Origin: an uncultured Candidatus Saccharibacteria bacterium
GTDB lineage: Bacteria; Patescibacteriota; Saccharimonadia; Saccharimonadales; CAYZZS01
Reading direction: 5' to 3'
Assembly: GCA_964483035.1 (NCBI GenBank)
Contig: CAYZZS010000004.1
Location: 10,081 to 74,080, forward strand
Length of the DNA: 64,000 bases
Each line of letters begins with the position of its first letter. Position 1 is the first letter of the stretch. Below the pieces are notes generated by a model. The model saw only the letters and a list, made by a program, of their open reading frames with translations, searched no databases and had not been told where the DNA came from. The position numbers and the translations under genes were made by a program. Of this stretch, positions 1 through 64,000 are shown piece after piece.

Positions 1-782
1 TTAGGTGGGTCTTGAGTGAGCCAATACCCACCAGTGTTGTCAACTGAGTTCGACCCAATATATGAGTATCCTTGAGCGCTCTCGTAGGTTATGACATTCG
101 CCCCCATATCGACGAATTGACCGTAAACTGTACCCTGTAGGTCTGTGTCACCTAGTATTATGGCGCTAGATGCACTAAGCGCAAGCCTGTTTGAAATCGA
201 ACTGCCAATCATGACTAGTTTGTCAACTTGCACGTTGCCATCAAAATTAACTGTATGCGCCGCACTGTTCTTACTTTGGATGATAAGGGAGCGGAAAGTA
301 GGAGAGCCGGTGATGTTGGCTGTGACAGAATTAGCAGATGAGCCAAGGTTTATAACTACGTCGTTGAGTGTTTTGCCAGATGTTCCAAAAGTCCTAGTAG
401 AGCTAGTGTAATTCAACTCTATTTGAGATGTTCCGGCATTAACCGACGAGTTACTGGAAAATCTCAAATCACCACCAATCGCCAAACGACCAGCACCCAT
501 ATTTAGCGTTGCAGCATTATTTTCTGACCCGTAGTAAACACCTATCCAGCACAGTCCTGATGTATTTAGAGAATATGAGTTGAGGTTTAATGTTCCATAA
601 CGCAAGTAAAACTGATGCAAAAGCGGTGTGTCAACGTTTAGGGTCAGGGTGAGGCTGCCATCCATTATGTAAACGACGTCACCGGCTACTGGAGTACCAG
701 CACTCCCCGCCGCTCCATCTTCAGTCGCAGCCCAAACAGAACCATTCCAGTTGCCGCTAGCTCTCAGATACCGATTCGCCAT
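1..782 (-). CDS. Tail fibre / receptor-binding-like protein, N-terminal 260 codons (continues past window start)
   Basis: Absent from the ORF track because it runs off the edge. I checked the minus frame triplet by triplet from the ATG (782-780) to position 3 and found no stop. It begins MANRYLRASGNWNGSVWAATEDGAAGSAGTPVAGDVVYIMDG and is Gly/Ser/Asn/Thr-rich. It is the last gene of the tail module and overlaps the upstream stop as TAATG. Confidence 0.6.
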   Translation of the reverse strand, partial: MANRYLRASGNWNGSVWAATEDGAAGSAGTPVAGDVVYIMDGSLTLTLNVDTPLLHQFYLRYGTLNLNSYSLNTSGLCWIGVYYGSENNAATLNMGAGRLAIGGDLRFSSNSSVNAGTSQIELNYTSSTRTFGTSGKTLNDVVINLGSSANSVTANITGSPTFRSLIIQSKNSAAHTVNFDGNVQVDKLVMIGSSISNRLALSASSAIILGDTDLQGTVYGQFVDMGANVITYESAQGYSYIGSNSVDNTGGYWLTQDPP

Positions 783-1588
783 TACTCAGCCCCCGAATAG
801 GTGACGTTAAACTTATTCAAATCTAAGATGTTCCTTGTGGTTGGAGTGTTTATGTCCTCCTCATTTCGCAAAAACACGTCATCATTCTGCGGTTGGCGTG
901 ATAAAACGAGCGAGTTAATAGCGCCGTACTTTTCGCCTAGTTTATAACGCAATAGGTTGTCGTAGGTCAGTATTTCGCCTGTATCCTGCGACTGCTCAAG
1001 CAAGAGGTTTCCATTAGGCAGGATGCGCCCGTTCGTTCCGGTCACTTCGCAGATCTCTCTTAAAACGTCTCTGTAGGTGGTGTCAGGAATATCAATGTAG
1101 TAATCTTCGGGGATTTCTAAAGAGCCGTTATAGATTGATTCGTTTTCCAGGATTACGCCAGCACCAGAGCAGACAGCTTGCAAATACTGAAATAACGACA
1201 CAGGAAAATTAGATACCGAGGTGTACTCTTTAGCAAATCGGAGCATGTTGTCGTAGCCCTCAAGTTTTGTTTGGTTTGTGTCTGCCAAGTATTCTGTTTT
1301 AGTGATCAGGAATTTGCCTTGCAAGACATATTCGTATTCTTCTGAAGGCAATTTAACACCATAGTAGACATCTATAGTTGTGTTAGAGAGTTCATCTTGC
1401 TGCCCTTCCACAAAGGCAACGAGCTTTTTCATGGAAGTGTTTAGCATCTTGCCAGTAGCGGTAATCGTGAATTGCTTCAGTTCACCGTCCGAGGGGATTA
1501 TTCTCTCGTCCTCAAGTCGCAAGTACCCAGTAACTTCTTTCACTGGAGCTGTGATGGCTTGCTTGAAGTCTGCGGATACAACTAACAC
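782..1588 (-). CDS. Tail-tip / baseplate structural protein (hypothetical)
   Basis: 268-aa ORF between the tape-measure module and the fibre. It is translationally coupled on both sides. The function is assigned by position only. Confidence 0.45.
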   Translation of the reverse strand: MLVVSADFKQAITAPVKEVTGYLRLEDERIIPSDGELKQFTITATGKMLNTSMKKLVAFVEGQQDELSNTTIDVYYGVKLPSEEYEYVLQGKFLITKTEYLADTNQTKLEGYDNMLRFAKEYTSVSNFPVSLFQYLQAVCSGAGVILENESIYNGSLEIPEDYYIDIPDTTYRDVLREICEVTGTNGRILPNGNLLLEQSQDTGEILTYDNLLRYKLGEKYGAINSLVLSRQPQNDDVFLRNEEDINTPTTRNILDLNKFNVTYSGAE

Positions 1589-1980
1589 TAACTGCTCCTT
1601 GAAACGGGAATTAGATTAACCTGAAACGGCTTGTACCGCCCTTTGGTTTTTTCGTCTAACTCGACTGAGTAATCTCCTGCGTAGTATTGGGCAGTTTTGG
1701 TAGTCTTTGATTTAGGGTCGAAATAAGTTACGCCAAAATAGGGCTGATCGAGTTTGGCAACAATAGAGCTTATGTCGTCCTCTAGCAGCTCGCCGCCAAA
1801 TTCAAGTTCAAGCTTTGGGTAAATACCAATTAACGTAGCTCTGATGTCGCCAGCCATATTTCTCTCTGCATCTCTCCAGAGCTTGGCATGAGTTACCTTA
1901 TAGCTTTTTAATCCAGGTACGGATTGGTTGTCTATTTTAAGTAAGGTGGCATCGCTGACGGCTGGCATAATATTCCCCAA
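1588..1980 (-). CDS. Distal-tail-like structural protein (hypothetical)
   Basis: 130-aa ORF whose track start is TTG. An ATG at 1968 (MPAVSD...) is the more likely start. The call is by position, downstream of the tape measure. Confidence 0.45.
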   Translation of the reverse strand: MGNIMPAVSDATLLKIDNQSVPGLKSYKVTHAKLWRDAERNMAGDIRATLIGIYPKLELEFGGELLEDDISSIVAKLDQPYFGVTYFDPKSKTTKTAQYYAGDYSVELDEKTKGRYKPFQVNLIPVSRSS

Positions 1981-2036
1981 ATAAAAAAGCGGCCCCCTAA
2001 ATAGAGAGTCCGCGTTTTACTGGTGGTATTATACCA
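1979..2036 (-). promoter_or_regulatory. Cassette copy 1: extended -10 box followed immediately by an intrinsic terminator
   Basis: The minus strand reads TGGTATAAT-ACCACCAGT-AAAACGCGGACTCTCTATTTAGGGGGCCGC-TTTTTTATTT. It starts right after the stop codon of 2037..2645. Confidence 0.55.
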
Positions 2037-2645
2037 TTAAATGATGCAGTCTGTCTCGTATTGTTCTGATGATTGACCCTCGAATGAATACATCATGACT
2101 TTGTAGCGATTATTCGACTTACAGTAAGTAAACCGAAATTCACTGCGAATCATAGCTCCAAAACTATTCTGTGAATCTACTACTGAGTCAACAGTAGCCA
2201 CATTGTCTTGAATGAAGTTAATGCTCCAACCGTCTAAGGGGTCAAAGAAGCCACCCTGGAATTCGGCGGTGGACGGTGCCTTTAAGATTTTCAAGACATT
2301 CTCCTTAGTAAAGTCTCGCAACTGAATTTTGTCATCTTCTGAGAACGTATTACTGTCCTTTATTCGCTGTGCTTCAGCTTCAGCCTCTTCACGCTTGCGC
2401 TCCTCTTCTGCGCGCTTTTGCTCTTCCTGATCCTGTTTCATCTGCTCAGGATCTATCTCAGCACCCTGCTCCTGTGCAGTCTGGCGCTCACTGGCGGTTG
2501 CCCCGTAGTCATTAGTGTCAGTTTGTCCACCTAATATCACAAGCCCGATAAAGAGAATGATAAGTACCTGAACGGCTATATGAAGCTTGCGGAATCGTTC
2601 CCATACCTTTGAAGCTATTCTAGCAGTCCGTTCAAAGATCGACAT
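2037..2645 (-). CDS. Membrane-anchored protein with charged coiled region (moron-like insert in tail module)
   Basis: 202 aa with an N-terminal TM segment (LHIAVQVLIILFIGLVILGG) followed by an E/K/Q-rich stretch. It has its own -10 box upstream and a terminator downstream. Confidence 0.6.
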   Translation of the reverse strand: MSIFERTARIASKVWERFRKLHIAVQVLIILFIGLVILGGQTDTNDYGATASERQTAQEQGAEIDPEQMKQDQEEQKRAEEERKREEAEAEAQRIKDSNTFSEDDKIQLRDFTKENVLKILKAPSTAEFQGGFFDPLDGWSINFIQDNVATVDSVVDSQNSFGAMIRSEFRFTYCKSNNRYKVMMYSFEGQSSEQYETDCII

Positions 2646-2686
2646 TTTTCTAACCCTATTAGTTAAGTTAATTGATATTGTGGCAC

Positions 2687-2692
2687 ATTATA
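2687..2692 (-). promoter_or_regulatory. Candidate -10 box (TATAAT) for 2037..2645
   Basis: The minus strand reads TATGTTGTATAATGTGCC, located between the tape-measure stop (2705) and the ORF start (2645). Confidence 0.4.
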
Positions 2693-2704
2693 CAACATAA
2701 TTTG

Positions 2705-5185
2705 TTAGATAGTCAACACATTTTCGTTCCTCATGAAAGCAGCGTCGTTAATTCCTCCGATTACACGCTCCATCAGCGTATCTTCGCCAAGCTTCACTGT
2801 AAGGTGTATCGGCTGCCCATTACCATTAATCTTGCTGGCTAATTCGTCCATCCAACCTGTATTTCTATCTAGGGGCAGTACTGCCTCACGACCCGCCTCA
2901 CCAACTAAAGCCATTGTTGGTGCGGATATAATACCACCTGTCGCTAGTTTTGGTATTTTTGGAATATTTATACCCTTTCCGCCGACTTCTGGAACCCAAT
3001 CTGGGATCTTGACCTTATTCAGGCCAGCAATGAACGAATTTATGATGTCGATCATGGCGTTAAGAGGGGCTTTTGCAATTGCTGCGAATCCACCAAAGAT
3101 GTTTTTGAAGATTGATTTCACTCCATCCCAGGCTTTACGCCAGTTGCCGCTAAACACACCGCTAATAAAGTCAATAAGGCCATTGAATATCCCGAATATC
3201 GACTTAACCACACTGGCAATTGTTCCTAGTACTGTACCCATTACTCCAGACACAAGTTGACCAATGAATGAGAACGCTGGAGACAGTACCTTTAGTAGAA
3301 AGTTCGACACAGGCACTATGAAGTTGTTATATATATTGAGCGCAGCCTGAACGAGTCTAGCCACAAAGCCGACTACTTCGTTCACAAGGTCTTTCAGGTG
3401 TTCATTCCAGAGGTTACTAAGCTCTTCTAGAAATGGTCGGATAATTGGGGCCAAAACATTATCCCAAACAGACTGGAACAACTTAATTGTGTTATCCACG
3501 AATTGACCAATGCCGTCTAAGATACTGGCTCCATATTTTTGCCAGTTCTCCAGTAATATCCCTGTGAAGTCAGCCCATATCTGGGCTGCTATTTTTAGTG
3601 CAGGGTCAATTGCGTCTTTCCATATAGAGTTGAATACGCCTACGGTGCTATCAATTATGACTGGCCCCCACGTATCAATAGCCGCTTGCACGTCTAGCCA
3701 GAACTGCGTCCACAGCATAGTTATGTTACTCAAGCCAAGCATGACATTGGGTTGTATTGCCGCCCAGGTCTCGGTTAGGTTTTGCCACGCAGCCAGGCCG
3801 AGCTGCTTGATAAGCTCGATGAAGAACCCTATGGCGCTGCCAGCCGCTCCGACAAAAGCTTGAACAGGTGCGCTATCCCATGCTCTTTTCAGGACGTCGC
3901 CTACTTTTCTCAGTGACTCAAGAATTGCCTCTACCTTGGGAGTGACCTTATCCAAGCTCTTGCCAAAGTCTCCAAAGTCCAGCCCACTAAGGTCAGGAAT
4001 ACCTCCACCAGCGCCACCACCACCAGCGGCCGATGCATCTGGCTCTTTTAGGACATTCATTTCATCAAAGGCGGCCAATCCAGCTAGTTCTTTTTTGAGT
4101 TTCTTGGCACTTCCCGCAGCGTCATTCATGCCACTAGAGGCATCTGCTGCGCCAGTACCGATTGCGCCAACAGATTTTGCTGCGTTTTGAGTTGATTTAG
4201 TCATGCTGTCGGCTTGTTTTTTACCAATGCCGAACAATGAACCAAACCAGCTAACAGCCACCATCATTACTTTTATGAAAGCGACTATGTACGGAATAGC
4301 TGCACTTACGGCTCTAGATATGGTGTTAAAGAACCCCGCAATGTTGGCTTGCCCAATGGCGTTCATAATGTCCGCCAGTCCTCGAACAATAGCCGTTCTC
4401 AGGTTAGCTATGGACGTTGCGACGCCGCCAGTAGAGTTTCTGGCCTGCTGCTCAAAGCTTTGGAAGCCAGGCAGCCCCTCTTTGTCCAGTCGAACCACAG
4501 CCATCATAAAGTCATTCATGCTGACTTTGCCCTCACGGAGTGCTGCGCCTAGTGCGTCGGCACTCGCAAAGTTCATAGCGGTAGCAATCTGCTTGAGCTG
4601 TGCGGGCATTGCCGACATAGCAGAGCGCCACTCCATCATATCCGGCTTGCCCTTAGTGTAGGCTTGGCTCAACTGCTCAAGGGCAGTGCGTTGTAGCTCC
4701 ATGGGTGCGCCACCAGCGAGAATGGCATTATTAAGCGCCAGGAACATACTAGTAGAAGCGGCTATGCTCCCGTTAGCACTCGTAAACCGCTGAACTGACA
4801 TAGCAGCGTCATCAAGGGCTGTCGGCAGCCCTTTTAGTTTGTCTGATAATACCTGTATAGATTTTTGTGATAAATCAGCGCTAATGCCTAAGTTTGACAT
4901 TGCGCGAGGAAAGTTATTGAGCGTGTCGAGTCGTTTAACTGCGTCAGATCCTAGAGCGGTGAGCGACCTGAACGCTGATACTAGGGCAGCAGATATAACA
5001 CTTCCTAGCGCAACGGCAGCCGCTCCAATCTTCTTGAATGACTTGGGCATACTCTGCGATACGTTTTTTACAGTCTTACTAATTCCCTCCAACTGGTCAT
5101 TTATCTCAGCAACTTGTTTCTTAAAGTCTGCTGTTTGTGCATTGATAATGACCACTAATTGATCGAGAGTTATGGATGGTGACAT
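2705..5185 (-). CDS. Tail tape measure protein
   Basis: 826 aa, long helical and Gly/Ala-rich, with hydrophobic central segments. It lies directly downstream of the G/GT chaperone pair. Confidence 0.85.
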   Translation of the reverse strand: MSPSITLDQLVVIINAQTADFKKQVAEINDQLEGISKTVKNVSQSMPKSFKKIGAAAVALGSVISAALVSAFRSLTALGSDAVKRLDTLNNFPRAMSNLGISADLSQKSIQVLSDKLKGLPTALDDAAMSVQRFTSANGSIAASTSMFLALNNAILAGGAPMELQRTALEQLSQAYTKGKPDMMEWRSAMSAMPAQLKQIATAMNFASADALGAALREGKVSMNDFMMAVVRLDKEGLPGFQSFEQQARNSTGGVATSIANLRTAIVRGLADIMNAIGQANIAGFFNTISRAVSAAIPYIVAFIKVMMVAVSWFGSLFGIGKKQADSMTKSTQNAAKSVGAIGTGAADASSGMNDAAGSAKKLKKELAGLAAFDEMNVLKEPDASAAGGGGAGGGIPDLSGLDFGDFGKSLDKVTPKVEAILESLRKVGDVLKRAWDSAPVQAFVGAAGSAIGFFIELIKQLGLAAWQNLTETWAAIQPNVMLGLSNITMLWTQFWLDVQAAIDTWGPVIIDSTVGVFNSIWKDAIDPALKIAAQIWADFTGILLENWQKYGASILDGIGQFVDNTIKLFQSVWDNVLAPIIRPFLEELSNLWNEHLKDLVNEVVGFVARLVQAALNIYNNFIVPVSNFLLKVLSPAFSFIGQLVSGVMGTVLGTIASVVKSIFGIFNGLIDFISGVFSGNWRKAWDGVKSIFKNIFGGFAAIAKAPLNAMIDIINSFIAGLNKVKIPDWVPEVGGKGINIPKIPKLATGGIISAPTMALVGEAGREAVLPLDRNTGWMDELASKINGNGQPIHLTVKLGEDTLMERVIGGINDAAFMRNENVLTI

Positions 5186-5187
5186 TA

Positions 5188-5798
5188 CTTCTTCTTTCCG
5201 TATTTGATTCGTGCTATCCGCTCGAAAGCCGTATCACTGGTGTAGACGGTTTTTTGTGACTCGTCCTGCGATAGCATTGGGCTTTTGGGGTATTTCTTTG
5301 GGTTATTCACGCCGACTGCTATGTAATTGCCAAGAATGTGGTTTAGGTGATCTGTTTGCTTGGCTTGTCTATCGAGCGAATCCTTATAGCCATCAATGCA
5401 TCGTGAGAATTGACCAACTGTCAGTTCCCAAAACTCGGCTACATGTATGCCTATAGAAAAGGCTAGGCTTTCTTGCTCTCGCCAGAAGTCGGTGAATCTT
5501 CCGCTTTGATAGCCTGGTTCATTTCCAGACGCATCTTGTTCGTGTCCACCTTTACTTTTCCTAAAAAACCAGCATCAGTCACAGCCTCGACAACTAGAGC
5601 CAATGATTCTGCAATACCTTTGTCCTCAAGCATGGCGTCAGCTTCTTCCTCTGACAAACCGCCAGCGCGTAACATGAATAAAATTGAGTCGAAACTCGGT
5701 AGGCCGTTCTCTAGCTCGTTGAAGGTATCGAAGAACCTTTTTTTGTTTTCACGTTCTGCTTTAGCGATATTTGATGCTTTGTAGTTGAGTTCTGACAT
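5188..5798 (-). CDS. Tail assembly chaperone, -1 frameshift fusion (GT-like)
   Basis: I translated the -1 frame. It is open from 5572 to a TAA at 5187-5185 that overlaps the tape-measure ATG as TAATG. The heptamer T_TTT_TTA sits in the overlap. Confidence 0.6.
5463..5798 (-). CDS. Tail assembly chaperone (G-like, zero-frame product)
   Basis: 111-aa acidic ORF between the major tail and tape measure genes. It contains a slippery heptamer near its 3' end. Confidence 0.7.
   Translation of the reverse strand: MSELNYKASNIAKAERENKKRFFDTFNELENGLPSFDSILFMLRAGGLSEEEADAMLEDKGIAESLALVVEAVTDAGFLGKVKVDTNKMRLEMNQAIKAEDSPTSGESKKA
5562..5568 (-). other. Programmed -1 ribosomal frameshift slippery site (U UUU UUA)
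   Basis: The plus strand reads taaaaaa. In the zero frame the minus strand reads ggT TTT TTA. The -1 frame continues for about 125 codons to the tape-measure start. Confidence 0.6.
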
Positions 5799-5863
5799 AG
5801 TTGTCTCCGTTTTCCGTCGTCACGTTAGTTTATGGTTGGGGGTTAACCCACCCCCAGAGGGGT

Positions 5864-6289
5864 TTATGAGCTTGAGCCTTCTTCGTAAACAGGCTGACCT
5901 GTTACGCGAAGCGTAAAGTTTACTCGGTCTAGTCCATCAGGTGTTGCTTCACCGAAAGTTCGAGCAGATATGTATGCGTCGAATGTCAGTGTTGCGCCGC
6001 TGGTGTAGCCAATAATCCATGTTCGAGTCTCACCAGAACTAAATACGCTGTCGATTATCTCAGCCTGACCGTCATAGACGTTGTTAGCTTCGATTTCTAC
6101 AGAACCGTTATCTTTCGAGCCTTGCACGAACTCTTTGTTTCCGCCGGGGCTGTCGAGTGTGGTTACATCGACTTCCTCGGCTTCGCTGGAAAGATCGCCG
6201 ATTCTGGCAATATTCTTCAGTAGTAGGTCTGCTTCTGAGCCTTCACCCTGCATCGTCAGGGTTGTACCCATTGATCGTACTCCTGCCAT
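5864..6289 (-). CDS. Major tail protein (phi13-like)
   Basis: 141 aa containing VDVTTLDSPGGNKEFVQGSKDNGSVEIEANN, which resembles phi13-family major tail proteins. It lies upstream of the chaperones. Confidence 0.65.
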   Translation of the reverse strand: MAGVRSMGTTLTMQGEGSEADLLLKNIARIGDLSSEAEEVDVTTLDSPGGNKEFVQGSKDNGSVEIEANNVYDGQAEIIDSVFSSGETRTWIIGYTSGATLTFDAYISARTFGEATPDGLDRVNFTLRVTGQPVYEEGSSS

Positions 6290-6300
6290 GATTTTCTCCT

Positions 6301-6633
6301 TTATTTAATGCCGATAAAGCGGCTGTTTATATGACAAATATTCGCGGGGTCTGGTACGTCCATCGAAAACGACAGACGATAACCTATCCCCCGCATTTTT
6401 GCTTCAACCTGAGACAGCAGAGTGTCTGCTGCGGAGCTGGTTTTTGCCCAGACATCGACGGTTATCTCAATGTCTTGTTTGGCTATCTCGTTATCGAGAT
6501 TCAGCTCTGCCGCGTTATCTGACACATAAAAGGTGATTGCTGGCACTTCTACGATGGTTTTTTGCGACCTCTGTAAGACATTAGATGTAATGCCTTTGAG
6601 TGCGTTATAAACCTCTGATTTCGGTAGGTGCAT
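6301..6633 (-). CDS. Tail completion / terminator-like protein
   Basis: 110 aa, positioned between the gp10-like gene and the major tail gene. Confidence 0.45.
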   Translation of the reverse strand: MHLPKSEVYNALKGITSNVLQRSQKTIVEVPAITFYVSDNAAELNLDNEIAKQDIEITVDVWAKTSSAADTLLSQVEAKMRGIGYRLSFSMDVPDPANICHINSRFIGIK

Positions 6634-6999
6634 CTATAAACCTTTATGTGCTTTTACTATCTCGGTGGTGATGAGTTTTTTGGCTTTGTCTTTGTTTTTT
6701 TGCAGAGCAGGCTTCAGGTATGGCTGTGCCTGCATTTTGCTTGTACCTAGTTCGACATACAGGGCATATTCCTTGTTAGTGCCTACTGTCGCTTCTGCGC
6801 CGCTTGGTATGGCCTTGCTGTTGGTGTTTATTGAGTCTCTTAACTCGCCAGTATCAACAGGTACGATATTTTTTGCCGTACCTTCGACAAGCAATCCAGC
6901 CAGATTGACACCTGTTAGGATTGCCTCCCTTGTTAAGGGGTCGAGCTTGTTGAGCTTTGCCTGCAACCGTCCAAGGTTCTTTATTTTTACTGTTGCCAT
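6634..6999 (-). CDS. HK97 gp10-family head-tail joining protein
   Basis: Contains VPVDTGELRDSI...KEYALYVELGTSKMQAQPYLKPAL, which matches my recollection of the gp10-family signature. Confidence 0.7.
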   Translation of the reverse strand: MATVKIKNLGRLQAKLNKLDPLTREAILTGVNLAGLLVEGTAKNIVPVDTGELRDSINTNSKAIPSGAEATVGTNKEYALYVELGTSKMQAQPYLKPALQKNKDKAKKLITTEIVKAHKGL

Positions 7000-7322
7000 T
7001 TTCTGCCCGCTATCTTTTTGTGTGAGTCGAATTGCCTAACCTCGGCTCGGTAGTGGATGCCGTCATAAGCGAACAAGTCGCCTGTCTGCATATCCACGTC
7101 TTTTCCACAGGTTATCAGCACGTCGATTCGTTCGGTCAACCCCATGTCAGACTGCGCCTCTTCGAGGTTTCCAAACCTAACATTTGCCTTAAAGGTGCTA
7201 ATCGGTGTTCCCGACTCGTCTATCCAGCCGTCCGTAGAACTCGCAGTCTTAGCCAGCTTGGTCACCGTCTTGTCGTAGAAGTGATCTGCGATTTTGTCAG
7301 TGAAGTTAGCTGGTAATAACAT
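6987..7322 (-). CDS. Head closure / head-tail adaptor protein
   Basis: 111 aa; position and size are typical for this role. Confidence 0.45.
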   Translation of the reverse strand: MLLPANFTDKIADHFYDKTVTKLAKTASSTDGWIDESGTPISTFKANVRFGNLEEAQSDMGLTERIDVLITCGKDVDMQTGDLFAYDGIHYRAEVRQFDSHKKIAGRKWQQ

Positions 7323-7704
7323 GGATTCTCCGGTAGGGCTGTAGCAGCTTCTCGAAGCCGATAAATAGCTCTTGGTCGTTTACTGATGCTAGGTACTGTT
7401 GAGGCCGCAGATGGTAGCTGATGGTCTGACCGTTATCCGACACAGACGATACGCTGTTGTTATCTGGGGCTTCAGTGTGAGCGTGGACATCAACTACGAT
7501 TTGGGCTATCACCCGCTCTAAGCTACTGGCTATTTTTGTTTCGTTTAGATAGAGCAGGACACGATCTGCGACTGTTTCCACCAGCAAGTCCAGCAAACCC
7601 CCTTCCGCAATATTCGGATTTAGGGTGGTTACATAGTCTGTGATAGTGGCTTTTTGGTCGTCAGTCATGTCTGCTCTCCTTTTAGCTTTCGTTTGATTCA
7701 ACAC
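7306..7704 (-). CDS. Head-tail connector (gp6-like)
   Basis: The likely true start is the ATG at 7668 (MTDDQKATITDY), preceded by AAGGAGAG. It lies directly after the capsid gene. Confidence 0.5.
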   Translation of the reverse strand: MLNQTKAKRRADMTDDQKATITDYVTTLNPNIAEGGLLDLLVETVADRVLLYLNETKIASSLERVIAQIVVDVHAHTEAPDNNSVSSVSDNGQTISYHLRPQQYLASVNDQELFIGFEKLLQPYRRIHVITS

Positions 7705-8524
7705 CTGCTACAAAGATCAGATCGGGTGCAACAGCCTTTGTGCCGTACCAGAATGGCAGGTAAAGAGACATGTCTGCGCTAAGTGGGATTCGCTGTGGTT
7801 CGTACTCATTAAGCACAACTGGTTGTGCGATTGAGCCGTCGGCCATAGCGATGTGACTGGCGCTTTGACGGATGTTGCTGTAAACACGGACACCGTGGTA
7901 GTAGCCAACTTCCTCGTCAGCAGCACCCTTGATGTTGTCAAGGTAGGTGCGGATTTTGCCGAACTCTTCAGTGTTCAAGAACACGCTAATCATTGAGCGC
8001 GGTACACCATCGACCCAGTCGTTCTTAACGTTCTGGACTTTTTGGATGATTTCTTCTAGGCGCCCTTCAGGGTTGCTTGCCACGAATGTGTGCAATGCGC
8101 CCTCAGCAACAGCCTTGTTGAAGAATGCGTAGTCGAGTTCACGAACTACGGTATCGCCGTGGTCTTTAGTACGAGTGCTGATTAGGTTAGCAACAGTGTT
8201 CGCCTGTACGTCAAAGACGGTGATCTCCTCAGAAATTTCACGCTTGTTTTCGTAGGTGTTGACTGTCACCTTACCAGTGTTGGCAACTTTGTTACCTTCG
8301 CCGTTAGAGCGAGATGTACCGTAAGCCTGTGACTTTGATGTTGCGTAGCGCTGCACCTCAACGCTTCCAGCTCGTGGGTCACCACTTAGGCGCTGGTTTT
8401 TGACAAGACCCGAAAGAGCCTTGACTTGGATTGCTTCGATAAGACCACCGTAAGCTTCTTTCAGCTCATCTGGGTTTAGTCCGGCCTTATCGATAAAAAT
8501 GCTATAAGCATCTGTTCGTGCCAT
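7682..8524 (-). CDS. Major capsid protein
   Basis: 280 aa, immediately downstream of the scaffold gene. Position and size fit an HK97-fold capsid protein. Confidence 0.6.
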   Translation of the reverse strand: MARTDAYSIFIDKAGLNPDELKEAYGGLIEAIQVKALSGLVKNQRLSGDPRAGSVEVQRYATSKSQAYGTSRSNGEGNKVANTGKVTVNTYENKREISEEITVFDVQANTVANLISTRTKDHGDTVVRELDYAFFNKAVAEGALHTFVASNPEGRLEEIIQKVQNVKNDWVDGVPRSMISVFLNTEEFGKIRTYLDNIKGAADEEVGYYHGVRVYSNIRQSASHIAMADGSIAQPVVLNEYEPQRIPLSADMSLYLPFWYGTKAVAPDLIFVAGVESNES

Positions 8525-8543
8525 CTTTTTCCTCGTTTACTTG

Positions 8544-9071
8544 TTACAGCACGATTGAACCTTCGTATTTCGGCTCGTTGTTCGTGCCTTTTGATTTATC
8601 TTTTGGCGTTTCGCCCTTGAGTCGTTCGTTAACGCCTGCCTCAACTGCTTTTAGAAAGACCTTTTCAAACTTGTCGATGTTGTCCTTAGTTTTGTCAGGG
8701 TCAACGTCAACTAGAAAGTCCACTACGTCAGTTGAGATACCTTTTTCCTGTAGAGTTTCCCTCGCGTCAGCTCGGTTTTCTCGTAAGGTGATTTCGCGCT
8801 CTTTCGCGGCAGTCTCCTGCTCACGCTTTTTGCGCTCCTCGGCTTCCTTTTCCTCGGCTGACAACTTGGCTTGTCGCTCACGCTCTTCAAGTTCTTTAGC
8901 TAGTCGCTCTTCTAATTTCTTTTCAAGCCTAGCCTCTTTCTCGGCAAGCGTCTTTCTTAGCTGCTTGTCAAAGTCCTCTTGAGTAAAAGTTTTAGCCTTG
9001 GGGTCATCTCCCTTTTTGTCATCCTGCTGACCATCAGGATTAGGGTTGTTTTGCTTGTCTTGTTCAGACAT
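8544..9071 (-). CDS. Scaffolding protein
   Basis: 175 aa, highly charged K/E coiled coil (FTQEDFDKQLRKTLAEKEARLEKKLEERLAKELEERE). Confidence 0.7.
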   Translation of the reverse strand: MSEQDKQNNPNPDGQQDDKKGDDPKAKTFTQEDFDKQLRKTLAEKEARLEKKLEERLAKELEERERQAKLSAEEKEAEERKKREQETAAKEREITLRENRADARETLQEKGISTDVVDFLVDVDPDKTKDNIDKFEKVFLKAVEAGVNERLKGETPKDKSKGTNNEPKYEGSIVL

Positions 9072-9105
9072 CGCTACTCCTCCGTGTTACCGCCGTCGCG
9101 TTAGT

Positions 9106-9195
9106 AAAATAAAAAACGACCCCCGATGAGGGTCGTGAAATAGAAAAAACGCGCCCCAAGGCGGGAATCGCGTTTTATATGCTCACATTATACCA
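9106..9195 (-). promoter_or_regulatory. Cassette copy 2: extended -10 box followed by two tandem intrinsic terminators
   Basis: The minus strand reads TGGTATAAT-GTGAGCATAT-AAAACGCGATTCCCGCCTTGGGGCGCG-TTTTTTCTATTT, then CACGACCCTCATCGGGGGTCG-TTTTTTATTTT. Confidence 0.55.
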
Positions 9196-9201
9196 TATTT
9201 A

Positions 9202-9390
9202 TCAGTAGTCTACGATGCTTCCATCGTCGTCATAATGAGTTGAGTAGTAATCCTCATAGCTTTTAACTACCTCCGGTAGAGCCTTGCCCTTATCGGTAAG
9301 CTTCAATCCCTTGGCAAGATCATCATAGTCACGATAGTACCACTCTTTGTTGGTCATGAAGTACGGTGTGGACATGTCTGTATCCATCAT
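9202..9390 (-). CDS. Small acidic hypothetical protein
   Basis: I trimmed the start to the ATG at 9390, which overlaps the MuF stop as ATGA. The product is 62 aa, beginning MMDTDMSTPYFMTNKEWYY. Confidence 0.5.
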   Translation of the reverse strand: MMDTDMSTPYFMTNKEWYYRDYDDLAKGLKLTDKGKALPEVVKSYEDYYSTHYDDDGSIVDY

Positions 9391-11009
9391 TTCAGTCTTT
9401 CTGCTAGATACTGGCCCATTGCTTTTGCCCATATAGTCCTGCCTCCTAAACGATAGCTCACAAAGGCTTCTGCGAAGAACTCACGCGGATTGCGCATACC
9501 ATAATCGGACATTTCACCCAGTAGCGTGGCTCTCGATTTGCCAGAAATACCTTCTGCAATACCTATTATGTCATTTTGAATACTCCTTGCCAACTTGTCA
9601 CTCATAACATCCTTACCCATTAGATGGTTTTCTATGACATGCCCCATCTCGTGAGTGGCAGTATAGCGAGTATATTTTCGCTTAGGCACTTTCATCTTGA
9701 AGCCATTACTGATTTCATTGGCTAAGGAGCCAATATATGACTGCTTGTCTCTAAGGTGCTGCGTAGACAGCATAATGACAGCATTATTTCGCTGCGTCGC
9801 ACCCTTAGCCTGCATATTGCTTGCCTTCAACTCTATGCCATTCGGCCCTAAGCCTTTGCGTAATGATGGATAATCTTCAAGTATGCTATTTATTTCGGCG
9901 ACACTATCTCTGAATATAGTGCTATCAAGTCTTGCCGTTGTTATTGCATTGTATTTTAGTCCTGAATTAAGCATAACGATTGCACCTGACGTACTGGCCG
10001 CCATACCTGCCGATGAACTTTCTGCCATTCGTTCGCGCCACTGGTCGTAGCTGATATTGCCGATGTAGCGGTTTCTGCCAGTATTAGGGTCGCGCATGAT
10101 TCGCGCATCGGGTTCATACTCTTCGCCTAAGTACGCCCGTGTTGTAGAGCGGCAGTTAGGGTGCTGTGGGGGGTAGTTTTCACTACTGGTAACTGGAAAG
10201 CGGTTGCCATCGAGTGCTTGGCAAATTGAGCTGGTTCTAGTGTCAAGTGTGGCAACATAAACAAACTCTTTTATGCCAATACCTTTGTAGCTCTCAATCG
10301 AGGCGAGCGTATTAAAGTGGTTAGTCTCTGTCCTGACTAATCGGGCAGCCTGAAATCGGGTCACATTATAGCGATCTTTGAGTTGCTTTATTGTGCGACT
10401 ATGGCTTTGCCCTGTGATTACGGCTACAGCTAGATCATTTTTTAACCCACTGGCTAGCAATTCACTGTTTTTCCATATTCTCTTTGAGTAGTTCTGGCCG
10501 TGAAACTTGGTTTTGAGAATACGGTTAACGGCTCTGGTGTTGATCTGTGCGAAAGCTGGCGCAACACCCGTGCCTTTGGATAGGTTATACATGGCATAGT
10601 TGTAGGCCGTGTTGATTGTCTGGCGGTGGGCATTAGTCTGAATTGCAAGGTGTAATTGAGCGGCTTTTTTCGACTCTAGCCACATTTGGGCTTCTAGAAG
10701 TTCTAGGCGGGATAATCTGAAGCCGTAGCCCTCTGGCAGCTCGGCAATCAGTCCGGCAGCTCTTACGGCCTCCTGAAAGCGCAATATATCGCCGCTAGGA
10801 GCTATTTGCCGGAGTTTCTGCACATCCCAGCCGTTTTTCTTGTAGGCGGCTTCATAGAGCTTAAAGACTGCTGCTAAGTTCGCTCGTCTGGCGTCGAGGT
10901 AAATGCGGTCAATGGCTCTGAGGTGCGGCAAGGCTTGCTGTTCAACGTAGGCAAGCTGTTCGGCTGCCCGCTTATCCCAATAGGCGTTAGTTCGTTTTCG
11001 GAAAGCCAT
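9387..11009 (-). CDS. Minor head protein (MuF / SPP1 gp7-like) fused to a C-terminal HExxH metallopeptidase-like domain
   Basis: The MuF-like motif is TLDTRTSSICQALDGNRFPV...PPQHPNCRSTT. The C-terminal part carries TATHEMGHVIENH and PREFFAEAFVSY. Confidence 0.75.
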   Translation of the reverse strand: MAFRKRTNAYWDKRAAEQLAYVEQQALPHLRAIDRIYLDARRANLAAVFKLYEAAYKKNGWDVQKLRQIAPSGDILRFQEAVRAAGLIAELPEGYGFRLSRLELLEAQMWLESKKAAQLHLAIQTNAHRQTINTAYNYAMYNLSKGTGVAPAFAQINTRAVNRILKTKFHGQNYSKRIWKNSELLASGLKNDLAVAVITGQSHSRTIKQLKDRYNVTRFQAARLVRTETNHFNTLASIESYKGIGIKEFVYVATLDTRTSSICQALDGNRFPVTSSENYPPQHPNCRSTTRAYLGEEYEPDARIMRDPNTGRNRYIGNISYDQWRERMAESSSAGMAASTSGAIVMLNSGLKYNAITTARLDSTIFRDSVAEINSILEDYPSLRKGLGPNGIELKASNMQAKGATQRNNAVIMLSTQHLRDKQSYIGSLANEISNGFKMKVPKRKYTRYTATHEMGHVIENHLMGKDVMSDKLARSIQNDIIGIAEGISGKSRATLLGEMSDYGMRNPREFFAEAFVSYRLGGRTIWAKAMGQYLAERLK

Positions 11010-12568
11010 TAGCGCACCTCTATGTCTATAGTCATCGCGGCATCTTCAACGACTAATCCGGTAATTGTCTCACGGACTTCAATATCGGTTATTTGCTCTG
11101 TTGCTATAAGGTCGACTACCGAGTCTCCTACCTCCAGCTCAATATCCCTCTTTTGGATTTCCAGCTCGATAGTGTTGATGTCGATACCAGACAAGAAATG
11201 AAGTGTCGCTTCGTCTAGAGTAGAGGATGAGAAACTATTATGTATCTGTATATAATGTCTCTGGGTAAGGAGCAGTCGCTCAAGGCCGCTTACTGAAGAT
11301 ACCTTTTGCACGGTTAGCAATGCAGACTGACTAAGCGCCACAGCGCTCAAATCTGTTTCAGAGGACAGACTGGTAACTGTTAGTATAAAGCCCTGCGACA
11401 GATTGGCTTCGTTAAGTCTCGCGGCAGAGGTTAGGTCGCCAATGCTCAGGATGTGCTTTTGCGACAGGTTTGTACTGTCTATGGTTGTCGCTGACGTAAT
11501 GCCCTGCACGCTTAGCGGAGTTTCGGTTGCAAGTTCTATGGAGCCTAAGCTACCGCTAGATGATGCCGATTGTATGGTCAGGCCAGTCTGCGTGTCTAAC
11601 GTCAGGCTACCCAGGTTCGCTTCGCTTACTACATCATTTGTAGTGAGGCTGTATGATGCCTCTATTTGTACAGCTTCTAGCTCACTCGTTGAAGTGATAG
11701 TATCCACGATTAAAGTGACAGAGTGACTTAGCTCGATCGTACCCAGGTGAGCGGTAGAGGCAAGCCCTTGCGCTACAAGCTGGTGGCTCTGGGTTAGCGC
11801 GCTGGCTTCTAGCGCACTGGTGGTGGACATATTCTGGACTTCTAGTATGTGTTTCTGGACGAGCGGAATAGTTTCAAGCGAAGTGCTTGAAACCAGATCT
11901 TGTAGGGTGACAGCTCCGGCTTGGGTTAGTGCGAGGCTTGTTAAGGTCGATTCTGACGTAAGGCCGTTTACTGTCAGGCTGTGCTTTTGCGAGAGCGTAG
12001 CCGCGCTTAATGAAGCAGTAGAGGCTATGCCACTTACTGTTAGCGAGTGAGTTTGCGTCAGATTAGCGCTGCCTACCGCTGCTAGAGAGACAGCCCCTTG
12101 TACGGTGAGCGGCGTGTCGCTGGAGCCGTCGCCATACGTGGCGTAGATCGAGTACCGGAAGTTGTTATTCGTCGTACCGGAGGGGTCAGGGAAGTTGGCA
12201 GCATACGCGATTGCCCGAAAGCGACCGAGGCCCGCGGCGCTCTCACGCGCAATTGTGACGGCAAACGATCCATCAGCCCAGGCGAGTATGTAGTAGCTGC
12301 CTGCTGAGATAGTCGGTGGACTAGCGAAGTTGGCGGTATGCCACTGCGCGCCTGTCGGCAGCGAAATTTCTTCAGTCTGCGCTATCAACGCGTCCGTCAC
12401 GGCGTCGTAGAGAGCGAACTTAGCTTTACGGGCCGCATTGTTACTGTTCAAATACGCCGAGATGCTGGCAACCGTTCCCGCGTCCGCAGCGACCGGGCCT
12501 GCACCGAGAATGTTGCCGGACAGCTGACCGGTCGATCCCCCGACGGAGGTGTTACCGAAGGTTGCCAT
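11009..12568 (-). CDS. Virion-associated repeat protein (globular N-domain plus 13 x 22-aa Ser/Thr-rich repeats)
   Basis: 519 aa. From residue 170 I can lay out 13 consecutive 22-residue units, for example LTQTHSLTVSGIASTASLSAAT and LSQKHSLTVNGLTSESTLTSLA. Confidence 0.65.
   Translation of the reverse strand: MATFGNTSVGGSTGQLSGNILGAGPVAADAGTVASISAYLNSNNAARKAKFALYDAVTDALIAQTEEISLPTGAQWHTANFASPPTISAGSYYILAWADGSFAVTIARESAAGLGRFRAIAYAANFPDPSGTTNNNFRYSIYATYGDGSSDTPLTVQGAVSLAAVGSANLTQTHSLTVSGIASTASLSAATLSQKHSLTVNGLTSESTLTSLALTQAGAVTLQDLVSSTSLETIPLVQKHILEVQNMSTTSALEASALTQSHQLVAQGLASTAHLGTIELSHSVTLIVDTITSTSELEAVQIEASYSLTTNDVVSEANLGSLTLDTQTGLTIQSASSSGSLGSIELATETPLSVQGITSATTIDSTNLSQKHILSIGDLTSAARLNEANLSQGFILTVTSLSSETDLSAVALSQSALLTVQKVSSVSGLERLLLTQRHYIQIHNSFSSSTLDEATLHFLSGIDINTIELEIQKRDIELEVGDSVVDLIATEQITDIEVRETITGLVVEDAAMTIDIEVR
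11204..12061 (-). repeat. Tandem 66-bp (22-codon) degenerate coding repeats, about 13 copies
   Basis: The period was read from the translated protein. The units conserve L-[ST]-Q-x-H-x-L-x-V and a downstream S/T cluster. Confidence 0.7.
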
Positions 12569-12580
12569 CAGGTGGCCCGC

Positions 12581-12946
12581 CTAGCTTGCGTCTTGGATTT
12601 CGTATGCAAAGGCTGGTATCGAGACAGTGCCACCTTCTGTAAGCACCTGTGAGGTACAGGTAGTGACCAGAATGAGATTAGTGCTGTCACAGATAGCTAC
12701 GTGGGTAGCTGTGCCGCTATCGTCAATTTCAATGTCATTCTGTGCGCTGATAGTTACTTTTCTGCCTGACACGTCACCGTCGCCCTTGGTGAAGTCGCTT
12801 CCGTCTATAACGACATCCGCAAGCTTGTAAGTCGTGACCGCTTCTGTGCGATTCGTAGGCTCTGCGGAGCATACTGTTAGTATTGTTCCTTTTGCAATCT
12901 CATCTAATGCTGCGTCGAGGACTGCATCTGCTACATATTTTCCCAT
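12581..12946 (-). CDS. Hypothetical virion-module protein
   Basis: 121-aa ORF between portal and MuF. I recognise no motif. Confidence 0.45.
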   Translation of the reverse strand: MGKYVADAVLDAALDEIAKGTILTVCSAEPTNRTEAVTTYKLADVVIDGSDFTKGDGDVSGRKVTISAQNDIEIDDSGTATHVAICDSTNLILVTTCTSQVLTEGGTVSIPAFAYEIQDAS

Positions 12947-13019
12947 TACTTCTTCCCCTTGATTGTTGCGTTTGTTTTTACTATTACGTTATGGATATTC
13001 AATTTTACATCTGCCATGT

Positions 13020-13367
13020 TTAACTCCTTGTTATGTCTGCTATTACAGTGATTTCTTCCCGTTTCCGGCTCAACTTGTTTGCCTCAGCATCGACCAACTG
13101 CACGTCAAACCAGTACGTTCCTGGGTCTACATTCTCAAAATCGGCAGGAGTGATTTTGAAGCGTACTATTCCCTTTTCCGGCTCTGGTATGTCCGTAATT
13201 ATTTTCTGGATGGCTGCGGTAGTGTCATCCGCAGGGTTTTTGCTCTTATTGAGCGTCAGGTAAGCAGTCGCTCCTGTAAGGTCATACAGAGAGCCGTCAA
13301 CTTTCTTGAACGTCACCTTTATCGTTCTTGAATCGCCGTGGATGAGTTCATTGTCTTTGAGTTCCAT
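13020..13367 (-). CDS. Hypothetical virion-module protein (possibly Ig-like or decoration-like)
   Basis: 115 aa with a beta-rich pattern (IKVTFKKVDGSLYDLTGATAYLTL...GTYWFDVQLVD). It is coupled to the portal stop. Confidence 0.4.
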   Translation of the reverse strand: MELKDNELIHGDSRTIKVTFKKVDGSLYDLTGATAYLTLNKSKNPADDTTAAIQKIITDIPEPEKGIVRFKITPADFENVDPGTYWFDVQLVDAEANKLSRKREEITVIADITRS

Positions 13368-14692
13368 TATTCATCATCCTCGTCAGATTCGTTAGTACCG
13401 AAGTTGCCCATCTTCATGCGTTCATCACGCTCTTTTTTAGCCTTTTCGACCACCTCAGAAGCGTCCTCAACAAATGACAGTTGCGCCACTAGGGTTTCGT
13501 CGTCTACTTTTCCGTCCAGATTGTTGATTATCTGCGAAGTCTCAAAGTCGTTCTTCGGCAGCGCTCTGCGGAATACTAACTTAATAGCGTCTACGTCTAC
13601 TTGGCTAATCTTGGACTTGTACTGAAGCATAGTCAGATACAGCTCTAGGCGATTGCGGAGTCCAGTTGCCAGTAAGCGTTCCTTTTTCTTGACGTTCTGC
13701 TCAAAGGCTAGGAGTTTATACAGAATCGACACGCCAGATGGTGCATTGCCAAAGGTTTCATCTGTAAGATCAGGCGTCTTGGAGAACTTGTGTATATCGG
13801 CGGCTATGGTCTTGCGCAGGACGTCAGCATCAGCTTCATCGATGTTCTTGATGAGGTACTCGGCCTTAGAGCCTTCCGGCAAGCCAATAGTGCGATTTTT
13901 CTTTATACCTTCCTGATCTTCTTTCGTCAGCCTAGCGCCGTAAAACGCTAGTATTGCGTCTACCAGCTTCTCTCGGTCTAGTACTCGGTCAGATTGCAGA
14001 ATGTTGTATGCGTCTATCAAAGAAGTGACAGGCTCGTAGTCACCTTTCAGGCGGCGATTATTGAAATAGTGGATCACAGGCACTTCACCAAAGAAATGCT
14101 CTCTGTCGGGAGTATCGGGGACTTCCGTAAGGTCTGAGCCAGCTAGCCTACGGTGATGCACATGCGTTGGCGTCCAGATGGTTATGTCGTAATCGTCTTT
14201 GCTGTTGTTTATCTGGGCGTAGTACAGCGCTGCCATCTTTTCGTGCTTGAATGTGTCATCGTAAATAACGATGGTGTTGTAGACGCTTAGTTTAGAGCTG
14301 AGGATCTCGGAATCTTCATCAACGTAGACGGTCTCAAAAGCCTGTCCAAACATTGACAGATCTTCGGCTATGTCAGTATCTAGCTCCTCAATGCTCTGGG
14401 CTTTATAGGCGTCTATAAGAGGAGTGATGTCATCCTTGCCACCGGCTTTATAATCAACAGGGTTACCCACTAAATACCCAGTGTTGATAGAGGTGATGTA
14501 GTCAGCGAAGTTATGGATTGCCAGCAGCGGATTAGGGGATTGCCTGTCCATTTCTGGCTTGTCATCCATATACGATTCAAGACGCTTGAATATCTTGATG
14601 TTGTTCTTGTTGGCTTTTATCGCATCGGCGATGACTTCACCGTTTAGAATGTCGGTGTCTTTCGGTAGGGTGTATATGGTGCGCTTTTTCAT
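13367..14692 (-). CDS. Portal protein (SPP1 gp6-like)
   Basis: 441 aa, directly downstream of the large terminase, with an acidic C-terminus. Confidence 0.8.
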   Translation of the reverse strand: MKKRTIYTLPKDTDILNGEVIADAIKANKNNIKIFKRLESYMDDKPEMDRQSPNPLLAIHNFADYITSINTGYLVGNPVDYKAGGKDDITPLIDAYKAQSIEELDTDIAEDLSMFGQAFETVYVDEDSEILSSKLSVYNTIVIYDDTFKHEKMAALYYAQINNSKDDYDITIWTPTHVHHRRLAGSDLTEVPDTPDREHFFGEVPVIHYFNNRRLKGDYEPVTSLIDAYNILQSDRVLDREKLVDAILAFYGARLTKEDQEGIKKNRTIGLPEGSKAEYLIKNIDEADADVLRKTIAADIHKFSKTPDLTDETFGNAPSGVSILYKLLAFEQNVKKKERLLATGLRNRLELYLTMLQYKSKISQVDVDAIKLVFRRALPKNDFETSQIINNLDGKVDDETLVAQLSFVEDASEVVEKAKKERDERMKMGNFGTNESDEDDE

Positions 14693-14694
14693 GG

Positions 14695-14754
14695 CAAAAT
14701 AAAACGACCCCGCACAGATGTGCAGAGTCGCGTTTTACTGATTACATTATATCA
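14695..14754 (-). promoter_or_regulatory. Cassette copy 3: extended -10 box followed immediately by an intrinsic terminator
   Basis: The minus strand reads TGATATAAT-GTAATCAGT-AAAACGCGACTCTGCACATCTGTGCGGGGTCG-TTTTATTTT. The TGA is the terminase stop codon. Confidence 0.55.
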
Positions 14755-16014
14755 TAATTCGATAAAATGTATGCGCCTGTCGTCCACTTCCCTTGCGTAA
14801 CAAATAATCGCTGCATCAGCTAGGTCAGGTGATCTAAAGCCACGCTTTTTGTAATCATCCTTTGATTCGACCTTACGTTTGCCCTTGTTGTCCATCTTCC
14901 ATTGTCTTGTGGTGAGTTCCATTAACAGGTTAGTATCATGCGGCAATTCAGCCTCACGGATGACTTCGGCCATGTGAAACCACGCCTCACTAATCCAGTT
15001 GGGGTATTTATCATCATCAATCGCCTTAGCCCCGAAGTTCACCGCTTTGATGTTCTTATAGCCTCGGTTCATCATGTCGTCAGTCACGCCACCACCAACG
15101 CCAGTATCATCTATGCGGATTTCCAGCTCCTTATCAAAGCCAACAAAATCTTCTAATAAATCACAGGTTTCAGTCGTGCGCTTCTTGGTGTAGACCGTAT
15201 ACTTGATGGTCTTTAAGCCTTTACGCATCCAGAATACGATTCTATCGTCACCCATGCGGGCAATGTCAGCTCCGACAATCACCGCGCCATCGCCCTTAAC
15301 TTTGCGACTCATTGCCTCTAGTGCAGCAGTACGAGGGATTATAGCGGTATCTCCCTGGCTTACTGGTTCGCCAAGCCACTTATGGGCATAGAGTTCGGGG
15401 TCAGTTTTCTTGTCATGCTCCATCTCCTTGCGGAGCACATCAGGGAATATGCCATACTTTTCTGCAACGTCGTAATTCACCTTGAGAGAAAAAGTATCCT
15501 CTGGCGGATTCATGACGTATTTAACGTACACAGGGTCAAGCTCAGTCATTCGGTTGAATGTAAAAATAAGCTGCGAGCCGTCTTTTCTAACGGTAGGTGA
15601 TAGGATGTCTAGGCTTTCTTCGCTGACAGATTGCGCTTCTTCAACCCAGCAAATATCAATGCCCTCAAGGGACTTAACGCTTTGGGTCGTGCCTTTTTTC
15701 AGCCCCTTGAATATAAAGTTCGACCCCGTAACGGTGTTTATGATTGATGTATTTGTGTACTTAAAGTCTGTGAATTCATACAGCTCGATAATATCTTTAA
15801 GTAGCTGCATGCTGGAGTCATCTATAGAGTTCTGAAGCTCACGAGTACAGAGTATGCGAACCTTGTCTTTTCTAGCCCTTAGTATTAGCGATCTAGCCAC
15901 GCTATGCGATTTCGTGCTGCCTCGACCGCCATAGAAAACCAAATTACGCCACTTAGGGTTAAACAGTTCCTTAAACTCTGCTGGAATATCAACTATCGTT
16001 TCGCTGGTCGTCAT
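14752..16014 (-). CDS. Terminase large subunit
   Basis: 420 aa with the Walker A-like motif [12 protein letters not shown] and a C-terminal nuclease-type region. Confidence 0.85.
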
Positions 16015-16405
16015 CTTCGCCCATAAACCTGACTAGCGCTGTTTTGAGTGGCTGATCGTCACTGGTCATATCGGTGCGGTCTTTCCAGCCAAAGCGATTC
16101 TTCATGTTCATGTACCAGCCGGTAAAGTTGAACTCTTTGTTGGTGAGGTTTGTTCGGCCTTTTCTGTGCCACCAAGCTTCAGCTAGCAATTTTCCGGTTT
16201 TTATGGTTTCCGAAAATTCTGGCTCTTCTAGCAGCCATCTATCCCATAAATCATTTGAAAAGCTACCACGCCACTCGTGTATTAGTGCCTTAATTTCTAC
16301 GTCAGACGCACCTTCTCTATACAAATTTAGTATGTTGTCATACCAGTTTTTGGGCAGAGAACTCAGGTCTTCTTTTGGTCGTCCTGGTTTAGAAATTCCT
16401 CCCAT
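15989..16405 (-). CDS. Terminase small subunit
   Basis: 138 aa containing [35 protein letters not shown] (HTH-like), immediately upstream of the large subunit. Confidence 0.65.
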
Positions 16406-16506
16406 TCCTCATCGCTCCCATTCCGAATCAGCCACATGGGTATGACCTGCGTTTCGCCGTCCACCGTGATGTATAGAATGTCGTCTATTACTTCCACGGA
16501 AATCAT
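16363..16506 (-). CDS. Small hypothetical protein (47 aa, below the track cut-off)
   Basis: My own translation gives [47 protein letters not shown]. Confidence 0.35.
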
Positions 16507-16520
16507 GGGTTGATAGTACT

Positions 16521-16742
16521 TTATTGCTGTTCATCTGTCACCTCTGGAGTATGAACATCACCGTTTAGCTGCTCGCCATTATATTCGACTTCCAGCTTTT
16601 CTTTTTTCACTCTAGGCCGATAAACCTTATATTCTCGCTTGAACAGAGTGAATGTCTTTTTGCCGGTCACATCTACTGTCTTGCCGTAAAGTCGTACTGT
16701 TTCGGTGCCATCTTCGTGCTTGGTTGGTGTTACTTTGTGCAT
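16521..16742 (-). CDS. Small hypothetical protein
   Basis: 73-aa ORF in the operon between the glycosyltransferases and terminase. Confidence 0.45.
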   Translation of the reverse strand: MHKVTPTKHEDGTETVRLYGKTVDVTGKKTFTLFKREYKVYRPRVKKEKLEVEYNGEQLNGDVHTPEVTDEQQ

Positions 16743-16743
16743 G

Positions 16744-16944
16744 TTAGTTCTCCTGTACGTTTACTTGCGCCAATGTATCAAGGTCATCGACAATCAGGCG
16801 GACACCGGCAGTTATTTGGCCTTCTGGGCTTATGTGAATAGTTACGTCCATAATATGTGAAAGTGGCAGCAATTTGCCGTCTACGATTATTTTGGTGTCT
16901 TTGGGGTTACCCGTACTGTTGGTGATTCTTACTACTCCGCTCAT
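16744..16944 (-). CDS. Small hypothetical protein
   Basis: 66-aa ORF, tightly packed against its neighbours. Confidence 0.45.
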   Translation of the reverse strand: MSGVVRITNSTGNPKDTKIIVDGKLLPLSHIMDVTIHISPEGQITAGVRLIVDDLDTLAQVNVQEN

Positions 16945-17105
16945 ACATCCTCCTCAAATTGTTCATAATGCCACGTTATAAATAAATCGTAGATGTAATC
17001 GTAATGGTCTTGGTAGTCCATCGGGTGTTCCATAAGCTTTTCCATGTTGTCTCTGACGAACTCGGCCACCTCATTGGCGATAAGCTCCGGTTTGACGATG
17101 TTCAT
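16941..17105 (-). CDS. Small acidic hypothetical protein
   Basis: I trimmed the start to the ATG at 17105 (MNIVKPELIANEV), which overlaps the GT2 stop as ATGA. Confidence 0.45.
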   Translation of the reverse strand: MNIVKPELIANEVAEFVRDNMEKLMEHPMDYQDHYDYIYDLFITWHYEQFEEDV

Positions 17106-17689
17106 ACCCGTACCCCCTTTTTGAAGTAATCCCACGTTAGACTGCCCACTCGTTTGTTGTAGTAGTAGGCATAAATATCGGTGAATTTGCATGTCGGGTT
17201 TTTAGCTAGAAGCTCCCGATGGACTTTTTGATCTTCGTGGATGCGTACAGGATCGGGGCGGATGTCGCCTAAAAACTCACGCCTGATAAACTTGCCGTTA
17301 CCAACCCATCTATTGACGTTCTCTTTGTATATTCTGCGCTTTCGTCCATCGCTATACTGGATGTTATAGAAGACCAAATCTTCTCCCTTGAGCTGGTTAA
17401 TGACTCTATTTACGTCTGGTAGGAAGTAATCATCGCTATCAAGCTGCACGATATAGTCTGCTGTGGCTTCATCCATGAGTCGAGCGAGTGAGTAGCCTAT
17501 ACCCATGTTTTCATCGTTAGATATAAGGGTAATGCTGCGATTGTCGGATAACTTCTCGATGACTTTTAGGGTGTTGTCGGTGCTAGCGTCGTCGCAGACT
17601 AGTACGTTGCAGTTTCTAGGTATGGAGTTGATAGCTTGCCTGATCAATTCCTCTTGGTTGTACACCGGTATGATTACGTCAACGGTCAT
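17102..17689 (-). CDS. Family-2 glycosyltransferase
   Basis: Contains VIIPVYNQEELIRQAINSI...VCDDASTDNT...QLDSDD, a GT-A fold with DxD-type motifs. Confidence 0.8.
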   Translation of the reverse strand: MTVDVIIPVYNQEELIRQAINSIPRNCNVLVCDDASTDNTLKVIEKLSDNRSITLISNDENMGIGYSLARLMDEATADYIVQLDSDDYFLPDVNRVINQLKGEDLVFYNIQYSDGRKRRIYKENVNRWVGNGKFIRREFLGDIRPDPVRIHEDQKVHRELLAKNPTCKFTDIYAYYYNKRVGSLTWDYFKKGVRV

Positions 17690-18402
17690 TTTTCAAACTC
17701 CGAGGGTTCGGGGAAGTGAGTGCGTAGGTCTTCTACCCACCGTCTAGTTGATAGTATCTCGCCCTCTAAGAGCTTGCCTGTGGTCGTCTTGCGGTCTTTG
17801 TACTGTTTACCGCCAATTTTGTAGATGTTTCCGTAGAGGCTCCTGCTGGCTAGTGTCACTCCTGCGGACTCTTGGACCCTCATTATCTCCAGGCGTTTCT
17901 GCTTGTTGTAGATGATTGGCGCATGGACTTCGTAGTTTTTGGGGTCTTTTATTCCTTGTTCAATAAGGAAGTCTCTGGTCTTGGATTTCGTCCTGAGCCA
18001 TGTGTTATGACCCTTGAATTCTTTTAACTTGCCGTCATAGAGTGGTTCTATCTCGATAGGTTTGGTAATGAAGAAGTCGTCATTGAAGAATATGAAGTCA
18101 TCTGCGACTCGTTCGTCATCCAGTATTGCCTTGACCTTGTTCCTGGTGTCTATGGGCTTGATGTGTGAACGCTTGAAGCCGTCAATCATTGTGATCCTGT
18201 CACTAAACCAATCCTCTTTGTCGCCGCACACAAACACTTCACCGTTCCAGTTGGTGATGTTCTTGAGGGAGCGCATGGAGTAACGTAGCTCTTTGCCTTT
18301 GTCGCTAGTGCGCTTGTAGATATAACAGACTGGATATTTCATAATGTTTAGTTGACCCGATTCCGTGCTGACTGCATATATTTGATTGTGTTGGTAGTCC
18401 AC
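17686..18402 (-). CDS. Stealth-family-like sugar-1-phosphate transferase
   Basis: KELRYSMRSLKNITNWNGEVFVCGD and FFNDDFF resemble the Stealth CR2/CR3 blocks as I recall them. The track start is GTG; an ATG at 18342 is an alternative. Confidence 0.5.
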   Translation of the reverse strand: MDYQHNQIYAVSTESGQLNIMKYPVCYIYKRTSDKGKELRYSMRSLKNITNWNGEVFVCGDKEDWFSDRITMIDGFKRSHIKPIDTRNKVKAILDDERVADDFIFFNDDFFITKPIEIEPLYDGKLKEFKGHNTWLRTKSKTRDFLIEQGIKDPKNYEVHAPIIYNKQKRLEIMRVQESAGVTLASRSLYGNIYKIGGKQYKDRKTTTGKLLEGEILSTRRWVEDLRTHFPEPSEFEK

Positions 18403-18690
18403 CGGCTATGCTTGCGAGGTACGAGATGCTTTTAGTAGCCTAATAAAACGCGCTTGCCCCAGCACGGAAGCAGGCCAGCTATTCGCCCTCCCTTTAAGCA
18501 CTAACTAGGAGGCGCAGCGAGTACTCTGCGCCATATAACTGTCTTTGGAGGGTAACCCAAAGTTAGGGATTGCTCCCTAGTTAACGCTCAATTTGTTAGT
18601 TTTCCAGTGATCTGCCCTAAAAATAGCAGATGTAATCAGTTAAACCTAGTGCTAATGGTTACTTTATTGTAAAATATTTGACAAATTATA
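18403..18690 (-). promoter_or_regulatory. Candidate late promoter, ~236-nt structured leader and terminator-like hairpin ahead of the late operon
   Basis: The minus-strand TATAAT is at 18685-18690. Verified local hairpins lie at 18511-18532, 18543-18562 and 18564-18579. The hairpin 18449-18466 is followed on the minus strand by TTTTATT. Confidence 0.45.
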
Positions 18691-18706
18691 CTACTTATGC
18701 TACTAT
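18678..18706 (+). promoter_or_regulatory. Near-consensus sigma70-type promoter (TTGACA-17 nt-TACTAT)
   Basis: TTGACA is at 18678-18683 and TACTAT at 18701-18706. The promoter sits back-to-back with, and overlaps, the minus-strand TATAAT. Confidence 0.6.
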
Positions 18707-18711
18707 GCATA

Positions 18712-18907
18712 CAGTAAGGTTAAGGTATAAAGGATAGATACTACCTTACAAAACAGCCCGGAAAGTATGGGGAACATCAGTCTCCGCAAGACTGTCATTC
18801 GGCGGAATGTTAAACGGTTCCTTTCATCATCCACCAAGGGCTGTTTTTCTTTTATAAAGAAAGAGGCCCAGGGGATAGACCGGCAGAGCCGGAACCTGGG
18901 CTTTTTT
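18712..18907 (+). ncRNA. Candidate phage small RNA 1 (about 139 nt to the first U run, about 196 nt to the second terminator)
   Basis: Starts at CAGTAAGG, 5 nt after the -10 box. Helices: GTAAGGT/ACCTTAC, CAGCCC(18754)/GGGCTG(18838), CAGTC/GACTG. T runs lie at 18844-18848 and 18902-18907. Confidence 0.5.
18856..18907. terminator. Bidirectional intrinsic terminator
   Basis: The GCCCAGG...CCTGGGC stem is flanked by an A run upstream and TTTTTT downstream. Confidence 0.6.
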
Positions 18908-19007
18908 ATTATACGACATGAAATGCGAAATATCTTCTATCTGTTCCCGTAATTCCTTAGTCATAGCTGCTCAAAACCTCCCACTGTAATAACCCATTTG
19001 TCTAACT

Positions 19008-19038
19008 ATCAAAAATAGAAAAGAGCCCGAAGGCTCTC
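19008..19038 (-). terminator. Intrinsic terminator closing the upstream (early/middle) minus-strand operon
   Basis: The minus strand reads AGAGCCTTCGGGCTCTTTTCTATTTTT. Confidence 0.6.
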
Positions 19039-19259
19039 TTACGCTCGTCTGGAATAACACTATTCTAGCACGAGGCAAGCTTAAGGTACACAGAAATCCT
19101 GATAATAGAAATGGGAGCTGTATGCTCAGCTCCCAGCGTTCTTGGAAAGTGCCATTATTATAGCATTTTCTAGTTCGTCACGCACCACATTCCCGTAGGT
19201 GCTAATTAAAGGTACCCTATCACTGGGCGCCAGGGTTTTGTTTGCTCTGAATTATACTC

Positions 19260-19694
19260 TCATTCACTTCGAGATACAGATTTAATCGTATTTATAACAC
19301 TCGAAACATTCGTTTTTATATTTGGCGTTTTTACGGAGATACTTTGACCAGGTAAGTTGATTTTTACTCTATCACTCATCTCTGCCCCCCCATCTAGTTC
19401 TTTGCGAAGGGTGGCTAGGCGTAATTCATCAGCTCTCTCCATCTGGTCAACCGCTTCTTCAAAGCCAGCCTTAAAGTCAAAGGATTCGTTCATCCCAAGC
19501 ACAAGGCTTTTAGGTCGCTCCAGCTCATCAATCCTTGCCAGCTTCTCAAGGTTTGAGATGAGGGCTTTAATAGCGTCTACTTGGTAGTTAAGCGCCTTTT
19601 CTTCGTCCATACCGCCAGCGCTAGTGTCCATGTTGTATGTGTAGAAACAGTGCTTGATTGAGTCTTCTAGCTCGTCTGTAGTGTTTTTGCTCAT
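19260..19694 (-). CDS. Acidic hypothetical protein
   Basis: 144-aa ORF, the last gene before the terminator. It contains a G7 run (plus-strand C7 at 19385-19391). Confidence 0.5.
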   Translation of the reverse strand: MSKNTTDELEDSIKHCFYTYNMDTSAGGMDEEKALNYQVDAIKALISNLEKLARIDELERPKSLVLGMNESFDFKAGFEEAVDQMERADELRLATLRKELDGGAEMSDRVKINLPGQSISVKTPNIKTNVSSVINTIKSVSRSE

Positions 19695-19948
19695 ACCTTC
19701 GGCTCCTTTAGCTTGTCACGCTCTGCTTGAATAGCCCTTAGTGGGACGACACCATGCTCGTATTTCTGACTTCCTATGAGTGCAATTGGAGTGCCTTTTT
19801 GAGCTTCCAGCCTATCCAGTACCGCTTCTATTTGCTTATTGTGCCAGTCAATGATTGCTTGCTTGGCTTTGCCCATATCGGACTGACGTATATCGCCATC
19901 ATAGAAATCTTCTAGTATCTCATCTAGCTCTTGTGTGTTATCTGTCAT
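19691..19948 (-). CDS. Small hypothetical protein
   Basis: 85-aa ORF with 4-nt overlaps on both sides. Confidence 0.5.
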   Translation of the reverse strand: MTDNTQELDEILEDFYDGDIRQSDMGKAKQAIIDWHNKQIEAVLDRLEAQKGTPIALIGSQKYEHGVVPLRAIQAERDKLKEPKV

Positions 19949-20289
19949 AGCTCTGCCTCTATTTTGGCTATCACTTCTCTAATATCATGCAGCGCCAGCC
20001 TGTAACCGTGCTGCTTCTCTGGCATATGATAGCCGTACCTGGTGGTTAGCTGTTCAGCGGTTGGCATTGACTTGTCTAGCTCTGCTAATAGCTTTAGCTT
20101 TTCGGTGCGGATGAGGTCTAGTAGCTCTTCCTTGGCTGTAGCAAATATCTCGATGTGGCGCTCATCTTGCCACATGGTGTCACTTGCTCCATCAGTAAAC
20201 GCCTGCGATAGTATTTCATCGAGCGTCCGTAGTTCATCTTCACTAGCTTGATTGGTGTCTGTGCTAGTCATCATATCGCCTGTTCTCAA
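19945..20289 (-). CDS. Small acidic hypothetical protein (TDTNQASED N-terminus)
   Basis: 114 aa in the track. The likely start is the MMTSTDTNQ at about 20274. Confidence 0.5.
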   Translation of the reverse strand: MRTGDMMTSTDTNQASEDELRTLDEILSQAFTDGASDTMWQDERHIEIFATAKEELLDLIRTEKLKLLAELDKSMPTAEQLTTRYGYHMPEKQHGYRLALHDIREVIAKIEAEL

Positions 20290-20515
20290 TTTCCTGCTCT
20301 AGCTGTTCTGTTGTATATAGCTTTAGGCTATCAACAGAGCGTGAGTATCCACTGTTTTCAATGCGGTCATCTATTATGCTGGCATAACGACTAATGATTG
20401 TGCCTGTGCCACGCTCACTCCTGTTACCCTCTATCTCGTTTTGCATATTCCATAAAAGCTTAAAGATAGGTCGCTTATCTTCACTAGCTTGATTGGTGTC
20501 TGTGGGGCTGCTCAT
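20264..20515 (-). CDS. Small hypothetical protein (TDTNQASED N-terminus)
   Basis: 83 aa. It shares a perfect 28-nt block with the next gene. Confidence 0.5.
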   Translation of the reverse strand: MSSPTDTNQASEDKRPIFKLLWNMQNEIEGNRSERGTGTIISRYASIIDDRIENSGYSRSVDSLKLYTTEQLEQEIENRRYDD

Positions 20516-20527
20516 AATGATTTGTCC

Positions 20528-20942
20528 TTATTTAGCTCTAAAAATTACTACTGCACTTGGAAAAGGTGCTGAATTGCTAGATCCACCAAACTTGAGGCGA
20601 CCTTTGATAAAACGAACCTCAGCACCCCCCCCCGATAACGTAATCGTGCCACCAGCGAGTGTCAGTTCTTGCAGGTAACAAACAGACGACTAACGTGTTG
20701 CTCTCATACGCCTTTTTAACCCACTTACCAATCTCTCTACCGTAAGGAGGATTCATAAATACTCGTTCACCAGACCAGTCCTGTTCTAAGCCGTCATCAT
20801 CTTTAGTGAAGTAAATCGGACATTTGGCGTTTTCTGGCGTAGCACACGGATCTAGCGTGAAATCAAACTCCTCGTCGAGCTTGTCGAAGAAGTCTTGCGG
20901 CGTAGACCAAAGATCGGTCTTACTACTGAAATGTACCTGCAT
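20528..20942 (-). pseudogene. dam: Phage Dam-family DNA N6-adenine methyltransferase, frame-broken at a G9 tract (candidate phase-variable gene)
   Basis: The N-terminal ORF carries FMNPPYGR and ends ...WWHDYVIGGGC*. Removing one G continues the frame as GGGAEVRFIKGRLKFGGSSNSAPFPSAVVIFRAK*, ending at the TAA 20530-20528. Confidence 0.75.
20625..20633 (-). repeat. Homopolymer G9 (plus-strand C9) inside the methyltransferase gene
   Basis: Counted directly from the sequence: agca-ccccccccc-gataacg. Confidence 0.95.
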
Positions 20943-21176
20943 AATCTCTATCCCTCCTTAATGTAATGTTGTTTAGAAGCGCAGTCTGCCCCACACGGTA
21001 AAGACATCGTCATGCCTCAAGCTCGCTAAGTACCGCTATGGGGTAGGCTACGCTCCATTAAGGTTCTAGGCGAGGGGTTAGCTTGCATCGCACCAGGTCC
21101 TGTTGTTTCAAGGCACACAAGCCAACCATATCCCCGCCTGCTTCTGGACTTACACCCCGCTAGGGGATGCCGGGGA
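20943..21176 (-). ncRNA. Structured GC-rich leader / ncRNA candidate upstream of the methyltransferase
   Basis: Long-range helices verified by hand: 21118-21127 with 21076-21085 (10 bp), and 21040-21053 with 20979-20992 (12 of 14 positions). There is also a nested CCCCG/CGGGG pair. The region ends at the SD sequence AAGGAGGG. Confidence 0.45.
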
Positions 21177-21392
21177 TTAAATCTCTCTATCAAATTCATA
21201 TAAGTGGATGTCGTCATCCAGCCGTCTAACGTAGCGAAATTCTAGCCCATAATTCTTAACTTCGGTTACATCAATAGGTTCCGGCATCAGGCTAACGCTC
21301 TCTGACGGCTTCATGATTCTGACGCTTGGCAGAAGATTTGGGAGTTCAATCATAGAGGTAAACTGTCCATATTTAAGAATCGCTTTCATCAT
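21177..21392 (-). CDS. Small hypothetical protein
   Basis: 71-aa ORF. Confidence 0.5.
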   Translation of the reverse strand: MMKAILKYGQFTSMIELPNLLPSVRIMKPSESVSLMPEPIDVTEVKNYGLEFRYVRRLDDDIHLYEFDREI

Positions 21393-21547
21393 TGGTTCTC
21401 GTATGCGTCTGTAACTACCTTGTCAAACTGCTCCCAGCTCGAAAATCTCACAGGAGGCCCGGTTACTGCCTTTAACACTTCAATCCATGACTCAAGACTT
21501 TCTACTCTTTTCTGGAGGCCATTCAATTGTTCCTGTGTATCTGTCAT
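21389..21547 (-). CDS. Small coiled-coil hypothetical protein (52 aa, below the track cut-off)
   Basis: My own translation gives MTDTQEQLNGLQKRVESLESWIEVLKAVTGPPVRFSSWEQFDKVVTDAYENQ. The SD is AAGGAGAA, and the stop overlaps the next start as ATGA. Confidence 0.5.
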   Translation of the reverse strand: MTDTQEQLNGLQKRVESLESWIEVLKAVTGPPVRFSSWEQFDKVVTDAYENQ

Positions 21548-21582
21548 ATCTATTCTCCTTTAACGTTATGTAGTTTGTGGGG

Positions 21583-22275
21583 TTAAGTTTCTTTATCCAG
21601 CACAAATTCTTCGGCTTCAAAACCGAAAGTCCACGCCCTTGCCTGCCTAGCCGTTTTCATTTTTGGCGGCACTCTCAAAAAATACTCACGGGTAGTTGAG
21701 GGGTCTTTGACGTGAAGCAGCGTCAAATCTTCATCATCTTGGAGCTTGATGACCATGAGCGTACCGTCTACCTCCGACTCATCTTTAACCTCGGCGTGTT
21801 CCGTCAGCTTCTCGTAACCGACAAGTTCGATAACTGCCCGGCGTATTTCAGCATTAGGTAGCCCGATTATCTCTTGCGGCGATACTTCCTTACTATTTAG
21901 CACCTTATACAGCGTGTCGGTTGTCTTTATCAGGTCTTCTACGGCTTCACCCTTTTCACCGTCATAGCCCTCCTCAAATTCTATTGAGCCTTTTAGCTCA
22001 TAGGTTACATCTGCTGTGGGCTCTTCGGGGCCATAACATGAACAACCAGCCTGTGAGCAAGTGATTAGTTCTTTATCTTTGTTCACGCCTATGTCAAACT
22101 GCACCCAATCGTAACCGCCACCTCCGCCCGTGCCAATCCAGAATTCATCACCCACCGCGCCGGTATTCAGATTCTTGAACTTGCCAGCGATATTCTTTAG
22201 CTTCCTAATGGTTGGTTCTGGTATTACCACCGTCTTAGTCCCTGACATATACAATCTTCTCTGGTGTGTACTCAC
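21583..22275 (-). CDS. Hypothetical phage protein
   Basis: 230 aa. It has a Gly run (GTGGGGGYDW) and a Cys cluster (CSQAGCSCYG). Confidence 0.55.
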   Translation of the reverse strand: MSTHQRRLYMSGTKTVVIPEPTIRKLKNIAGKFKNLNTGAVGDEFWIGTGGGGGYDWVQFDIGVNKDKELITCSQAGCSCYGPEEPTADVTYELKGSIEFEEGYDGEKGEAVEDLIKTTDTLYKVLNSKEVSPQEIIGLPNAEIRRAVIELVGYEKLTEHAEVKDESEVDGTLMVIKLQDDEDLTLLHVKDPSTTREYFLRVPPKMKTARQARAWTFGFEAEEFVLDKET

Positions 22276-22546
22276 GCTGTCTTACAATGGCGTAGAAGCC
22301 TTGTGGCAGGTCGATAACACCGTGTTCTTCATGATTTAAGTTAGCCTTACCGTGTACTTCAAAATAGCCCAAACCCTGCTCGCTTTTATCGTTTGACCGA
22401 AACAACGTGAAGTCACCCTGTAAGCGGTGGTTGTGGCCGGTGGCCTCGCCCCTCAGCAGGATTGCATCGCCCTCGACGAACTGCTTAATCAGTCGTAAGT
22501 CCGGTCGCTCTATTCTGTGAACTAGTAAATCGCCGTGTCTGTACAT
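22235..22546 (-). CDS. Hypothetical phage protein
   Basis: 103 aa, starting MYRHGDLLVHRIERPD. Confidence 0.55.
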   Translation of the reverse strand: MYRHGDLLVHRIERPDLRLIKQFVEGDAILLRGEATGHNHRLQGDFTLFRSNDKSEQGLGYFEVHGKANLNHEEHGVIDLPQGFYAIVRQREYTPEKIVYVRD

Positions 22547-22674
22547 TTCTCCTCCTTATTACTGTTCCTGTATTCTTCCCATGTCAGCGGCTGTAATCTT
22601 TCGCCGGTGAAGATGTAGTGCTTCATGGCGTAGTTGGCGTAGATGATTTTGAAGATGAGGTTGATGAGTCTCAT
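22522..22674 (-). CDS. Small hypothetical protein (50 aa)
   Basis: My own translation starts MRLINLIFKIIYANYAMKHYIFTGERLQPLTWEEYRNSNKEEK. The SD is AAGGAGAAGG. Confidence 0.4.
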   Translation of the reverse strand: MRLINLIFKIIYANYAMKHYIFTGERLQPLTWEEYRNSNKEEKCTDTAIY

Positions 22675-22751
22675 GCCTTCTCCTTACAAATCACGCAGGT
22701 ATCACTGATATACAATCTCCTGCAGGACGGGCAGAACTTGAGCTTGTTCAT
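22671..22751 (-). CDS. 26-aa zinc-ribbon-like micro-protein
   Basis: MNKLKFCPSCRRLYISDTCVICKEKA has two CxxC pairs. It overlaps both neighbouring ORFs as ATGA. Confidence 0.35.
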   Translation of the reverse strand: MNKLKFCPSCRRLYISDTCVICKEKA

Positions 22752-22891
22752 AGCCAGTAGAACACCTTAAACTCGACCAAAACGTACAAGACGCTTGCAT
22801 AGATTAAGATAGTACCGACCCACTGGAGATAGTCCTTGAGGACGGTACTTTTTGGGTTTATGACCCCTCTTTGGTAGTGGTAGGTCTTCAT
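22748..22891 (-). CDS. 47-aa membrane micro-protein
   Basis: MKTYHYQRGVINPKSTVLKDYLQWVGTILIYASVLYVLVEFKVFYWL. Its stop overlaps the next start as ATGA. Confidence 0.35.
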   Translation of the reverse strand: MKTYHYQRGVINPKSTVLKDYLQWVGTILIYASVLYVLVEFKVFYWL

Positions 22892-23042
22892 ACTCCATTG
22901 CCCTTTTAATCGTTTTCTTGCTGTAGAACATGCTTTTTTGGCCTTCCTCCGCCGCGTGAGGCGCGGCCGCCCATTGCAGCGACCCGCCGTCTGGTTTCTG
23001 GTGAGGCCGATCCTAAACCTCGCTTCTTCTTTGGTTTCTCCA

Positions 23043-23243
23043 TTACTCCCCTCGTTTTTTTCTGCGGCTGATTCTGCCGCCCTTAGCGCCTGCTATTCGT
23101 GCAAGCTCCCTGTTCTGGTAAAAGCCTCCAGTGCGGCCTTTCTTACCGCCCATAGCCCCGATGCGCTTGTAAAAGTCATCTCCGAACTTAGCTTTATTGG
23201 TTGCTGCTGCTAATTTGCCGCCTTCTGTTGTTCCGGCCATCAT
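23043..23243 (-). CDS. KGG-repeat general-stress-like small basic protein
   Basis: GGKKGRTGGF...AGAKGGRISRRKK resembles KGG-repeat stress proteins. Confidence 0.45.
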   Translation of the reverse strand: MMAGTTEGGKLAAATNKAKFGDDFYKRIGAMGGKKGRTGGFYQNRELARIAGAKGGRISRRKKRGE

Positions 23244-23580
23244 ATCTCCCTAAGTGATTTGTTTTGTTGAAATGACAGGGGTAGCCGCAAAGATACTGGA
23301 TATTAGTTAAATCCATTTTCCGGTTGGCATGACTGCCCCGGTTCTGTATATGGTCAACGTCCAAAGTATTGTCCTCGCTTTCTCCCCTGCCACAATCGGC
23401 GCATTTGCGTCCGAATGTCTCATCTAAAAACGGTTTCGCTACTTCATCTCGCCACTTTTCGTACTCAAGCTGCCGTTTTCCTTTCCGCCTGATACGGTTG
23501 CTGCGCTTGATTGGCGTCCGTGGCTTTTTGAAACAGTAAAATGAAGTGTGCTCCGCACTGTCACAATGCTTGCAAACCAC
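23194..23580 (-). CDS. HNH endonuclease
   Basis: Contains CADCGRGE...DVDHIQNRGSH...NIQYLCGYPCH. Confidence 0.8.
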   Translation of the reverse strand: MVCKHCDSAEHTSFYCFKKPRTPIKRSNRIRRKGKRQLEYEKWRDEVAKPFLDETFGRKCADCGRGESEDNTLDVDHIQNRGSHANRKMDLTNIQYLCGYPCHFNKTNHLGRYDGRNNRRRQISSSNQ

Positions 23581-23782
23581 ACCTTACTCTCGCTTCCTGA
23601 CAGGACGGATGGTAGATGCCTGCGTCGTGGAGGTATCTGCCGCACCATTTGCATTTTCCGTACTGCCGGTATTTGTTGAGGTCGAAGTTAAGAAGCATGA
23701 GCAAGCGCTGCTCGATCTTCGTTTGAGCTGCTTCTTCGGCTTGTGACATGTCAGGCATAATCTTTCGACGGTCACGCCACAT
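23561..23782 (-). CDS. Small Cys-rich hypothetical protein
   Basis: 73 aa containing KCKWCGRYLHDAGIYHPSCQ. Confidence 0.4.
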   Translation of the reverse strand: MWRDRRKIMPDMSQAEEAAQTKIEQRLLMLLNFDLNKYRQYGKCKWCGRYLHDAGIYHPSCQEARVRCGLQAL

Positions 23783-24059
23783 CCCGCAGCCTTTCCGTTC
23801 CTTTAGCGGTCAAGCGGTAGTAATTGACTCTGACCTTGCTAGGTCCAACTTGCTGATAGGCAACCTTGACGAGTCCTTTTCTCCGAAGTTCGGCGATCCT
23901 TGGCGTTACGCAGCCTTCAATGACGTGCAAGTCCTGGGAAATCTGCCGGTAATGGCAGGGCTGTAGTTTGCCGATAGACCGCAGGACGACCGTTTGGCTG
24001 ACACTGATTTTCTTTGGTTTTTTGTTAGTCCTTTTCTTAAAAAACCGTAAACCCCACAT
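23772..24059 (-). CDS. Winged-helix (MarR-like) DNA-binding protein
   Basis: Contains YRQISQDLHVIEGCVTPRIAELRRKGLV...YYRLTAKG. Confidence 0.55.
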   Translation of the reverse strand: MWGLRFFKKRTNKKPKKISVSQTVVLRSIGKLQPCHYRQISQDLHVIEGCVTPRIAELRRKGLVKVAYQQVGPSKVRVNYYRLTAKGTERLRDVA

Positions 24060-24067
24060 AATCCCCT

Positions 24068-24418
24068 CTAATCGTTTAGGTTCTGTTTAACGTAACCGAT
24101 AAACTGTTCCATCCGCTGAGCGTAGTACTGCTCAAACGTCAGGTCATTGCGTCCGGACTGCTGATATTCGATATACAGCACGCTCCGGAGCCGTTGTGAT
24201 GGTGTCTTTCCCCCGGTGTCTCTCCTTATTTCTTTTAATTCCAGATCGTCGCCGTGTTCCTGTTCGGAGAACAGCAGCCAGCCGAATTTCTGAAAGTAGT
24301 TCATAACGATGAGCTTCTCCTCATCTGTTGCTTCGTTCGTATGGAAGCGAAGCGAAAGCCCGCCGTCTTTAAGGGCGGTAATACCCTCTAGGACGGCGGG
24401 GATTTGAAATTGTTTCAC
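24068..24418 (-). CDS. Hypothetical phage protein
   Basis: 116-aa ORF. Confidence 0.5.
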   Translation of the reverse strand: MKQFQIPAVLEGITALKDGGLSLRFHTNEATDEEKLIVMNYFQKFGWLLFSEQEHGDDLELKEIRRDTGGKTPSQRLRSVLYIEYQQSGRNDLTFEQYYAQRMEQFIGYVKQNLND

Positions 24419-24433
24419 CTTAACCCCGCATGC

Positions 24434-24904
24434 TTAATCTTCAAAGTATTTGAGCATCATCTTGTATTCGGGATGATCCTTGTTCGCCTCCTTTGGCAAG
24501 TGTTCGCTTTCGTCTGCATACTGAGCTGAATATTCAGTACTCAAGCCCTCTCCATGACGGGTGATGATAATATCCGCCGTCATATATTCTTTCTCAGGCT
24601 TTTGCTGCAGCAGTTTCACGATCTGATCGCCCAACGCCGGACCTTTTTCAAGCACATGAAAGTGTCCGGTATCAAAGCTATAGACTACGAATCCATAGGT
24701 AAGCTTCGGTTCGGCATCCTGCAGAAACTTTGGCATGTCCCCATCGCCGACAATGGCCCGGACAAAACCCTTGGCCGTCTTTTTGCCGACGACATGATAC
24801 ATACAGCCGTCAGTCAGCACTCGGACACGGTTTTCACCCGTCTTCAGGCTGAGGAACCGGGACGGCTTAACGTAGTTGTCTAAGTTGATCTTCTGGAATT
24901 TCAT
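24434..24904 (-). CDS. Possible ssDNA-binding protein
   Basis: 156 aa with an acidic C-terminal tail (...KYFED), adjacent to the nuclease gene. The assignment is weak. Confidence 0.3.
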   Translation of the reverse strand: MKFQKINLDNYVKPSRFLSLKTGENRVRVLTDGCMYHVVGKKTAKGFVRAIVGDGDMPKFLQDAEPKLTYGFVVYSFDTGHFHVLEKGPALGDQIVKLLQQKPEKEYMTADIIITRHGEGLSTEYSAQYADESEHLPKEANKDHPEYKMMLKYFED

Positions 24905-25779
24905 ATTGCCTCCACGAGCTGAATCTTTTTGGGGTACACCGTCAAATCCGGTGGTTGTGGTATTTTGCCGTTATGGATGTCCAAATAGGTGTCGTACAGC
25001 CGTTTAAAGCTGTCGAAAGTCCCTTCAACGTACTTGAATTCAAAACCATGCTTGTGCCGTGTGCTGACCCGGAATATACCGCAGTGTGTCACGGGCTTTT
25101 CATGGGCGTAAGATTCGTTGTACATCTCCCGATACGCAATTACTTGCTTTTCATGGGCGTAGTGGATTCCTGCCGAGGTCTTCCAGTCAATAAGCACCTT
25201 GATGACTTCCTGGTTCTCCAGCAGCGACGCATGCGCTGGCTTCGGCTCGTACTCGCCGTTTTCGTTGATGGTGAGGTACATGTTAGGGTTGCTCAGCATG
25301 TCGAGCCGTGCCTTTTGAACCAGTCCTACAAAGTCCAGCGTACCTGCCAGCATGATAGACGGACTGGCTACCACTAGTTCACTCTTAAAGAGGCTCGGTT
25401 GTAGGAATTTCAGGCAGCGTACGAACGTCGTGATAGCCGCTTTTTCATAGACTGATGGATAGTCTTTCTCTAAATCCAGCCGCAGTCCCCCGAGTAAATC
25501 CTCGAAAGCGTTATGAATCTTCTTGCCCCGGTTGCCCCGTTCGAGCAGTAGTTCTTCGGACTCCTCTTTGGAGTTCCGCTTCCAAAACTCTCTAAGTCCA
25601 TAAGCTACCGGACCGGCCTCATCAATCACGTTGGTGACTGACATACAGAACTGGCCCTCTGGAAAATCTTCATTCTTGATGAAGTAGTAATGATTGTCGT
25701 CAAGCTCCACTCTGGTTATCTCGCAGTTGCTTAGCTTATGCGTGACACCTAATTGCCTGATCTCGCTGATGTCTGCCAT
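24901..25779 (-). CDS. PD-(D/E)XK-family nuclease (recombination exonuclease-like)
   Basis: GTLDFVG followed by VLIDWKTS gives a D...D-x-K arrangement. Confidence 0.5.
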   Translation of the reverse strand: MADISEIRQLGVTHKLSNCEITRVELDDNHYYFIKNEDFPEGQFCMSVTNVIDEAGPVAYGLREFWKRNSKEESEELLLERGNRGKKIHNAFEDLLGGLRLDLEKDYPSVYEKAAITTFVRCLKFLQPSLFKSELVVASPSIMLAGTLDFVGLVQKARLDMLSNPNMYLTINENGEYEPKPAHASLLENQEVIKVLIDWKTSAGIHYAHEKQVIAYREMYNESYAHEKPVTHCGIFRVSTRHKHGFEFKYVEGTFDSFKRLYDTYLDIHNGKIPQPPDLTVYPKKIQLVEAI

Positions 25780-25792
25780 AGTTGCTCCTTAT

Positions 25793-26035
25793 CTAAATGT
25801 CACGGTCAAAGAACCGGAACAGCTCGTAGGCCGCCCGGTATGAAATGATGCTGATGGCACCTACAAGCGGGTAGCTGAAATAGCTCGGCATCTGGATGTT
25901 CAGGTATACCCAAACTCCACAGATAACCAGCACAATCAAGCTAACTGCCTGCACGAAGCGCTCTACGTTCCTTGTGACACGTATGGACGTATCCTTTGCC
26001 GTCTTTGCCTGTTGTCTGATGTTGTACATAACCAC
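25793..26035 (-). CDS. Small two-TM membrane protein
   Basis: 80 aa with two hydrophobic segments. Confidence 0.45.
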   Translation of the reverse strand: MVMYNIRQQAKTAKDTSIRVTRNVERFVQAVSLIVLVICGVWVYLNIQMPSYFSYPLVGAISIISYRAAYELFRFFDRDI

Positions 26036-26039
26036 CCTC

Positions 26040-26270
26040 CTAAATCTCGTCTTGGCAGTCCTCGCAGATCGTCACCGTCTTGTGGTACGTGCTGTGTTCG
26101 CCAGTGGCGGCGGAGTCTACCTCGATTGCTTGTTCTCTTGTTAATTCGTGCTGGCAAGCGAACTGCCAGTCGTCGTTTAGTCTCCACTCACTCGGCAGAT
26201 GCAGGACCTGAATCCGCTTTACAGGTGGTGGAAAATATATATTTGATATGTTTTTGAAAATTGCATGCAT
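26040..26270 (-). CDS. Small hypothetical protein
   Basis: 76 aa, with a GGAGG SD 8 nt upstream. Confidence 0.45.
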   Translation of the reverse strand: MHAIFKNISNIYFPPPVKRIQVLHLPSEWRLNDDWQFACQHELTREQAIEVDSAATGEHSTYHKTVTICEDCQDEI

Positions 26271-26459
26271 GTTATCGCCTCCAAAAACTTTTGCCCCAAA
26301 GTTGCTTTTGCATTGAATTACCCTCCTTATGGCCTTACTGACCAGCGGGCGGGCAAGTTATCGCGGCTTTAAGATCACTTATAAAGCTTCTTGCCCACCA
26401 GTCGGTCAGTAAAACCGACTTAGTAAGGTCATGTCCTCTCGCAAAAGAGGCACGACCTG

Positions 26460-27008
26460 TTAGTACCAATGACCCATATCCCGTCCGTTGATTGGCACTC
26501 TCGCTTTCCAGTGGGCTAAGGCTTTGGCTGGCGTGCTGTAGCGTTCGGCTATATAGTCGATTCCCCACTCTATTTGACTCTCCACACTTGATGGATCGGG
26601 GATTTTGCTGCACGGCCACGCTTGGGGGATGCCGCAGGCGGCGCTGTGAGGGTTCTTGGCGTTCGGATTCCATCCGCTTTCTCTATGCCACAGCTCCTCT
26701 AGTGCCTCCCACTGCGTCCCATGCCAGCCCTTTGCCTCGGCTTTCTGTTTAGCGAGGGATTTTGGGTCGGTTGGTACTGGTTCCGGCTTCGGCTCGGTCT
26801 CAGTTTTCACGGCTTCCACTTCGACAATGTTTGGTACTTGAAGTGGAGCTTGTGTTTCCTGTGTCACTTGTTCCGCCAGAGTTATTTCCTCTGCCGTAGG
26901 TTGAACCGAATTGTTAATGTTCGCCGGAGTTTGCCGGATGAGGAGTACGAATATTCCGCATACGGCCAGTAGCTTTATGACCACTGATACCCCCTCTGAG
27001 GACTCCAC
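26460..27008 (-). CDS. Membrane-anchored lytic transglycosylase-like protein
   Basis: GTG start, an N-terminal TM segment, then ESGWNPNAKNPHSAACGIPQA (an SLT-type E-S-G...Q block). Confidence 0.55.
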   Translation of the reverse strand: MESSEGVSVVIKLLAVCGIFVLLIRQTPANINNSVQPTAEEITLAEQVTQETQAPLQVPNIVEVEAVKTETEPKPEPVPTDPKSLAKQKAEAKGWHGTQWEALEELWHRESGWNPNAKNPHSAACGIPQAWPCSKIPDPSSVESQIEWGIDYIAERYSTPAKALAHWKARVPINGRDMGHWY

Positions 27009-27126
27009 ATCCTCATAAATCTCCCGTTTTGCCCTATCCTGTCGCTGCCATTCTCCTTGAGAAGTGGTAGCCGATAGCTAGCTCGGTGGTTTGTCCGATG
27101 GAGCCACAAACGCTAATTCCCGACTC

Positions 27127-27158
27127 CAAAAAGAAAAACCCCGCCGTTAGTGGCGGGG
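27127..27158 (-). terminator. Strong minus-strand intrinsic terminator upstream of the first leftward gene
   Basis: The minus strand reads CCCCGCCACTAACGGCGGGGTTTTTCTTTTT. Confidence 0.6.
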
Positions 27159-27178
27159 TCTATCCCTGTTATGCTATT

Positions 27179-27198
27179 TACATTTTATAAAAAATGTA
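27179..27198. promoter_or_regulatory. Perfect 8-bp inverted repeat (TACATTTT-ATAA-AAAATGTA), operator-like
   Basis: Read directly. It lies between the plus-strand TTGACA promoter and the leftward genes. Confidence 0.45.
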
Positions 27199-27206
27199 CT
27201 TTAGTA

Positions 27207-27235
27207 TTGACACAAGGTCATTTATTTGCTAAAAT
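27207..27235 (+). promoter_or_regulatory. Near-consensus sigma70-type promoter (TTGACA-17 nt-TAAAAT)
   Basis: TTGACA is at 27207-27212 and TAAAAT at 27230-27235. Confidence 0.6.
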
Positions 27236-27239
27236 CGCA

Positions 27240-27588
27240 ACTCGTAAGTCACAGTATGTGTTCTTACGCACCTTATACCCCCAATTCTAACAGTTTCGGT
27301 CCTTTGGATCGGAGCATATGTTAGGTGTTTTAGAGCGTGCCAATATAAGTTGTTACCCTCCACTTATTGTGGCGCATCCGCTCGTGTAGCGTGATAGCGC
27401 TCTAAAACAAATTATTCCCTTTAACCCCGCGTTCCCCCCTCGTTGTAGTTGAGGCTTGGCGGTAACGACGGACATACCTGAGTGGGCCTAAAGCTGACTT
27501 TGCGAGACAGCTTTAGGAGGCCTTCAAGGTGGGTTGAAGGGTGTAAAGAGCCTCCAGCGGTGCCCACCCCCTCTGGAGGCTCTTTTTA
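27240..27588 (+). ncRNA. Candidate ~350-nt structured ncRNA 2 at the phage/host junction
   Basis: No credible ORF. Verified helices: 27243-27248/27263-27268, 27327-27337/27398-27408 (11 bp perfect), 27487-27496/27508-27517 (10 bp perfect), 27521-27527/27534-27540. A terminator closes the unit. Confidence 0.55.
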
Positions 27589-27590
27589 TT
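27547..27590 (+). terminator. Intrinsic terminator of ncRNA 2
   Basis: AGAGCCTCCAG...CTGGAGGCTCT forms an 11-bp stem followed by TTTTT. Confidence 0.75.
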
Positions 27591-27847
27591 AGAATTACAC
27601 TTATTAGATTCATCTGTTAGGTGCTCTATTCCGAGTGGTATGTCGCTTCGGCATCAGCATTCACTGCATACTTGGTGAGATAATAATTCGGGCTTTTTGT
27701 GGAAATCTTCTTTGTAATGACGAATGAGTCCTCATTATCCTCACATGGATAACCCCCCTTGCCCCAAGGCTGGCGCAGGTGTAGGGAGTTATCTGGCTCA
27801 GACGACTATTACGGGCAGCAAATATTGTAAAATATTTAGAAATATGG

Positions 27848-27853
27848 TATAAT
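27848..27853 (+). promoter_or_regulatory. Extended -10 promoter (TGGTATAAT) giving a leaderless or near-leaderless mRNA
   Basis: The TATAAT ends 3 nt before the first ATG (27857) and 6 nt before the second (27860). Confidence 0.45.
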
Positions 27854-27856
27854 GAT

Positions 27857-28450
27857 ATGATGAGTGTTGATCAGTACTTGAGTGATAGGCGACATGAGTC
27901 AGTCACGGATATCAGGGTGTTTCAGGATGTGGATCGTGCTGCAATGCGGCAGTGCTTTGATGGTGGACTTATTAAAATTGACGCTCGACTGAGAGGGCAT
28001 GAGTTGCCCTCTATTAATGAGATTGCTGATGGTGCGATTAATTGGTGGAGCTTAGAAAAGCACTATCCAAGAATTGCAGCAATCGGGGGTGCTGTTATTC
28101 GTTGCGCAGATGGAAAAGCGCGCCCAATTGTGGAATCGGTCAAGTATGAGACTCAGCAGGCGGTCCATGTTGATAGCGCCATATCTCACGGCATAACCCT
28201 TTTGCTGCCGTTGCGCGGTGCTGACGCTACGTTTTACTATGGCGGTAGCAAGTTTGCACATTACGAGGATGCTGATAGCTCAATCGTATACGGCGTAGGG
28301 GATGTTCTGGTATTGCGCCAGGCCATTGAGACAATTGATGGTAGGGTCCCAGAGGTGCCTATGCGTAGGCCTTGGCACGTCGGTGTTGCAGAAGGCACGC
28401 GAGACTTGTTGGCAATAGATTTACATGCAGAGCATTGGCGGTTGCCTTAG
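27857..28450 (+). CDS. Hypothetical protein (possible double-stranded beta-helix / HxD-containing)
   Basis: 197 aa containing AVHVDSAISHG. I recognise no family. Whether it belongs to the phage or the host is unclear. Confidence 0.55.
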   Translation: MMSVDQYLSDRRHESVTDIRVFQDVDRAAMRQCFDGGLIKIDARLRGHELPSINEIADGAINWWSLEKHYPRIAAIGGAVIRCADGKARPIVESVKYETQQAVHVDSAISHGITLLLPLRGADATFYYGGSKFAHYEDADSSIVYGVGDVLVLRQAIETIDGRVPEVPMRRPWHVGVAEGTRDLLAIDLHAEHWRLP

Positions 28451-28462
28451 GGTACTGTCGAG

Positions 28463-29101
28463 TTATAAAAAGCTGCGGGTTTCGGGTGTCAGCCTTCCTC
28501 CGCTGTAGACAAACTCCCCCAGGATGGCGTTTACTTCGCGCAAGAGTTCCGGTATCTGGCCGCGTTCTTCCTGGGTGAATTTTCCGAGTACGAAGTCGGA
28601 TGCGTCGGCTTTTTTGGCGATCTTGTCATGGATGCCGATACGTACGCGAGCAAAATCTTTGCCGACAACCTGGATGATTGATTTAATGCCGTTATTCCCT
28701 GCCGCCTCGCCGCCGACTCTCAGGCGTATCTGGCCGAACGGAATATCAAGTTCGTCATGAACTACCATGAGATTTTCCAGCGGTATCTTATAAAAATGCA
28801 TGATGTTGCGCACCGCTTCCCCGCTGAGGTTCATGTACGTTGTTGGCTTGGCAAGGATAACCCTGGCGTCTCCGATGGGGTGGGTAGTGATGTAAGCTTT
28901 TAGATCTTTCTTTTCTGTCCAGCCTGGGAAATCATATGCTTCGGCGAAGCTGTTTAAACATTCAAAACCGATATTATGTCTAGTGTGGTGATATTCGCGG
29001 CCGATGTTGCCGAGCCCGACGATGAGCAATGTTTTATGCAGGCCAAGGCTGTAGAGCGGTACGTGAGAGCTGGTGTCTGGTTTTTTCTGAAACAATGCCA
29101 T
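28463..29101 (-). CDS. pth: Peptidyl-tRNA hydrolase
   Basis: Contains LIVGLGNIGREYHHTRHNIGF...YMNLSGEAV...VVHDELD...GNNGIKS. Confidence 0.9.
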   Translation of the reverse strand: MALFQKKPDTSSHVPLYSLGLHKTLLIVGLGNIGREYHHTRHNIGFECLNSFAEAYDFPGWTEKKDLKAYITTHPIGDARVILAKPTTYMNLSGEAVRNIMHFYKIPLENLMVVHDELDIPFGQIRLRVGGEAAGNNGIKSIIQVVGKDFARVRIGIHDKIAKKADASDFVLGKFTQEERGQIPELLREVNAILGEFVYSGGRLTPETRSFL

Positions 29102-29133
29102 AGAGTTAAGTATCTGTTATCTGATGCCAACTA

Positions 29134-29562
29134 TCAAGAAAACATACCCCGATCAGGATTAAAGTTCTCCCAATCGATATCTTGCCACTGTAGAATCACA
29201 GTTGGCAGGCTTGAGAACTCGGTCTCCAGCAGATCACGATTAGGATCTTCGGGTATTATTAGCCCCTTGGTTTGCATGTCAATTCGGCCTTCACGCCGCA
29301 CGAAGTCGTAATGCAATGCCAGCCACTTCAGGCTTTCGTGGTCCGCAAAATCTTCCGGTGATTCAGCGATAAAAAACTGTACCATAAGCTCGCCAACACC
29401 GGAGGTTTGCAGGGCGGCATGCACGGATACTTCTTCTTTGAACCGATGGTATGCCGCAGGAGTAAGGGTGGTTACGTGCCTGCCGTGGTACAGTGCGTCC
29501 ATCACGGCAAAGCTATGCTCTATAGGCTTCTCGGCTTTATTGCGCGGCACTTCGCCAGTCAT
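29134..29562 (-). CDS. Hypothetical protein
   Basis: 142-aa ORF with a 4-nt overlap with der. Confidence 0.55.
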   Translation of the reverse strand: MTGEVPRNKAEKPIEHSFAVMDALYHGRHVTTLTPAAYHRFKEEVSVHAALQTSGVGELMVQFFIAESPEDFADHESLKWLALHYDFVRREGRIDMQTKGLIIPEDPNRDLLETEFSSLPTVILQWQDIDWENFNPDRGMFS

Positions 29563-30911
29563 TTAGTTCCCGTCGGCTTTTCGCCGTGCTTATGTGTCAC
29601 GCGCTTTTCGATGAACCAGAACTTGATCGGTGTGCCGGTATAATCCCACACTTCGCGGAACTGCTTGTCCATGAATCGCTTGTAGCTCCAGTGCAGAAAC
29701 TTGGTGTGGGCGCCGAAGACCTTGAAGCTGGGGTTCGGATTGCCTTCTTCTTGTACTATGTAATTCAGCTTTGGTTCACGGTTCTTTAGTCCGGCTGGCG
29801 GGTGCATGCTGACGACCCTCCGCAGCCATTTGTTGAGCTCACGAGTCGGTATGCTTTGCTGGCGCCGCTCTGCGATCTCTAGCGTCAGATCAAACAGTTT
29901 AGTGACATTCTGACCAGTTACAGAACTTGTAAAGATTAGGGGTGCCCACGGCACAAAGGTGAAATTATGCTGGATTTGCGGCGCGATAGCATCCCGGGTA
30001 AAGGCATCTTTGTCGATGCTGTCCCACTTGCTGACGACCAGGATCAGTCCCTTGCCCGATTCCTTTATCATGCCGGCTATTTTCTGATCCAGGGCAACGT
30101 TCAGTTCATTGGCATCCATCAGCAGTAGGACGACGTCGGCTTGCTCGATAGCAGAGAGCGAGCGGATGACGCTGAACCGCTCCACACCTTGCCCGATTTT
30201 GCCGCTGCGTCGTATGCCGGCCGTGTCCAGTAGTTCTATCTCGTGCTTTTTGTAATTAATAACCGTCCGGTTGATGTCGCGCGTCGTACCGGCTCGGTCC
30301 GCGACAATTGCCTGCTGCTTTTTGGCCAGGGCGTTAAAGAGTGCCGACTTGCCGACATTCGGACGGCCGAGAATGGCCAGCCGGATCCGGTTTTCATCTT
30401 CGTCGATGCGCGCCGGCGGGATTTCCTGTAGCAGCTGCTCCAGCAGATCCTCAATGCCCCGGTTCTGGGTGGCGCTGGTTGTGATAATGGTCTTAATGCC
30501 CAGCTTTTGGAACTCGGTGATGTCTTTGCCCCTGGCCCGGTCGATTTTATTTACCACCAAAAAGACCGGTTTTTTGGTCTTGAGCGCCATTTTGGCGACA
30601 CGGCGATCTTCTTCGGTAATGATTGTGTTTGCCTCGATTACGACCCAGATTACATCGGCGCTGTCTGCGGCCTGCTGGATCTGCTCCTGGATGGTAAATT
30701 CAAAGTCGTCTTCCGGGTCCTTGATGCCGGCGGTATCAACCAGCCAGAAGTCGCGGTCCTCGTAACTGGCCTTGGCTATGATGCTGTCGCGCGTCGTGCC
30801 CGGTTCATTGGCGACGATGGCTTCGCGGCGCGAAAGGATGGCGTTAAACAAGCTGGACTTGCCAACATTTGCTCTGCCTACGATTGCGACAATCGGTACT
30901 TTTCTTGCCAT
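29559..30911 (-). CDS. der: Ribosome-associated GTPase Der/EngA
   Basis: Two G domains (GRANVGKSSLFN and GRPNVGKSALFN) plus a KH-like C-terminus. I moved the start to MARKVPIVAIVG at 30911, which avoids overlap with the upstream gene. Confidence 0.9.
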   Translation of the reverse strand: MARKVPIVAIVGRANVGKSSLFNAILSRREAIVANEPGTTRDSIIAKASYEDRDFWLVDTAGIKDPEDDFEFTIQEQIQQAADSADVIWVVIEANTIITEEDRRVAKMALKTKKPVFLVVNKIDRARGKDITEFQKLGIKTIITTSATQNRGIEDLLEQLLQEIPPARIDEDENRIRLAILGRPNVGKSALFNALAKKQQAIVADRAGTTRDINRTVINYKKHEIELLDTAGIRRSGKIGQGVERFSVIRSLSAIEQADVVLLLMDANELNVALDQKIAGMIKESGKGLILVVSKWDSIDKDAFTRDAIAPQIQHNFTFVPWAPLIFTSSVTGQNVTKLFDLTLEIAERRQQSIPTRELNKWLRRVVSMHPPAGLKNREPKLNYIVQEEGNPNPSFKVFGAHTKFLHWSYKRFMDKQFREVWDYTGTPIKFWFIEKRVTHKHGEKPTGTK

Positions 30912-30915
30912 GGTG

Positions 30916-31542
30916 TTATTGTACTCCACTAACAGCGTGTTGATCGGCTGCCGCGTATTCGAGCAGGCCGTTTTGCAGCATCCCGGCGCTGATAGCCGGC
31001 AGGGTCTCGGTAATAAAGTCTTCAAACGGACAGAGTTGCTTGCGGTCTAGGCTTAAATGGTCGTAGTACCCTAAGTCCTCTGCGTTAAACGCAAAGAATT
31101 GTTCGCTGCCCTGTTCGATATGAGCCAGACTTTTCGGCGGCTGATAAAAGTACTCCGGGCGCAGACCGTAGGTCCGTTCGATGATGTGGGCAGCCAGCGC
31201 CCTGCGTCGGGTGAGTGAGCGCACGGTATCCAGGCTGATCTCATGCTGAATGGCGCTTTGGAATACCGCCGGGGCATCGTGGGCAGGCATTCTGAACGAT
31301 AGTGCGGCCCGGCCGACAAACGCAGCCATGACATCAATGCCGTTTTCAATATCGCGCTCTCGTTCTTTTGGCATAAAACCGTCTCGCAGCAGAATTCTCT
31401 GGACGATGGGCTCTGAGATAGCAAACGCTGAGGCCGCCACGAACTCGCCCATATCGTGCGGCTTCTGATCGGGCGCCAGCGTAAATGTACTGGCGCGCAA
31501 AGCAATTTGCTCTGCTACCTTCGGCAGCGTGGAGTGAATCAT
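30916..31542 (-). CDS. Hypothetical protein
   Basis: 208-aa ORF in the same operon. Confidence 0.55.
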   Translation of the reverse strand: MIHSTLPKVAEQIALRASTFTLAPDQKPHDMGEFVAASAFAISEPIVQRILLRDGFMPKERERDIENGIDVMAAFVGRAALSFRMPAHDAPAVFQSAIQHEISLDTVRSLTRRRALAAHIIERTYGLRPEYFYQPPKSLAHIEQGSEQFFAFNAEDLGYYDHLSLDRKQLCPFEDFITETLPAISAGMLQNGLLEYAAADQHAVSGVQ

Positions 31543-32210
31543 TTAGATAACTTTACAACAATTTCCTTGAATTTACCAGACTTTAGATCGTCTAATTTGT
31601 AGGTACCGAACTGCGTGCGGTGCAAGGCCGTGACCTTATAGTCTAGGCTCATGAAGGTCCGGCGGATTTGCCGGTTCCTGCCCATACTGATTATCACGCG
31701 CCAGCGCTGCCTGTCATCACTCATCGGTGCTAGCCGTAGTCTACTGATGTAATCATCGATCGCTATACCCTGCTCTAGTTTGCTTATGTCCGCTGGCAAG
31801 AGCGGTTTGTCGATAGTTACTTCATAAACTTTATCTTTAGCGTAACGGGGGTGGGTTAGCTGGTTTGCCAGGTCTCCATCGTCGGTTAGCAGTAGTAATC
31901 CCGAAGAGTCTTTGTCCAGGCGGCCGACTGGTTTGAGGCGGCTGTAGGCTGCCGGTAGCAGATCATACACGGTCTTGCTGCCCTGGCCTTCCCGGGATAC
32001 TACGTAGCCCACAGGTTTATGAAGCATGATGGTTGTGAGGCTAGGTAGCGATACGGGTTTTCCATCAAACGAAACCTGATCTGATTCATGGACTATGCTG
32101 CCAGTTTCGGCTGGCGTACCATTGATAGCCGCTCTTCCCTGCTCTACCGCCGTGTCAGCAGCACGCCGACTCATGCCAGTTGCGAGTGCTAGGTATTTAT
32201 TGATTCGCAT
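31539..32210 (-). CDS. rRNA pseudouridine synthase (RsuA/RluB family, S4 domain)
   Basis: Has an S4-like N-terminus (MRINKYLA...) and GRLDKDSSGLLLLTDDGDLANQLTHPRY. Confidence 0.85.
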   Translation of the reverse strand: MRINKYLALATGMSRRAADTAVEQGRAAINGTPAETGSIVHESDQVSFDGKPVSLPSLTTIMLHKPVGYVVSREGQGSKTVYDLLPAAYSRLKPVGRLDKDSSGLLLLTDDGDLANQLTHPRYAKDKVYEVTIDKPLLPADISKLEQGIAIDDYISRLRLAPMSDDRQRWRVIISMGRNRQIRRTFMSLDYKVTALHRTQFGTYKLDDLKSGKFKEIVVKLSK

Positions 32211-32251
32211 GATTTACTAAAAGTATACCCGAAAGTGCGGAGGTTAGTGGC

Positions 32252-33352
32252 ATGTCCCGGCCGTATGAACATATAGGAAAGCCAAGTCCTGAGGCAGTAT
32301 TCCAGCGCACCCGAGATGCCCTCGGGGTGCCGCAGGAGCGCGAGTTGGAGCGGGGCCTACCCGAGAGTGCCGTATTGTTTGAGCGATTTCCCCACCGCTT
32401 TTTGCCAACAATCGGTGTCGAGATCGAACTGCAGCATTCGCAGCTGGATCACCGTGTCGGTTGGTATATGGAGAATGATGTTGCCTATCATGATTTGCCG
32501 GAGTGGAAACAGCGCGAACTCCAGCCCATTTTCCAGGATATTGACGATAAGTGGCTGCCCCGCCTGGCGGCACTTGAAAAGGCCCGGCTGCGGCTTGGAA
32601 ATGATTCATATAAGGAAGTTATTACGCCGCCGTATTACTACAATGCTACCCTAGCTAGGCTCACGAATTATCTGTTTGATACTGGAGTTCTTCCCGAGGG
32701 CGGTGCTCACCCACTACACATTACCTTAGGCGGCATTGATATTGGTGAGTATGATGACGCACTGCACTCACTGGCACGGATGGTTGAGCTGCTCGAAGGC
32801 AGTACGCATCATCGGGTTGCGACACCTATGCATACTAGTAAGCCTCACTGGACACAGAAATCCGCAACTGGCTATCTGAAGAGAAGTTCTCAGGAGCTTG
32901 CAGGCGGTGTGTCCGGTCTGGAGCTACGGGCTCTGCAAGCTAGTGATGCTCAGCAGCTCGCGAGAGTGTTGTGGCGGGCGCAATGGTTGGGTGCTGAGCT
33001 GAATGCGTGGCTGCAATCTACCGAGGAAGAACGGCAACACCCTTCCCTGATTGACCATCCTGATGAGTATGATCGTCAACTGCTTGTGACGGGCTGGAAT
33101 GGTATGGTGAAGTTTATGACAGAAGTGTATGAGTTAAATGGTGTGGATTTTGATTCGAATTGGGGCGGACCGCTTGAGAATCCGCAAGTGTGGTACGTGC
33201 AAATGGGACTTTGCAGTACTACGATGCAGAATCAGGATTTCAAGTCGAGACTGTGCCTTGCTGTTGACGATGCGCTAGAGAGTGTAGAGATAGGTGTCCT
33301 AACGCATCATCGGTTCGCGTGTATGCGCCAGGGCTATCTGCCTGCTAAATAG
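32252..33352 (+). CDS. Hypothetical protein (possibly amidoligase-like)
   Basis: 366 aa. TIGVEIELQH resembles the amidoligase N-terminal strand. The assignment is weak. Confidence 0.5.
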   Translation: MSRPYEHIGKPSPEAVFQRTRDALGVPQERELERGLPESAVLFERFPHRFLPTIGVEIELQHSQLDHRVGWYMENDVAYHDLPEWKQRELQPIFQDIDDKWLPRLAALEKARLRLGNDSYKEVITPPYYYNATLARLTNYLFDTGVLPEGGAHPLHITLGGIDIGEYDDALHSLARMVELLEGSTHHRVATPMHTSKPHWTQKSATGYLKRSSQELAGGVSGLELRALQASDAQQLARVLWRAQWLGAELNAWLQSTEEERQHPSLIDHPDEYDRQLLVTGWNGMVKFMTEVYELNGVDFDSNWGGPLENPQVWYVQMGLCSTTMQNQDFKSRLCLAVDDALESVEIGVLTHHRFACMRQGYLPAK

Positions 33353-35207
33353 CTATGGAGCTAGGATCGGGCTTAGCGGGCTGGGCAGGTGCTGCCGGGC
33401 CTGGGTCGGGAGCTGGAGCGGGAGCCGGCTGCTGGCTTGCAGCGTAAATTTCATTGCCGGGCGGCACTACACCATTTGTTGCTGCCTGAGGGGCGGCGGG
33501 TAATTGCATGCCGGCTTCGCGTAATTCTTCCTGCTCGAGCAGCTTGTTTAGGTCTGTCTTTGGAGCGCTGATATCGGTAATGGGTTGAATGACTTTCTTG
33601 TTTGCTATGTGAACGGCACTGGTTTCCGAGCCCGAACTTGTATCCGTACCGGGCTGAGCGGCTTGTGGTTCAGCTGCTGGGGCTGCTGGCTCCGGTGTTG
33701 GGATGGCCGGTTGCGGTGGAGCTGGCTGGACTGCAGCAGGTTCACTTGGCGCTACCGGAGGGGCTTGCGGTGCTGGGTCGGCAGGCTGAGCGGCTTGTGG
33801 TTCGGTAGGGGCAGCCGGCTGCTGATCAGCAAAAGGCTCTACTGCTACCGGAGGCTGCGTTGCTGCAGCTGTCTCCGGTGCCGGTTCGGCAGAGGTGGTG
33901 ATTGTCGGATTGCTGGCTAAGAAGTCATTAATCTGCTGATTGATCAGCGCCTCTTCCGTTGCAGTTGTTTGCGTTAAGGTCGGGTCAATGTCCGCACCTG
34001 GAGTGGCAGGCGCAGGTACTTGCTGAGGGGTGTCAACTGTGTCAGCAGGCGCTGGTGCCTTGCTGGCTACAGCTTCCGTTTGTCCGGTCGTCATGTCCGG
34101 TGCGGGAGTGGACTCGGCTACAGCTGGCATAGCTGCTGTATCAGCGCTTGGAGTGACAGTGGCTGCCGGAGCTGCTTCCAGTACCGGAGGCTTTTCAGAG
34201 GCAAGTGTTGTGACGGGTTCAGGTTCCGGAATGGGATCGACAGGCACCGCTGGGGCAGCTGGGGTTTGTACTGCCTGTAAGGTTGGTGCTAAATCAGCGC
34301 TCGGGGCTGCTGCCGGAGGCTGCATGGTGGCGGCTGTCATGTCGGTAGCCATAGCTGGGGCTTGCTGCATTACTGCTGGCTGTGCGGGAGGTGTAGCTGG
34401 TTCCGGGGTGACAACAGTACTCGCAGAGGGATCCTGCGGTGCGGTGGCTGCAGGAGTAGGCTGATCAAGAGGTGCGGCCGGTGCTACCACAGGGGCAGCC
34501 GGCAATGCTCCATCTTGGACCGGAGCTGGTGCTGCTGGCTGCGTGCCGTCAAGGTTGGGTAGCTGCAATTCGGGTGCCTGAGGTTGCGGTGTAGGCTCGG
34601 TAGTGGGCTGAGGTTGAGGTACTGCCTGGTCTGCTGGAGCTGTAGCAGCTGGAGGTTCAGCAGGTAGCGCGGATGGCTCGGCTGCTGCTTCGGTCACAAC
34701 TGGCGGCGGAGCCGCTGGCTGCAATCCTGGATCGAATGAGTTTTGCTGGGTCGGCGAAGAAGGCAAAGCTGCCTGAGGGGCATCTGCCGGCATCTGGTCT
34801 CTGTCGGCAGCGGAAGCCGCTGCTTCCGGTGATGGAGCGTCGCCTTCGAGTACTTCGCGGGCTACTTTGGCTACATCCTCCAGGGTGACCTGGGATTTGA
34901 CCAGGTAGCGGTCAGCACCAAGCTTGTCAGCTCGAGTTTTATCCTCTACCTGACTAAGAGCGGTCATCATAATAACCTTGGTATTCTTGGTTTCAGGCGT
35001 GCTGCGCAGGATATCGAGCATGTCAAAGCCGCTAATCTTGGGCATCATGATGTCAGATATAATCAAGTCCGGACGTTCCTTAACTGCAAGAGCTAGGGCT
35101 TCTTCTCCATCTTTGGCGGACACGATTTGGTAGCCTTCGGCAAGCAGTCTTGCCTCGTAAATCTCACGAAGGTTATTGTCGTCCTCGACGAGCATTATTT
35201 TTGCCAT
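33345..35207 (-). CDS. Response-regulator receiver domain fused to a ~490-aa Pro/Ala/Thr/Gln-rich low-complexity tail
   Basis: The REC domain reads MAKIMLVEDD...DLIISDIMMPKISGFD...MMTAL. No recognisable output domain follows. Confidence 0.8.
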   Translation of the reverse strand: MAKIMLVEDDNNLREIYEARLLAEGYQIVSAKDGEEALALAVKERPDLIISDIMMPKISGFDMLDILRSTPETKNTKVIMMTALSQVEDKTRADKLGADRYLVKSQVTLEDVAKVAREVLEGDAPSPEAAASAADRDQMPADAPQAALPSSPTQQNSFDPGLQPAAPPPVVTEAAAEPSALPAEPPAATAPADQAVPQPQPTTEPTPQPQAPELQLPNLDGTQPAAPAPVQDGALPAAPVVAPAAPLDQPTPAATAPQDPSASTVVTPEPATPPAQPAVMQQAPAMATDMTAATMQPPAAAPSADLAPTLQAVQTPAAPAVPVDPIPEPEPVTTLASEKPPVLEAAPAATVTPSADTAAMPAVAESTPAPDMTTGQTEAVASKAPAPADTVDTPQQVPAPATPGADIDPTLTQTTATEEALINQQINDFLASNPTITTSAEPAPETAAATQPPVAVEPFADQQPAAPTEPQAAQPADPAPQAPPVAPSEPAAVQPAPPQPAIPTPEPAAPAAEPQAAQPGTDTSSGSETSAVHIANKKVIQPITDISAPKTDLNKLLEQEELREAGMQLPAAPQAATNGVVPPGNEIYAASQQPAPAPAPDPGPAAPAQPAKPDPSSIAI

Positions 35208-35333
35208 GTTCGGTGCCCCTGTTTCATTGGATTGTTGTTACGCTTTTCCTTAATTGTAGCATAAGTATTTTCGCTATAAAGTCCACAGAATTTGGGTGGA
35301 TTTCAGGGGGTTGTGTAGAAATTTCTATAGGCA

Positions 35334-37142
35334 TTACATCCCCAGGAAGGCGCCGGGCGTTTGATTGACAGGAGTTGCATCAGCTGGCTGTGTGGCCAGG
35401 ATTTCCGTTGCTTTCTGTGTTGATAGCCGAGGTAAGTTGATGTAAAAAGTACTACCGCTTCCCAGCTTGCTTTCCACCCAGATGCGGCCATTGTACAGTT
35501 CAATGATTTTTCGGCAGATGAATAAGCCTAAGCCCGTTCCGCCGGTAGTGCGGGTACTGGAGTTGTCTACCCGATAAAACTTCTGGAAAAGGTGCGGTAT
35601 ATCTTCTCCGGCAATACCAGGACCGGTGTCGCGGATGTAGAACTGAACGATGGAATTGTCGCCAGTGAGGCCAATGGTGATTTTGCCAGTGTCGGTATAT
35701 TTAACAGCATTATCAAAGAGATTGGTGATGACTTCACGGATGCGGTCCGGATCGACAAGAGTGTAGTACAGTGGCTTGACGACTTTGCTGCTGGCGGCAT
35801 TGGCCGGACTGCTGGCGTCGATCATGGTGTGTCCGCCGCCAATAATATATTCGATGTATAGGCCCTTCTTTTGGGCGGAGAACTTAAGGTCTTCAACCAG
35901 TTTCTCTAAGTATTCGCCCATCTCCACGACTACCGGATGGTTGCTAATGCGGCCGTCCTCGGCTTTGGCGGATGCTAGCAGGTCTTGGAATAGCTTGCCA
36001 AGGTGCTGTGTTGAGGAGTGGGCCTTCTCAAGGTAGGTGCGGGCATTGCTGTCGACGCGGCTGACGCTGGGATTGAGCGCCAGCGCTAGATAGCCCTCGA
36101 TGGCTGCGACGGGTGTGCGCATTTCATGAGAGGCGGTACTGATAAATTCGGCACGGCGAGCTTCTTCATCGCGCTCTTTACTGACGTCACGGAAGACGGC
36201 TATCAGGCTACCGGTGTCTCTGCCCTCGGCGTCGAGCAGTGCTGAGGTGTCTATGACGATAGGTACGTATTTGCCTGATTTCGTTTCCAGTACGGCATCA
36301 TTGTCGCGAACATGGGTTTTGGCACGGCGAGCCTTTTGCAGGGGGTCCTGCTCCTCATTGTATGGTTTCCGTTCTTCAGTGCAGAGCTTAAGTACATTGC
36401 GGTAATCCAGGTTGATTGCATCCTGCGTCGACCAGCCAATGATTTTGCTGGCGCCGGGATTCAAGTAGCTGATAATGTTTGAGGTGTCGACCACTACTAC
36501 GCCGTCGTTCATTGAGTTAAGTATGAAGTCGGATTTGAGCTGTTCTTTCTTCAGTTGTCCGGCGAGGCCGAGCTCGTTGTTGACAGTTTGCGGCATGAAT
36601 GTTCGCCAGATAAGCCAGCCTGCCACGGCAGTAATAAAGGTGACGGTAAGTGTGGCCCCCATCATGCTGCCACTATCTTGCTGGTCGTACACACCGAGCA
36701 AAACCAGGAGCGTGCCCAGAGCGGTCAGCGCGACCGGCAGTGCGGCGCCGTACACACCCAGCATGCCGCCAAAGAACGAGAAGATGACTACCAAGCCGAA
36801 GAATGGCGAGTCATAGCCACCGGTTACGCCCACAGCCAGTAGGCAAATGTGCAGCGTCAGATAATAGGTAATGAAGTATGAACTCCAGATACTGTAGCGC
36901 CGCACGAATGGCAGAGCCCCAATTGAATAAACCAATGTCGCCAGCGCTATGGCTGGTGACACAAGGGATGTCCCAGCATGCGAGATTAGGAAGTTGAGCG
37001 GCTCCAGCAGGCGGCCGGCAATGTGCAAGCCAAGAATAAGCAAGGCAAAAACTGTATATACCAAGTTTAGCCTGCGCAGCCAGGTTTCGGGTACGTGTTT
37101 CATTTTCGGAATATGCCCACCGCTAAGGTTTATCATAACCAT
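35334..37142 (-). CDS. Membrane sensor histidine kinase (multi-TM, PAS-like, HisKA, HATPase)
   Basis: Contains FISTASHEMRTPVAAIEGY and DTGPGIAGEDIPHLFQKFYRVD...GGTGLGL. Confidence 0.9.
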   Translation of the reverse strand: MVMINLSGGHIPKMKHVPETWLRRLNLVYTVFALLILGLHIAGRLLEPLNFLISHAGTSLVSPAIALATLVYSIGALPFVRRYSIWSSYFITYYLTLHICLLAVGVTGGYDSPFFGLVVIFSFFGGMLGVYGAALPVALTALGTLLVLLGVYDQQDSGSMMGATLTVTFITAVAGWLIWRTFMPQTVNNELGLAGQLKKEQLKSDFILNSMNDGVVVVDTSNIISYLNPGASKIIGWSTQDAINLDYRNVLKLCTEERKPYNEEQDPLQKARRAKTHVRDNDAVLETKSGKYVPIVIDTSALLDAEGRDTGSLIAVFRDVSKERDEEARRAEFISTASHEMRTPVAAIEGYLALALNPSVSRVDSNARTYLEKAHSSTQHLGKLFQDLLASAKAEDGRISNHPVVVEMGEYLEKLVEDLKFSAQKKGLYIEYIIGGGHTMIDASSPANAASSKVVKPLYYTLVDPDRIREVITNLFDNAVKYTDTGKITIGLTGDNSIVQFYIRDTGPGIAGEDIPHLFQKFYRVDNSSTRTTGGTGLGLFICRKIIELYNGRIWVESKLGSGSTFYINLPRLSTQKATEILATQPADATPVNQTPGAFLGM

Positions 37143-37263
37143 TATCTATCGTTTGCCGTACTATTACAAATCGGGACCGTACTGGATTATTTACCGAAGT
37201 TATGCTACACTCTCCCCTGTTCTGTTTTTTGTACAATTAACATGTAACATGCAGGCTCGTAAC

Positions 37264-37338
37264 GGCCTCATCGTCTAGCGGTTAGGACACCGGGTTCTCA
37301 TCCCGGCAACCGGGGTTCGATTCCCCGTGAGGTCACCA
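37264..37338 (+). tRNA. tRNA-Glu (anticodon CUC), CCA encoded
   Basis: Cloverleaf built by hand: acceptor GGCCTCA/TGAGGTC, anticodon stem CCGGG/CCCGG with loop TTCTCAT, and T arm CGGGG-TTCGATT-CCCCG. Confidence 0.85.
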
Positions 37339-38833
37339 AAAGAGACTCATTTGACATAGATGGGTCTTTTTTCATGCTTGCTAAGGTGTAAAGTGTGCTT
37401 AATTTGGGCGTTCGAAATTTATTTGTAGTCAGGTCGTATTCAAGCCCTTCTGGAAAGACTAGACGTTGGTAGATTATTTGATGTTCTATCGAGGCGTTAC
37501 TCCAAATTCGTGGTGCGTTCGACATAAAACGCATCGCATAATCTATTGCATCAGTTTTTAGTTCAGATAAAGAGCCGATACTGGTAAGGTCTTCCTGTAC
37601 AGCATCAGACTCAATCTTTATCTTAGCTACAAGGTCCTTCTTCTCATCTACTGTTATCTGTCCTGCAACAAGCATTTCTACAACCTTATTTCTTCGCTCT
37701 GTAAGCTGTTCTAAGACCTTGTGGAGCTTCTTTTGTTTACTGCTTAGGGTTTGCGTCTCTTCACGCCAGACACGTACTATTATCTCTTTTAAGAACTTCT
37801 CCATATCTGGGTCAGGAGTTAGTGATGACAGCAGTTGCAAGAATTGTTCATGTAGCTCTATTGTCTGTACAGATGGGACATGACACCTAGAACAGTGGTA
37901 ACGCGGAGAACGCTTACCCGATCCACCGACTGGACTACTGCCAGTCATATACTTATTACAATTTGCACACACGAGGAAACGTCTCAGAGGAAATTCAGGA
38001 TTATTCTTCTTGTATGTAGCAGCAGTGTTTTTGTTGCTTCTCAGTAGCTCTTGATTACGGTGAAATGTTGCAGGAGTAATAATCCCTTTGAATTTTGAAG
38101 GTATGAGCTGACCCTCTGTGTGACTACTTTGTTCAAGTCCTGCATAGATAGGATTACGCAACATCTTGCTTAGTGCCTGTATCTGCATCGGCTTGCCTGT
38201 AGCAGATTTCAACCCGATACTTTCACACAGCTTAATAAGACTAGCGATTGTGTAGGTACCTGTTGCGTATACTTCTAATACAGTAACCACCTTATCTGCT
38301 ACCCCCTCTACAGGTGCAAGCGTGGATTTCTCAAGTACATCTCTCACATTTCTCAGGCCGTGAGGTGCTTTACTCATACGCCAGCCCTCTTTTGCGTGGG
38401 CTTTCATGTTGTCTTTCACACGGACAGACTTAACCTTGTTGTCATGTTGAGCTAGTACAGCTTCTAAGTTCTGGATAAGCTCCTCATTAACGCTATCCTC
38501 AACACCTGAGTTGATATTCTTGTACTGAACACCTAATTTAGATAACAAGGTGCGTAGTGCGAAAAAGTCTGAAGCATTACGTGTTAGACGGTCTGTCTGG
38601 TATGTGATGAGATAGTGTATGTTACCCTTGTTCGCTTCAAGATACGCTAACATCTCTTTCATGGCAGGACGGTCGAGGGTTTTGGCCGATACACCGTCAT
38701 CGTGGTAGATTTCTTTAACCAGTACATCATTACGTGATGCCCAATCCTGACATAGCTTTTGCTGGATATCGAGACTAGCACCCTCTACTTGTTGAGTAGT
38801 TGATACCCGAAGATAAATAACTGCTTTTTTCAT
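37298..38833 (-). CDS. Large serine recombinase (integrase)
   Basis: The resolvase-type N-terminus is KKAVIYLRVSTTQQ. A recombinase domain, a zinc ribbon (CANCNKYMTG...RYHCSRC) and a coiled coil follow. Confidence 0.9.
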   Translation of the reverse strand: MKKAVIYLRVSTTQQVEGASLDIQQKLCQDWASRNDVLVKEIYHDDGVSAKTLDRPAMKEMLAYLEANKGNIHYLITYQTDRLTRNASDFFALRTLLSKLGVQYKNINSGVEDSVNEELIQNLEAVLAQHDNKVKSVRVKDNMKAHAKEGWRMSKAPHGLRNVRDVLEKSTLAPVEGVADKVVTVLEVYATGTYTIASLIKLCESIGLKSATGKPMQIQALSKMLRNPIYAGLEQSSHTEGQLIPSKFKGIITPATFHRNQELLRSNKNTAATYKKNNPEFPLRRFLVCANCNKYMTGSSPVGGSGKRSPRYHCSRCHVPSVQTIELHEQFLQLLSSLTPDPDMEKFLKEIIVRVWREETQTLSSKQKKLHKVLEQLTERRNKVVEMLVAGQITVDEKKDLVAKIKIESDAVQEDLTSIGSLSELKTDAIDYAMRFMSNAPRIWSNASIEHQIIYQRLVFPEGLEYDLTTNKFRTPKLSTLYTLASMKKDPSMSNESLLVTSRGIEPRLPG

Positions 38834-39057
38834 AGTGATGTTATTCCTGCGCTTTCAATAGTAGCATTATTTTTGATATTTTTCGAACTAATATACGTGC
38901 GAATAGAAAGCCTGACTACTGTTTCAGTAGCTCGTATTAGTACTTCTAACTCTTCTTTGGTTAGTTCTTTTGATATTTGGCCTAAGAGCTTTCGAGCTTC
39001 TTTGACCGTTATGACCTGCTGGTCATTTATATTGAGTGGTTCTTTTTGTTGTTCCAC
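38830..39057 (-). CDS. Small protein upstream of and coupled to the recombinase (possible DNA-binding or directionality factor)
   Basis: 75 aa; overlaps the integrase start as ATGA. Confidence 0.45.
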   Translation of the reverse strand: MEQQKEPLNINDQQVITVKEARKLLGQISKELTKEELEVLIRATETVVRLSIRTYISSKNIKNNATIESAGITSL

Positions 39058-39160
39058 TGTAAATCCTGTCAGACCGACTGAAGATTGTTAGAGCCTTCAG
39101 TGACAAGACACTCTAGCGAGGAGATAATTTATATTTTGTGGTTTGCCCTAGAATCGAAAA

Positions 39161-39221
39161 AGGATAAATCCTAGTGGCAAACACCCTCTTCGCAAAAAGG
39201 AGGTTTGTCAGGATTTATCCT
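39161..39221. promoter_or_regulatory. Two copies of a 12-bp palindromic site (AGGATAAATCCT / AGGATTTATCCT), centres 49 bp apart
   Basis: Read directly at 39161-39172 and 39210-39221, in the divergent intergenic region of the island. Confidence 0.5.
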
Positions 39222-39379
39222 TTGATTACACACCAAACGAGTGATGTGCAAGCAATGTTTTTCGACCACATTACAATATTTATATTATACCATATTCTGT
39301 TTACATCTGTTCTTTCGTTAGCAAAGTGGCCTATCTGTCATACTAGTAATAGAGGTAATGCGAAAACAAAGGGAGTTAT

Positions 39380-39610
39380 ATGGAAATAAAAAAGGCAGCA
39401 GGAAGACCACCTAAAGTCACTTACAAAACGATGTTAAGGCTTGCGGATGCATTGCAGCACAACAGCACGATCCATGAAGCCTGTCGTTACGCAGGAATAA
39501 GTCGCAATACGTACTACTCATATCTAAATAATGAGGTGTTCGCCGAAAAAATGGCTAGAGCTAAAGAAAACCAGAGTAAAGTGGTGTTTAGTTTCAGTAC
39601 ATATTTCTGA
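39380..39610 (+). CDS. Small HTH DNA-binding protein
   Basis: Contains GRPPKVTYKTMLRLADALQHNSTIHEACRYAGISRNTYYSYL. Confidence 0.55.
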   Translation: MEIKKAAGRPPKVTYKTMLRLADALQHNSTIHEACRYAGISRNTYYSYLNNEVFAEKMARAKENQSKVVFSFSTYF

Positions 39611-39721
39611 AATTTCAGTTGATTTCGCTGTGTTTTTAAGATATTTGGTGTCACAAAAGTGGAAGAAAAAACTCTCTTGATTACATAGTTATTCATAGGG
39701 TGATGTGCCATAATAGTCCTT

Positions 39722-40201
39722 ATGGATTTGAAAGAAATAATTGAGGTGTGGGAGAAGTACGTTGCTACTATAAAAGACTGGCAAGCTCTTGTTGGGCGTA
39801 AAAAACCGAAGATAACACAGTGTGGACCAGTGTACGAACTTAAATCACCTATTCCTAAATGGTACGGATCACTTGCGATTAGTGACATGAGAGAGCTTGC
39901 TGTTGCATACCCCCACTACCATAAGAATGGCGAAACAGAAGTCTACTTCGTTATTCAAGGTACAGGACTAACAGTTGTTGGCGGAAAAGAGGTAAAGCTA
40001 AAGAAGGGTTCTGTAGTAGTTACACCCCCTAACACGACACACTTCACATTCCCTAAGAAAGACTTAGTTATGCTTGTTGTTAATCTGCCAAGATTCAAAG
40101 CTGATAATGTTGTTGAGCTGGAAGATTCTGACCCTGAGGTAAAGTTCGACAAAGACCAATACGAAGAACTGTCATTGAAACATCTCGGACAAATATTATA
40201 A
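39722..40201 (+). CDS. Cupin-domain protein
   Basis: Contains HYHKNGETEVYFVIQGTGLTVVGGKEVKLKKGSVVVTPPNTTH. The extended -10 box TGCCATAAT ends 7 nt before the ATG, so the mRNA is probably leaderless. Confidence 0.6.
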   Translation: MDLKEIIEVWEKYVATIKDWQALVGRKKPKITQCGPVYELKSPIPKWYGSLAISDMRELAVAYPHYHKNGETEVYFVIQGTGLTVVGGKEVKLKKGSVVVTPPNTTHFTFPKKDLVMLVVNLPRFKADNVVELEDSDPEVKFDKDQYEELSLKHLGQIL

Positions 40202-40379
40202 AAATGGCGTTAAAGGGTGTAAATTTGGCGGAAAATTCTGTAGCCACTTGCTTAGGGTTTCTGATAAGTAAATAGTGAACAGCATTTAATGCTCTCTGTG
40301 ACGCATCTGGAGCACTCTGGACAGGTTTTTGGGCGTAAAATGAGTCGTAATTGCTCGCTGAGGTAAGTATACTTACTTT

Positions 40380-41279
40380 ATGTGGTTCGCACTCTCTATT
40401 CTTGCATTGCTCATGTTGTCTGGCAGACGTACCGCCGAAAAGAAGGCTGCGACTGGCATAGACAGTATGGCGATGGCTTGGCTACAACAAGCAGTTGCGT
40501 TACCGCTTATCGTATTGACACTTTTCTTTGCTAGATTCTACTGGCCTAGCGAACTACCCCTTTTATTCTGGGAACTTATGGTTATCTATGTATCCCTGCA
40601 AGCTATATATCTTTATTGTTACTATAAAGCTGTCTCTATTGCTGATATTAGTTTTGTTGCACCTCTCATGACTTTGTTCTCGGTTGGAAACATGATTGGA
40701 GCTTACATTATATTGGGTCAAGTGCCATCGTTATCTGGTGTTATCGGGGCAGCTTTTATTATTTCTGGGGCATGGATAATATCTCGTGCGAAAAAACATG
40801 GTACCGTCGAATCAATAACAGCCCATAAGAAAGCCCTCATGCTAGTAATAGTTGCAATCATTGTTTGTAGCATCTTCTCGAACATAGAAGTAAAAATGCT
40901 GGAAATGAGCAATCCAATAAGCTACAACTTTTACACCTCAGTTCTAACAGTGCCTTTTGTGATTCTGGTTACAGTGATACTTTTAAGAAGCCGAAAGCAG
41001 AATGGCTTAATTTATTGGAAGTCGGTCAATAAAAGTGTCAGAAGCCATGCATGGCCTTTAGCTATTGTCGGCGTAACTTACACTGTAAATATGTTGGCTA
41101 CCTATCAAGCTAAGGTGATGGCTCCGAATCAGGCATATGTCGGTGCTATAAAGGCAGCCTCTGTAATACCTGTCGTTATTCTTGGGGTACTGTTTTTTCA
41201 AGAAAAGGTATCTCGAAAGCAGTGGCTAGGCATTGCTTGTATGCTAATAGGGCTTGCTCTGATTGCTCTTAATGTTTAG
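40380..41279 (+). CDS. EamA/DMT-family transporter
   Basis: 299 aa with about 10 hydrophobic segments in two halves. Confidence 0.65.
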   Translation: MWFALSILALLMLSGRRTAEKKAATGIDSMAMAWLQQAVALPLIVLTLFFARFYWPSELPLLFWELMVIYVSLQAIYLYCYYKAVSIADISFVAPLMTLFSVGNMIGAYIILGQVPSLSGVIGAAFIISGAWIISRAKKHGTVESITAHKKALMLVIVAIIVCSIFSNIEVKMLEMSNPISYNFYTSVLTVPFVILVTVILLRSRKQNGLIYWKSVNKSVRSHAWPLAIVGVTYTVNMLATYQAKVMAPNQAYVGAIKAASVIPVVILGVLFFQEKVSRKQWLGIACMLIGLALIALNV

Positions 41280-41314
41280 CTATTCGTGTCTTAATTGGGA
41301 CTCGTGGTTACTGA

Positions 41315-41683
41315 TTAGAGCCAAGGAGGACCAGAGTAGCGAGTGGTCGTACTGAATACAATCTCGTTATCATCAAAGACATGACGAGCTGGTATTAGTG
41401 CCGATGCGGATTCCATAAGCCCGTTGAAGGTTTCTGTATATTCGTCACGAGCTTTGGCTGCTTCACTTAATACTTCAGTAACACCTTCTTGCATAGGGTC
41501 TGGATTGCGTGACAATAATTCTGCGATGGCTTTTGCACTTTCTATTGCCTTTTGGGCTCTTAAATCATAAACGGCATTAGCGGCTAAGGCTATTTCATAG
41601 CCCTGAACCATCTCATCGTGTTGCGTAACAGGTAATTCTTTACTCATAAAGTATATACTAGCATATTTCCTAGTATAAAGCAA
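41315..41683 (-). CDS. Hypothetical protein
   Basis: 122-aa ORF. Confidence 0.5.
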   Translation of the reverse strand: MLYTRKYASIYFMSKELPVTQHDEMVQGYEIALAANAVYDLRAQKAIESAKAIAELLSRNPDPMQEGVTEVLSEAAKARDEYTETFNGLMESASALIPARHVFDDNEIVFSTTTRYSGPPWL

Positions 41684-41929
41684 ATTTTTTGTAGTGTTAC
41701 AAAAGCCATAAAGGGTGTATGTTGTATAATATAAGTATTGAGCCCAGTCGTTGACTAGCTACTAGTACACTAATAACAAAAATATACGCCGAAAACATAA
41801 CAATAGAGTAGATAGCAGTAGTTCTACTCTAAGCTTGAATGTATCCTGCTACTGTTATTGCCCTCATGTAGCCGTATACCTCAAGTAATTCAGTACAGAT
41901 TGCGTTCAATTTCGACTTTACATAGTTCA

Positions 41930-41978
41930 CCAATGAAAGGCACCCACATTGTGTGGGTGTTTTTCATTGGTTGTTTTG
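41930..41978 (+). terminator. Long near-perfect hairpin followed by a T-rich run
   Basis: CCAATGAAA-GG-CACCCAC attgt GTGGGTG-T-TTTTCATTGG, followed by TTGTTTTGG. Confidence 0.5.
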
Positions 41979-42137
41979 GCGGTACCCGGGTTGCCGCAAT
42001 CCGCAAGGCAAGCTTCTATTTTAGGAAATTCCGTCCATTAAGCCTCGATAACTTCCACTTTTTATAGCTGCCTGCCAATTGTTGTTTTTATTGTGCTTGG
42101 GTATGATTAGGCTTAAGAATTATTACATAGGAGGGAT

Positions 42138-43808
42138 GTGCTCATGGATATCAAGCCAGCAGCTCGGCCGCCGAGACGGCCGGTACAGGCTCAAGAGGAG
42201 GCTGGTTCGCCGCCTTTACTGGATATTAATAACGCGGCTAATATGGCAGCTCCGTCTCCTGCTGCACCAAAAAAGTCTAAACGACCTCTGATAGTGATTA
42301 TCATCGGTTTGGTTTTGATTTTGGGTGCGCTTGGTGCGGCTTTTTGGCTTACCAATAAGGGTTCTTCCGGCTTTATTAAGGACGCTCGGCCGCATGCAGT
42401 GGCGCCGGTACTTGGTGGGGTGTCTGAATCGAAAACTATCGCAAAAGGCGGTGGTGAAATCAGCTTGTCTGATGAGGCTGTCTCGGCCAAGCTTTCAATT
42501 ATGGAGGACTCTGTAGTCAGTAGTACAGAGTTTACAGTGACGAGCCTCAGCGATGTGCAGAATCTGCCCGAAGGCATGGAGTTCCTGGGTGGCGTTCAGG
42601 TTGAGCCGGATGGTCAGACGCTGTTGAATGCCGGATGGCTGGCAATCGAGCTGCCGGACGGAGCTGATTCTTCCCGGCTGGCCGCCTTCCGCTACCATGG
42701 CCAAGGCGAAGAGTTCCATCTCTATCCGCTTGCTGTTGAGGATGGTGCTGCAAAGGTGCCGATCGCCGGCTTTAGCGGCTACGGTATTTTGCATTTGAAT
42801 GCAGACATTGCCAAAGCACCGGTGCCGACCGATATAGGCGACCAGGCGGCTGCGGCTATTGCTGCTGTCACGTCCAAGCATACGGCCGACGGTAGCTTGC
42901 CGGGCGAAGTCATGACACAAATAAAGGATATTCTAAAGACTTGGCACAGCAGCGAAGTCCTGCCGAACCTTAAGGATGCGGCCAAAGATGATACGAAGGC
43001 CAGGTCTGCTATCGGCGAATGGATACGGTGGCTGATATTTGTGCAGCTCTATGGACTTGACGAAGATTTTGCTGAGGAGGCTGCCGCGAGCGAACAAGCG
43101 ATCCGCGATAGTTTGGTGCATGCGGTAAATGTCGCTGAGCAGTCCTGCAGGGCTGACAGGGATGCTACGCAGATTGCTGCTATGTTCTATTGGCTGGGTG
43201 CTGCGCAGTTGCTTGGCATGGAGGATGCATTTGGCGGAAGCGACGCGATAGCAGCTAAGGCGGAGGCCTGCGGCAAATTCAAGCTGACATTGAAGTCCAC
43301 ACTTACCAATCCGGAGTTTGAATCGCAAGCCAGTGCAACCGGTGAAGGTACACTTGGTCTCGATATGCAGAGCCTCTCGCTTACCGGCAGCGGCAATATC
43401 ACAGAAGACAGCACTGTTACGCTGGTCGGCAAGAGTTGCACTACTTCCCAGACTCCCGAATTTACATTTACGATCTTACCTGTAGGTATTAGCCTGAATG
43501 CTAGCGGCATCAGCCTGGGTGCCGGTGCCGGCAGTAGCAGCTTGTCGTTGGGTATAGAGTTCGGTGATACGCCGTATATACACTATAAGTGTGACTACAT
43601 GAGTCTGGGGCAGCCGTTCCCGGAATGGATGAGCTTGTTTATGGAGGCTCATGAGGAGCGTGAAATCCCGGGTACTAGCGGCTATGGCTTTGCCATTAAC
43701 GACTGGGAGATAGTCAATCAGGACGGTGTGTTTGCCCGCAAGGCTTACCAGGGCCTGCATAACGGCGTCGAGGAAGATACGGTATTCGAGCTGCATCATC
43801 TGGAATAA
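42138..43808 (+). CDS. Membrane-anchored hypothetical protein
   Basis: 556 aa: a Pro-rich N-terminus, one TM segment, then a large extracytoplasmic region. Confidence 0.6.
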   Translation: MLMDIKPAARPPRRPVQAQEEAGSPPLLDINNAANMAAPSPAAPKKSKRPLIVIIIGLVLILGALGAAFWLTNKGSSGFIKDARPHAVAPVLGGVSESKTIAKGGGEISLSDEAVSAKLSIMEDSVVSSTEFTVTSLSDVQNLPEGMEFLGGVQVEPDGQTLLNAGWLAIELPDGADSSRLAAFRYHGQGEEFHLYPLAVEDGAAKVPIAGFSGYGILHLNADIAKAPVPTDIGDQAAAAIAAVTSKHTADGSLPGEVMTQIKDILKTWHSSEVLPNLKDAAKDDTKARSAIGEWIRWLIFVQLYGLDEDFAEEAAASEQAIRDSLVHAVNVAEQSCRADRDATQIAAMFYWLGAAQLLGMEDAFGGSDAIAAKAEACGKFKLTLKSTLTNPEFESQASATGEGTLGLDMQSLSLTGSGNITEDSTVTLVGKSCTTSQTPEFTFTILPVGISLNASGISLGAGAGSSSLSLGIEFGDTPYIHYKCDYMSLGQPFPEWMSLFMEAHEEREIPGTSGYGFAINDWEIVNQDGVFARKAYQGLHNGVEEDTVFELHHLE

Positions 43809-43828
43809 ACAATAAGCTTTGACTAAGA

Positions 43829-43855
43829 CAAAAAGCCCCTTTAGGGGCTTTTTGC
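43829..43855. terminator. Bidirectional intrinsic terminator between convergent genes
   Basis: Reads AAAAAGCCCCTTTAGGGGCTTTTT. Confidence 0.75.
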
Positions 43856-43878
43856 TTTGCGAGATGGCCTAGGTGGTA

Positions 43879-44154
43879 TTAGCGGCCTAAGTCGTACTGA
43901 ACCCGGACCAGTGTCCAGATGAGCTGCTCGGGATCGAACTTCAGCCGATACGTCGCCTGCCCGTCCGTCATATCGAACAGTCGCACCAGCCGCCTGCCCT
44001 TTTGGACAAGGTACTGCATGCCGGATTCCAGGAATGTCACCTCCTTATTGTCGTATTCGATGCGCTTCGGGAAGCTTTTAAACTGCTGGTTTCCCCGGAA
44101 GTACAAGGCGGTGACCGCAACCTCTTTGTTGATGATTGTCGTGTTCATATTCAA
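43879..44154 (-). CDS. Hypothetical protein
   Basis: 91-aa ORF. Confidence 0.5.
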   Translation of the reverse strand: MNMNTTIINKEVAVTALYFRGNQQFKSFPKRIEYDNKEVTFLESGMQYLVQKGRRLVRLFDMTDGQATYRLKFDPEQLIWTLVRVQYDLGR

Positions 44155-44547
44155 GTCCTCGTTTAGGGTTTATGAAACAAGGCTCACGGTCCGTATGGAT
44201 CCGTGGCTGACGGAATGTGAGGGTTAGAAAACTAGCCGGCGAGCATCTCTAGTCCGTCAATTAGAGGCTTAAGCCAGGTTAGTGTTGAATATGAAGGGCG
44301 GCAGTGACGCTTGTCCTTTCCGGCTCAGAAAAGAACGGTGTGTATGCTCCCTTGAGGTTCGCTTATGTAAGCTTACGCGTAGGAATCAGGTAGGTGCCTG
44401 AAGCACGCGTACTGCTAATGATTAGTATAGTCCTATATCAGTCGGCCGCTCAAGCCGCTAATCGTTGTGGTTTAGTAGCCGTTTTGTTATCAGGTCGGTG
44501 GAGCTTAACAGGTAGTGTTAGGGCATGGATCTGGGCTTGCTGCTGCA

Positions 44548-45171
44548 TTATGCGTCGCTACATCCGGCTGCTATGAGAGCTGTTTTGTAGTTGTCCTCAA
44601 TCTCCTGCAGCTTTTGCTCATGCAGGGCATTTTCGCGCTCAACGCCCTCTTTCTGCCCTTTGGGGTTGAATAGGCCCATGAGTAGTCTACGTAATCTATT
44701 CTGGGACTTTTCATGCCGGTTGTTTTCGTTCTCCAGCGCTTTAGTTTTTTGCTGTTCGGCAGCAGCTCGTTTCTCTTCATTGCATTTGGTCGCTCTAGGT
44801 GACGAGCTGTCCTCTGTGGCACTGATGTCGGCTGCGGCAGCTTCCGAAATTGTGGTTGATAGAGTGCTTTCCTTGTTGGTATCTGTGTCTATCGGTTGGA
44901 TATGGTCGCCCAGCACCGAGCTTTCCAGCTCTAGCTGTTTACGGGTTTTATTGGTAGATCGGTCTATTGGCTGGTCAGTTTGGCTGTCTGCTGCTTGTCG
45001 CCAGAAGTCCATTGTCGAGAAGGAGTTTGTAATGAGCAACATGGCACAAATAGATGTCGCTAGGAGGGGTGCAAGTATACTGAGGCCTCGCCAGCCTAGC
45101 TTGCTGCTGTCGGTCTCGCTGGATCTGGCCGCTTCGTCGTCGTCGGCTTCACTTTTTCTAAGTCGCAACAT
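44548..45171 (-). CDS. Membrane-anchored hypothetical protein
   Basis: 207 aa with one TM segment and a charged C-terminal region. Confidence 0.5.
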   Translation of the reverse strand: MLRLRKSEADDDEAARSSETDSSKLGWRGLSILAPLLATSICAMLLITNSFSTMDFWRQAADSQTDQPIDRSTNKTRKQLELESSVLGDHIQPIDTDTNKESTLSTTISEAAAADISATEDSSSPRATKCNEEKRAAAEQQKTKALENENNRHEKSQNRLRRLLMGLFNPKGQKEGVERENALHEQKLQEIEDNYKTALIAAGCSDA

Positions 45172-45215
45172 ACGAGAATTATTATAACGCTTTATGCAAG
45201 TCTAGTGCTGAGAGA

Positions 45216-45647
45216 TTATTTATGGTATGGATGATTGCTATTGATGGTGCTTGCCCGGTACAGCGCTTCCAGTAGCACGACCATGGCAAGATCGTGCGGG
45301 AACGTGAGCTCGGAGAGGCTAAGTTTGTGGTCTGCGGTGTTAATGACTTCCTCCGGCAGTCCCTCGGGGCCGCCGATAATAAAGCTTACCTCCCTGCCTT
45401 CCTGGCTTCTTTTTGCAAGAAAGCGGGCCAGCACTTCGCTTGACAGCTGTTTACCGGATACCTCTAAAACTACCCTGCAGCTGCCTTCGGATGCCTCCAG
45501 AATCTTTTTGGGGTCGTATGCGTATTTATCGGGGATCCGCGTAGTGCGGACAGTGTGAAGTCGGCTCAGGCGTGCATAGTATTCACTCCAGCCAGCCTTG
45601 GCATACTCGAGCTTCGGCTCCCCGACGGTTATAATATGGAGTTTCAT
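45216..45647 (-). CDS. rlmH: 23S rRNA (pseudouridine1915-N3)-methyltransferase RlmH
   Basis: SPOUT-type protein: MKLHIITVGEPK...FIIGGPEGL...SLSELTFPH. Confidence 0.85.
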   Translation of the reverse strand: MKLHIITVGEPKLEYAKAGWSEYYARLSRLHTVRTTRIPDKYAYDPKKILEASEGSCRVVLEVSGKQLSSEVLARFLAKRSQEGREVSFIIGGPEGLPEEVINTADHKLSLSELTFPHDLAMVVLLEALYRASTINSNHPYHK

Positions 45648-45915
45648 CTGGGTATGATGGCAATATTATACTCAAATCGCAAGCAGTACAATTTATCTTT
45701 CAGGAATTTAAGAATAACTTTTTGGTACCTGGTAGCATTTCGCTTTGGCGGCCATAGGTCAGTGCGAGATGGGCGTTTCAGTTCCTAAGCCTATTTAGGC
45801 CACGCAAATAAGCTTGGGAGCTGCCAGGGGTAAGAGAAAGAAAAAGAATGTTGCGAGAGCAAAATTGCACTCAAGCTTGCTCTTCGTCTTCTCTACCCCT
45901 GGTGGCAGCTCTCTG

Positions 45916-46311
45916 TCAGCGGCCTCGGCTGTCCATCTCCGTTATGACGTTGTCAGCCCAGTCAAAGTCTGGACGATCTTCCGCCGGGTCTTGGTACCCT
46001 TCGAGCTCGGAATCCTCAAATTCCGGCAAGTAGTCCCGCTCCTGAAGGCGCACGCAGATGGCACCGTAACGGTTGGGAATGTTGTCGTAGCTGAGCGGCT
46101 CGCGAAGGCGCGGGTCATCGCACTCATGCCACTGGCCATCATCGCCGAGCTTCTCGAAGAGGTGGGTGATGGACTTGGTGCTTGTGAGTTCGTCGTAGCC
46201 TTCAAGTCGCGGGTATAGCGACTCGAGATTCGACAGGTTGGCACCTTGCCAGATGACCTGCTCGGACGTCTGGTCGGTGTTGCTGTGGGTGATGCGGCTC
46301 ACTCGGTACAT
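45916..46311 (-). CDS. Acidic hypothetical protein
   Basis: 131-aa ORF. Confidence 0.5.
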   Translation of the reverse strand: MYRVSRITHSNTDQTSEQVIWQGANLSNLESLYPRLEGYDELTSTKSITHLFEKLGDDGQWHECDDPRLREPLSYDNIPNRYGAICVRLQERDYLPEFEDSELEGYQDPAEDRPDFDWADNVITEMDSRGR

Positions 46312-46489
46312 TGCTACTCCTTACCTTGATGCGAGTACGATGAGGTTTGCTATTAACGATGCCAGGCCGACGCCTGCAAGGATGGCTCCGAGACCGGGCC
46401 TGTCATTCGACAGAATCCGTCGGCTACCTCTGTAGACTAGCTATATGGCGAGTAGTGCATATATCCATTCCATCATATTGCTCCTGACG

Positions 46490-46729
46490 CTACGCTGCGT
46501 CGAGGAGGTTGGTTTCCCGGTACGGGAGGTCCTTCGGTTCGTCCCCGTCAGGGTCATCATCGTCTGCCTCGGACATGTTCAGGCCGAGAACGTAAACGGT
46601 GATGCAGATGAGGGCGCTAGGCAGGATAAAATACGGTGCCAATCCGGTTTCCGGGAAGGCAATCCGGATAATTGCTCCTACCACCAAGAGGCAGGGACCG
46701 ATGATCTTTAGGACATTCCTTAGCTTCAT
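46490..46729 (-). CDS. Small membrane protein
   Basis: 79 aa with two hydrophobic segments and an acidic tail. Confidence 0.45.
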   Translation of the reverse strand: MKLRNVLKIIGPCLLVVGAIIRIAFPETGLAPYFILPSALICITVYVLGLNMSEADDDDPDGDEPKDLPYRETNLLDAA

Positions 46730-46908
46730 TGCTGTTCCTTTCTGTGACTGGAAATCAACACATTGTTTGCAATGTATTCATTCCCAATCACAGAAGCGTA
46801 ATGGGTATGACAGAGAGCTTTTAAGGTGCTTTGGAGCAATAAAAATGCTCGACAAAACTGTATAATTATAGCATAAGCAAGTAAAAAAGTCAATAATGTG
46901 CTCCTTGG

Positions 46909-48198
46909 TCAGGGCTTTATGCGCAACAGAGGTAGCTCCTTCCAATTAGATACATAGCGGGGGCTGCGGGCCTGGCGCTTGGGCTGCCAGGCGGTGCCGA
47001 GATTCTCGGACGCGTAGTAGACGCGGCGTTTGCCAAAGCGTGTATTGATAGTATCAATTGCACGCATCATGGATTGCGACTGGTCGTGTCGGAGGGGGTC
47101 TACGGCGCCGAGCAGATCAGTTTGAAGACGATCGGCAGGTAAGAAGTCTTCTAGCCAGACACCCGCCCGGTGGTAGTATTTGCCGGGAATAAAAAGATCC
47201 ATGAGCAGGTCGACACAGGTAGTAATGATGGTTCCGGTGTCTGCTGTTGGGGCTGGCAGGACCGTGTGCTTGCTTTGTATCGCGTAGCCCGGCTTGTGCT
47301 TATTGGTGGCGATAAATACGCCGACTGTCCGAGTCAGCTGTCCGGAGCGTCGCAGGCGAAAAGCTGCGGTCGTAGCAAAGCTGGTGATGGCCGCTTCGAG
47401 TACATAGAAATCGCCGGTATCCTCGCCGAAGGTCCGGGTGCGGGCTATGCTTTTAGGCAGGGCTCCTTCCCGCTCAAGCGGCAGGCAGCTGGTGCCGTTT
47501 AGCTCGGTGACTAGTTGCCTGCCGCGGATGCCCATGAGCTGTTGGGCGTATTGCGGCCTGAGGCGGCTGACGTCCAGGGCGGTAGCTATGCCAAGGGCTC
47601 GGAGTTTGGGGGCGTATCGCCAGCCGATTCCCCATACGTCTTCAAGCGGTGTTGTCTGCAGATATGCTTCTTGTTGAGCGGTTGTGGTGTGCATGAATGA
47701 AAGCGCGCCGTCGCTGCGGGGCTGCTTTTTGGCCTGGGCTGCAGCTAGCTTAGCGAGTGTTTTAGTGGGCGCAATACCAACCGAGACCGGAATGCCTACT
47801 TCTCGCCAGATACGCGCTCTTAGTGCCCTGCCCCAGGCGGCGTAGTCGGTGATGTTCAGCTCGCTGAGATCTAAAAACGATTCGTCCACGGAATAAATCT
47901 CTATTCGGGGAGTGCTGCGCGTTAAGATCTCGACGATGCGGCGAGAGATATCGCCGTAGAGCTCGAAGTTCCCGGAAAACAGTACCACCTTGTTTCTCTT
48001 AAAAATATGCTGATACTTGAAGGCTGGCGCGCCCATGGGGATGCCGAGTGCTTTAGCCTCATTGCTGCGGGCCACCGCGCAGCCGTCATTACTGCTGAGT
48101 ACCACGACGGGCTTGCCTTCCAGGTCCGGCCTGAACAGCCTTTCGCAGCTGACGAAGAAGTTATTGCAGTCAATCAGCGCGAACACCGGCCGGCTCAT
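46909..48198 (-). CDS. umuC: Y-family DNA polymerase (UmuC/DinB-like)
   Basis: I moved the start to MSRPVFALIDCNNFFVSCERLFRPDL at 48198, which overlaps the upstream stop as ATGA. Confidence 0.85.
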   Translation of the reverse strand: MSRPVFALIDCNNFFVSCERLFRPDLEGKPVVVLSSNDGCAVARSNEAKALGIPMGAPAFKYQHIFKRNKVVLFSGNFELYGDISRRIVEILTRSTPRIEIYSVDESFLDLSELNITDYAAWGRALRARIWREVGIPVSVGIAPTKTLAKLAAAQAKKQPRSDGALSFMHTTTAQQEAYLQTTPLEDVWGIGWRYAPKLRALGIATALDVSRLRPQYAQQLMGIRGRQLVTELNGTSCLPLEREGALPKSIARTRTFGEDTGDFYVLEAAITSFATTAAFRLRRSGQLTRTVGVFIATNKHKPGYAIQSKHTVLPAPTADTGTIITTCVDLLMDLFIPGKYYHRAGVWLEDFLPADRLQTDLLGAVDPLRHDQSQSMMRAIDTINTRFGKRRVYYASENLGTAWQPKRQARSPRYVSNWKELPLLRIKP

Positions 48199-48533
48199 GA
48201 CTTGCTCCGGTAGCGGTGGATGACCGCGGTGACGACGCCCCATATCTCTGCCTGAGGCGCCATCTTTGATGGGAGAGATACGGCGAATGTACCGCCCTCC
48301 CACCACGCCACCAGGTCGGTTTTACGGGGCGTTAGGGCGCGGTCCACGATGGCGATATCGCCGCTGTATATCCCGGCACCGTTCCATTCGTCGCCTTCAA
48401 TGCGCATCAGGAAAGTACTGGCGCTGTTTCGGACAAGCAGCTGATTGAGATCCAGGAAGCGCGCCTTGCCGTCCGCTGCCGGGTTGGGAAAACCCCGGTG
48501 AATGGATACGCCGGTAGTATTCATGTCTTTCAT
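48195..48533 (-). CDS. UmuD-like S24-fold protein lacking the Ser/Lys catalytic dyad
   Basis: I moved the start to the ATG at 48533 (SD AAGGAG). GFPNPAAD...LDLNQLLV...GDIAIVD aligns with E. coli UmuD from memory, but GDSM is replaced by GDEW and the Lys position by Ser-Leu. Confidence 0.7.
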   Translation of the reverse strand: MKDMNTTGVSIHRGFPNPAADGKARFLDLNQLLVRNSASTFLMRIEGDEWNGAGIYSGDIAIVDRALTPRKTDLVAWWEGGTFAVSLPSKMAPQAEIWGVVTAVIHRYRSKS

Positions 48534-48606
48534 AGTGAGCTCCTTCACAGACAAATTGTTCAATGAGATTTATAGATGTTTAATGAATGTATGGAGGATG
48601 TGGATG

Positions 48607-49281
48607 ATGTGCGGACGATATACGCTATACGAGACGGAGGATTTGGGTGAACGGTTCAAGCTTGCTGCCCGGCCGCAGTTTGTCTCTCAGGACAATTACA
48701 ACGTCGCGCCGAGGCAACGGTTGCCAATCGTATACCAGGAGGACGAGAATCGGGTGGCCGAGCTGATGCAATGGGGCTTTATCCCCTTTTGGGCCAAGGA
48801 TCCATCCAAGGAGAGGCGGCCGATTAACACGCGGGCTGAATCTGCGTTTACCAGCCCCATGTGGCGCGAAGCGGCCAAATCGCACCGGGCATTAGTGCCG
48901 GCGCGGGGCTTCTATGAGTGGCGAAAAGCAGCTGATAATCGTAAGGTGCCGTATTTCATCCGTCCAAAAGACCAGGAACTGTTTGCGTTCGCCGGACTCT
49001 ATAGCGTATGGAATGATGTCGAGGGACATCCCCTCTATACGTTCTCGATCATAACGACTCGGGCGAATAAGGATATGGAGCCGATCCATGACCGTATGCC
49101 AGTGATACTTTCGCCGGAGCAGGAAGCGCTCTGGCTGGATCCTGCGCACCGCGACCAAGCGCTACTGGCAGAGCTGCTTGAACCGTACGAGGACGATAGA
49201 CTTACGATTATAGAAGTGAGCAAGGATGTAAATTCACCGCGCAACAATGACAAACACCTCATTGAAGCGGTAGACGAATAA
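48607..49281 (+). CDS. yedK: SOS-response-associated peptidase (SRAP/YedK-like abasic-site sensor)
   Basis: I moved the start so that the N-terminus is MCGRYTL (Cys2). ...PINTRAES... follows. Confidence 0.85.
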   Translation: MCGRYTLYETEDLGERFKLAARPQFVSQDNYNVAPRQRLPIVYQEDENRVAELMQWGFIPFWAKDPSKERRPINTRAESAFTSPMWREAAKSHRALVPARGFYEWRKAADNRKVPYFIRPKDQELFAFAGLYSVWNDVEGHPLYTFSIITTRANKDMEPIHDRMPVILSPEQEALWLDPAHRDQALLAELLEPYEDDRLTIIEVSKDVNSPRNNDKHLIEAVDE

Positions 49282-49539
49282 AGGACCCTGACCACTGGTG
49301 TTAATAAGCCTGTAGGTAGAAATCCGGGTTTTGACCTGGAAGTACCTGCATTGCTAATTGTTAGTATAGGATATTTTTTCTAAATAAACGTATTAGAATG
49401 TTCACTTTCGTATCGGCATCTTCTTTTGCTGATTTTGTGTGTCGAAAAAACGATCTTCTTTCTGCGCTATAAGATGTATACTAAGCCATTATCCCACTTC
49501 TCTGCCACCTTTTGTGGCGATAAAAGGATGGCGCCAAAA

Positions 49540-49970
49540 ACGCCAGGCGACGATCAAACTTCTACTCGCCCCAGCCCTGCCGAAGCCGCGCCGTCACAGT
49601 GCAAGCATCTCCGCTATTCCCTTATTACTTCGGCGGAGCAAGTGACGGCTTGATTCGGCTCCGGTAGGGCTGGGGCGAATCGGTTTGATCGAGCCTGAGG
49701 CACAATGGCAATCCCGCTAGAGCGGGATTATTTTTCGTCCCGCCTCAGCGGGGCATTGCAGGAGTCAGGCTCAGGTAAACCGGCGCAAGTCCGTCTGACT
49801 GCCACCCGAGTCATTGGCTGCTGCCAAGTCCTGTTTAAGTAGTCGAAGAACCAAACAGGACCGACCGAAGGGAGTCCAGCAGCCACGGGTGGAAGTGGCG
49901 GTGCTTGCCGCAGAGTTTAGCTGCCGCCTGTTGCTTTTGGCGTCACCTTTTTGCCAACGCAAAAGGTGAC
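49540..49970 (+). ncRNA. Unidentified, densely structured non-coding locus (one or two RNAs); strand tentative
   Basis: A 139-nt irregular hairpin spans 49552-49690, including a 12-bp perfect core (49567-49578 with 49666-49677). A terminator-like hairpin lies at 49710-49735. Further nested helices: GAGCCTGA/TCAGGCTC, CCACCCG/CGGGTGG, GGCTGCTG/CAGCAGCC, CCTGTTT/AAACAGG. Confidence 0.5.
49710..49735 (+). terminator. Intrinsic terminator-like hairpin inside the non-coding locus
   Basis: Reads AATCCCGC-TAGA-GCGGGATT-ATTTTT. Confidence 0.55.
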
Positions 49971-49999
49971 AAAAGAAAGACTTATTAATTCAATTTTGG

Positions 50000-51313
50000 C
50001 TATTGATAGGTAACCTTGCTGGCAGCATCGATAACCGTTACCCAGGCCTGGCCTGGATTAAGCTTAATGACGTTGCCGTCCAGATCCTTGAAGGTGAACT
50101 GACTCTTGCGATTAGGCTTGTGCCACTTGCCCTCTTTCATGACACCGTCCTGAAATATGAAGACGGTGTTGCTGCCAGTCGTCTCATAGGTGGTGTGCAG
50201 ACGGTCAGCCGCCAGGCCTTTGGTGCTTACAAGGGCTATGACAACTTTCGGCGAAATCTGGTCACCAGAACGCTCGTCGGTGTGCGGCCGGCCGGCCATG
50301 ATGCGCTTATAGGAGTTGGATTCGGCATTATACTCAAATCTGACATTGTAATTAGCGCTGGAGATATCCAGGCCGATATTTTTGGCATTCGGAGTTTCAC
50401 TGGCTTTTTCTTCTTTTCGCTCCCACGGGGTGAAGTTGCTGCCGGTATAGCCCTTGGAGAGTGCGACGTCGCGGAGCGCTGGAATGCCGGAGTACATGTT
50501 ATGCGGCGCGAAGCGGCTGGAGACACGGTGATAAGCACCGCTGTGATGGAATTGATCAAGGTCGCGCACGCCAAGGGAGCCGATTTCGGACAGTGCTTCT
50601 GGGCTGCCGCCGACATGGGCGTATGCGGCGTCAAAAGCCAGCGTCCAGTCCAGGTAGTATGGGCGAGCACTCCGGATAGGTCCGATGTAGTCTGGTTCAG
50701 TGTCCTGGAAGAGGGCGAGGAATCTGGTAATACCGCCTTCGGCCACAGCTTCGAAGACTACGCCTGCGTCCTTAAGTCCGGCCTGTGGCCGGGCATCAGG
50801 GCTGTTCTCTATCATGACGCCGATGATCGGGCGCTTGGCAATTTCTGGATCGACCTGTAAGCCGGTAAGCGGTGATGCGACAGTGGTGGGCTCTTCCTTT
50901 TTCTCATGCGGTGCGAAATAGGTTTCCGGGGGCGGTGGCGCAAAGCTAACTTTTTTATACAGCGCGAATGCACCGGCGCCGGTTATTCCAAGCACCGCGA
51001 TCAGGGCGGCGATAAACAGTGCCCACTGTTTTTTCGAGAAGTTTTTTGGAAGAAAATCTACCCGCTTAAACAGTTTGTCCTTGAACGATGTTTTTGTATC
51101 GTTTGGTGTTGGCTCGTCTTTAACTTGCGGCTCTACTGCCGCTGGCTTGTTTTCTTGCTTTGGGGCGACAGCGGGAGTCCGCTGAGGAAGCGGCAGCTCA
51201 CGGGGGGTAAGGCTGTCGTCCAGTTGTTCGGGCTTCGGCTGTGGCCTGACCCGCTGCACCGGATCAATAAAGGCGCGTCGTGGGCGCGGCTTAAAGTCGT
51301 CTTTCATACGCAA
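50000..51313 (-). CDS. DUF3048-like secreted/membrane-anchored protein
   Basis: A Pro/Lys-rich N-terminus, one TM segment, then ...VFEAVAEGGITRFLALF..., as I recall for DUF3048. Confidence 0.55.
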   Translation of the reverse strand: MRMKDDFKPRPRRAFIDPVQRVRPQPKPEQLDDSLTPRELPLPQRTPAVAPKQENKPAAVEPQVKDEPTPNDTKTSFKDKLFKRVDFLPKNFSKKQWALFIAALIAVLGITGAGAFALYKKVSFAPPPPETYFAPHEKKEEPTTVASPLTGLQVDPEIAKRPIIGVMIENSPDARPQAGLKDAGVVFEAVAEGGITRFLALFQDTEPDYIGPIRSARPYYLDWTLAFDAAYAHVGGSPEALSEIGSLGVRDLDQFHHSGAYHRVSSRFAPHNMYSGIPALRDVALSKGYTGSNFTPWERKEEKASETPNAKNIGLDISSANYNVRFEYNAESNSYKRIMAGRPHTDERSGDQISPKVVIALVSTKGLAADRLHTTYETTGSNTVFIFQDGVMKEGKWHKPNRKSQFTFKDLDGNVIKLNPGQAWVTVIDAASKVTYQ

Positions 51314-51428
51314 TTATTGTACTACAAAACCATGAGTACTTTACTTAGTTTGCTTTGGATTTACAGGCATATTTTGGTAGTTTTCAGGAAACGGATATCT
51401 AATCAAGAGTTCTAGTATAATACTACTT

Positions 51429-54266
51429 ATGCTACGTGCACAAAAGCAACAACCGCGCGACCCGGGAGTAGTTCTGCTGCTTCAAATACCCCGTACTAAC
51501 GAGAAAAAAGAGCTGGCCGCAGAGCAGATGTTTGCTAGCTTGCACGGCTTGTTGACCGGGCCGAAAGCCGGAGTGCTGATCCGCAAAACCAAGCGGGAGC
51601 GAGTAAGCTTTGAGATTGCCGTTAAGAATAAGCGGATCGGTTTCTATGTCTGGGTGCCGACCGTGCTCAAAGGTTATGTTGAGGAGCAGATTTACGCGCA
51701 GTACCCCAACGTCAATATTTCTGAAGTGAGGGATTATATTGAGCATGATCCAGAGCCGGGGGTGATACATCTTGGCGCCGAGCTGAAGCTGATGGCGCAT
51801 GAGGCGTTGCCGATCAAGACATTTCCGAGCTTTGAGGTCGACCCCCTAGCGGCTATTACCGCTACTCTGGCGCAGTTTGCTGATGACGAAGAAGCCTGGC
51901 TGCAGATTGTGATGCGGCCGGCCAACGACTCCTGGTACAAGCGCAGTGAGCGCTATGCCGCGTCGATCCGCAGCAAAGGAAGCGGCGGAAGCAGCGGGTT
52001 GGCAACTGCGTTGTGGGCGCCGCCCGAGTCCAAAGGCGGAGCGCCGGTCAAGCTGGCAGAGTATGAGTCCGCCAGAGCGAACGCGGCTGAAGAAAAGAGC
52101 CACAAACTGGCATACGAAGTTGCCATACGGGTCGTTTACCGCGGTCACGCCATGCCCCAGGCGCGCATGCGCCTACAGGCGATCACCGCCAGCTTTAAAC
52201 AGTTCAACACTACGTATCTCAATGGTTTTGTGGCGAAAATCGTAGAAAAGCCGAGCTTCCTGACACTGTTTCGGAGCCGCGATTTTTTGAGCCGCGGTTT
52301 TGTCTGCAATATCGAAGAAGTCGCCAGTTTGTACCACTTGCCGCACACAAACGTAGAAACGCCCAATATCCTCTGGGCAAATGCCAAGACCGCTGAGCCG
52401 CCGGCTACCCTTCCCCTCGTCACCGAAGCCAATCGTGCCGAAATCAGTCCCGTTGCCGTCACTAATTTCCGCGGGCAGAACACTATGTTCGGTCTAAACC
52501 GCGCTGATCGCGGCCGGCATCTATATATCATTGGTCAGACTGGTGTCGGTAAGTCGGGGATGTTGGAGCTTTTGACTATTTCCGATATATACAGCCCCTA
52601 TGGCTTCGCGGTCATTGACCCGCACGGTGATTACGCGCTGAGCATTCTGCGCCGTATTCCGGCCGAGCGGATAGACGACGTCATATATTTCAATCCGGTC
52701 GATATGGATTATCCGATCGCCTTTAATCCCATGGAGGTGACCGATCCAAAGCTCAAAACGCACACCGCCTCGGAGCTGATCGGCGTACTGAAGCGGATGT
52801 TTGACTCCTGGGGACCGCGGTTGGAGTATATCCTGCGCTATAGCCTACTGGCTCTGCTCGACTACCCTGATTCGACCATGCTGGATATCACCCGGATTCT
52901 GACTGACAAGAAATTCCGCAACGAAGTCCTCACGCACGTGCAGGATCCGGTGGTGCGAAACTTCTGGCTGGTGGAATTTGCCAGCTGGAATGACAAATTT
53001 GCGGCCGAAGCGGTGGCGCCGGTACTAAACAAAGTCGGTGCTTTTACGGCCAATCCGATCGTGCGTAATATCATCGGCCAGCCGAAGAGCAGTTTCAACA
53101 TCCGCCAGATCATGGATGAGCGCAAGATATTAATCGTCAATCTCTCCCGGGGGCTAATCGGCGAAGATAATGCCGGACTGCTTGGTGCGTTGCTGGTTAC
53201 TAAAATGCAGTTAGGTGCCATGAGCCGAGCCGATATTGACCACAAGGACCGAGTTCCCTTCTATCTATACGTGGACGAATTCCAGAACTTTGCCACTGAT
53301 TCGTTCGCAACGATATTGAGTGAGGCGCGTAAGTATGCGCTGAACCTGACAGTGGCCAACCAGTATATTGCTCAGATGAGTCAAGAGGTGCGCGACGCGG
53401 TGTTCGGTAACGTCGGATCCATCATCGCCTTCCGCACCAGCGCCGATGATGCCCGGATCATGCAGAAGTATTTCGAGCCGCATTTTGAGGAGCATGATTT
53501 GGTGCACATGCATAACCTGCACTTCGCGATCAGTATGATTATCAACGGCGAGAAAATGCCAGCTTTTTCTGCCACTTCATTGCGTCTGCCGCCGCATAGC
53601 GAGGATTACAGTCAGCAGATTATCCAAAACAGCCGGGAGAAGTACGCCATTGGCCGTGGCAGCATCGAATCATTTATGCATGACCGCTACGTCACGCCGG
53701 CACCGGGTGCCGTTCAGCAAAAGCCAAAGCCTGCAGCTAAGCCAGAGGTGCCAGCAAAGCAGACGGAGAAGCGACAGTCTCAAGCTGTGCCTCCTGAAGC
53801 TAAATCAGAGCCTGCCTCCACCGAAAAGCCGAAGACTGCCAAGGCTGCGGAGCCGAAGAAGTCAAAATTAACCGCAACCAACAATCCGATAGCCGCGTTT
53901 CTGCTCCAGGCCGCCGCTGCAGCTGACACCATTCCAATCGAGAATGATCTGGAGGAAGTCTCCAAAGAGATGAAGGCTGAAGAGGAGGCGCGACAGGCTG
54001 CCAAGAAGAAGCGTCGTCGACGCCGTACGCGCAGTAAGAAGAAGGTCCAGGAGCTAAAGAAGCAGCCGGATGCTGAGAAGGTTGAAAAGAAAGAAACCGA
54101 AAAGAAGGAGTCAAAGAAAGCTTCTAAAAAGGATTCCAAGGACAAGAAAGACAAGAAGCCGAAAGTTACCGACTCTCTTGATGACGGCAGGCCGATTACC
54201 GAACTGCTGGTGGATGATTCGGACGCCGGACAATTTAGCGATGATCATGTCGTGAAGCTCCGGTAG
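51429..54266 (+). CDS. Coupling-protein-like (TraD/VirD4/HerA-type) P-loop ATPase with a long Lys/Glu-rich C-terminal tail
   Basis: Walker A is IIGQTGVGKSG and Walker B is FYLYVDEFQNF. The last ~230 aa are K/E/A/P-rich, including KKKRRRRRTRSKKK. Confidence 0.6.
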   Translation: MLRAQKQQPRDPGVVLLLQIPRTNEKKELAAEQMFASLHGLLTGPKAGVLIRKTKRERVSFEIAVKNKRIGFYVWVPTVLKGYVEEQIYAQYPNVNISEVRDYIEHDPEPGVIHLGAELKLMAHEALPIKTFPSFEVDPLAAITATLAQFADDEEAWLQIVMRPANDSWYKRSERYAASIRSKGSGGSSGLATALWAPPESKGGAPVKLAEYESARANAAEEKSHKLAYEVAIRVVYRGHAMPQARMRLQAITASFKQFNTTYLNGFVAKIVEKPSFLTLFRSRDFLSRGFVCNIEEVASLYHLPHTNVETPNILWANAKTAEPPATLPLVTEANRAEISPVAVTNFRGQNTMFGLNRADRGRHLYIIGQTGVGKSGMLELLTISDIYSPYGFAVIDPHGDYALSILRRIPAERIDDVIYFNPVDMDYPIAFNPMEVTDPKLKTHTASELIGVLKRMFDSWGPRLEYILRYSLLALLDYPDSTMLDITRILTDKKFRNEVLTHVQDPVVRNFWLVEFASWNDKFAAEAVAPVLNKVGAFTANPIVRNIIGQPKSSFNIRQIMDERKILIVNLSRGLIGEDNAGLLGALLVTKMQLGAMSRADIDHKDRVPFYLYVDEFQNFATDSFATILSEARKYALNLTVANQYIAQMSQEVRDAVFGNVGSIIAFRTSADDARIMQKYFEPHFEEHDLVHMHNLHFAISMIINGEKMPAFSATSLRLPPHSEDYSQQIIQNSREKYAIGRGSIESFMHDRYVTPAPGAVQQKPKPAAKPEVPAKQTEKRQSQAVPPEAKSEPASTEKPKTAKAAEPKKSKLTATNNPIAAFLLQAAAAADTIPIENDLEEVSKEMKAEEEARQAAKKKRRRRRTRSKKKVQELKKQPDAEKVEKKETEKKESKKASKKDSKDKKDKKPKVTDSLDDGRPITELLVDDSDAGQFSDDHVVKLR

Positions 54267-54407
54267 AAGGCCTATTAAAAATTGACTTTTAAGTTCTGCG
54301 AGTGTATAAGAGCATTAACCTCATTTCCGAGAGGTCGTACATTCAAAAAGATTTCACGGTTTGGATAGAATCTTCACCGCTTAGGATTGCATAAGGAGAG
54401 GGGTTAA

Positions 54408-54740
54408 GTGGCGCCATTTACAGGAATTGTGCTAAGCCTAGCTTCTTCAGTTGGAGGCTATTTTTTTCTAACGAAGTGGCTATTGCCGGATATGTTGAAG
54501 TCAGATAAGGTCATCTGCAGCAATATTTCAGGAGGTGATGCCGTAGGGTTTGGCGACGTGCTTGACATACTCATTAGCGATCGTGGCTGTGAATGGCAGT
54601 CAGGCTATGGTCCTTGGCAGTGGATATTGGCGGCACTTATTACGGTTGCATTAGCTCGTCAATCGTTTTTTTGTTCCTTGGGTTTACATGGGATTATGGG
54701 CTGCCTGATTGGGCGGATAATCTTGCCGCCTTCGGTGTAG
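54408..54740 (+). CDS. Membrane protein fragment (possibly the 5' part of a frame-split gene)
   Basis: 110-aa ORF overlapping the next ORF by 148 nt in another frame. Confidence 0.3.
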   Translation: MAPFTGIVLSLASSVGGYFFLTKWLLPDMLKSDKVICSNISGGDAVGFGDVLDILISDRGCEWQSGYGPWQWILAALITVALARQSFFCSLGLHGIMGCLIGRIILPPSV

Positions 54741-55081
54741 CTGTATTGATCTCGATAGTGTCACTCAGTCTATCATTTGTGTTTGCGCATGATGTGCATA
54801 AAAATGAGAATTACTTCTCAGCACTGCCATTATATGCATTTTTGATAGCTAGCTTGTATCTTCCATTCCCTACGTACAGAGTTGCGCTTTCTTGGTTTGA
54901 GTCAAGTGCTGGTGACTATGTGCTGAGTGGCGGCGTTCTCCTCGGAACGTACATGGGACTGCTTGTGGCAGTTGGTATTGCCGTAATTCTGCTGATTCTG
55001 CTTTTTATATACGCAATAATACTTGCGTTTTTCTATCTATTCGCAGCCCTAGTGGTCTTTGGGTTTGCTGCGTCACGATAG
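54593..55081 (+). CDS. Multi-TM membrane protein (possibly the 3' part of a frame-split gene)
   Basis: 162 aa, strongly hydrophobic. Confidence 0.4.
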   Translation: MAVRLWSLAVDIGGTYYGCISSSIVFLFLGFTWDYGLPDWADNLAAFGVAVLISIVSLSLSFVFAHDVHKNENYFSALPLYAFLIASLYLPFPTYRVALSWFESSAGDYVLSGGVLLGTYMGLLVAVGIAVILLILLFIYAIILAFFYLFAALVVFGFAASR

Positions 55082-55303
55082 GTGGAGTTACCGACTATGA
55101 AATTGTGAATGTCTGATTTAGCAAACCCTGGAAATTCCAGGTCATGGAGGGTGATGAGGGTGACACACGACTGGCCAATTAAAATCGACCTAACTCTTAT
55201 CACCAACTCCATGCTAGCCTCTGTGAGTGTGCGCTTGCACTGATGAGTCCAAAAGGACGAAAGGCTATCGATTTCTGGCAAACTACGTGATCCGATTGCA
55301 GTG

Positions 55304-56761
55304 CTACAGTGCGGCAATCTGTTCGTCCATGCGGCGCAGTGACACTTCTTTTCCAAGGACTGCCAGCGTTTCGGCCAAGCCGGGGCTGGCTGGCGACTGA
55401 GTGGTTGCGATGCGGATCAGACTGAAGAGGACTGCCGGTTTTTGGCCGGTGATTTCCAGCAGATTATTTAGGTGTCCGGTGAGATTTTCTTCTGTGAAAT
55501 CGCTCTGCTCAAGCGCGGCTCTGCTTGTTGCGAGCAGCTCCTTAAGCTCATCGTTCGATAGCTTTTTTAGCTGTTTGTGGCCGGTGATTAATTCCGAATC
55601 TAGCGGCAGATCGGTGAAGAAGAATAGAGTAAGTTCGGGCAGCTCCGCATAATATTTGAGACGCTCCTGGACCAATTTCAGTACCCGTTTTTTGTATAGC
55701 TCGTCGTAGCTTTTGGCTTCTGGCGGCCAAAAGTCCTCTATTTTGACATAAAGTGTTTCCAGTGTCATGTCGCGGATATGGCGTCCACTGATCCACAGTA
55801 GCCGCTGTTCATCGAACTTGGCACCGCTTTTCTGCACTCTGGTAATATCAAATTTCTCGATAATTTCATGTCGGGTAAATATCTCCTGCTCGGTGCCATC
55901 GTTCCAGCCTAGTGTCACTAGGAAGTTCATGAGTGCCTCTGATGGGATGCCCATGGCTTTGTACTCCAGTAGCTGCTTGGCGCCTTTGCGTTTAGAGAGC
56001 TTTTGTTTGCCGTCCGGGTCCAGAACCGCCGGTACAGTCGCGAAGGTCGGCCAGGCAATACCGAGAGCGTCGTATAGGTTAAGGTATTTCGGTACTGACG
56101 ATAAAAACTCCTGAGAGCGGACAACATGTGTGATTTTCATAAGGTGGTCGTCAATAATGTGAGCAAAGTTATAGGTCGGAAAGCCGTCGGATTTCATCAG
56201 AATGAAGTCGTCTATTACTTCAGGTCCGGCATGGAGCTCGCCCATGACCTCGTCATGCCAGGTGTACTCTCTGGGTTCAGACTTCAGGCGCAGCGGCTGG
56301 CTGCCGTCCCATTTGGGCGGGTTTTTTGGCCGGTGGTCACGAAATAGAAAGGGGCGCTTCTCTGCCTTGGCTTTTTCTCTGAAAGCATTAACCTCTTCTG
56401 GGGTGTACGGGTCAGCATAGGCACGGCCGGCGTCTACCAGTTTCTGCGCCCACTCCCTATATATATCCAGGCGTTCGCTTTGGGTGTACGGTCCATGCGG
56501 GCCGCCCTTGTCCGGGCCCTCGTCCCAGTCGATACCCATATAGGCGAGCGTGCTGGTGATATTCACGACGGCGCCTTCAACTTCCCTCGCCTGGTCGGTG
56601 TCTTCGATCCTGAGCAGGAATTGACCGTCGTGATGGCGTGCAACTAGCCAGGCAAATAGTGCTGTCCGAACGGTTCCGGCATGCAGGGCGCCTGTCGGGC
56701 TGGGCGCAAAGCGTGTTCGTACCACTGCTTTTTTATCAATAGAAGCGCGATCCTCATTCAT
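55304..56761 (-). CDS. gltX: Glutamate--tRNA ligase
   Basis: Contains RTRFAPSPTGALHAGTVRTALF (HIGH-type) and KLSKRKGA (KMSKS-type). Confidence 0.9.
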   Translation of the reverse strand: MNEDRASIDKKAVVRTRFAPSPTGALHAGTVRTALFAWLVARHHDGQFLLRIEDTDQAREVEGAVVNITSTLAYMGIDWDEGPDKGGPHGPYTQSERLDIYREWAQKLVDAGRAYADPYTPEEVNAFREKAKAEKRPFLFRDHRPKNPPKWDGSQPLRLKSEPREYTWHDEVMGELHAGPEVIDDFILMKSDGFPTYNFAHIIDDHLMKITHVVRSQEFLSSVPKYLNLYDALGIAWPTFATVPAVLDPDGKQKLSKRKGAKQLLEYKAMGIPSEALMNFLVTLGWNDGTEQEIFTRHEIIEKFDITRVQKSGAKFDEQRLLWISGRHIRDMTLETLYVKIEDFWPPEAKSYDELYKKRVLKLVQERLKYYAELPELTLFFFTDLPLDSELITGHKQLKKLSNDELKELLATSRAALEQSDFTEENLTGHLNNLLEITGQKPAVLFSLIRIATTQSPASPGLAETLAVLGKEVSLRRMDEQIAAL

Positions 56762-56801
56762 CAGAGGTTATTGTAAGGAATAGCGCCCCAAAAAGAAACT
56801 G

Positions 56802-57029
56802 CTAACGGCGGTTCTGGCGGCTGCTGCGATTCAGTATTGCGCCCACTGCGCTAATTGCCGCGAGGCCGCCCAGTGCGAATATATGTGCGGCTGGCAGATC
56901 CGTAAGGCTGTCTGCGTCTACTGCGGCTTCTTGTGGCTCGATCGCAGCTGTGTGGCTGACTGCTTCTGAGGCTGCAACGTCGATGTCGCCTGAGAAGTTT
57001 TCAGGCATTGATAACTCAAACCCACTCAT
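56802..57029 (-). CDS. Small acidic protein with a C-terminal membrane anchor and basic tail
   Basis: 75 aa ending ...IFALGGLAAISAVGAILNRSSRQNRR. Confidence 0.45.
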   Translation of the reverse strand: MSGFELSMPENFSGDIDVAASEAVSHTAAIEPQEAAVDADSLTDLPAAHIFALGGLAAISAVGAILNRSSRQNRR

Positions 57030-57070
57030 ATAGCTTATTATACCACAATCGGTAATAAAAGTAAATATTC

Positions 57071-58237
57071 TTACAAAGAGCCGGCAATGCGGAGCAGTTG
57101 ATCACTTGTCAGGTCGGCGTTGCCCTCAACCTGATACCAGATTCCTCGGTCTACCCAGGTGGCGTTGGAGTTGTCGTAGATGTAGATTGTTTTGCCCTTT
57201 TCCTGATAAGTCTGATACGGTTTGTCGAGTGTTGTCACGTAGCTGGCGCGCAGAGTTTCGCTGTTCCACTTTGACTCTTGCTGTGTAATGGTAAAACTGC
57301 GGTTGTCAGTGGCGGAGTTAAAGCTGAGGATGATTTTACCGGGCTCGTACGCAATAGGTCCGCTCATGGTAAAGCCGGCGGGATTGTAGTCTGGCATAGA
57401 GGCGTTAATGCCGGCGCGTGCCGCGGCCACCCGCATCGCGAAGTTCGGAACATTCATGTAGGCAATGTAGGCGCCAATGAGCAACAGGGTTACTGCCATG
57501 GCACCGATGCTGACGGTGCGATTGGCAAAACCGAGCTTACGAAGCAGGTTCAAGCGCTTGCCTCTGGTTTTCTTGGCCTTGGTGGGCTTAACAGGCTTGC
57601 TGGCGGCATTTTCAAGTGCTTTTTGGATACGGTCGATATGATCTTCGGACTTTTTAGCTGGTGCCTTGGGTAGCGGGTAAACCGGTAATTCATTGATAGC
57701 TACCGATGGGGCTGGCTTGCGGGTGGTTTTTGCTGCTGGCGGCGGAGATGACGGAGTTGGTTTGACAGGTAGCGGCTCAGATCGCTTTGCTACGCTAGCG
57801 ACCGGCGCACCGAATTTACTGATCATGCTGCTCTTTGAGACTTTGGCTGCACGGGCTAATCTGTTCTGCTCCAGGGCAGCGGCCGCGGCTTGCTTCGTGG
57901 CTGGTTTGGTTGGCTTGGCGGCTGCTGTCTTCGGCTTTGCTGCTGGTGCGGGTTTAATGTCAGGTTTTCTGACTGCATGCCGCATGAGGGTTTTGGATTT
58001 CTGAAGGCGGTTTACGCGGGCTTTCGGCGCTGGCACCCGTTTCTTGGCCGGAGGCTTGACGGGGCTAGTTATTGCTTTGGCCGCAGGAGATGGAGGGCGT
58101 TTTCTCGGAGATACAACGCCATCGAGCACGTTCCGTGCAGAGACGGCCACTGCCGGCTTACGGAATCGGAACGAGCGGCGGGATGACATCTCGTATGTTT
58201 TACCGTTGATTTCCAAGCTTGTTTTTTTCTGCCCCAT
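57071..58237 (-). CDS. Membrane-anchored protein with a Lys/Pro/Ala-rich cytoplasmic N-terminal region
   Basis: 388 aa with one TM segment near residue 250 and a folded C-terminal domain of unknown family. Confidence 0.55.
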   Translation of the reverse strand: MGQKKTSLEINGKTYEMSSRRSFRFRKPAVAVSARNVLDGVVSPRKRPPSPAAKAITSPVKPPAKKRVPAPKARVNRLQKSKTLMRHAVRKPDIKPAPAAKPKTAAAKPTKPATKQAAAAALEQNRLARAAKVSKSSMISKFGAPVASVAKRSEPLPVKPTPSSPPPAAKTTRKPAPSVAINELPVYPLPKAPAKKSEDHIDRIQKALENAASKPVKPTKAKKTRGKRLNLLRKLGFANRTVSIGAMAVTLLLIGAYIAYMNVPNFAMRVAAARAGINASMPDYNPAGFTMSGPIAYEPGKIILSFNSATDNRSFTITQQESKWNSETLRASYVTTLDKPYQTYQEKGKTIYIYDNSNATWVDRGIWYQVEGNADLTSDQLLRIAGSL

Positions 58238-58435
58238 GTTACTTCTTTCTATTGCAAAGCCAGGACCCGTTTAATTGCCCTTATGGTAAACCACAGACTT
58301 GGTTGCTGCAAGCGGCTTTTAGTTTCCGGTCACTTACCCATATTCCATAGAATATGCATGGTATTATAATAAGCGTGTGAGCTTTGAAACTGCAACGGCA
58401 ATTATGGCCAATGCAACGGGCTCCTTTACTTTTGT

Positions 58436-59908
58436 ATGGAATTTCTTGATCCAAAAAAGCGCAGGGCGCATAACATCCGCTTGTTTATCGGCTACATCCT
58501 GATGGGTATAGCTATTATTATGACTTCCATCGTATTGATGCACGTCTCTAATGGCATCAGTTACGACTTGTCGACCAGGTCGGTCATTCAAAAAGGCATG
58601 GTATTCATCTCTTCCCAGCCGGTTTCTGCGGACATCCACATTAATGGATCGCCAATTAGCTCCCGGACTAATGCCCGCCTCACGCTTGAAGAAGGTCAGT
58701 ATGAATTCGAAGTACGCGCAAACGGCTATCGTCCCTGGAGGCGGATCCTTAATCTGCTTGGTGGAACCGTAGAGCGGTTGATGTATCCCCGGCTCTTTCC
58801 GGAGCATTTGACAAGCGAAACCATGCGTACCTACAGTGGGCAGCCGTCATTCGTCACGCAAAGTCCAGACCGGCAATGGCTGCTTGTGCAGCGAGCTGGG
58901 ACGCACCTGCAGTTTGAGGTGGTGAATTTGAATGATCCAAAGGAGCCGGTGGCGACGTTGTCTCTGCCGAGAGATTTAGTGACAGATCAGGGTGAACAGC
59001 GCTGGAGTAGTCCGGAATGGTCGACCGACAATCGCCATGTACTTGTCCGGCATGATTTCGAAGGTGGTCACGAGTATGTCATTATTGACCGCCAAGGTGA
59101 AAATTCGGTAAATCTCAACCGGCATTTCGGGTTGGCAATTCCTGAGGCTACACTTCGTGACAAGGCTTTCGATAAGTATTACTTCTTTGATCCGGAAACC
59201 CGAATGTTGCGGACGGCAGAATTAAGCTCCAGATCGGTAGCATTGCTGCTGAGCGATGTTCTTTCGTATAAATCTCACGGTAATAATGTCGTTCTGTACA
59301 CGACTGACTCGGGCGCTCCCAAGGGCAAGGCCCGAGTAATGATCCTGGAGGGTATCCAGTCATACCATGTACGCGACATCACGCTGGATTCGCCGCATTT
59401 GCTTGATATCGCACGGTTTGACGGTAGCTGGTATATGGTCATGGGTGCTGAGAAGGAAAACCGGGTGCATGTGTATAAGGATGCCGTATCCGAAATAAAG
59501 GACAATCCGGAAAGGCTGCCGCTCCCTGTCGGTGCGCTCAAGGTCGATAGCCCGAAGTTTATCGGCTTCTCAAACAACGCCCGATTTGTGATGGCGCAGC
59601 ATGGCAGCTCTTTTGCCGTGTATGACGCCGAGACCGATCGGCATTATACCTACACCATGGATACGGAGATTGAGCCGACATATCGCGCTGTCTGGATGGA
59701 TGGGCATAGGCTTTCTGTAGTGAGCGCTGGTCATGTGCATGTTTTTGACTACGACGGCATCAATCATCATGAGCTGAGCGCCTCAAGGGAGAGGTTCACC
59801 CCGTATTTTGACCGAGACTACACCGCTATGTATGCGCTTGCAGCGCCTAGCGGCGGCGATCAGAGTAGAACTGTTTTGGTTCGAACATCTTTGATCGTCG
59901 AAGAATAG
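58436..59908 (+). CDS. PEGA-domain membrane-anchored protein with a beta-propeller-like C-terminal region
   Basis: An N-terminal TM segment, then SQPVSADIHINGSPISSRTNARLTLEEGQYEFEVRANGYRPW, which is PEGA-like. Confidence 0.5.
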   Translation: MEFLDPKKRRAHNIRLFIGYILMGIAIIMTSIVLMHVSNGISYDLSTRSVIQKGMVFISSQPVSADIHINGSPISSRTNARLTLEEGQYEFEVRANGYRPWRRILNLLGGTVERLMYPRLFPEHLTSETMRTYSGQPSFVTQSPDRQWLLVQRAGTHLQFEVVNLNDPKEPVATLSLPRDLVTDQGEQRWSSPEWSTDNRHVLVRHDFEGGHEYVIIDRQGENSVNLNRHFGLAIPEATLRDKAFDKYYFFDPETRMLRTAELSSRSVALLLSDVLSYKSHGNNVVLYTTDSGAPKGKARVMILEGIQSYHVRDITLDSPHLLDIARFDGSWYMVMGAEKENRVHVYKDAVSEIKDNPERLPLPVGALKVDSPKFIGFSNNARFVMAQHGSSFAVYDAETDRHYTYTMDTEIEPTYRAVWMDGHRLSVVSAGHVHVFDYDGINHHELSASRERFTPYFDRDYTAMYALAAPSGGDQSRTVLVRTSLIVEE

Positions 59909-59914
59909 CAGTTC

Positions 59915-61210
59915 CTAACTACTGAACCATCCGGTGATGCGCTGCCATAAACTTGGGGCGTTGCCTGGAACGACGGTAGGCTGTTCGGCAGTTTTTGGCG
60001 CGCTGCTGGCAACATTGGCAGCCGGATCGGGTGAGATCTGCTCACCGAACACCGCCAAGCGGTTAAGGACTGTTCCCGGTGGATCACAAGTGATGAGTGT
60101 GGCGGTAGCGGGCCGGTCGGTACTGCCCAGAACCCACACGTCGGTAGGTTTGACAACTTTTTTATCATATACGCGGTAGACATACCGTTTACCTTCCCGG
60201 GTCAGATAAAAGGTGTCACCGGGCTCCAGCCGGTTGAGCAGGACGAAGGCGAATTTGTAATTCCCTTTGTTGAGGATGTTATTGCTGGAATGGCCGAATA
60301 TGGCGGCATTGCCCAGTTCGCCCGGCAATGACGTGGTGGCGTAGTGCACGACACCGCGTTCGAGCGCCTTTTGAATGGCCGCTTCTTCGATTGACGGCTC
60401 ATCGTAGACTACCGGGATCTCCACGTTGATTTTGGGAATGATAATTTTGGGAACCGGATCAGTTACCGGGCTGTTTTCGTCGACGATAATCGGTGTGGAG
60501 CTGACATTTCTACTAGGGGTAATGAACGGCGCGATGATCCGCTCATTAAAAAAGCTGAATAACATGATAAGTACTACCAGTGACCCCATGCTAAGGCCGA
60601 ACAGCAGTGACTTGAACTGATGGGCTCGAGGTGACTTATCCTGGTCCTGAATCTTGCCGAGTAGCTGTTTTTTGATGTCGGAAGCAGTCCTGGTCTCAGG
60701 CTTGCTAGCTGGCTGCTGTGACGGCTTGACGGGCAATGGGTCGGCGGACGGCGTTGTCGGCTCTGGTTTGACTGGAGCTGCTGGTCTCGGCATTGCTGGC
60801 GTCTGTACAGCTTCACTCGGCTGCTGGGGCTTGGCCTCTGTCCTGACTGTCTGGTCTGGCTGTCCGTGAGTGCGGTAGAATTCTTGCCACACTTCGTACT
60901 TCTCGGTATCTGGCAGCCCAGAGTAGTACTCGTGCCACTTGGCTTGGATTTGTGCCAGCGGCAGACCAGAAGTAGATAGCTTATGCATGTACTCCTGATG
61001 TTTGGAGCGGTGTCCTGCGGTTACTGCTTCCTGTAGCGCTACTTGAGTATTCGGCTCTTCCTCGTACAGTGCAGCGATTTTCTTGCGGATCTCATCTGCG
61101 GCTGGATTTGCGTTTTGTGCACCAGTGCTGCTCAATGGCTGCACTTCCCGCTTGCCTCCTGGCAGCAGATAACTGTTATCGTCTGGTGTGTTGTGCTTGC
61201 TCTGGCTCAT
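59915..61210 (-). CDS. Sortase with a long disordered N-terminal region
   Basis: The C-terminal domain contains AAIFGHSSNN and ATLITCDPPGT (His and Cys active-site contexts). Confidence 0.7.
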   Translation of the reverse strand: MSQSKHNTPDDNSYLLPGGKREVQPLSSTGAQNANPAADEIRKKIAALYEEEPNTQVALQEAVTAGHRSKHQEYMHKLSTSGLPLAQIQAKWHEYYSGLPDTEKYEVWQEFYRTHGQPDQTVRTEAKPQQPSEAVQTPAMPRPAAPVKPEPTTPSADPLPVKPSQQPASKPETRTASDIKKQLLGKIQDQDKSPRAHQFKSLLFGLSMGSLVVLIMLFSFFNERIIAPFITPSRNVSSTPIIVDENSPVTDPVPKIIIPKINVEIPVVYDEPSIEEAAIQKALERGVVHYATTSLPGELGNAAIFGHSSNNILNKGNYKFAFVLLNRLEPGDTFYLTREGKRYVYRVYDKKVVKPTDVWVLGSTDRPATATLITCDPPGTVLNRLAVFGEQISPDPAANVASSAPKTAEQPTVVPGNAPSLWQRITGWFSS

Positions 61211-61372
61211 AGCTGGCTGTCGAAAAGCTCATGCTGGCTCCTCGAGTGTAAGTATAGTACAATACCTGCTGTTCTCATATCTGTTAAAAAGGTATCTGTG
61301 CACAAAATAGTGGAAGTCAGAAAGGGTTATGGCGCACCACATTCGCTTGTGCCAACGTTGAATTTCTATGGA

Positions 61373-61460
61373 GCCGCAGTGGTGGAACTGGTAGACACGC
61401 TGGACTCAAAATCCTGTGGGCATTGCGCTCGTGACGGTTCGAGTCCGTCCTGCGGCACCA
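61373..61460 (+). tRNA. tRNA-Leu (anticodon CAA), long variable arm, CCA encoded
   Basis: Acceptor GCCGCAG/CTGCGGC, anticodon loop CTCAAAA, T arm GACGG-TTCGAGT-CCGTC. There is one T-T mismatch in the anticodon stem. Confidence 0.8.
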
Positions 61461-61467
61461 TGGATGT

Positions 61468-62496
61468 TTAACGAGATTTAGGCTTACTGCGTGACCACGT
61501 ATTATGTACGATGCTGCCGACTCTCTCTTCGATATGTTCTTGCCAAAAGTCAACCACTGCGTCCTGGGACTCACCAATGTGAATCGCCCTGGCTTTGGCA
61601 CGAGCGGCTCTTAGGACCATGGAGGTGATGCGTGGCGAGCTATTCTTGAGCATAAAGGCCTCATCGGTGGGTAATTTTTCAACACTTTGCGGCTTAATAG
61701 TAATCCCGTTGCCTAGGCGTATGGTATTCCGGGATCCGGCTGGCTCTCGAAGCGTGTGTAGGATTTCTGCGAAGTGCACAAGCGATTTGCCGGGTCCGTC
61801 CATAATCCATTCCGATAATTCTGGGAGCTGCTTGAACGAGTTTTCTGCGATTTGCGCCAATTTTTCGCTGTCTTTGGGCCGGAGTCCTGAGATTGACCGG
61901 GTCAGGTAGTTGAGGGCTGTGGAGCCAATGTGCGGTACCGGTATGAGTGAGGAGCTGTTCTTTCCGATGCGCACATACCAGGTCTCCAGGGTGCCCAGAT
62001 CGAGCGGAACGCTGAACGGGAACAGTGCTTTTTGGGCCTCGGTGATTGTATCGTCCTCTTCTTTGACATATCGGTCGGCTAAGTGGACTTTTCTGGTGCT
62101 GGTGATAGGGTGCTTTCTCTGCTCCTCAAGCTGCGCCAGATTCTTTAGGCCAAAGAATGACAGCTTCAGTTCATCGCCGATTGTTTTCTCGCCGATTTCC
62201 TCTGCTCGCTTGACCACATCTTCATCAGTTGAAAGTACCAAGACGTCCATATCTCGGCGGCTGGCCCGTCTGACGCCGCGTTTTGTTTTGCGCGGGCGGA
62301 ACTGCGTGACTTCCAACCCTTCCGGCGCGACAACTTCTTTATCTTCAAAACCCGATATTTGTACTTCCGGATTAGTCAGTGCCGCTGATCCGATCCCCCC
62401 GATTACCTGATAGTTCGTAAACTTCTCTTCCTCCATGGCCTCCACGAACGGGCGGATGAGGTCTACACAATTTTTACCTAGATCCGGTCTACTCAC
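61468..62496 (-). CDS. Hypothetical protein
   Basis: 342-aa ORF. I recognise no motif. Confidence 0.55.
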   Translation of the reverse strand: MSRPDLGKNCVDLIRPFVEAMEEEKFTNYQVIGGIGSAALTNPEVQISGFEDKEVVAPEGLEVTQFRPRKTKRGVRRASRRDMDVLVLSTDEDVVKRAEEIGEKTIGDELKLSFFGLKNLAQLEEQRKHPITSTRKVHLADRYVKEEDDTITEAQKALFPFSVPLDLGTLETWYVRIGKNSSSLIPVPHIGSTALNYLTRSISGLRPKDSEKLAQIAENSFKQLPELSEWIMDGPGKSLVHFAEILHTLREPAGSRNTIRLGNGITIKPQSVEKLPTDEAFMLKNSSPRITSMVLRAARAKARAIHIGESQDAVVDFWQEHIEERVGSIVHNTWSRSKPKSR

Positions 62497-62587
62497 TGTT
62501 ATTCCCCTTTTCTCAAGTGCCTGGCGGCGACCAGAGCAGCGTTACTTTTCGGCAAGTATACGTTATTTTTTAAGTTGGCAATAATGC

Positions 62588-63385
62588 TTAAGGTTGCAAT
62601 ACGCCGGTCGTCAATGCTTCAAATGGCTTTGAAGGATTTTGCAGCCACCAGACACTGGTGTGGGCGGCAGTTTTAACTCGCCAGGCCTCCTGTTCTGTGA
62701 CTGCTGTGAGTGAAACCTTGCCGCTGCTGGCAACGATCTTATGATTGAGGTGTTGCAGGACAATGTTTGCAGGGTACGCCGCCATCAGCTGTATCAGCGC
62801 TTCGCTCAACTGCACCACGCCCATGCTGAAGGTGAACGCTTGTGGTGTCTTGGCTTCTTTGCAGAGTTTCTGTAATTGCGCGATGGTACAGACAATAGTG
62901 GTTTCTGGGCGATCAAGCAGTGCCAGCGGACTGGTGTAGAAGAGGTCGACTGCATCCTTGGTGATGGTGACCTGTCCGGAAAATTTCTGTAAGAAAGTCT
63001 CGAGCAATGCCGCGGTCTCAGAGTTGCGGCCGAGGTCGCCGGCGACTAAAACGCCGTCTGCCCAGGCTGCATGTTCGAGCATTTCCGCAAGCGCTTGCTT
63101 GCCGAAGCTGCCGCTCGGGGTGCTTGGGGCAAATTCGCCGTTCTCGAGCAGATTACCCACAGTCCGCTTCAGGGCGTCAGGCAGCAATACCCGAGCGGTA
63201 CCAATTCCGGACTTAACTGACTCCTTGTATGCCGCGGCTGGTGCGGCAAAGCCATGAAGATTGCCGCCGATAATTAGTAGCTTGCCGGCTATTAAACGGT
63301 TCTCCGGCCGGCTCCAAAGCAGGTCCGGAAATAGTGGCTTATCTTTGGATTGCCGTAGGAATGAATGTTGCTGCATGTAAATCAC
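62588..63385 (-). CDS. YjeF C-terminal-like carbohydrate kinase / NAD(P)HX dehydratase-like protein
   Basis: LLIIGGNLHGFAAPAAAYKESVKSGIGTARVLLP and GVLVAGDLGRNSE fit a ribokinase-like fold pattern. Confidence is moderate. Confidence 0.45.
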   Translation of the reverse strand: MIYMQQHSFLRQSKDKPLFPDLLWSRPENRLIAGKLLIIGGNLHGFAAPAAAYKESVKSGIGTARVLLPDALKRTVGNLLENGEFAPSTPSGSFGKQALAEMLEHAAWADGVLVAGDLGRNSETAALLETFLQKFSGQVTITKDAVDLFYTSPLALLDRPETTIVCTIAQLQKLCKEAKTPQAFTFSMGVVQLSEALIQLMAAYPANIVLQHLNHKIVASSGKVSLTAVTEQEAWRVKTAAHTSVWWLQNPSKPFEALTTGVLQP

Positions 63386-63392
63386 TCGTTCG

Positions 63393-64000
63393 TTAGAGGT
63401 TCTTGGTCAGGGTATCCATGGCCAGGATATTTTCATTAAACCATTTAATGACGCCGGTGTGGCCTTTGCGCCGCTTAATATGAATACTTATGGGGGTGGT
63501 TGTTTCCCAGTGATTAAATTTCGACAGAACTTCCCGCTGCTTAACAATGTAGTCCAGTCCTCCAAGGACGATACCAAAGTTGGTTGTGGGGGGTTGATGA
63601 AGCTCCTCCCACTCCGCTTGAAGTGATTGCAGGTCGTGTCCGTGGCACATAAACTCTTTCTTTGGATCTATTTTATGCAAAGCTTTGATTATCCCTCTGA
63701 ATGCCAGATTTTTCATAATCAGACGAGCGGCATTGGCGCCTGCGGCAGCGAACATGCCCGGAGCAGTCTCTGGGCTGTGTTTTTGAATGTACCAGGCAAT
63801 ACCCCCGCCAAGGCTGGCGCCAGCGTGCCGATGAATGGGGTGTTCCCTTGCCCGCAGCTGAAAGTCATTTGAGATATCAGCTATAAGTTGCGGCAGCAGC
63901 GTGGCGTCGCCGGCAAGCAAAACATCGTTGTCGTATTCGTATGCCACGACGTCGTGCCCGCACACCAGCAATGATCGGGCGGCAGTTTCAAAATCAGTAA
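63393..64000 (-). CDS. Alpha/beta-hydrolase-like protein (N-terminus beyond window end)
   Basis: The frame stays open to position 64000 (I checked the codons upstream of the TTG at 63971). The G-x-S-x-G context is HAGASLGGG. Confidence 0.55.
   Translation of the reverse strand, partial: TDFETAARSLLVCGHDVVAYEYDNDVLLAGDATLLPQLIADISNDFQLRAREHPIHRHAGASLGGGIAWYIQKHSPETAPGMFAAAGANAARLIMKNLAFRGIIKALHKIDPKKEFMCHGHDLQSLQAEWEELHQPPTTNFGIVLGGLDYIVKQREVLSKFNHWETTTPISIHIKRRKGHTGVIKWFNENILAMDTLTKNL

Follow-up and report, generated by a model that had tools for sequence, protein, structure and literature searches.

Genomes of Saccharibacteria (TM7) are about 1 Mb in size, with hardly any DNA to spare. A non-coding stretch of 600 bp that has been maintained is therefore unusual in them, and still more unusual at a site where relatives keep a signalling system. 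The DNA analyzed here, a stretch of 64,000 nucleotides from an uncultured Saccharibacteria bacterium (referred to below as the window), contains such a site at 49282-49999, a gap without ORFs between two convergent genes. An earlier note on this DNA had described the gap as an exceptional gene-free interval and a densely base-paired locus, and proposed that it encodes one or more unidentified structured RNAs. The question is what this DNA is and how it came to stand between these two genes.

The gap and its flanking genes

The convergent neighbors are a gene for an SOS-response-associated peptidase (SRAP) on the left and a DUF3048 gene on the right (Table 1). We corrected the SRAP start from the ORF start at 48502 to the Met-Cys at 48607 (MCGRY...); the Pfam SRAP match begins at residue 36 of the long ORF, and the 224-aa product is recorded in 13 contigs. 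Homologues of the DUF3048 protein carry the name Candidatus Saccharibacteria. The other neighbors are UmuC, UmuD, and a HerA/TrwB-like ATPase, a core gene that adjoins DUF3048 in the related loci whose gene calls were read. The region as a whole is syntenic core chromosome. According to the gene calls on a same-species contig, the gap (719 nt) is the longest of 18 intergenic spacers, the others being mostly shorter than 200 nt, which confirms that the interval is exceptional. Nine stop-free peptides translated from the gap had no Pfam match at E <= 10 and, when concatenated, none at E <= 0.01 among 5.8 billion proteins. The gap consists of three parts: an ancestral regulatory stretch, an AT-rich spacer, and a structured core.

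Table 1. Features of the gap and its neighbors (positions in the window; fold z-scores given in pairs are for the two strands)
Feature	Positions	Strand	Remarks
SRAP gene	48607-49281	+	left convergent neighbor; Pfam SRAP, E = 7.7e-75
Ancestral regulatory stretch	49282-49385		alignment with L092, L007, L017, L086, L087, L045, L088, L072
Ancestral hairpin	49311-49352		outer stem TGTAGGTA/TACCTGCA
Spacer	49386-49495		AT-rich (36% GC), species-specific, unstructured; fold z -0.07 and -0.31
Structured core	49496-49979		compound palindrome, 484 bp, 57% GC; closed multi-branch fold
Left terminal inverted repeat	49503-49560		includes local hairpin GCCACCTTTT/AAAAGGATGGC, 49504-49532
Weaker terminator-like site	49545 down to 49529	-	then TCCTTTTATC; in the left arm
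Domain A	49551-49691		141-nt irregular hairpin, about 49 bp, 16-nt apical loop; inverted repeats I2, I10, I16
Domain B	49691-49772		closed by GAGCCTGA/TCAGGCTC (49691-49698 and 49765-49772); z -4.5 and -4.7
Predicted intrinsic terminator	49710-49735	+	AATCCCGC-TAGA-GCGGGATT-ATTTTT; first Domain B hairpin
Domain C	49775-49913		139-nt branched hairpin with nested helices 49798-49808/49886-49896, 49815-49823/49877-49885, and 49828-49836/49853-49861; z -4.3 and -4.4
Right terminal inverted repeat	49914-49971		includes perfect 10-bp hairpin 49942-49970, GTCACCTTTT/AAAAGGTGAC at 49942-49951 and 49961-49970
DUF3048 gene	50000-51307	-	right convergent neighbor; Pfam DUF3048 N- and C-terminal domains

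The slot in related loci

The loci compared were 80 DUF3048 loci (one genome per species), the locus of the closest relative, L007, and four loci with the closest SRAP homologues. The first 104 nt of the gap gave weak nhmmer and blastn matches at the equivalent spot in related loci, where the matching DNA lies directly after the response-regulator gene and upstream of a small SOS-linked gene and umuDC. This ancestral stretch carries promoter-like boxes and a conserved hairpin of -23.5 kcal/mol on the + strand versus -15.3 on the - strand; the outer stem of the hairpin shows a compensatory change in L007 (TGTACGTA/TACGTACA). Judged by these alignments, the stretch is not part of the novel element, and the structured locus does not span the whole 718 bp, as had been supposed. 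The promoter proposed in the earlier note (TTGTTA-17-TAAATA, at 49360-49388) overlaps the ancestral stretch, whose conserved -10-like box is oriented along the other strand, and it does not pass as a promoter in a 9-of-12 sigma-70 scan. The window lacks the LexA-box-like GTAC-N-GTAC that was noticed by eye in the leaders of two related loci.

The spacer has no homologue among the related loci. It contains a 24-codon ATG ORF (49398-49472) that has no Shine-Dalgarno sequence and is probably not a gene.

DUF3048 is the first gene of an operon in the relatives. Nearly all of the 40 related loci with both genes have the order DUF3048, histidine kinase (HK, about 515 aa), response regulator (RR), short regulatory stretch, and UmuD; in those loci that were read directly, DUF3048 and HK are 2-20 nt apart. 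Positions 49386-49979 fill the slot that is held by HK and RR in most readable related loci. The L092 locus has SRAP positioned as here and still keeps HK-RR. Two other relatives, L086 and L079, have lost HK-RR cleanly without any such element (the gap is 197 bp in L086, and the gap fold has a z-score of +0.3 in L079), which speaks for the core being an insertion rather than a by-product of deletion. The same-slot gaps of SRAP-bearing relatives are not strongly structured (z -1.4 in L017 and -1.1 in L072). Those of L075 and L076 are structured but contain sequences that read, by eye, as tRNA genes, and the gap of L088 has a long hairpin of its own that is unrelated to the core. Inverted 8-mer arrays surround the RR gene of L025.

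Anatomy of the structured core

The core is a GC-rich island (57%) within AT-rich spacer DNA (36-39%). Its imperfect 58-nt terminal inverted repeats flank three unrelated hairpin domains and close the whole element: the left arm is identical to the reverse complement of the right at 41 of 58 positions (71% complementary), the match stretches to about 64 nt with one indel, and the ends read 5'-TG...CA-3'. The 17 mismatches between the arms are 15 transitions and 2 transversions. The two terminal hairpins have CACCTTTT...AAAAGG in common, and neither is followed by a U-run.

The terminal arms are absent from the elements listed in the earlier note. The helices that it did list are all present, namely both terminal hairpins, the long hairpin (49551-49691) with its 12-bp perfect core, the closing helix of Domain B with the terminator-like hairpin that it encloses, and the nested helices of Domain C. 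Domain B consists of two tandem CCCGC...GCGGG hairpins, which can alternatively pair as one long hairpin. The local end hairpins likewise compete with the closing stem, and a further competing pairing links 49601-49615 to 49894-49908. Domains A and C were considered as copies of one unit, but their sequences are unrelated. The core contains no tandem repeats of the type III antitoxin kind. About 73% of its bases are paired, in long near-perfect helices, and its loops include no GNRA or UNCG tetraloops.

Folding statistics and the question of strand

The core folds on itself far above chance. The minimum free energy of 49495-49980 on the + strand is -250.2 kcal/mol, compared with -175.9 +/- 7.1 for shuffled sequences (z -10.4); the - strand gives a z-score of -12.5, and folding with DNA parameters is equally extreme (z -11.1). 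Domain A alone has z-scores of -9.8 (+) and -8.4 (-). The core is the most structured 480-nt stretch in the window, and it holds the most structured 300-nt window of 482 taken from 107 ORF-free gaps in 81 Saccharibacteria loci. The description of the locus as densely base-paired is thus borne out.

No strand is favored. Both fold equally well, and G·U pairs are balanced between them (11 versus 15 overall, and 7 versus 8 in the closing arms). Long near-perfect hairpins unrelated to the core occur in at least two other Saccharibacteria gaps (L088, z -9.2; L020, z -9.3), so that a stable fold, taken by itself, argues only weakly for an RNA gene in Saccharibacteria.

Known RNA families and other copies

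At gathering score, Rfam 15 found only two tRNAs in the window, and no known family was assigned to the gap. At E <= 10, the best matches within 49200-50100 scored 11-18 bits against thresholds of 41-112 bits, and the lowest E-value, 0.14, belonged to an unrelated viral IRES. RNase P, SRP, 6S RNA, and tmRNA were excluded, with no Rfam match even at E <= 10 and no tmRNA found by ARAGORN; the earlier note was right that its short RNase P- and SRP-like strings do not fit those RNAs. OLE, GOLLD, ROOL, HEARO, and raiA were rejected on the same Rfam search, and no ribozyme or riboswitch family in Rfam reached its gathering threshold. Retron, IS200/IS605, and IscB guide-RNA loci were also rejected: no gene for a reverse transcriptase, TnpA/TnpB, or IscB is adjacent. 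A decayed remnant of HK-RR was rejected as well, since the gap gave only chance-level tblastx matches to the HK-RR region of L007 (E >= 0.3) and nothing in Pfam.

Searches of about 85 related or SRAP-linked loci by blastn, nhmmer, and tblastx found the core only in itself, as did local alignment with shuffles and two single-sequence covariance models run on the related loci. None of the related loci examined carries the element in this slot. The earlier note had set against its own proposal an interval that is unconserved and untranscribed, and the first half of that description applies.

Within the window, blastn with word size 7 and patterns for the hairpins and arms matched only the core itself. 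Neither same-species contigs nor 1.4 Mb of related loci yielded a second copy, and the unit shared by the terminal hairpins occurs nowhere else in the window or the related loci. A pattern for the arm consensus had no match in viral contigs; in metagenome contigs it matched one unrelated purine-rich contig and missed the species' own locus, so that search has no power for copy number. Internal 19-20-mers had no match in three scans of viral contigs, nor did a blastn 'distant' search match phage or plasmid records. On the strength of these searches, the core is found in one species only and belongs to no known RNA family.

Promoters, terminators, and small ORFs

The 9-of-12 scan found no sigma-70-like promoter on either strand of 49100-50200. 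A textbook promoter (TTGACA-17-TAAAAT) exists elsewhere in the same genome, and positions 27209-27590 of the window have a perfect promoter and terminator, unlike the core. In an independent sRNA or ncRNA gene, the structured part would be framed by a promoter and a terminator belonging to it, and no such arrangement was found. Of the proposal of structured RNA, then, the structure stands and no curated family claims it, while nothing marks the locus as an RNA gene: it has no sigma-70-like promoter in the scan, no strand signal, and no GNRA or UNCG loops.

The region contains 5 terminator-like sites against 1.4 expected. The sole canonical one in the element is predicted on the + strand in mid-element, with an 8-bp stem of which 5 pairs are G-C and a 4-nt loop (49710-49729), followed by ATTTTT; the weaker - strand site lies at the far end of the element. 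There is no terminator in the DUF3048 mRNA ahead of the element. None of the 14 ORFs of at least 20 aa overlapping the gap has a hydrophobic stretch of transmembrane length or a Shine-Dalgarno sequence.

Strain variation

The core is kept almost unchanged in at least seven assemblies from two sets of sequencing runs, and the seven available gap sequences differ at only 3 positions. The species occurs in runs SRR7082968/76/82/84 and SRR23005556/559/864. These 3 SNPs compare with none in the roughly 1,400 nt of immediately flanking coding DNA, so there is no sign of constraint stronger than that on adjacent coding DNA. The core has 2 differences in 484 nt versus 17 at 1,008 four-fold sites of the flanking genes (P = 0.012), a nominal figure, because the SNPs are strongly clustered in a recombination mosaic and none falls in the immediate flanks. 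The SNP C49703T, which lies in a helix, leaves a U·G pair on the + strand only.

Origin and role of the element

We tentatively favor, with less than even confidence, a species-specific MITE- or BIME-like insert that is passively transcribed and forms a hairpin barrier between the convergent genes. Positions 49386-49979 would be a non-coding compound palindrome, foreign or mobile in origin and with imperfect inverted repeats at its termini, that resembles a miniature inverted-repeat transposable element (MITE) or a cluster of repetitive extragenic palindromes (BIME) and came to occupy the HK-RR slot downstream of DUF3048. With no recognizable promoter of its own, it would probably owe its - strand transcription to DUF3048, whose mRNA would carry it passively as a 3' tail. 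On the + strand, transcripts running on past the SRAP gene would encounter the ancestral hairpin and then the predicted terminator in Domain B. The stacked hairpins may thus act as a two-way transcription barrier and a block to 3'-exonucleases; REP/BIME, Correia, and ERIC elements act as such barriers. The slot replacement, together with the HK-RR losses that left no element in L086 and L079, argues for an insert, as do the terminal inverted repeats with their TG...CA ends, the equivalence of the strands and the equally extreme DNA-parameter fold. The excess of terminator-like sites and their placement, the missing sigma-70-like promoter in a genome that has a textbook one, the lack of visible constraint in the strain SNPs, and the recurrence of non-homologous long hairpins in other Saccharibacteria gaps point the same way. 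Against it, the multi-copy property of MITEs and REPs is unsupported, since the window, the same-species contigs, and the 1.4 Mb of related loci yielded no second copy, and no parent insertion sequence has come to light. The ends are not directly bordered by a target-site duplication; a loose TTAT stands a few bases away from each (49489-49492 and 49982-49985). The three unrelated internal palindromes are unlike the leftovers of an internally deleted insertion sequence, a structured RNA gene would also present as a 57% GC island with a multi-branch fold, and C49703T is wobble-compatible on one strand only.

Those last features would suit a new lineage-restricted structured ncRNA of about 480 nt with its own function, which we regard as possible but doubtful. 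Its transcript could start at a weak promoter within the AT-rich spacer (+ strand) or be processed out of the 3' UTR of DUF3048 (- strand). Its extreme fold with individually significant sub-domains, its three unrelated domains closed by a long stem instead of a single palindrome, its GC-rich setting in AT-rich intergenic DNA, the near-identity of the assemblies, the canonical terminator inside it, and the behavior of C49703T are all consistent with this. However, no homologue that could show covariation was found, the slot in relatives holds protein genes, no promoter or G·U asymmetry marks a strand, and the long near-perfect helices without GNRA or UNCG loops are unlike known large bacterial RNAs. 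The + strand terminator also sits in mid-fold, so an RNA ending there could not form the closing stem. The equivalence of the strands and the DNA-parameter fold would also suit a site acting in DNA, left by an integrated element with a single-stranded stage (a single-strand origin, an origin of transfer, or a folded recombination site). Here 15 of the 17 arm mismatches, being transitions, would become G·T-type wobbles on one strand or the other, and the layout recalls the intergenic region of filamentous phages, which is roughly 500 nt long and has five hairpins. But no replication, relaxase, or recombinase gene is adjacent, the TrwB/HerA-like neighbor being a core gene; phage and plasmid collections gave no match, tandem repeats are lacking, and the surroundings are syntenic core chromosome, so that we consider such a site improbable. 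The size of the element, the long-range pairing of its ends, and the neighboring SOS genes (umuDC and SRAP) could be those of a type I toxin-antitoxin-like locus, with a small ORF on a tightly folded, 5'-3'-closed mRNA as in hok/sok. Such loci are typically orphans, as the core is. This origin is very improbable, given ORFs without a transmembrane-length stretch or Shine-Dalgarno sequence, a 24-aa ORF that lies outside the fold, and no antisense promoter found. A known housekeeping RNA, another curated large RNA, or a decayed HK-RR remnant, suggested by short look-alike strings alone, is hardly conceivable after Rfam, ARAGORN, tblastx, and Pfam all returned nothing.

Comparison with known elements

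REP/BIME elements of Proteobacteria consist of imperfect palindromic units that lie at gene 3' ends, often where two genes converge; units of opposite orientation pair with each other, and both strands look alike. They are co-transcribed, stabilize mRNA 3' ends, and act as partial terminators, as the core may do. REPs differ in being 20-40-nt units linked to RAYT transposases and present in tens to hundreds of copies, whereas in the core any likeness is confined to the two terminal hairpins, each inner domain is unique, and no other copy was found in the 64 kb. MITEs such as Correia/NEMIS, ERIC, RUP, and Nezha are likewise non-coding, with imperfect terminal inverted repeats (which the core has), and form long hairpins when transcribed; they are lineage-specific intergenic insertions that may carry terminators. 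They usually measure 100-300 bp, occur in multiple copies, and lie between target-site duplications, while the core measures 484 bp, encloses three independent palindromes, and lacks a clear duplication, and no second copy of it was found.

The large RNAs OLE, GOLLD, ROOL, and raiA are also several hundred nucleotides long, multi-branched, intergenic, and richer in GC than the DNA around them. Each of those families is conserved in many species and shows covariation and characteristic tertiary motifs; the core has near-perfect long helices, no relatives found, no strand signal, and no Rfam match. The mRNAs of hok/sok type, about 400 nt, are highly folded with long-range 5'-3' closure and are often orphans near stress genes, but the core has no plausible toxin ORF. 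Filamentous phage intergenic regions and the single-strand origins of rolling-circle plasmids also string hairpins together over about 300-500 nt, and they work in single-stranded DNA. The core, in contrast, has no phage or plasmid genes nearby and no match in those collections, and it lies in core chromosome.

Implications

The analysis corrected the reading of the region in two respects: the ancestral regulatory stretch is now told apart from the new insert, and the SRAP start has been revised. Should the core prove to be a palindromic insert of the mobile kind, this would suggest that the genomes of these epibionts are reached by MITE- or BIME-like elements, which accompany gene loss in them. 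It is unlikely that in one Saccharibacteria species a lineage-restricted RNA of about 480 nt, serving its own function in the cell, replaced a two-component system at the end of the DUF3048 operon; such an RNA would be made from the 3' end of the operon or from a non-canonical promoter. If that were true, it would be a rare lineage-specific large RNA, among the very few large ncRNAs that are specific to the candidate phyla radiation and its reduced genomes.

The gap between SRAP and DUF3048

Of 18 intergenic spacers called in one same-species contig, the one enclosed by the convergent SRAP and DUF3048 genes is the longest. A 259-codon ORF over-extends SRAP through an upstream ATG (window 48502-48606). 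The only SRAP product on record has 224 amino acids, and because the catalytic Cys has to be residue 2, the real start is Met-Cys (see Table). All six elements that the earlier note listed in the gap, from a candidate promoter to a last hairpin, were found where it had placed them. The largest feature was not in its list: two 58-nt arms, 71% complementary, that close the whole structure around three hairpin domains. No relatedness among these domains and no tandem repeats were found.

The region 49495-49980 folds at -250.2 kcal/mol, compared with -175.9 +/- 7.1 for dinucleotide shuffles (z -10.4); z was -12.5 on the reverse strand and -11.1 with DNA parameters. Each domain is significant by itself. 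On folding, the core region ranks first of all 480-nt stretches in the window, and it holds the top of 482 300-nt windows taken from 107 ORF-free gaps across 81 Saccharibacteria loci. About 73% of its bases are paired, in long and near-perfect helices, and none of its hairpin loops is of the GNRA or UNCG type.

Table. Positions of features, in the window unless a comparison locus (L number) is named
Feature	Position	Strand	Remarks
SRAP	start 48607, stop 49281	+	Left neighbour of gap; start Met-Cys
Ancestral regulatory stretch	49282-49385		Aligns with post-RR stretch of L092, L007, L017, L086, L087, L045, L088, L072
Spacer	49386-49495		AT-rich, 36% GC, unstructured (z ~0)
Core	49496-49979		57% GC
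Closing arms	49503-49560, 49914-49971
Domain A	49551-49691		z -9.8
Domain B	49691-49772		z -4.5
Domain C	49775-49913		z -4.3
DUF3048	stop 50000	-	Right neighbour of gap
cAGACTTTATAA/CATACTYCGGTCACTG motif	49282-49385; L044 13219-13296; L037 13096-13175; L072 13636-13711; L017 13032-13113; L088 13258-13337		About 15 more loci
~80-aa gene	43897-44142	-	L017 13234-13482; L044 13423-13665; L079 3306-3557
Inverted 8-mer arrays	L025 8407-8492, 8904-8987
Three-gene SRAP module	L093 4481-6672; L094 4481-6672; L095 4482-6678; L092 679-3056
Sigma-70 promoter	27209-27237	+	Perfect TTGACA-17-TAAAAT
Canonical terminator	27545-27590

Host lineage and strain differences

Protein similarity places the window in an isolated saccharibacterial lineage (TM7, Patescibacteria), since the homologues of its DUF3048 are named Candidatus Saccharibacteria or Saccharimonadales and the best non-self match is only 59% identical. 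At least seven contigs, assembled independently of one another from two sets of sequencing runs, carry the locus and match the window at 98.3-99.96% identity where they align, so an assembly artefact is excluded.

Of the strain SNPs, three fall in the gap (in the spacer, in a loop of domain A and, giving U·G, in domain B), and the coding DNA beside it has none over about 1,400 nt; more distant SNPs are clustered by recombination. The strain data say nothing about constraint in the core. Differences between strains form tight clusters at window 50927-50942, 48291-48339 and 48492-48561 and, in umuC, at 47500-47602 of comparison locus L001; one run inside DUF3048 has a SNP at each third base, and a block of umuC is divergent. 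Recombination has made the strains mosaics, which undermines simple diversity-based tests of selection here.

Searches for relatives of the core

Rfam 15 identified only two tRNAs in the whole window at gathering score, and at E <= 10 the gap region gave only chance-level matches of 11-18 bits, none to RNase P, SRP, 6S, tmRNA or any large RNA family; ARAGORN likewise found no tmRNA. The RNase P-like and SRP-like strings that the earlier note had judged not to fit those RNAs are coincidental.

No relative of the core was found by blastn, nhmmer or tblastx in 1.4 Mb of Saccharibacteria loci, or in phage and plasmid collections. Single-sequence covariance models, one for domain A and one for B+C, matched only the sequences they were built from. 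In viral contigs, neither the arm-consensus pattern (0 matches) nor three internal 19-20-mers revealed a relative; in metagenome contigs the arm pattern matched one unrelated contig, in a scan that missed even this species' own locus. Stop-free translations of the gap had no related sequence among 5.8 billion proteins. The core is real and statistically extreme, and it is an orphan.

The histidine kinase-response regulator slot

In a comparison set of 80 related loci, the closest relative (L007) and a SRAP-bearing locus (L092), the common order is DUF3048, histidine kinase (HK, ~515 aa), response regulator (RR, ~130 aa), a short regulatory stretch, UmuD and UmuC. It is kept in nearly all of the 40 loci in which both DUF3048 and UmuD were located, and many relatives have a leader and an 80-aa gene between the regulatory stretch and UmuD. 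The DUF3048-HK spacing of 2-20 nt, in loci read directly, indicates one operon.

In the window, the ancestral stretch (with further weak similarity matches in relatives) is followed by a spacer for which no relatives were found among the related loci. Spacer and core together occupy exactly the HK-RR slot. HK-RR was also lost in two other lineages without anything comparable (L086, 197-bp gap; L079, gap fold z +0.3), L092 has SRAP at the same position (protein 70% identical) and still has HK-RR, and the gap holds no protein-level trace of HK or RR. These comparisons point to an insertion and not to a by-product of gene loss. The post-RR gaps of L075 (13524-14104) and L076 (13138-13912) hold putative tRNA genes, read by eye, together with strong terminator hairpins, so the slot is a hot spot for varied insertions.

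Promoters, terminators and strand signal

The ancestral stretch has a TATAAT/TATACT-like box on the strand opposite SRAP and a hairpin with partial conservation of its outer stem, in which L007 has one compensatory change. In this genome the hairpin folds better on the + strand by 8 kcal/mol. SRAP transcription probably terminates there, since it is the first structure past the stop codon. The candidate promoter of the earlier note overlaps this stretch and fails a standard sigma-70 scan, which found no promoter-like site near the gap on either strand; the same genome uses a canonical promoter at 27 kb.

No terminator lies between the DUF3048 stop and the core, so - strand transcription would likely read through into it. 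The first - strand terminator-like site is at its far end (49545-49529), followed by the ancestral hairpin, and the region's only canonical + strand terminator is in its middle (49710-49735); transcripts entering from either side would thus be stopped or shielded by the core.

SOS-linked genes and other features

A promoter-like motif, cAGACTTTATAA-N(about 10)-CATACTYCGGTCACTG, is conserved after the RR gene in more than 20 Saccharibacteria loci, with a hairpin and TATAAT-like box in front. It stands at the head of an 84-611-nt leader and of a small gene that precedes umuDC. In L072 and L092, inspection of the leader by eye showed a GTAC-N4-6-GTAC palindrome similar to certain LexA boxes; the window has no such palindrome. 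A conserved ~80-aa gene (consensus ...INQ.V.VNAFYF...GLQYL.QKGQ..IR.F.MTDG..TYRLR....WTL.G) is umuDC-linked in 27 of the searched sequences; in most of them it precedes umuD, and in the window and L007 it follows umuC. In L025 the RR gene (8511-8909) lies between 88-nt inverted arrays of the 8-mers CTTTATAA/CTTTCAAC and their complements, a layout that would permit its inversion or excision.

A recurrent module joins a Y-family polymerase (~412 aa), an 88-aa protein and a SRAP ~70% identical to the window copy. Its contigs differ in context (one is labelled Ktedonobacteraceae; two have it beside a Replic_Relax gene), which suggests movement between phyla. A low-GC island (37264-42000, 39-42% against ~52%) begins directly after tRNA-Glu (37264-37338) and is possibly an integrated element.

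As a candidate RNA gene, the stretch 27209-27595, within an 848-bp ORF-free gap (27009-27856), looks better than the core. About 340 nt between promoter and terminator fold with z -6.8 and include a perfect 12-bp stem, TGTTTTAGAGCG/CGCTCTAAAACA, which may resemble a Cas9 repeat:anti-repeat duplex; there was no Rfam match. In the stretch of about 26000-27900, cumulative GC skew reaches its minimum at ~26-27 kb, at this large ORF-free gap; a replication origin may lie there, or the genes may simply change orientation. The string GTTATCCA, at ~27747-27754, partly resembles a DnaA box.

Nature of the core

The results effectively rule out known RNA families and a pseudogene of HK-RR. The best-supported, still tentative reading takes the core for a palindromic insert, specific to this species and foreign or mobile in origin, with an architecture like that of a miniature inverted-repeat transposable element or a cluster of repetitive extragenic palindromes. 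It would be passively transcribed, and its role would at most be to set a hairpin barrier between the convergent genes and to protect 3' ends. Fifteen of the 17 arm mismatches are transitions, split between 7 giving G·U on the + strand and 8 on the -, as two drifting copies of a repeat would give. A true lineage-specific structured RNA is possible, though somewhat less likely: the GC-rich, multi-branched build and its persistence across strains fit this reading too, and with 11 G·U pairs on the + strand and 15 on the -, there is no evidence for a particular strand or RNA-level constraint. A site that acts as DNA, from an element with a single-stranded phase, is improbable, and a type I toxin-like locus very improbable.

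Long, near-perfect, AT-rich intergenic hairpins also occur in L088 (~13430-13610, ~175 nt, gap z -9.2) and L020 (~3730-3880, ~150 nt, gap z -9.3), unrelated to each other and to the core. Extreme fold stability recurs among Saccharibacteria and is not by itself the sign of an RNA gene.
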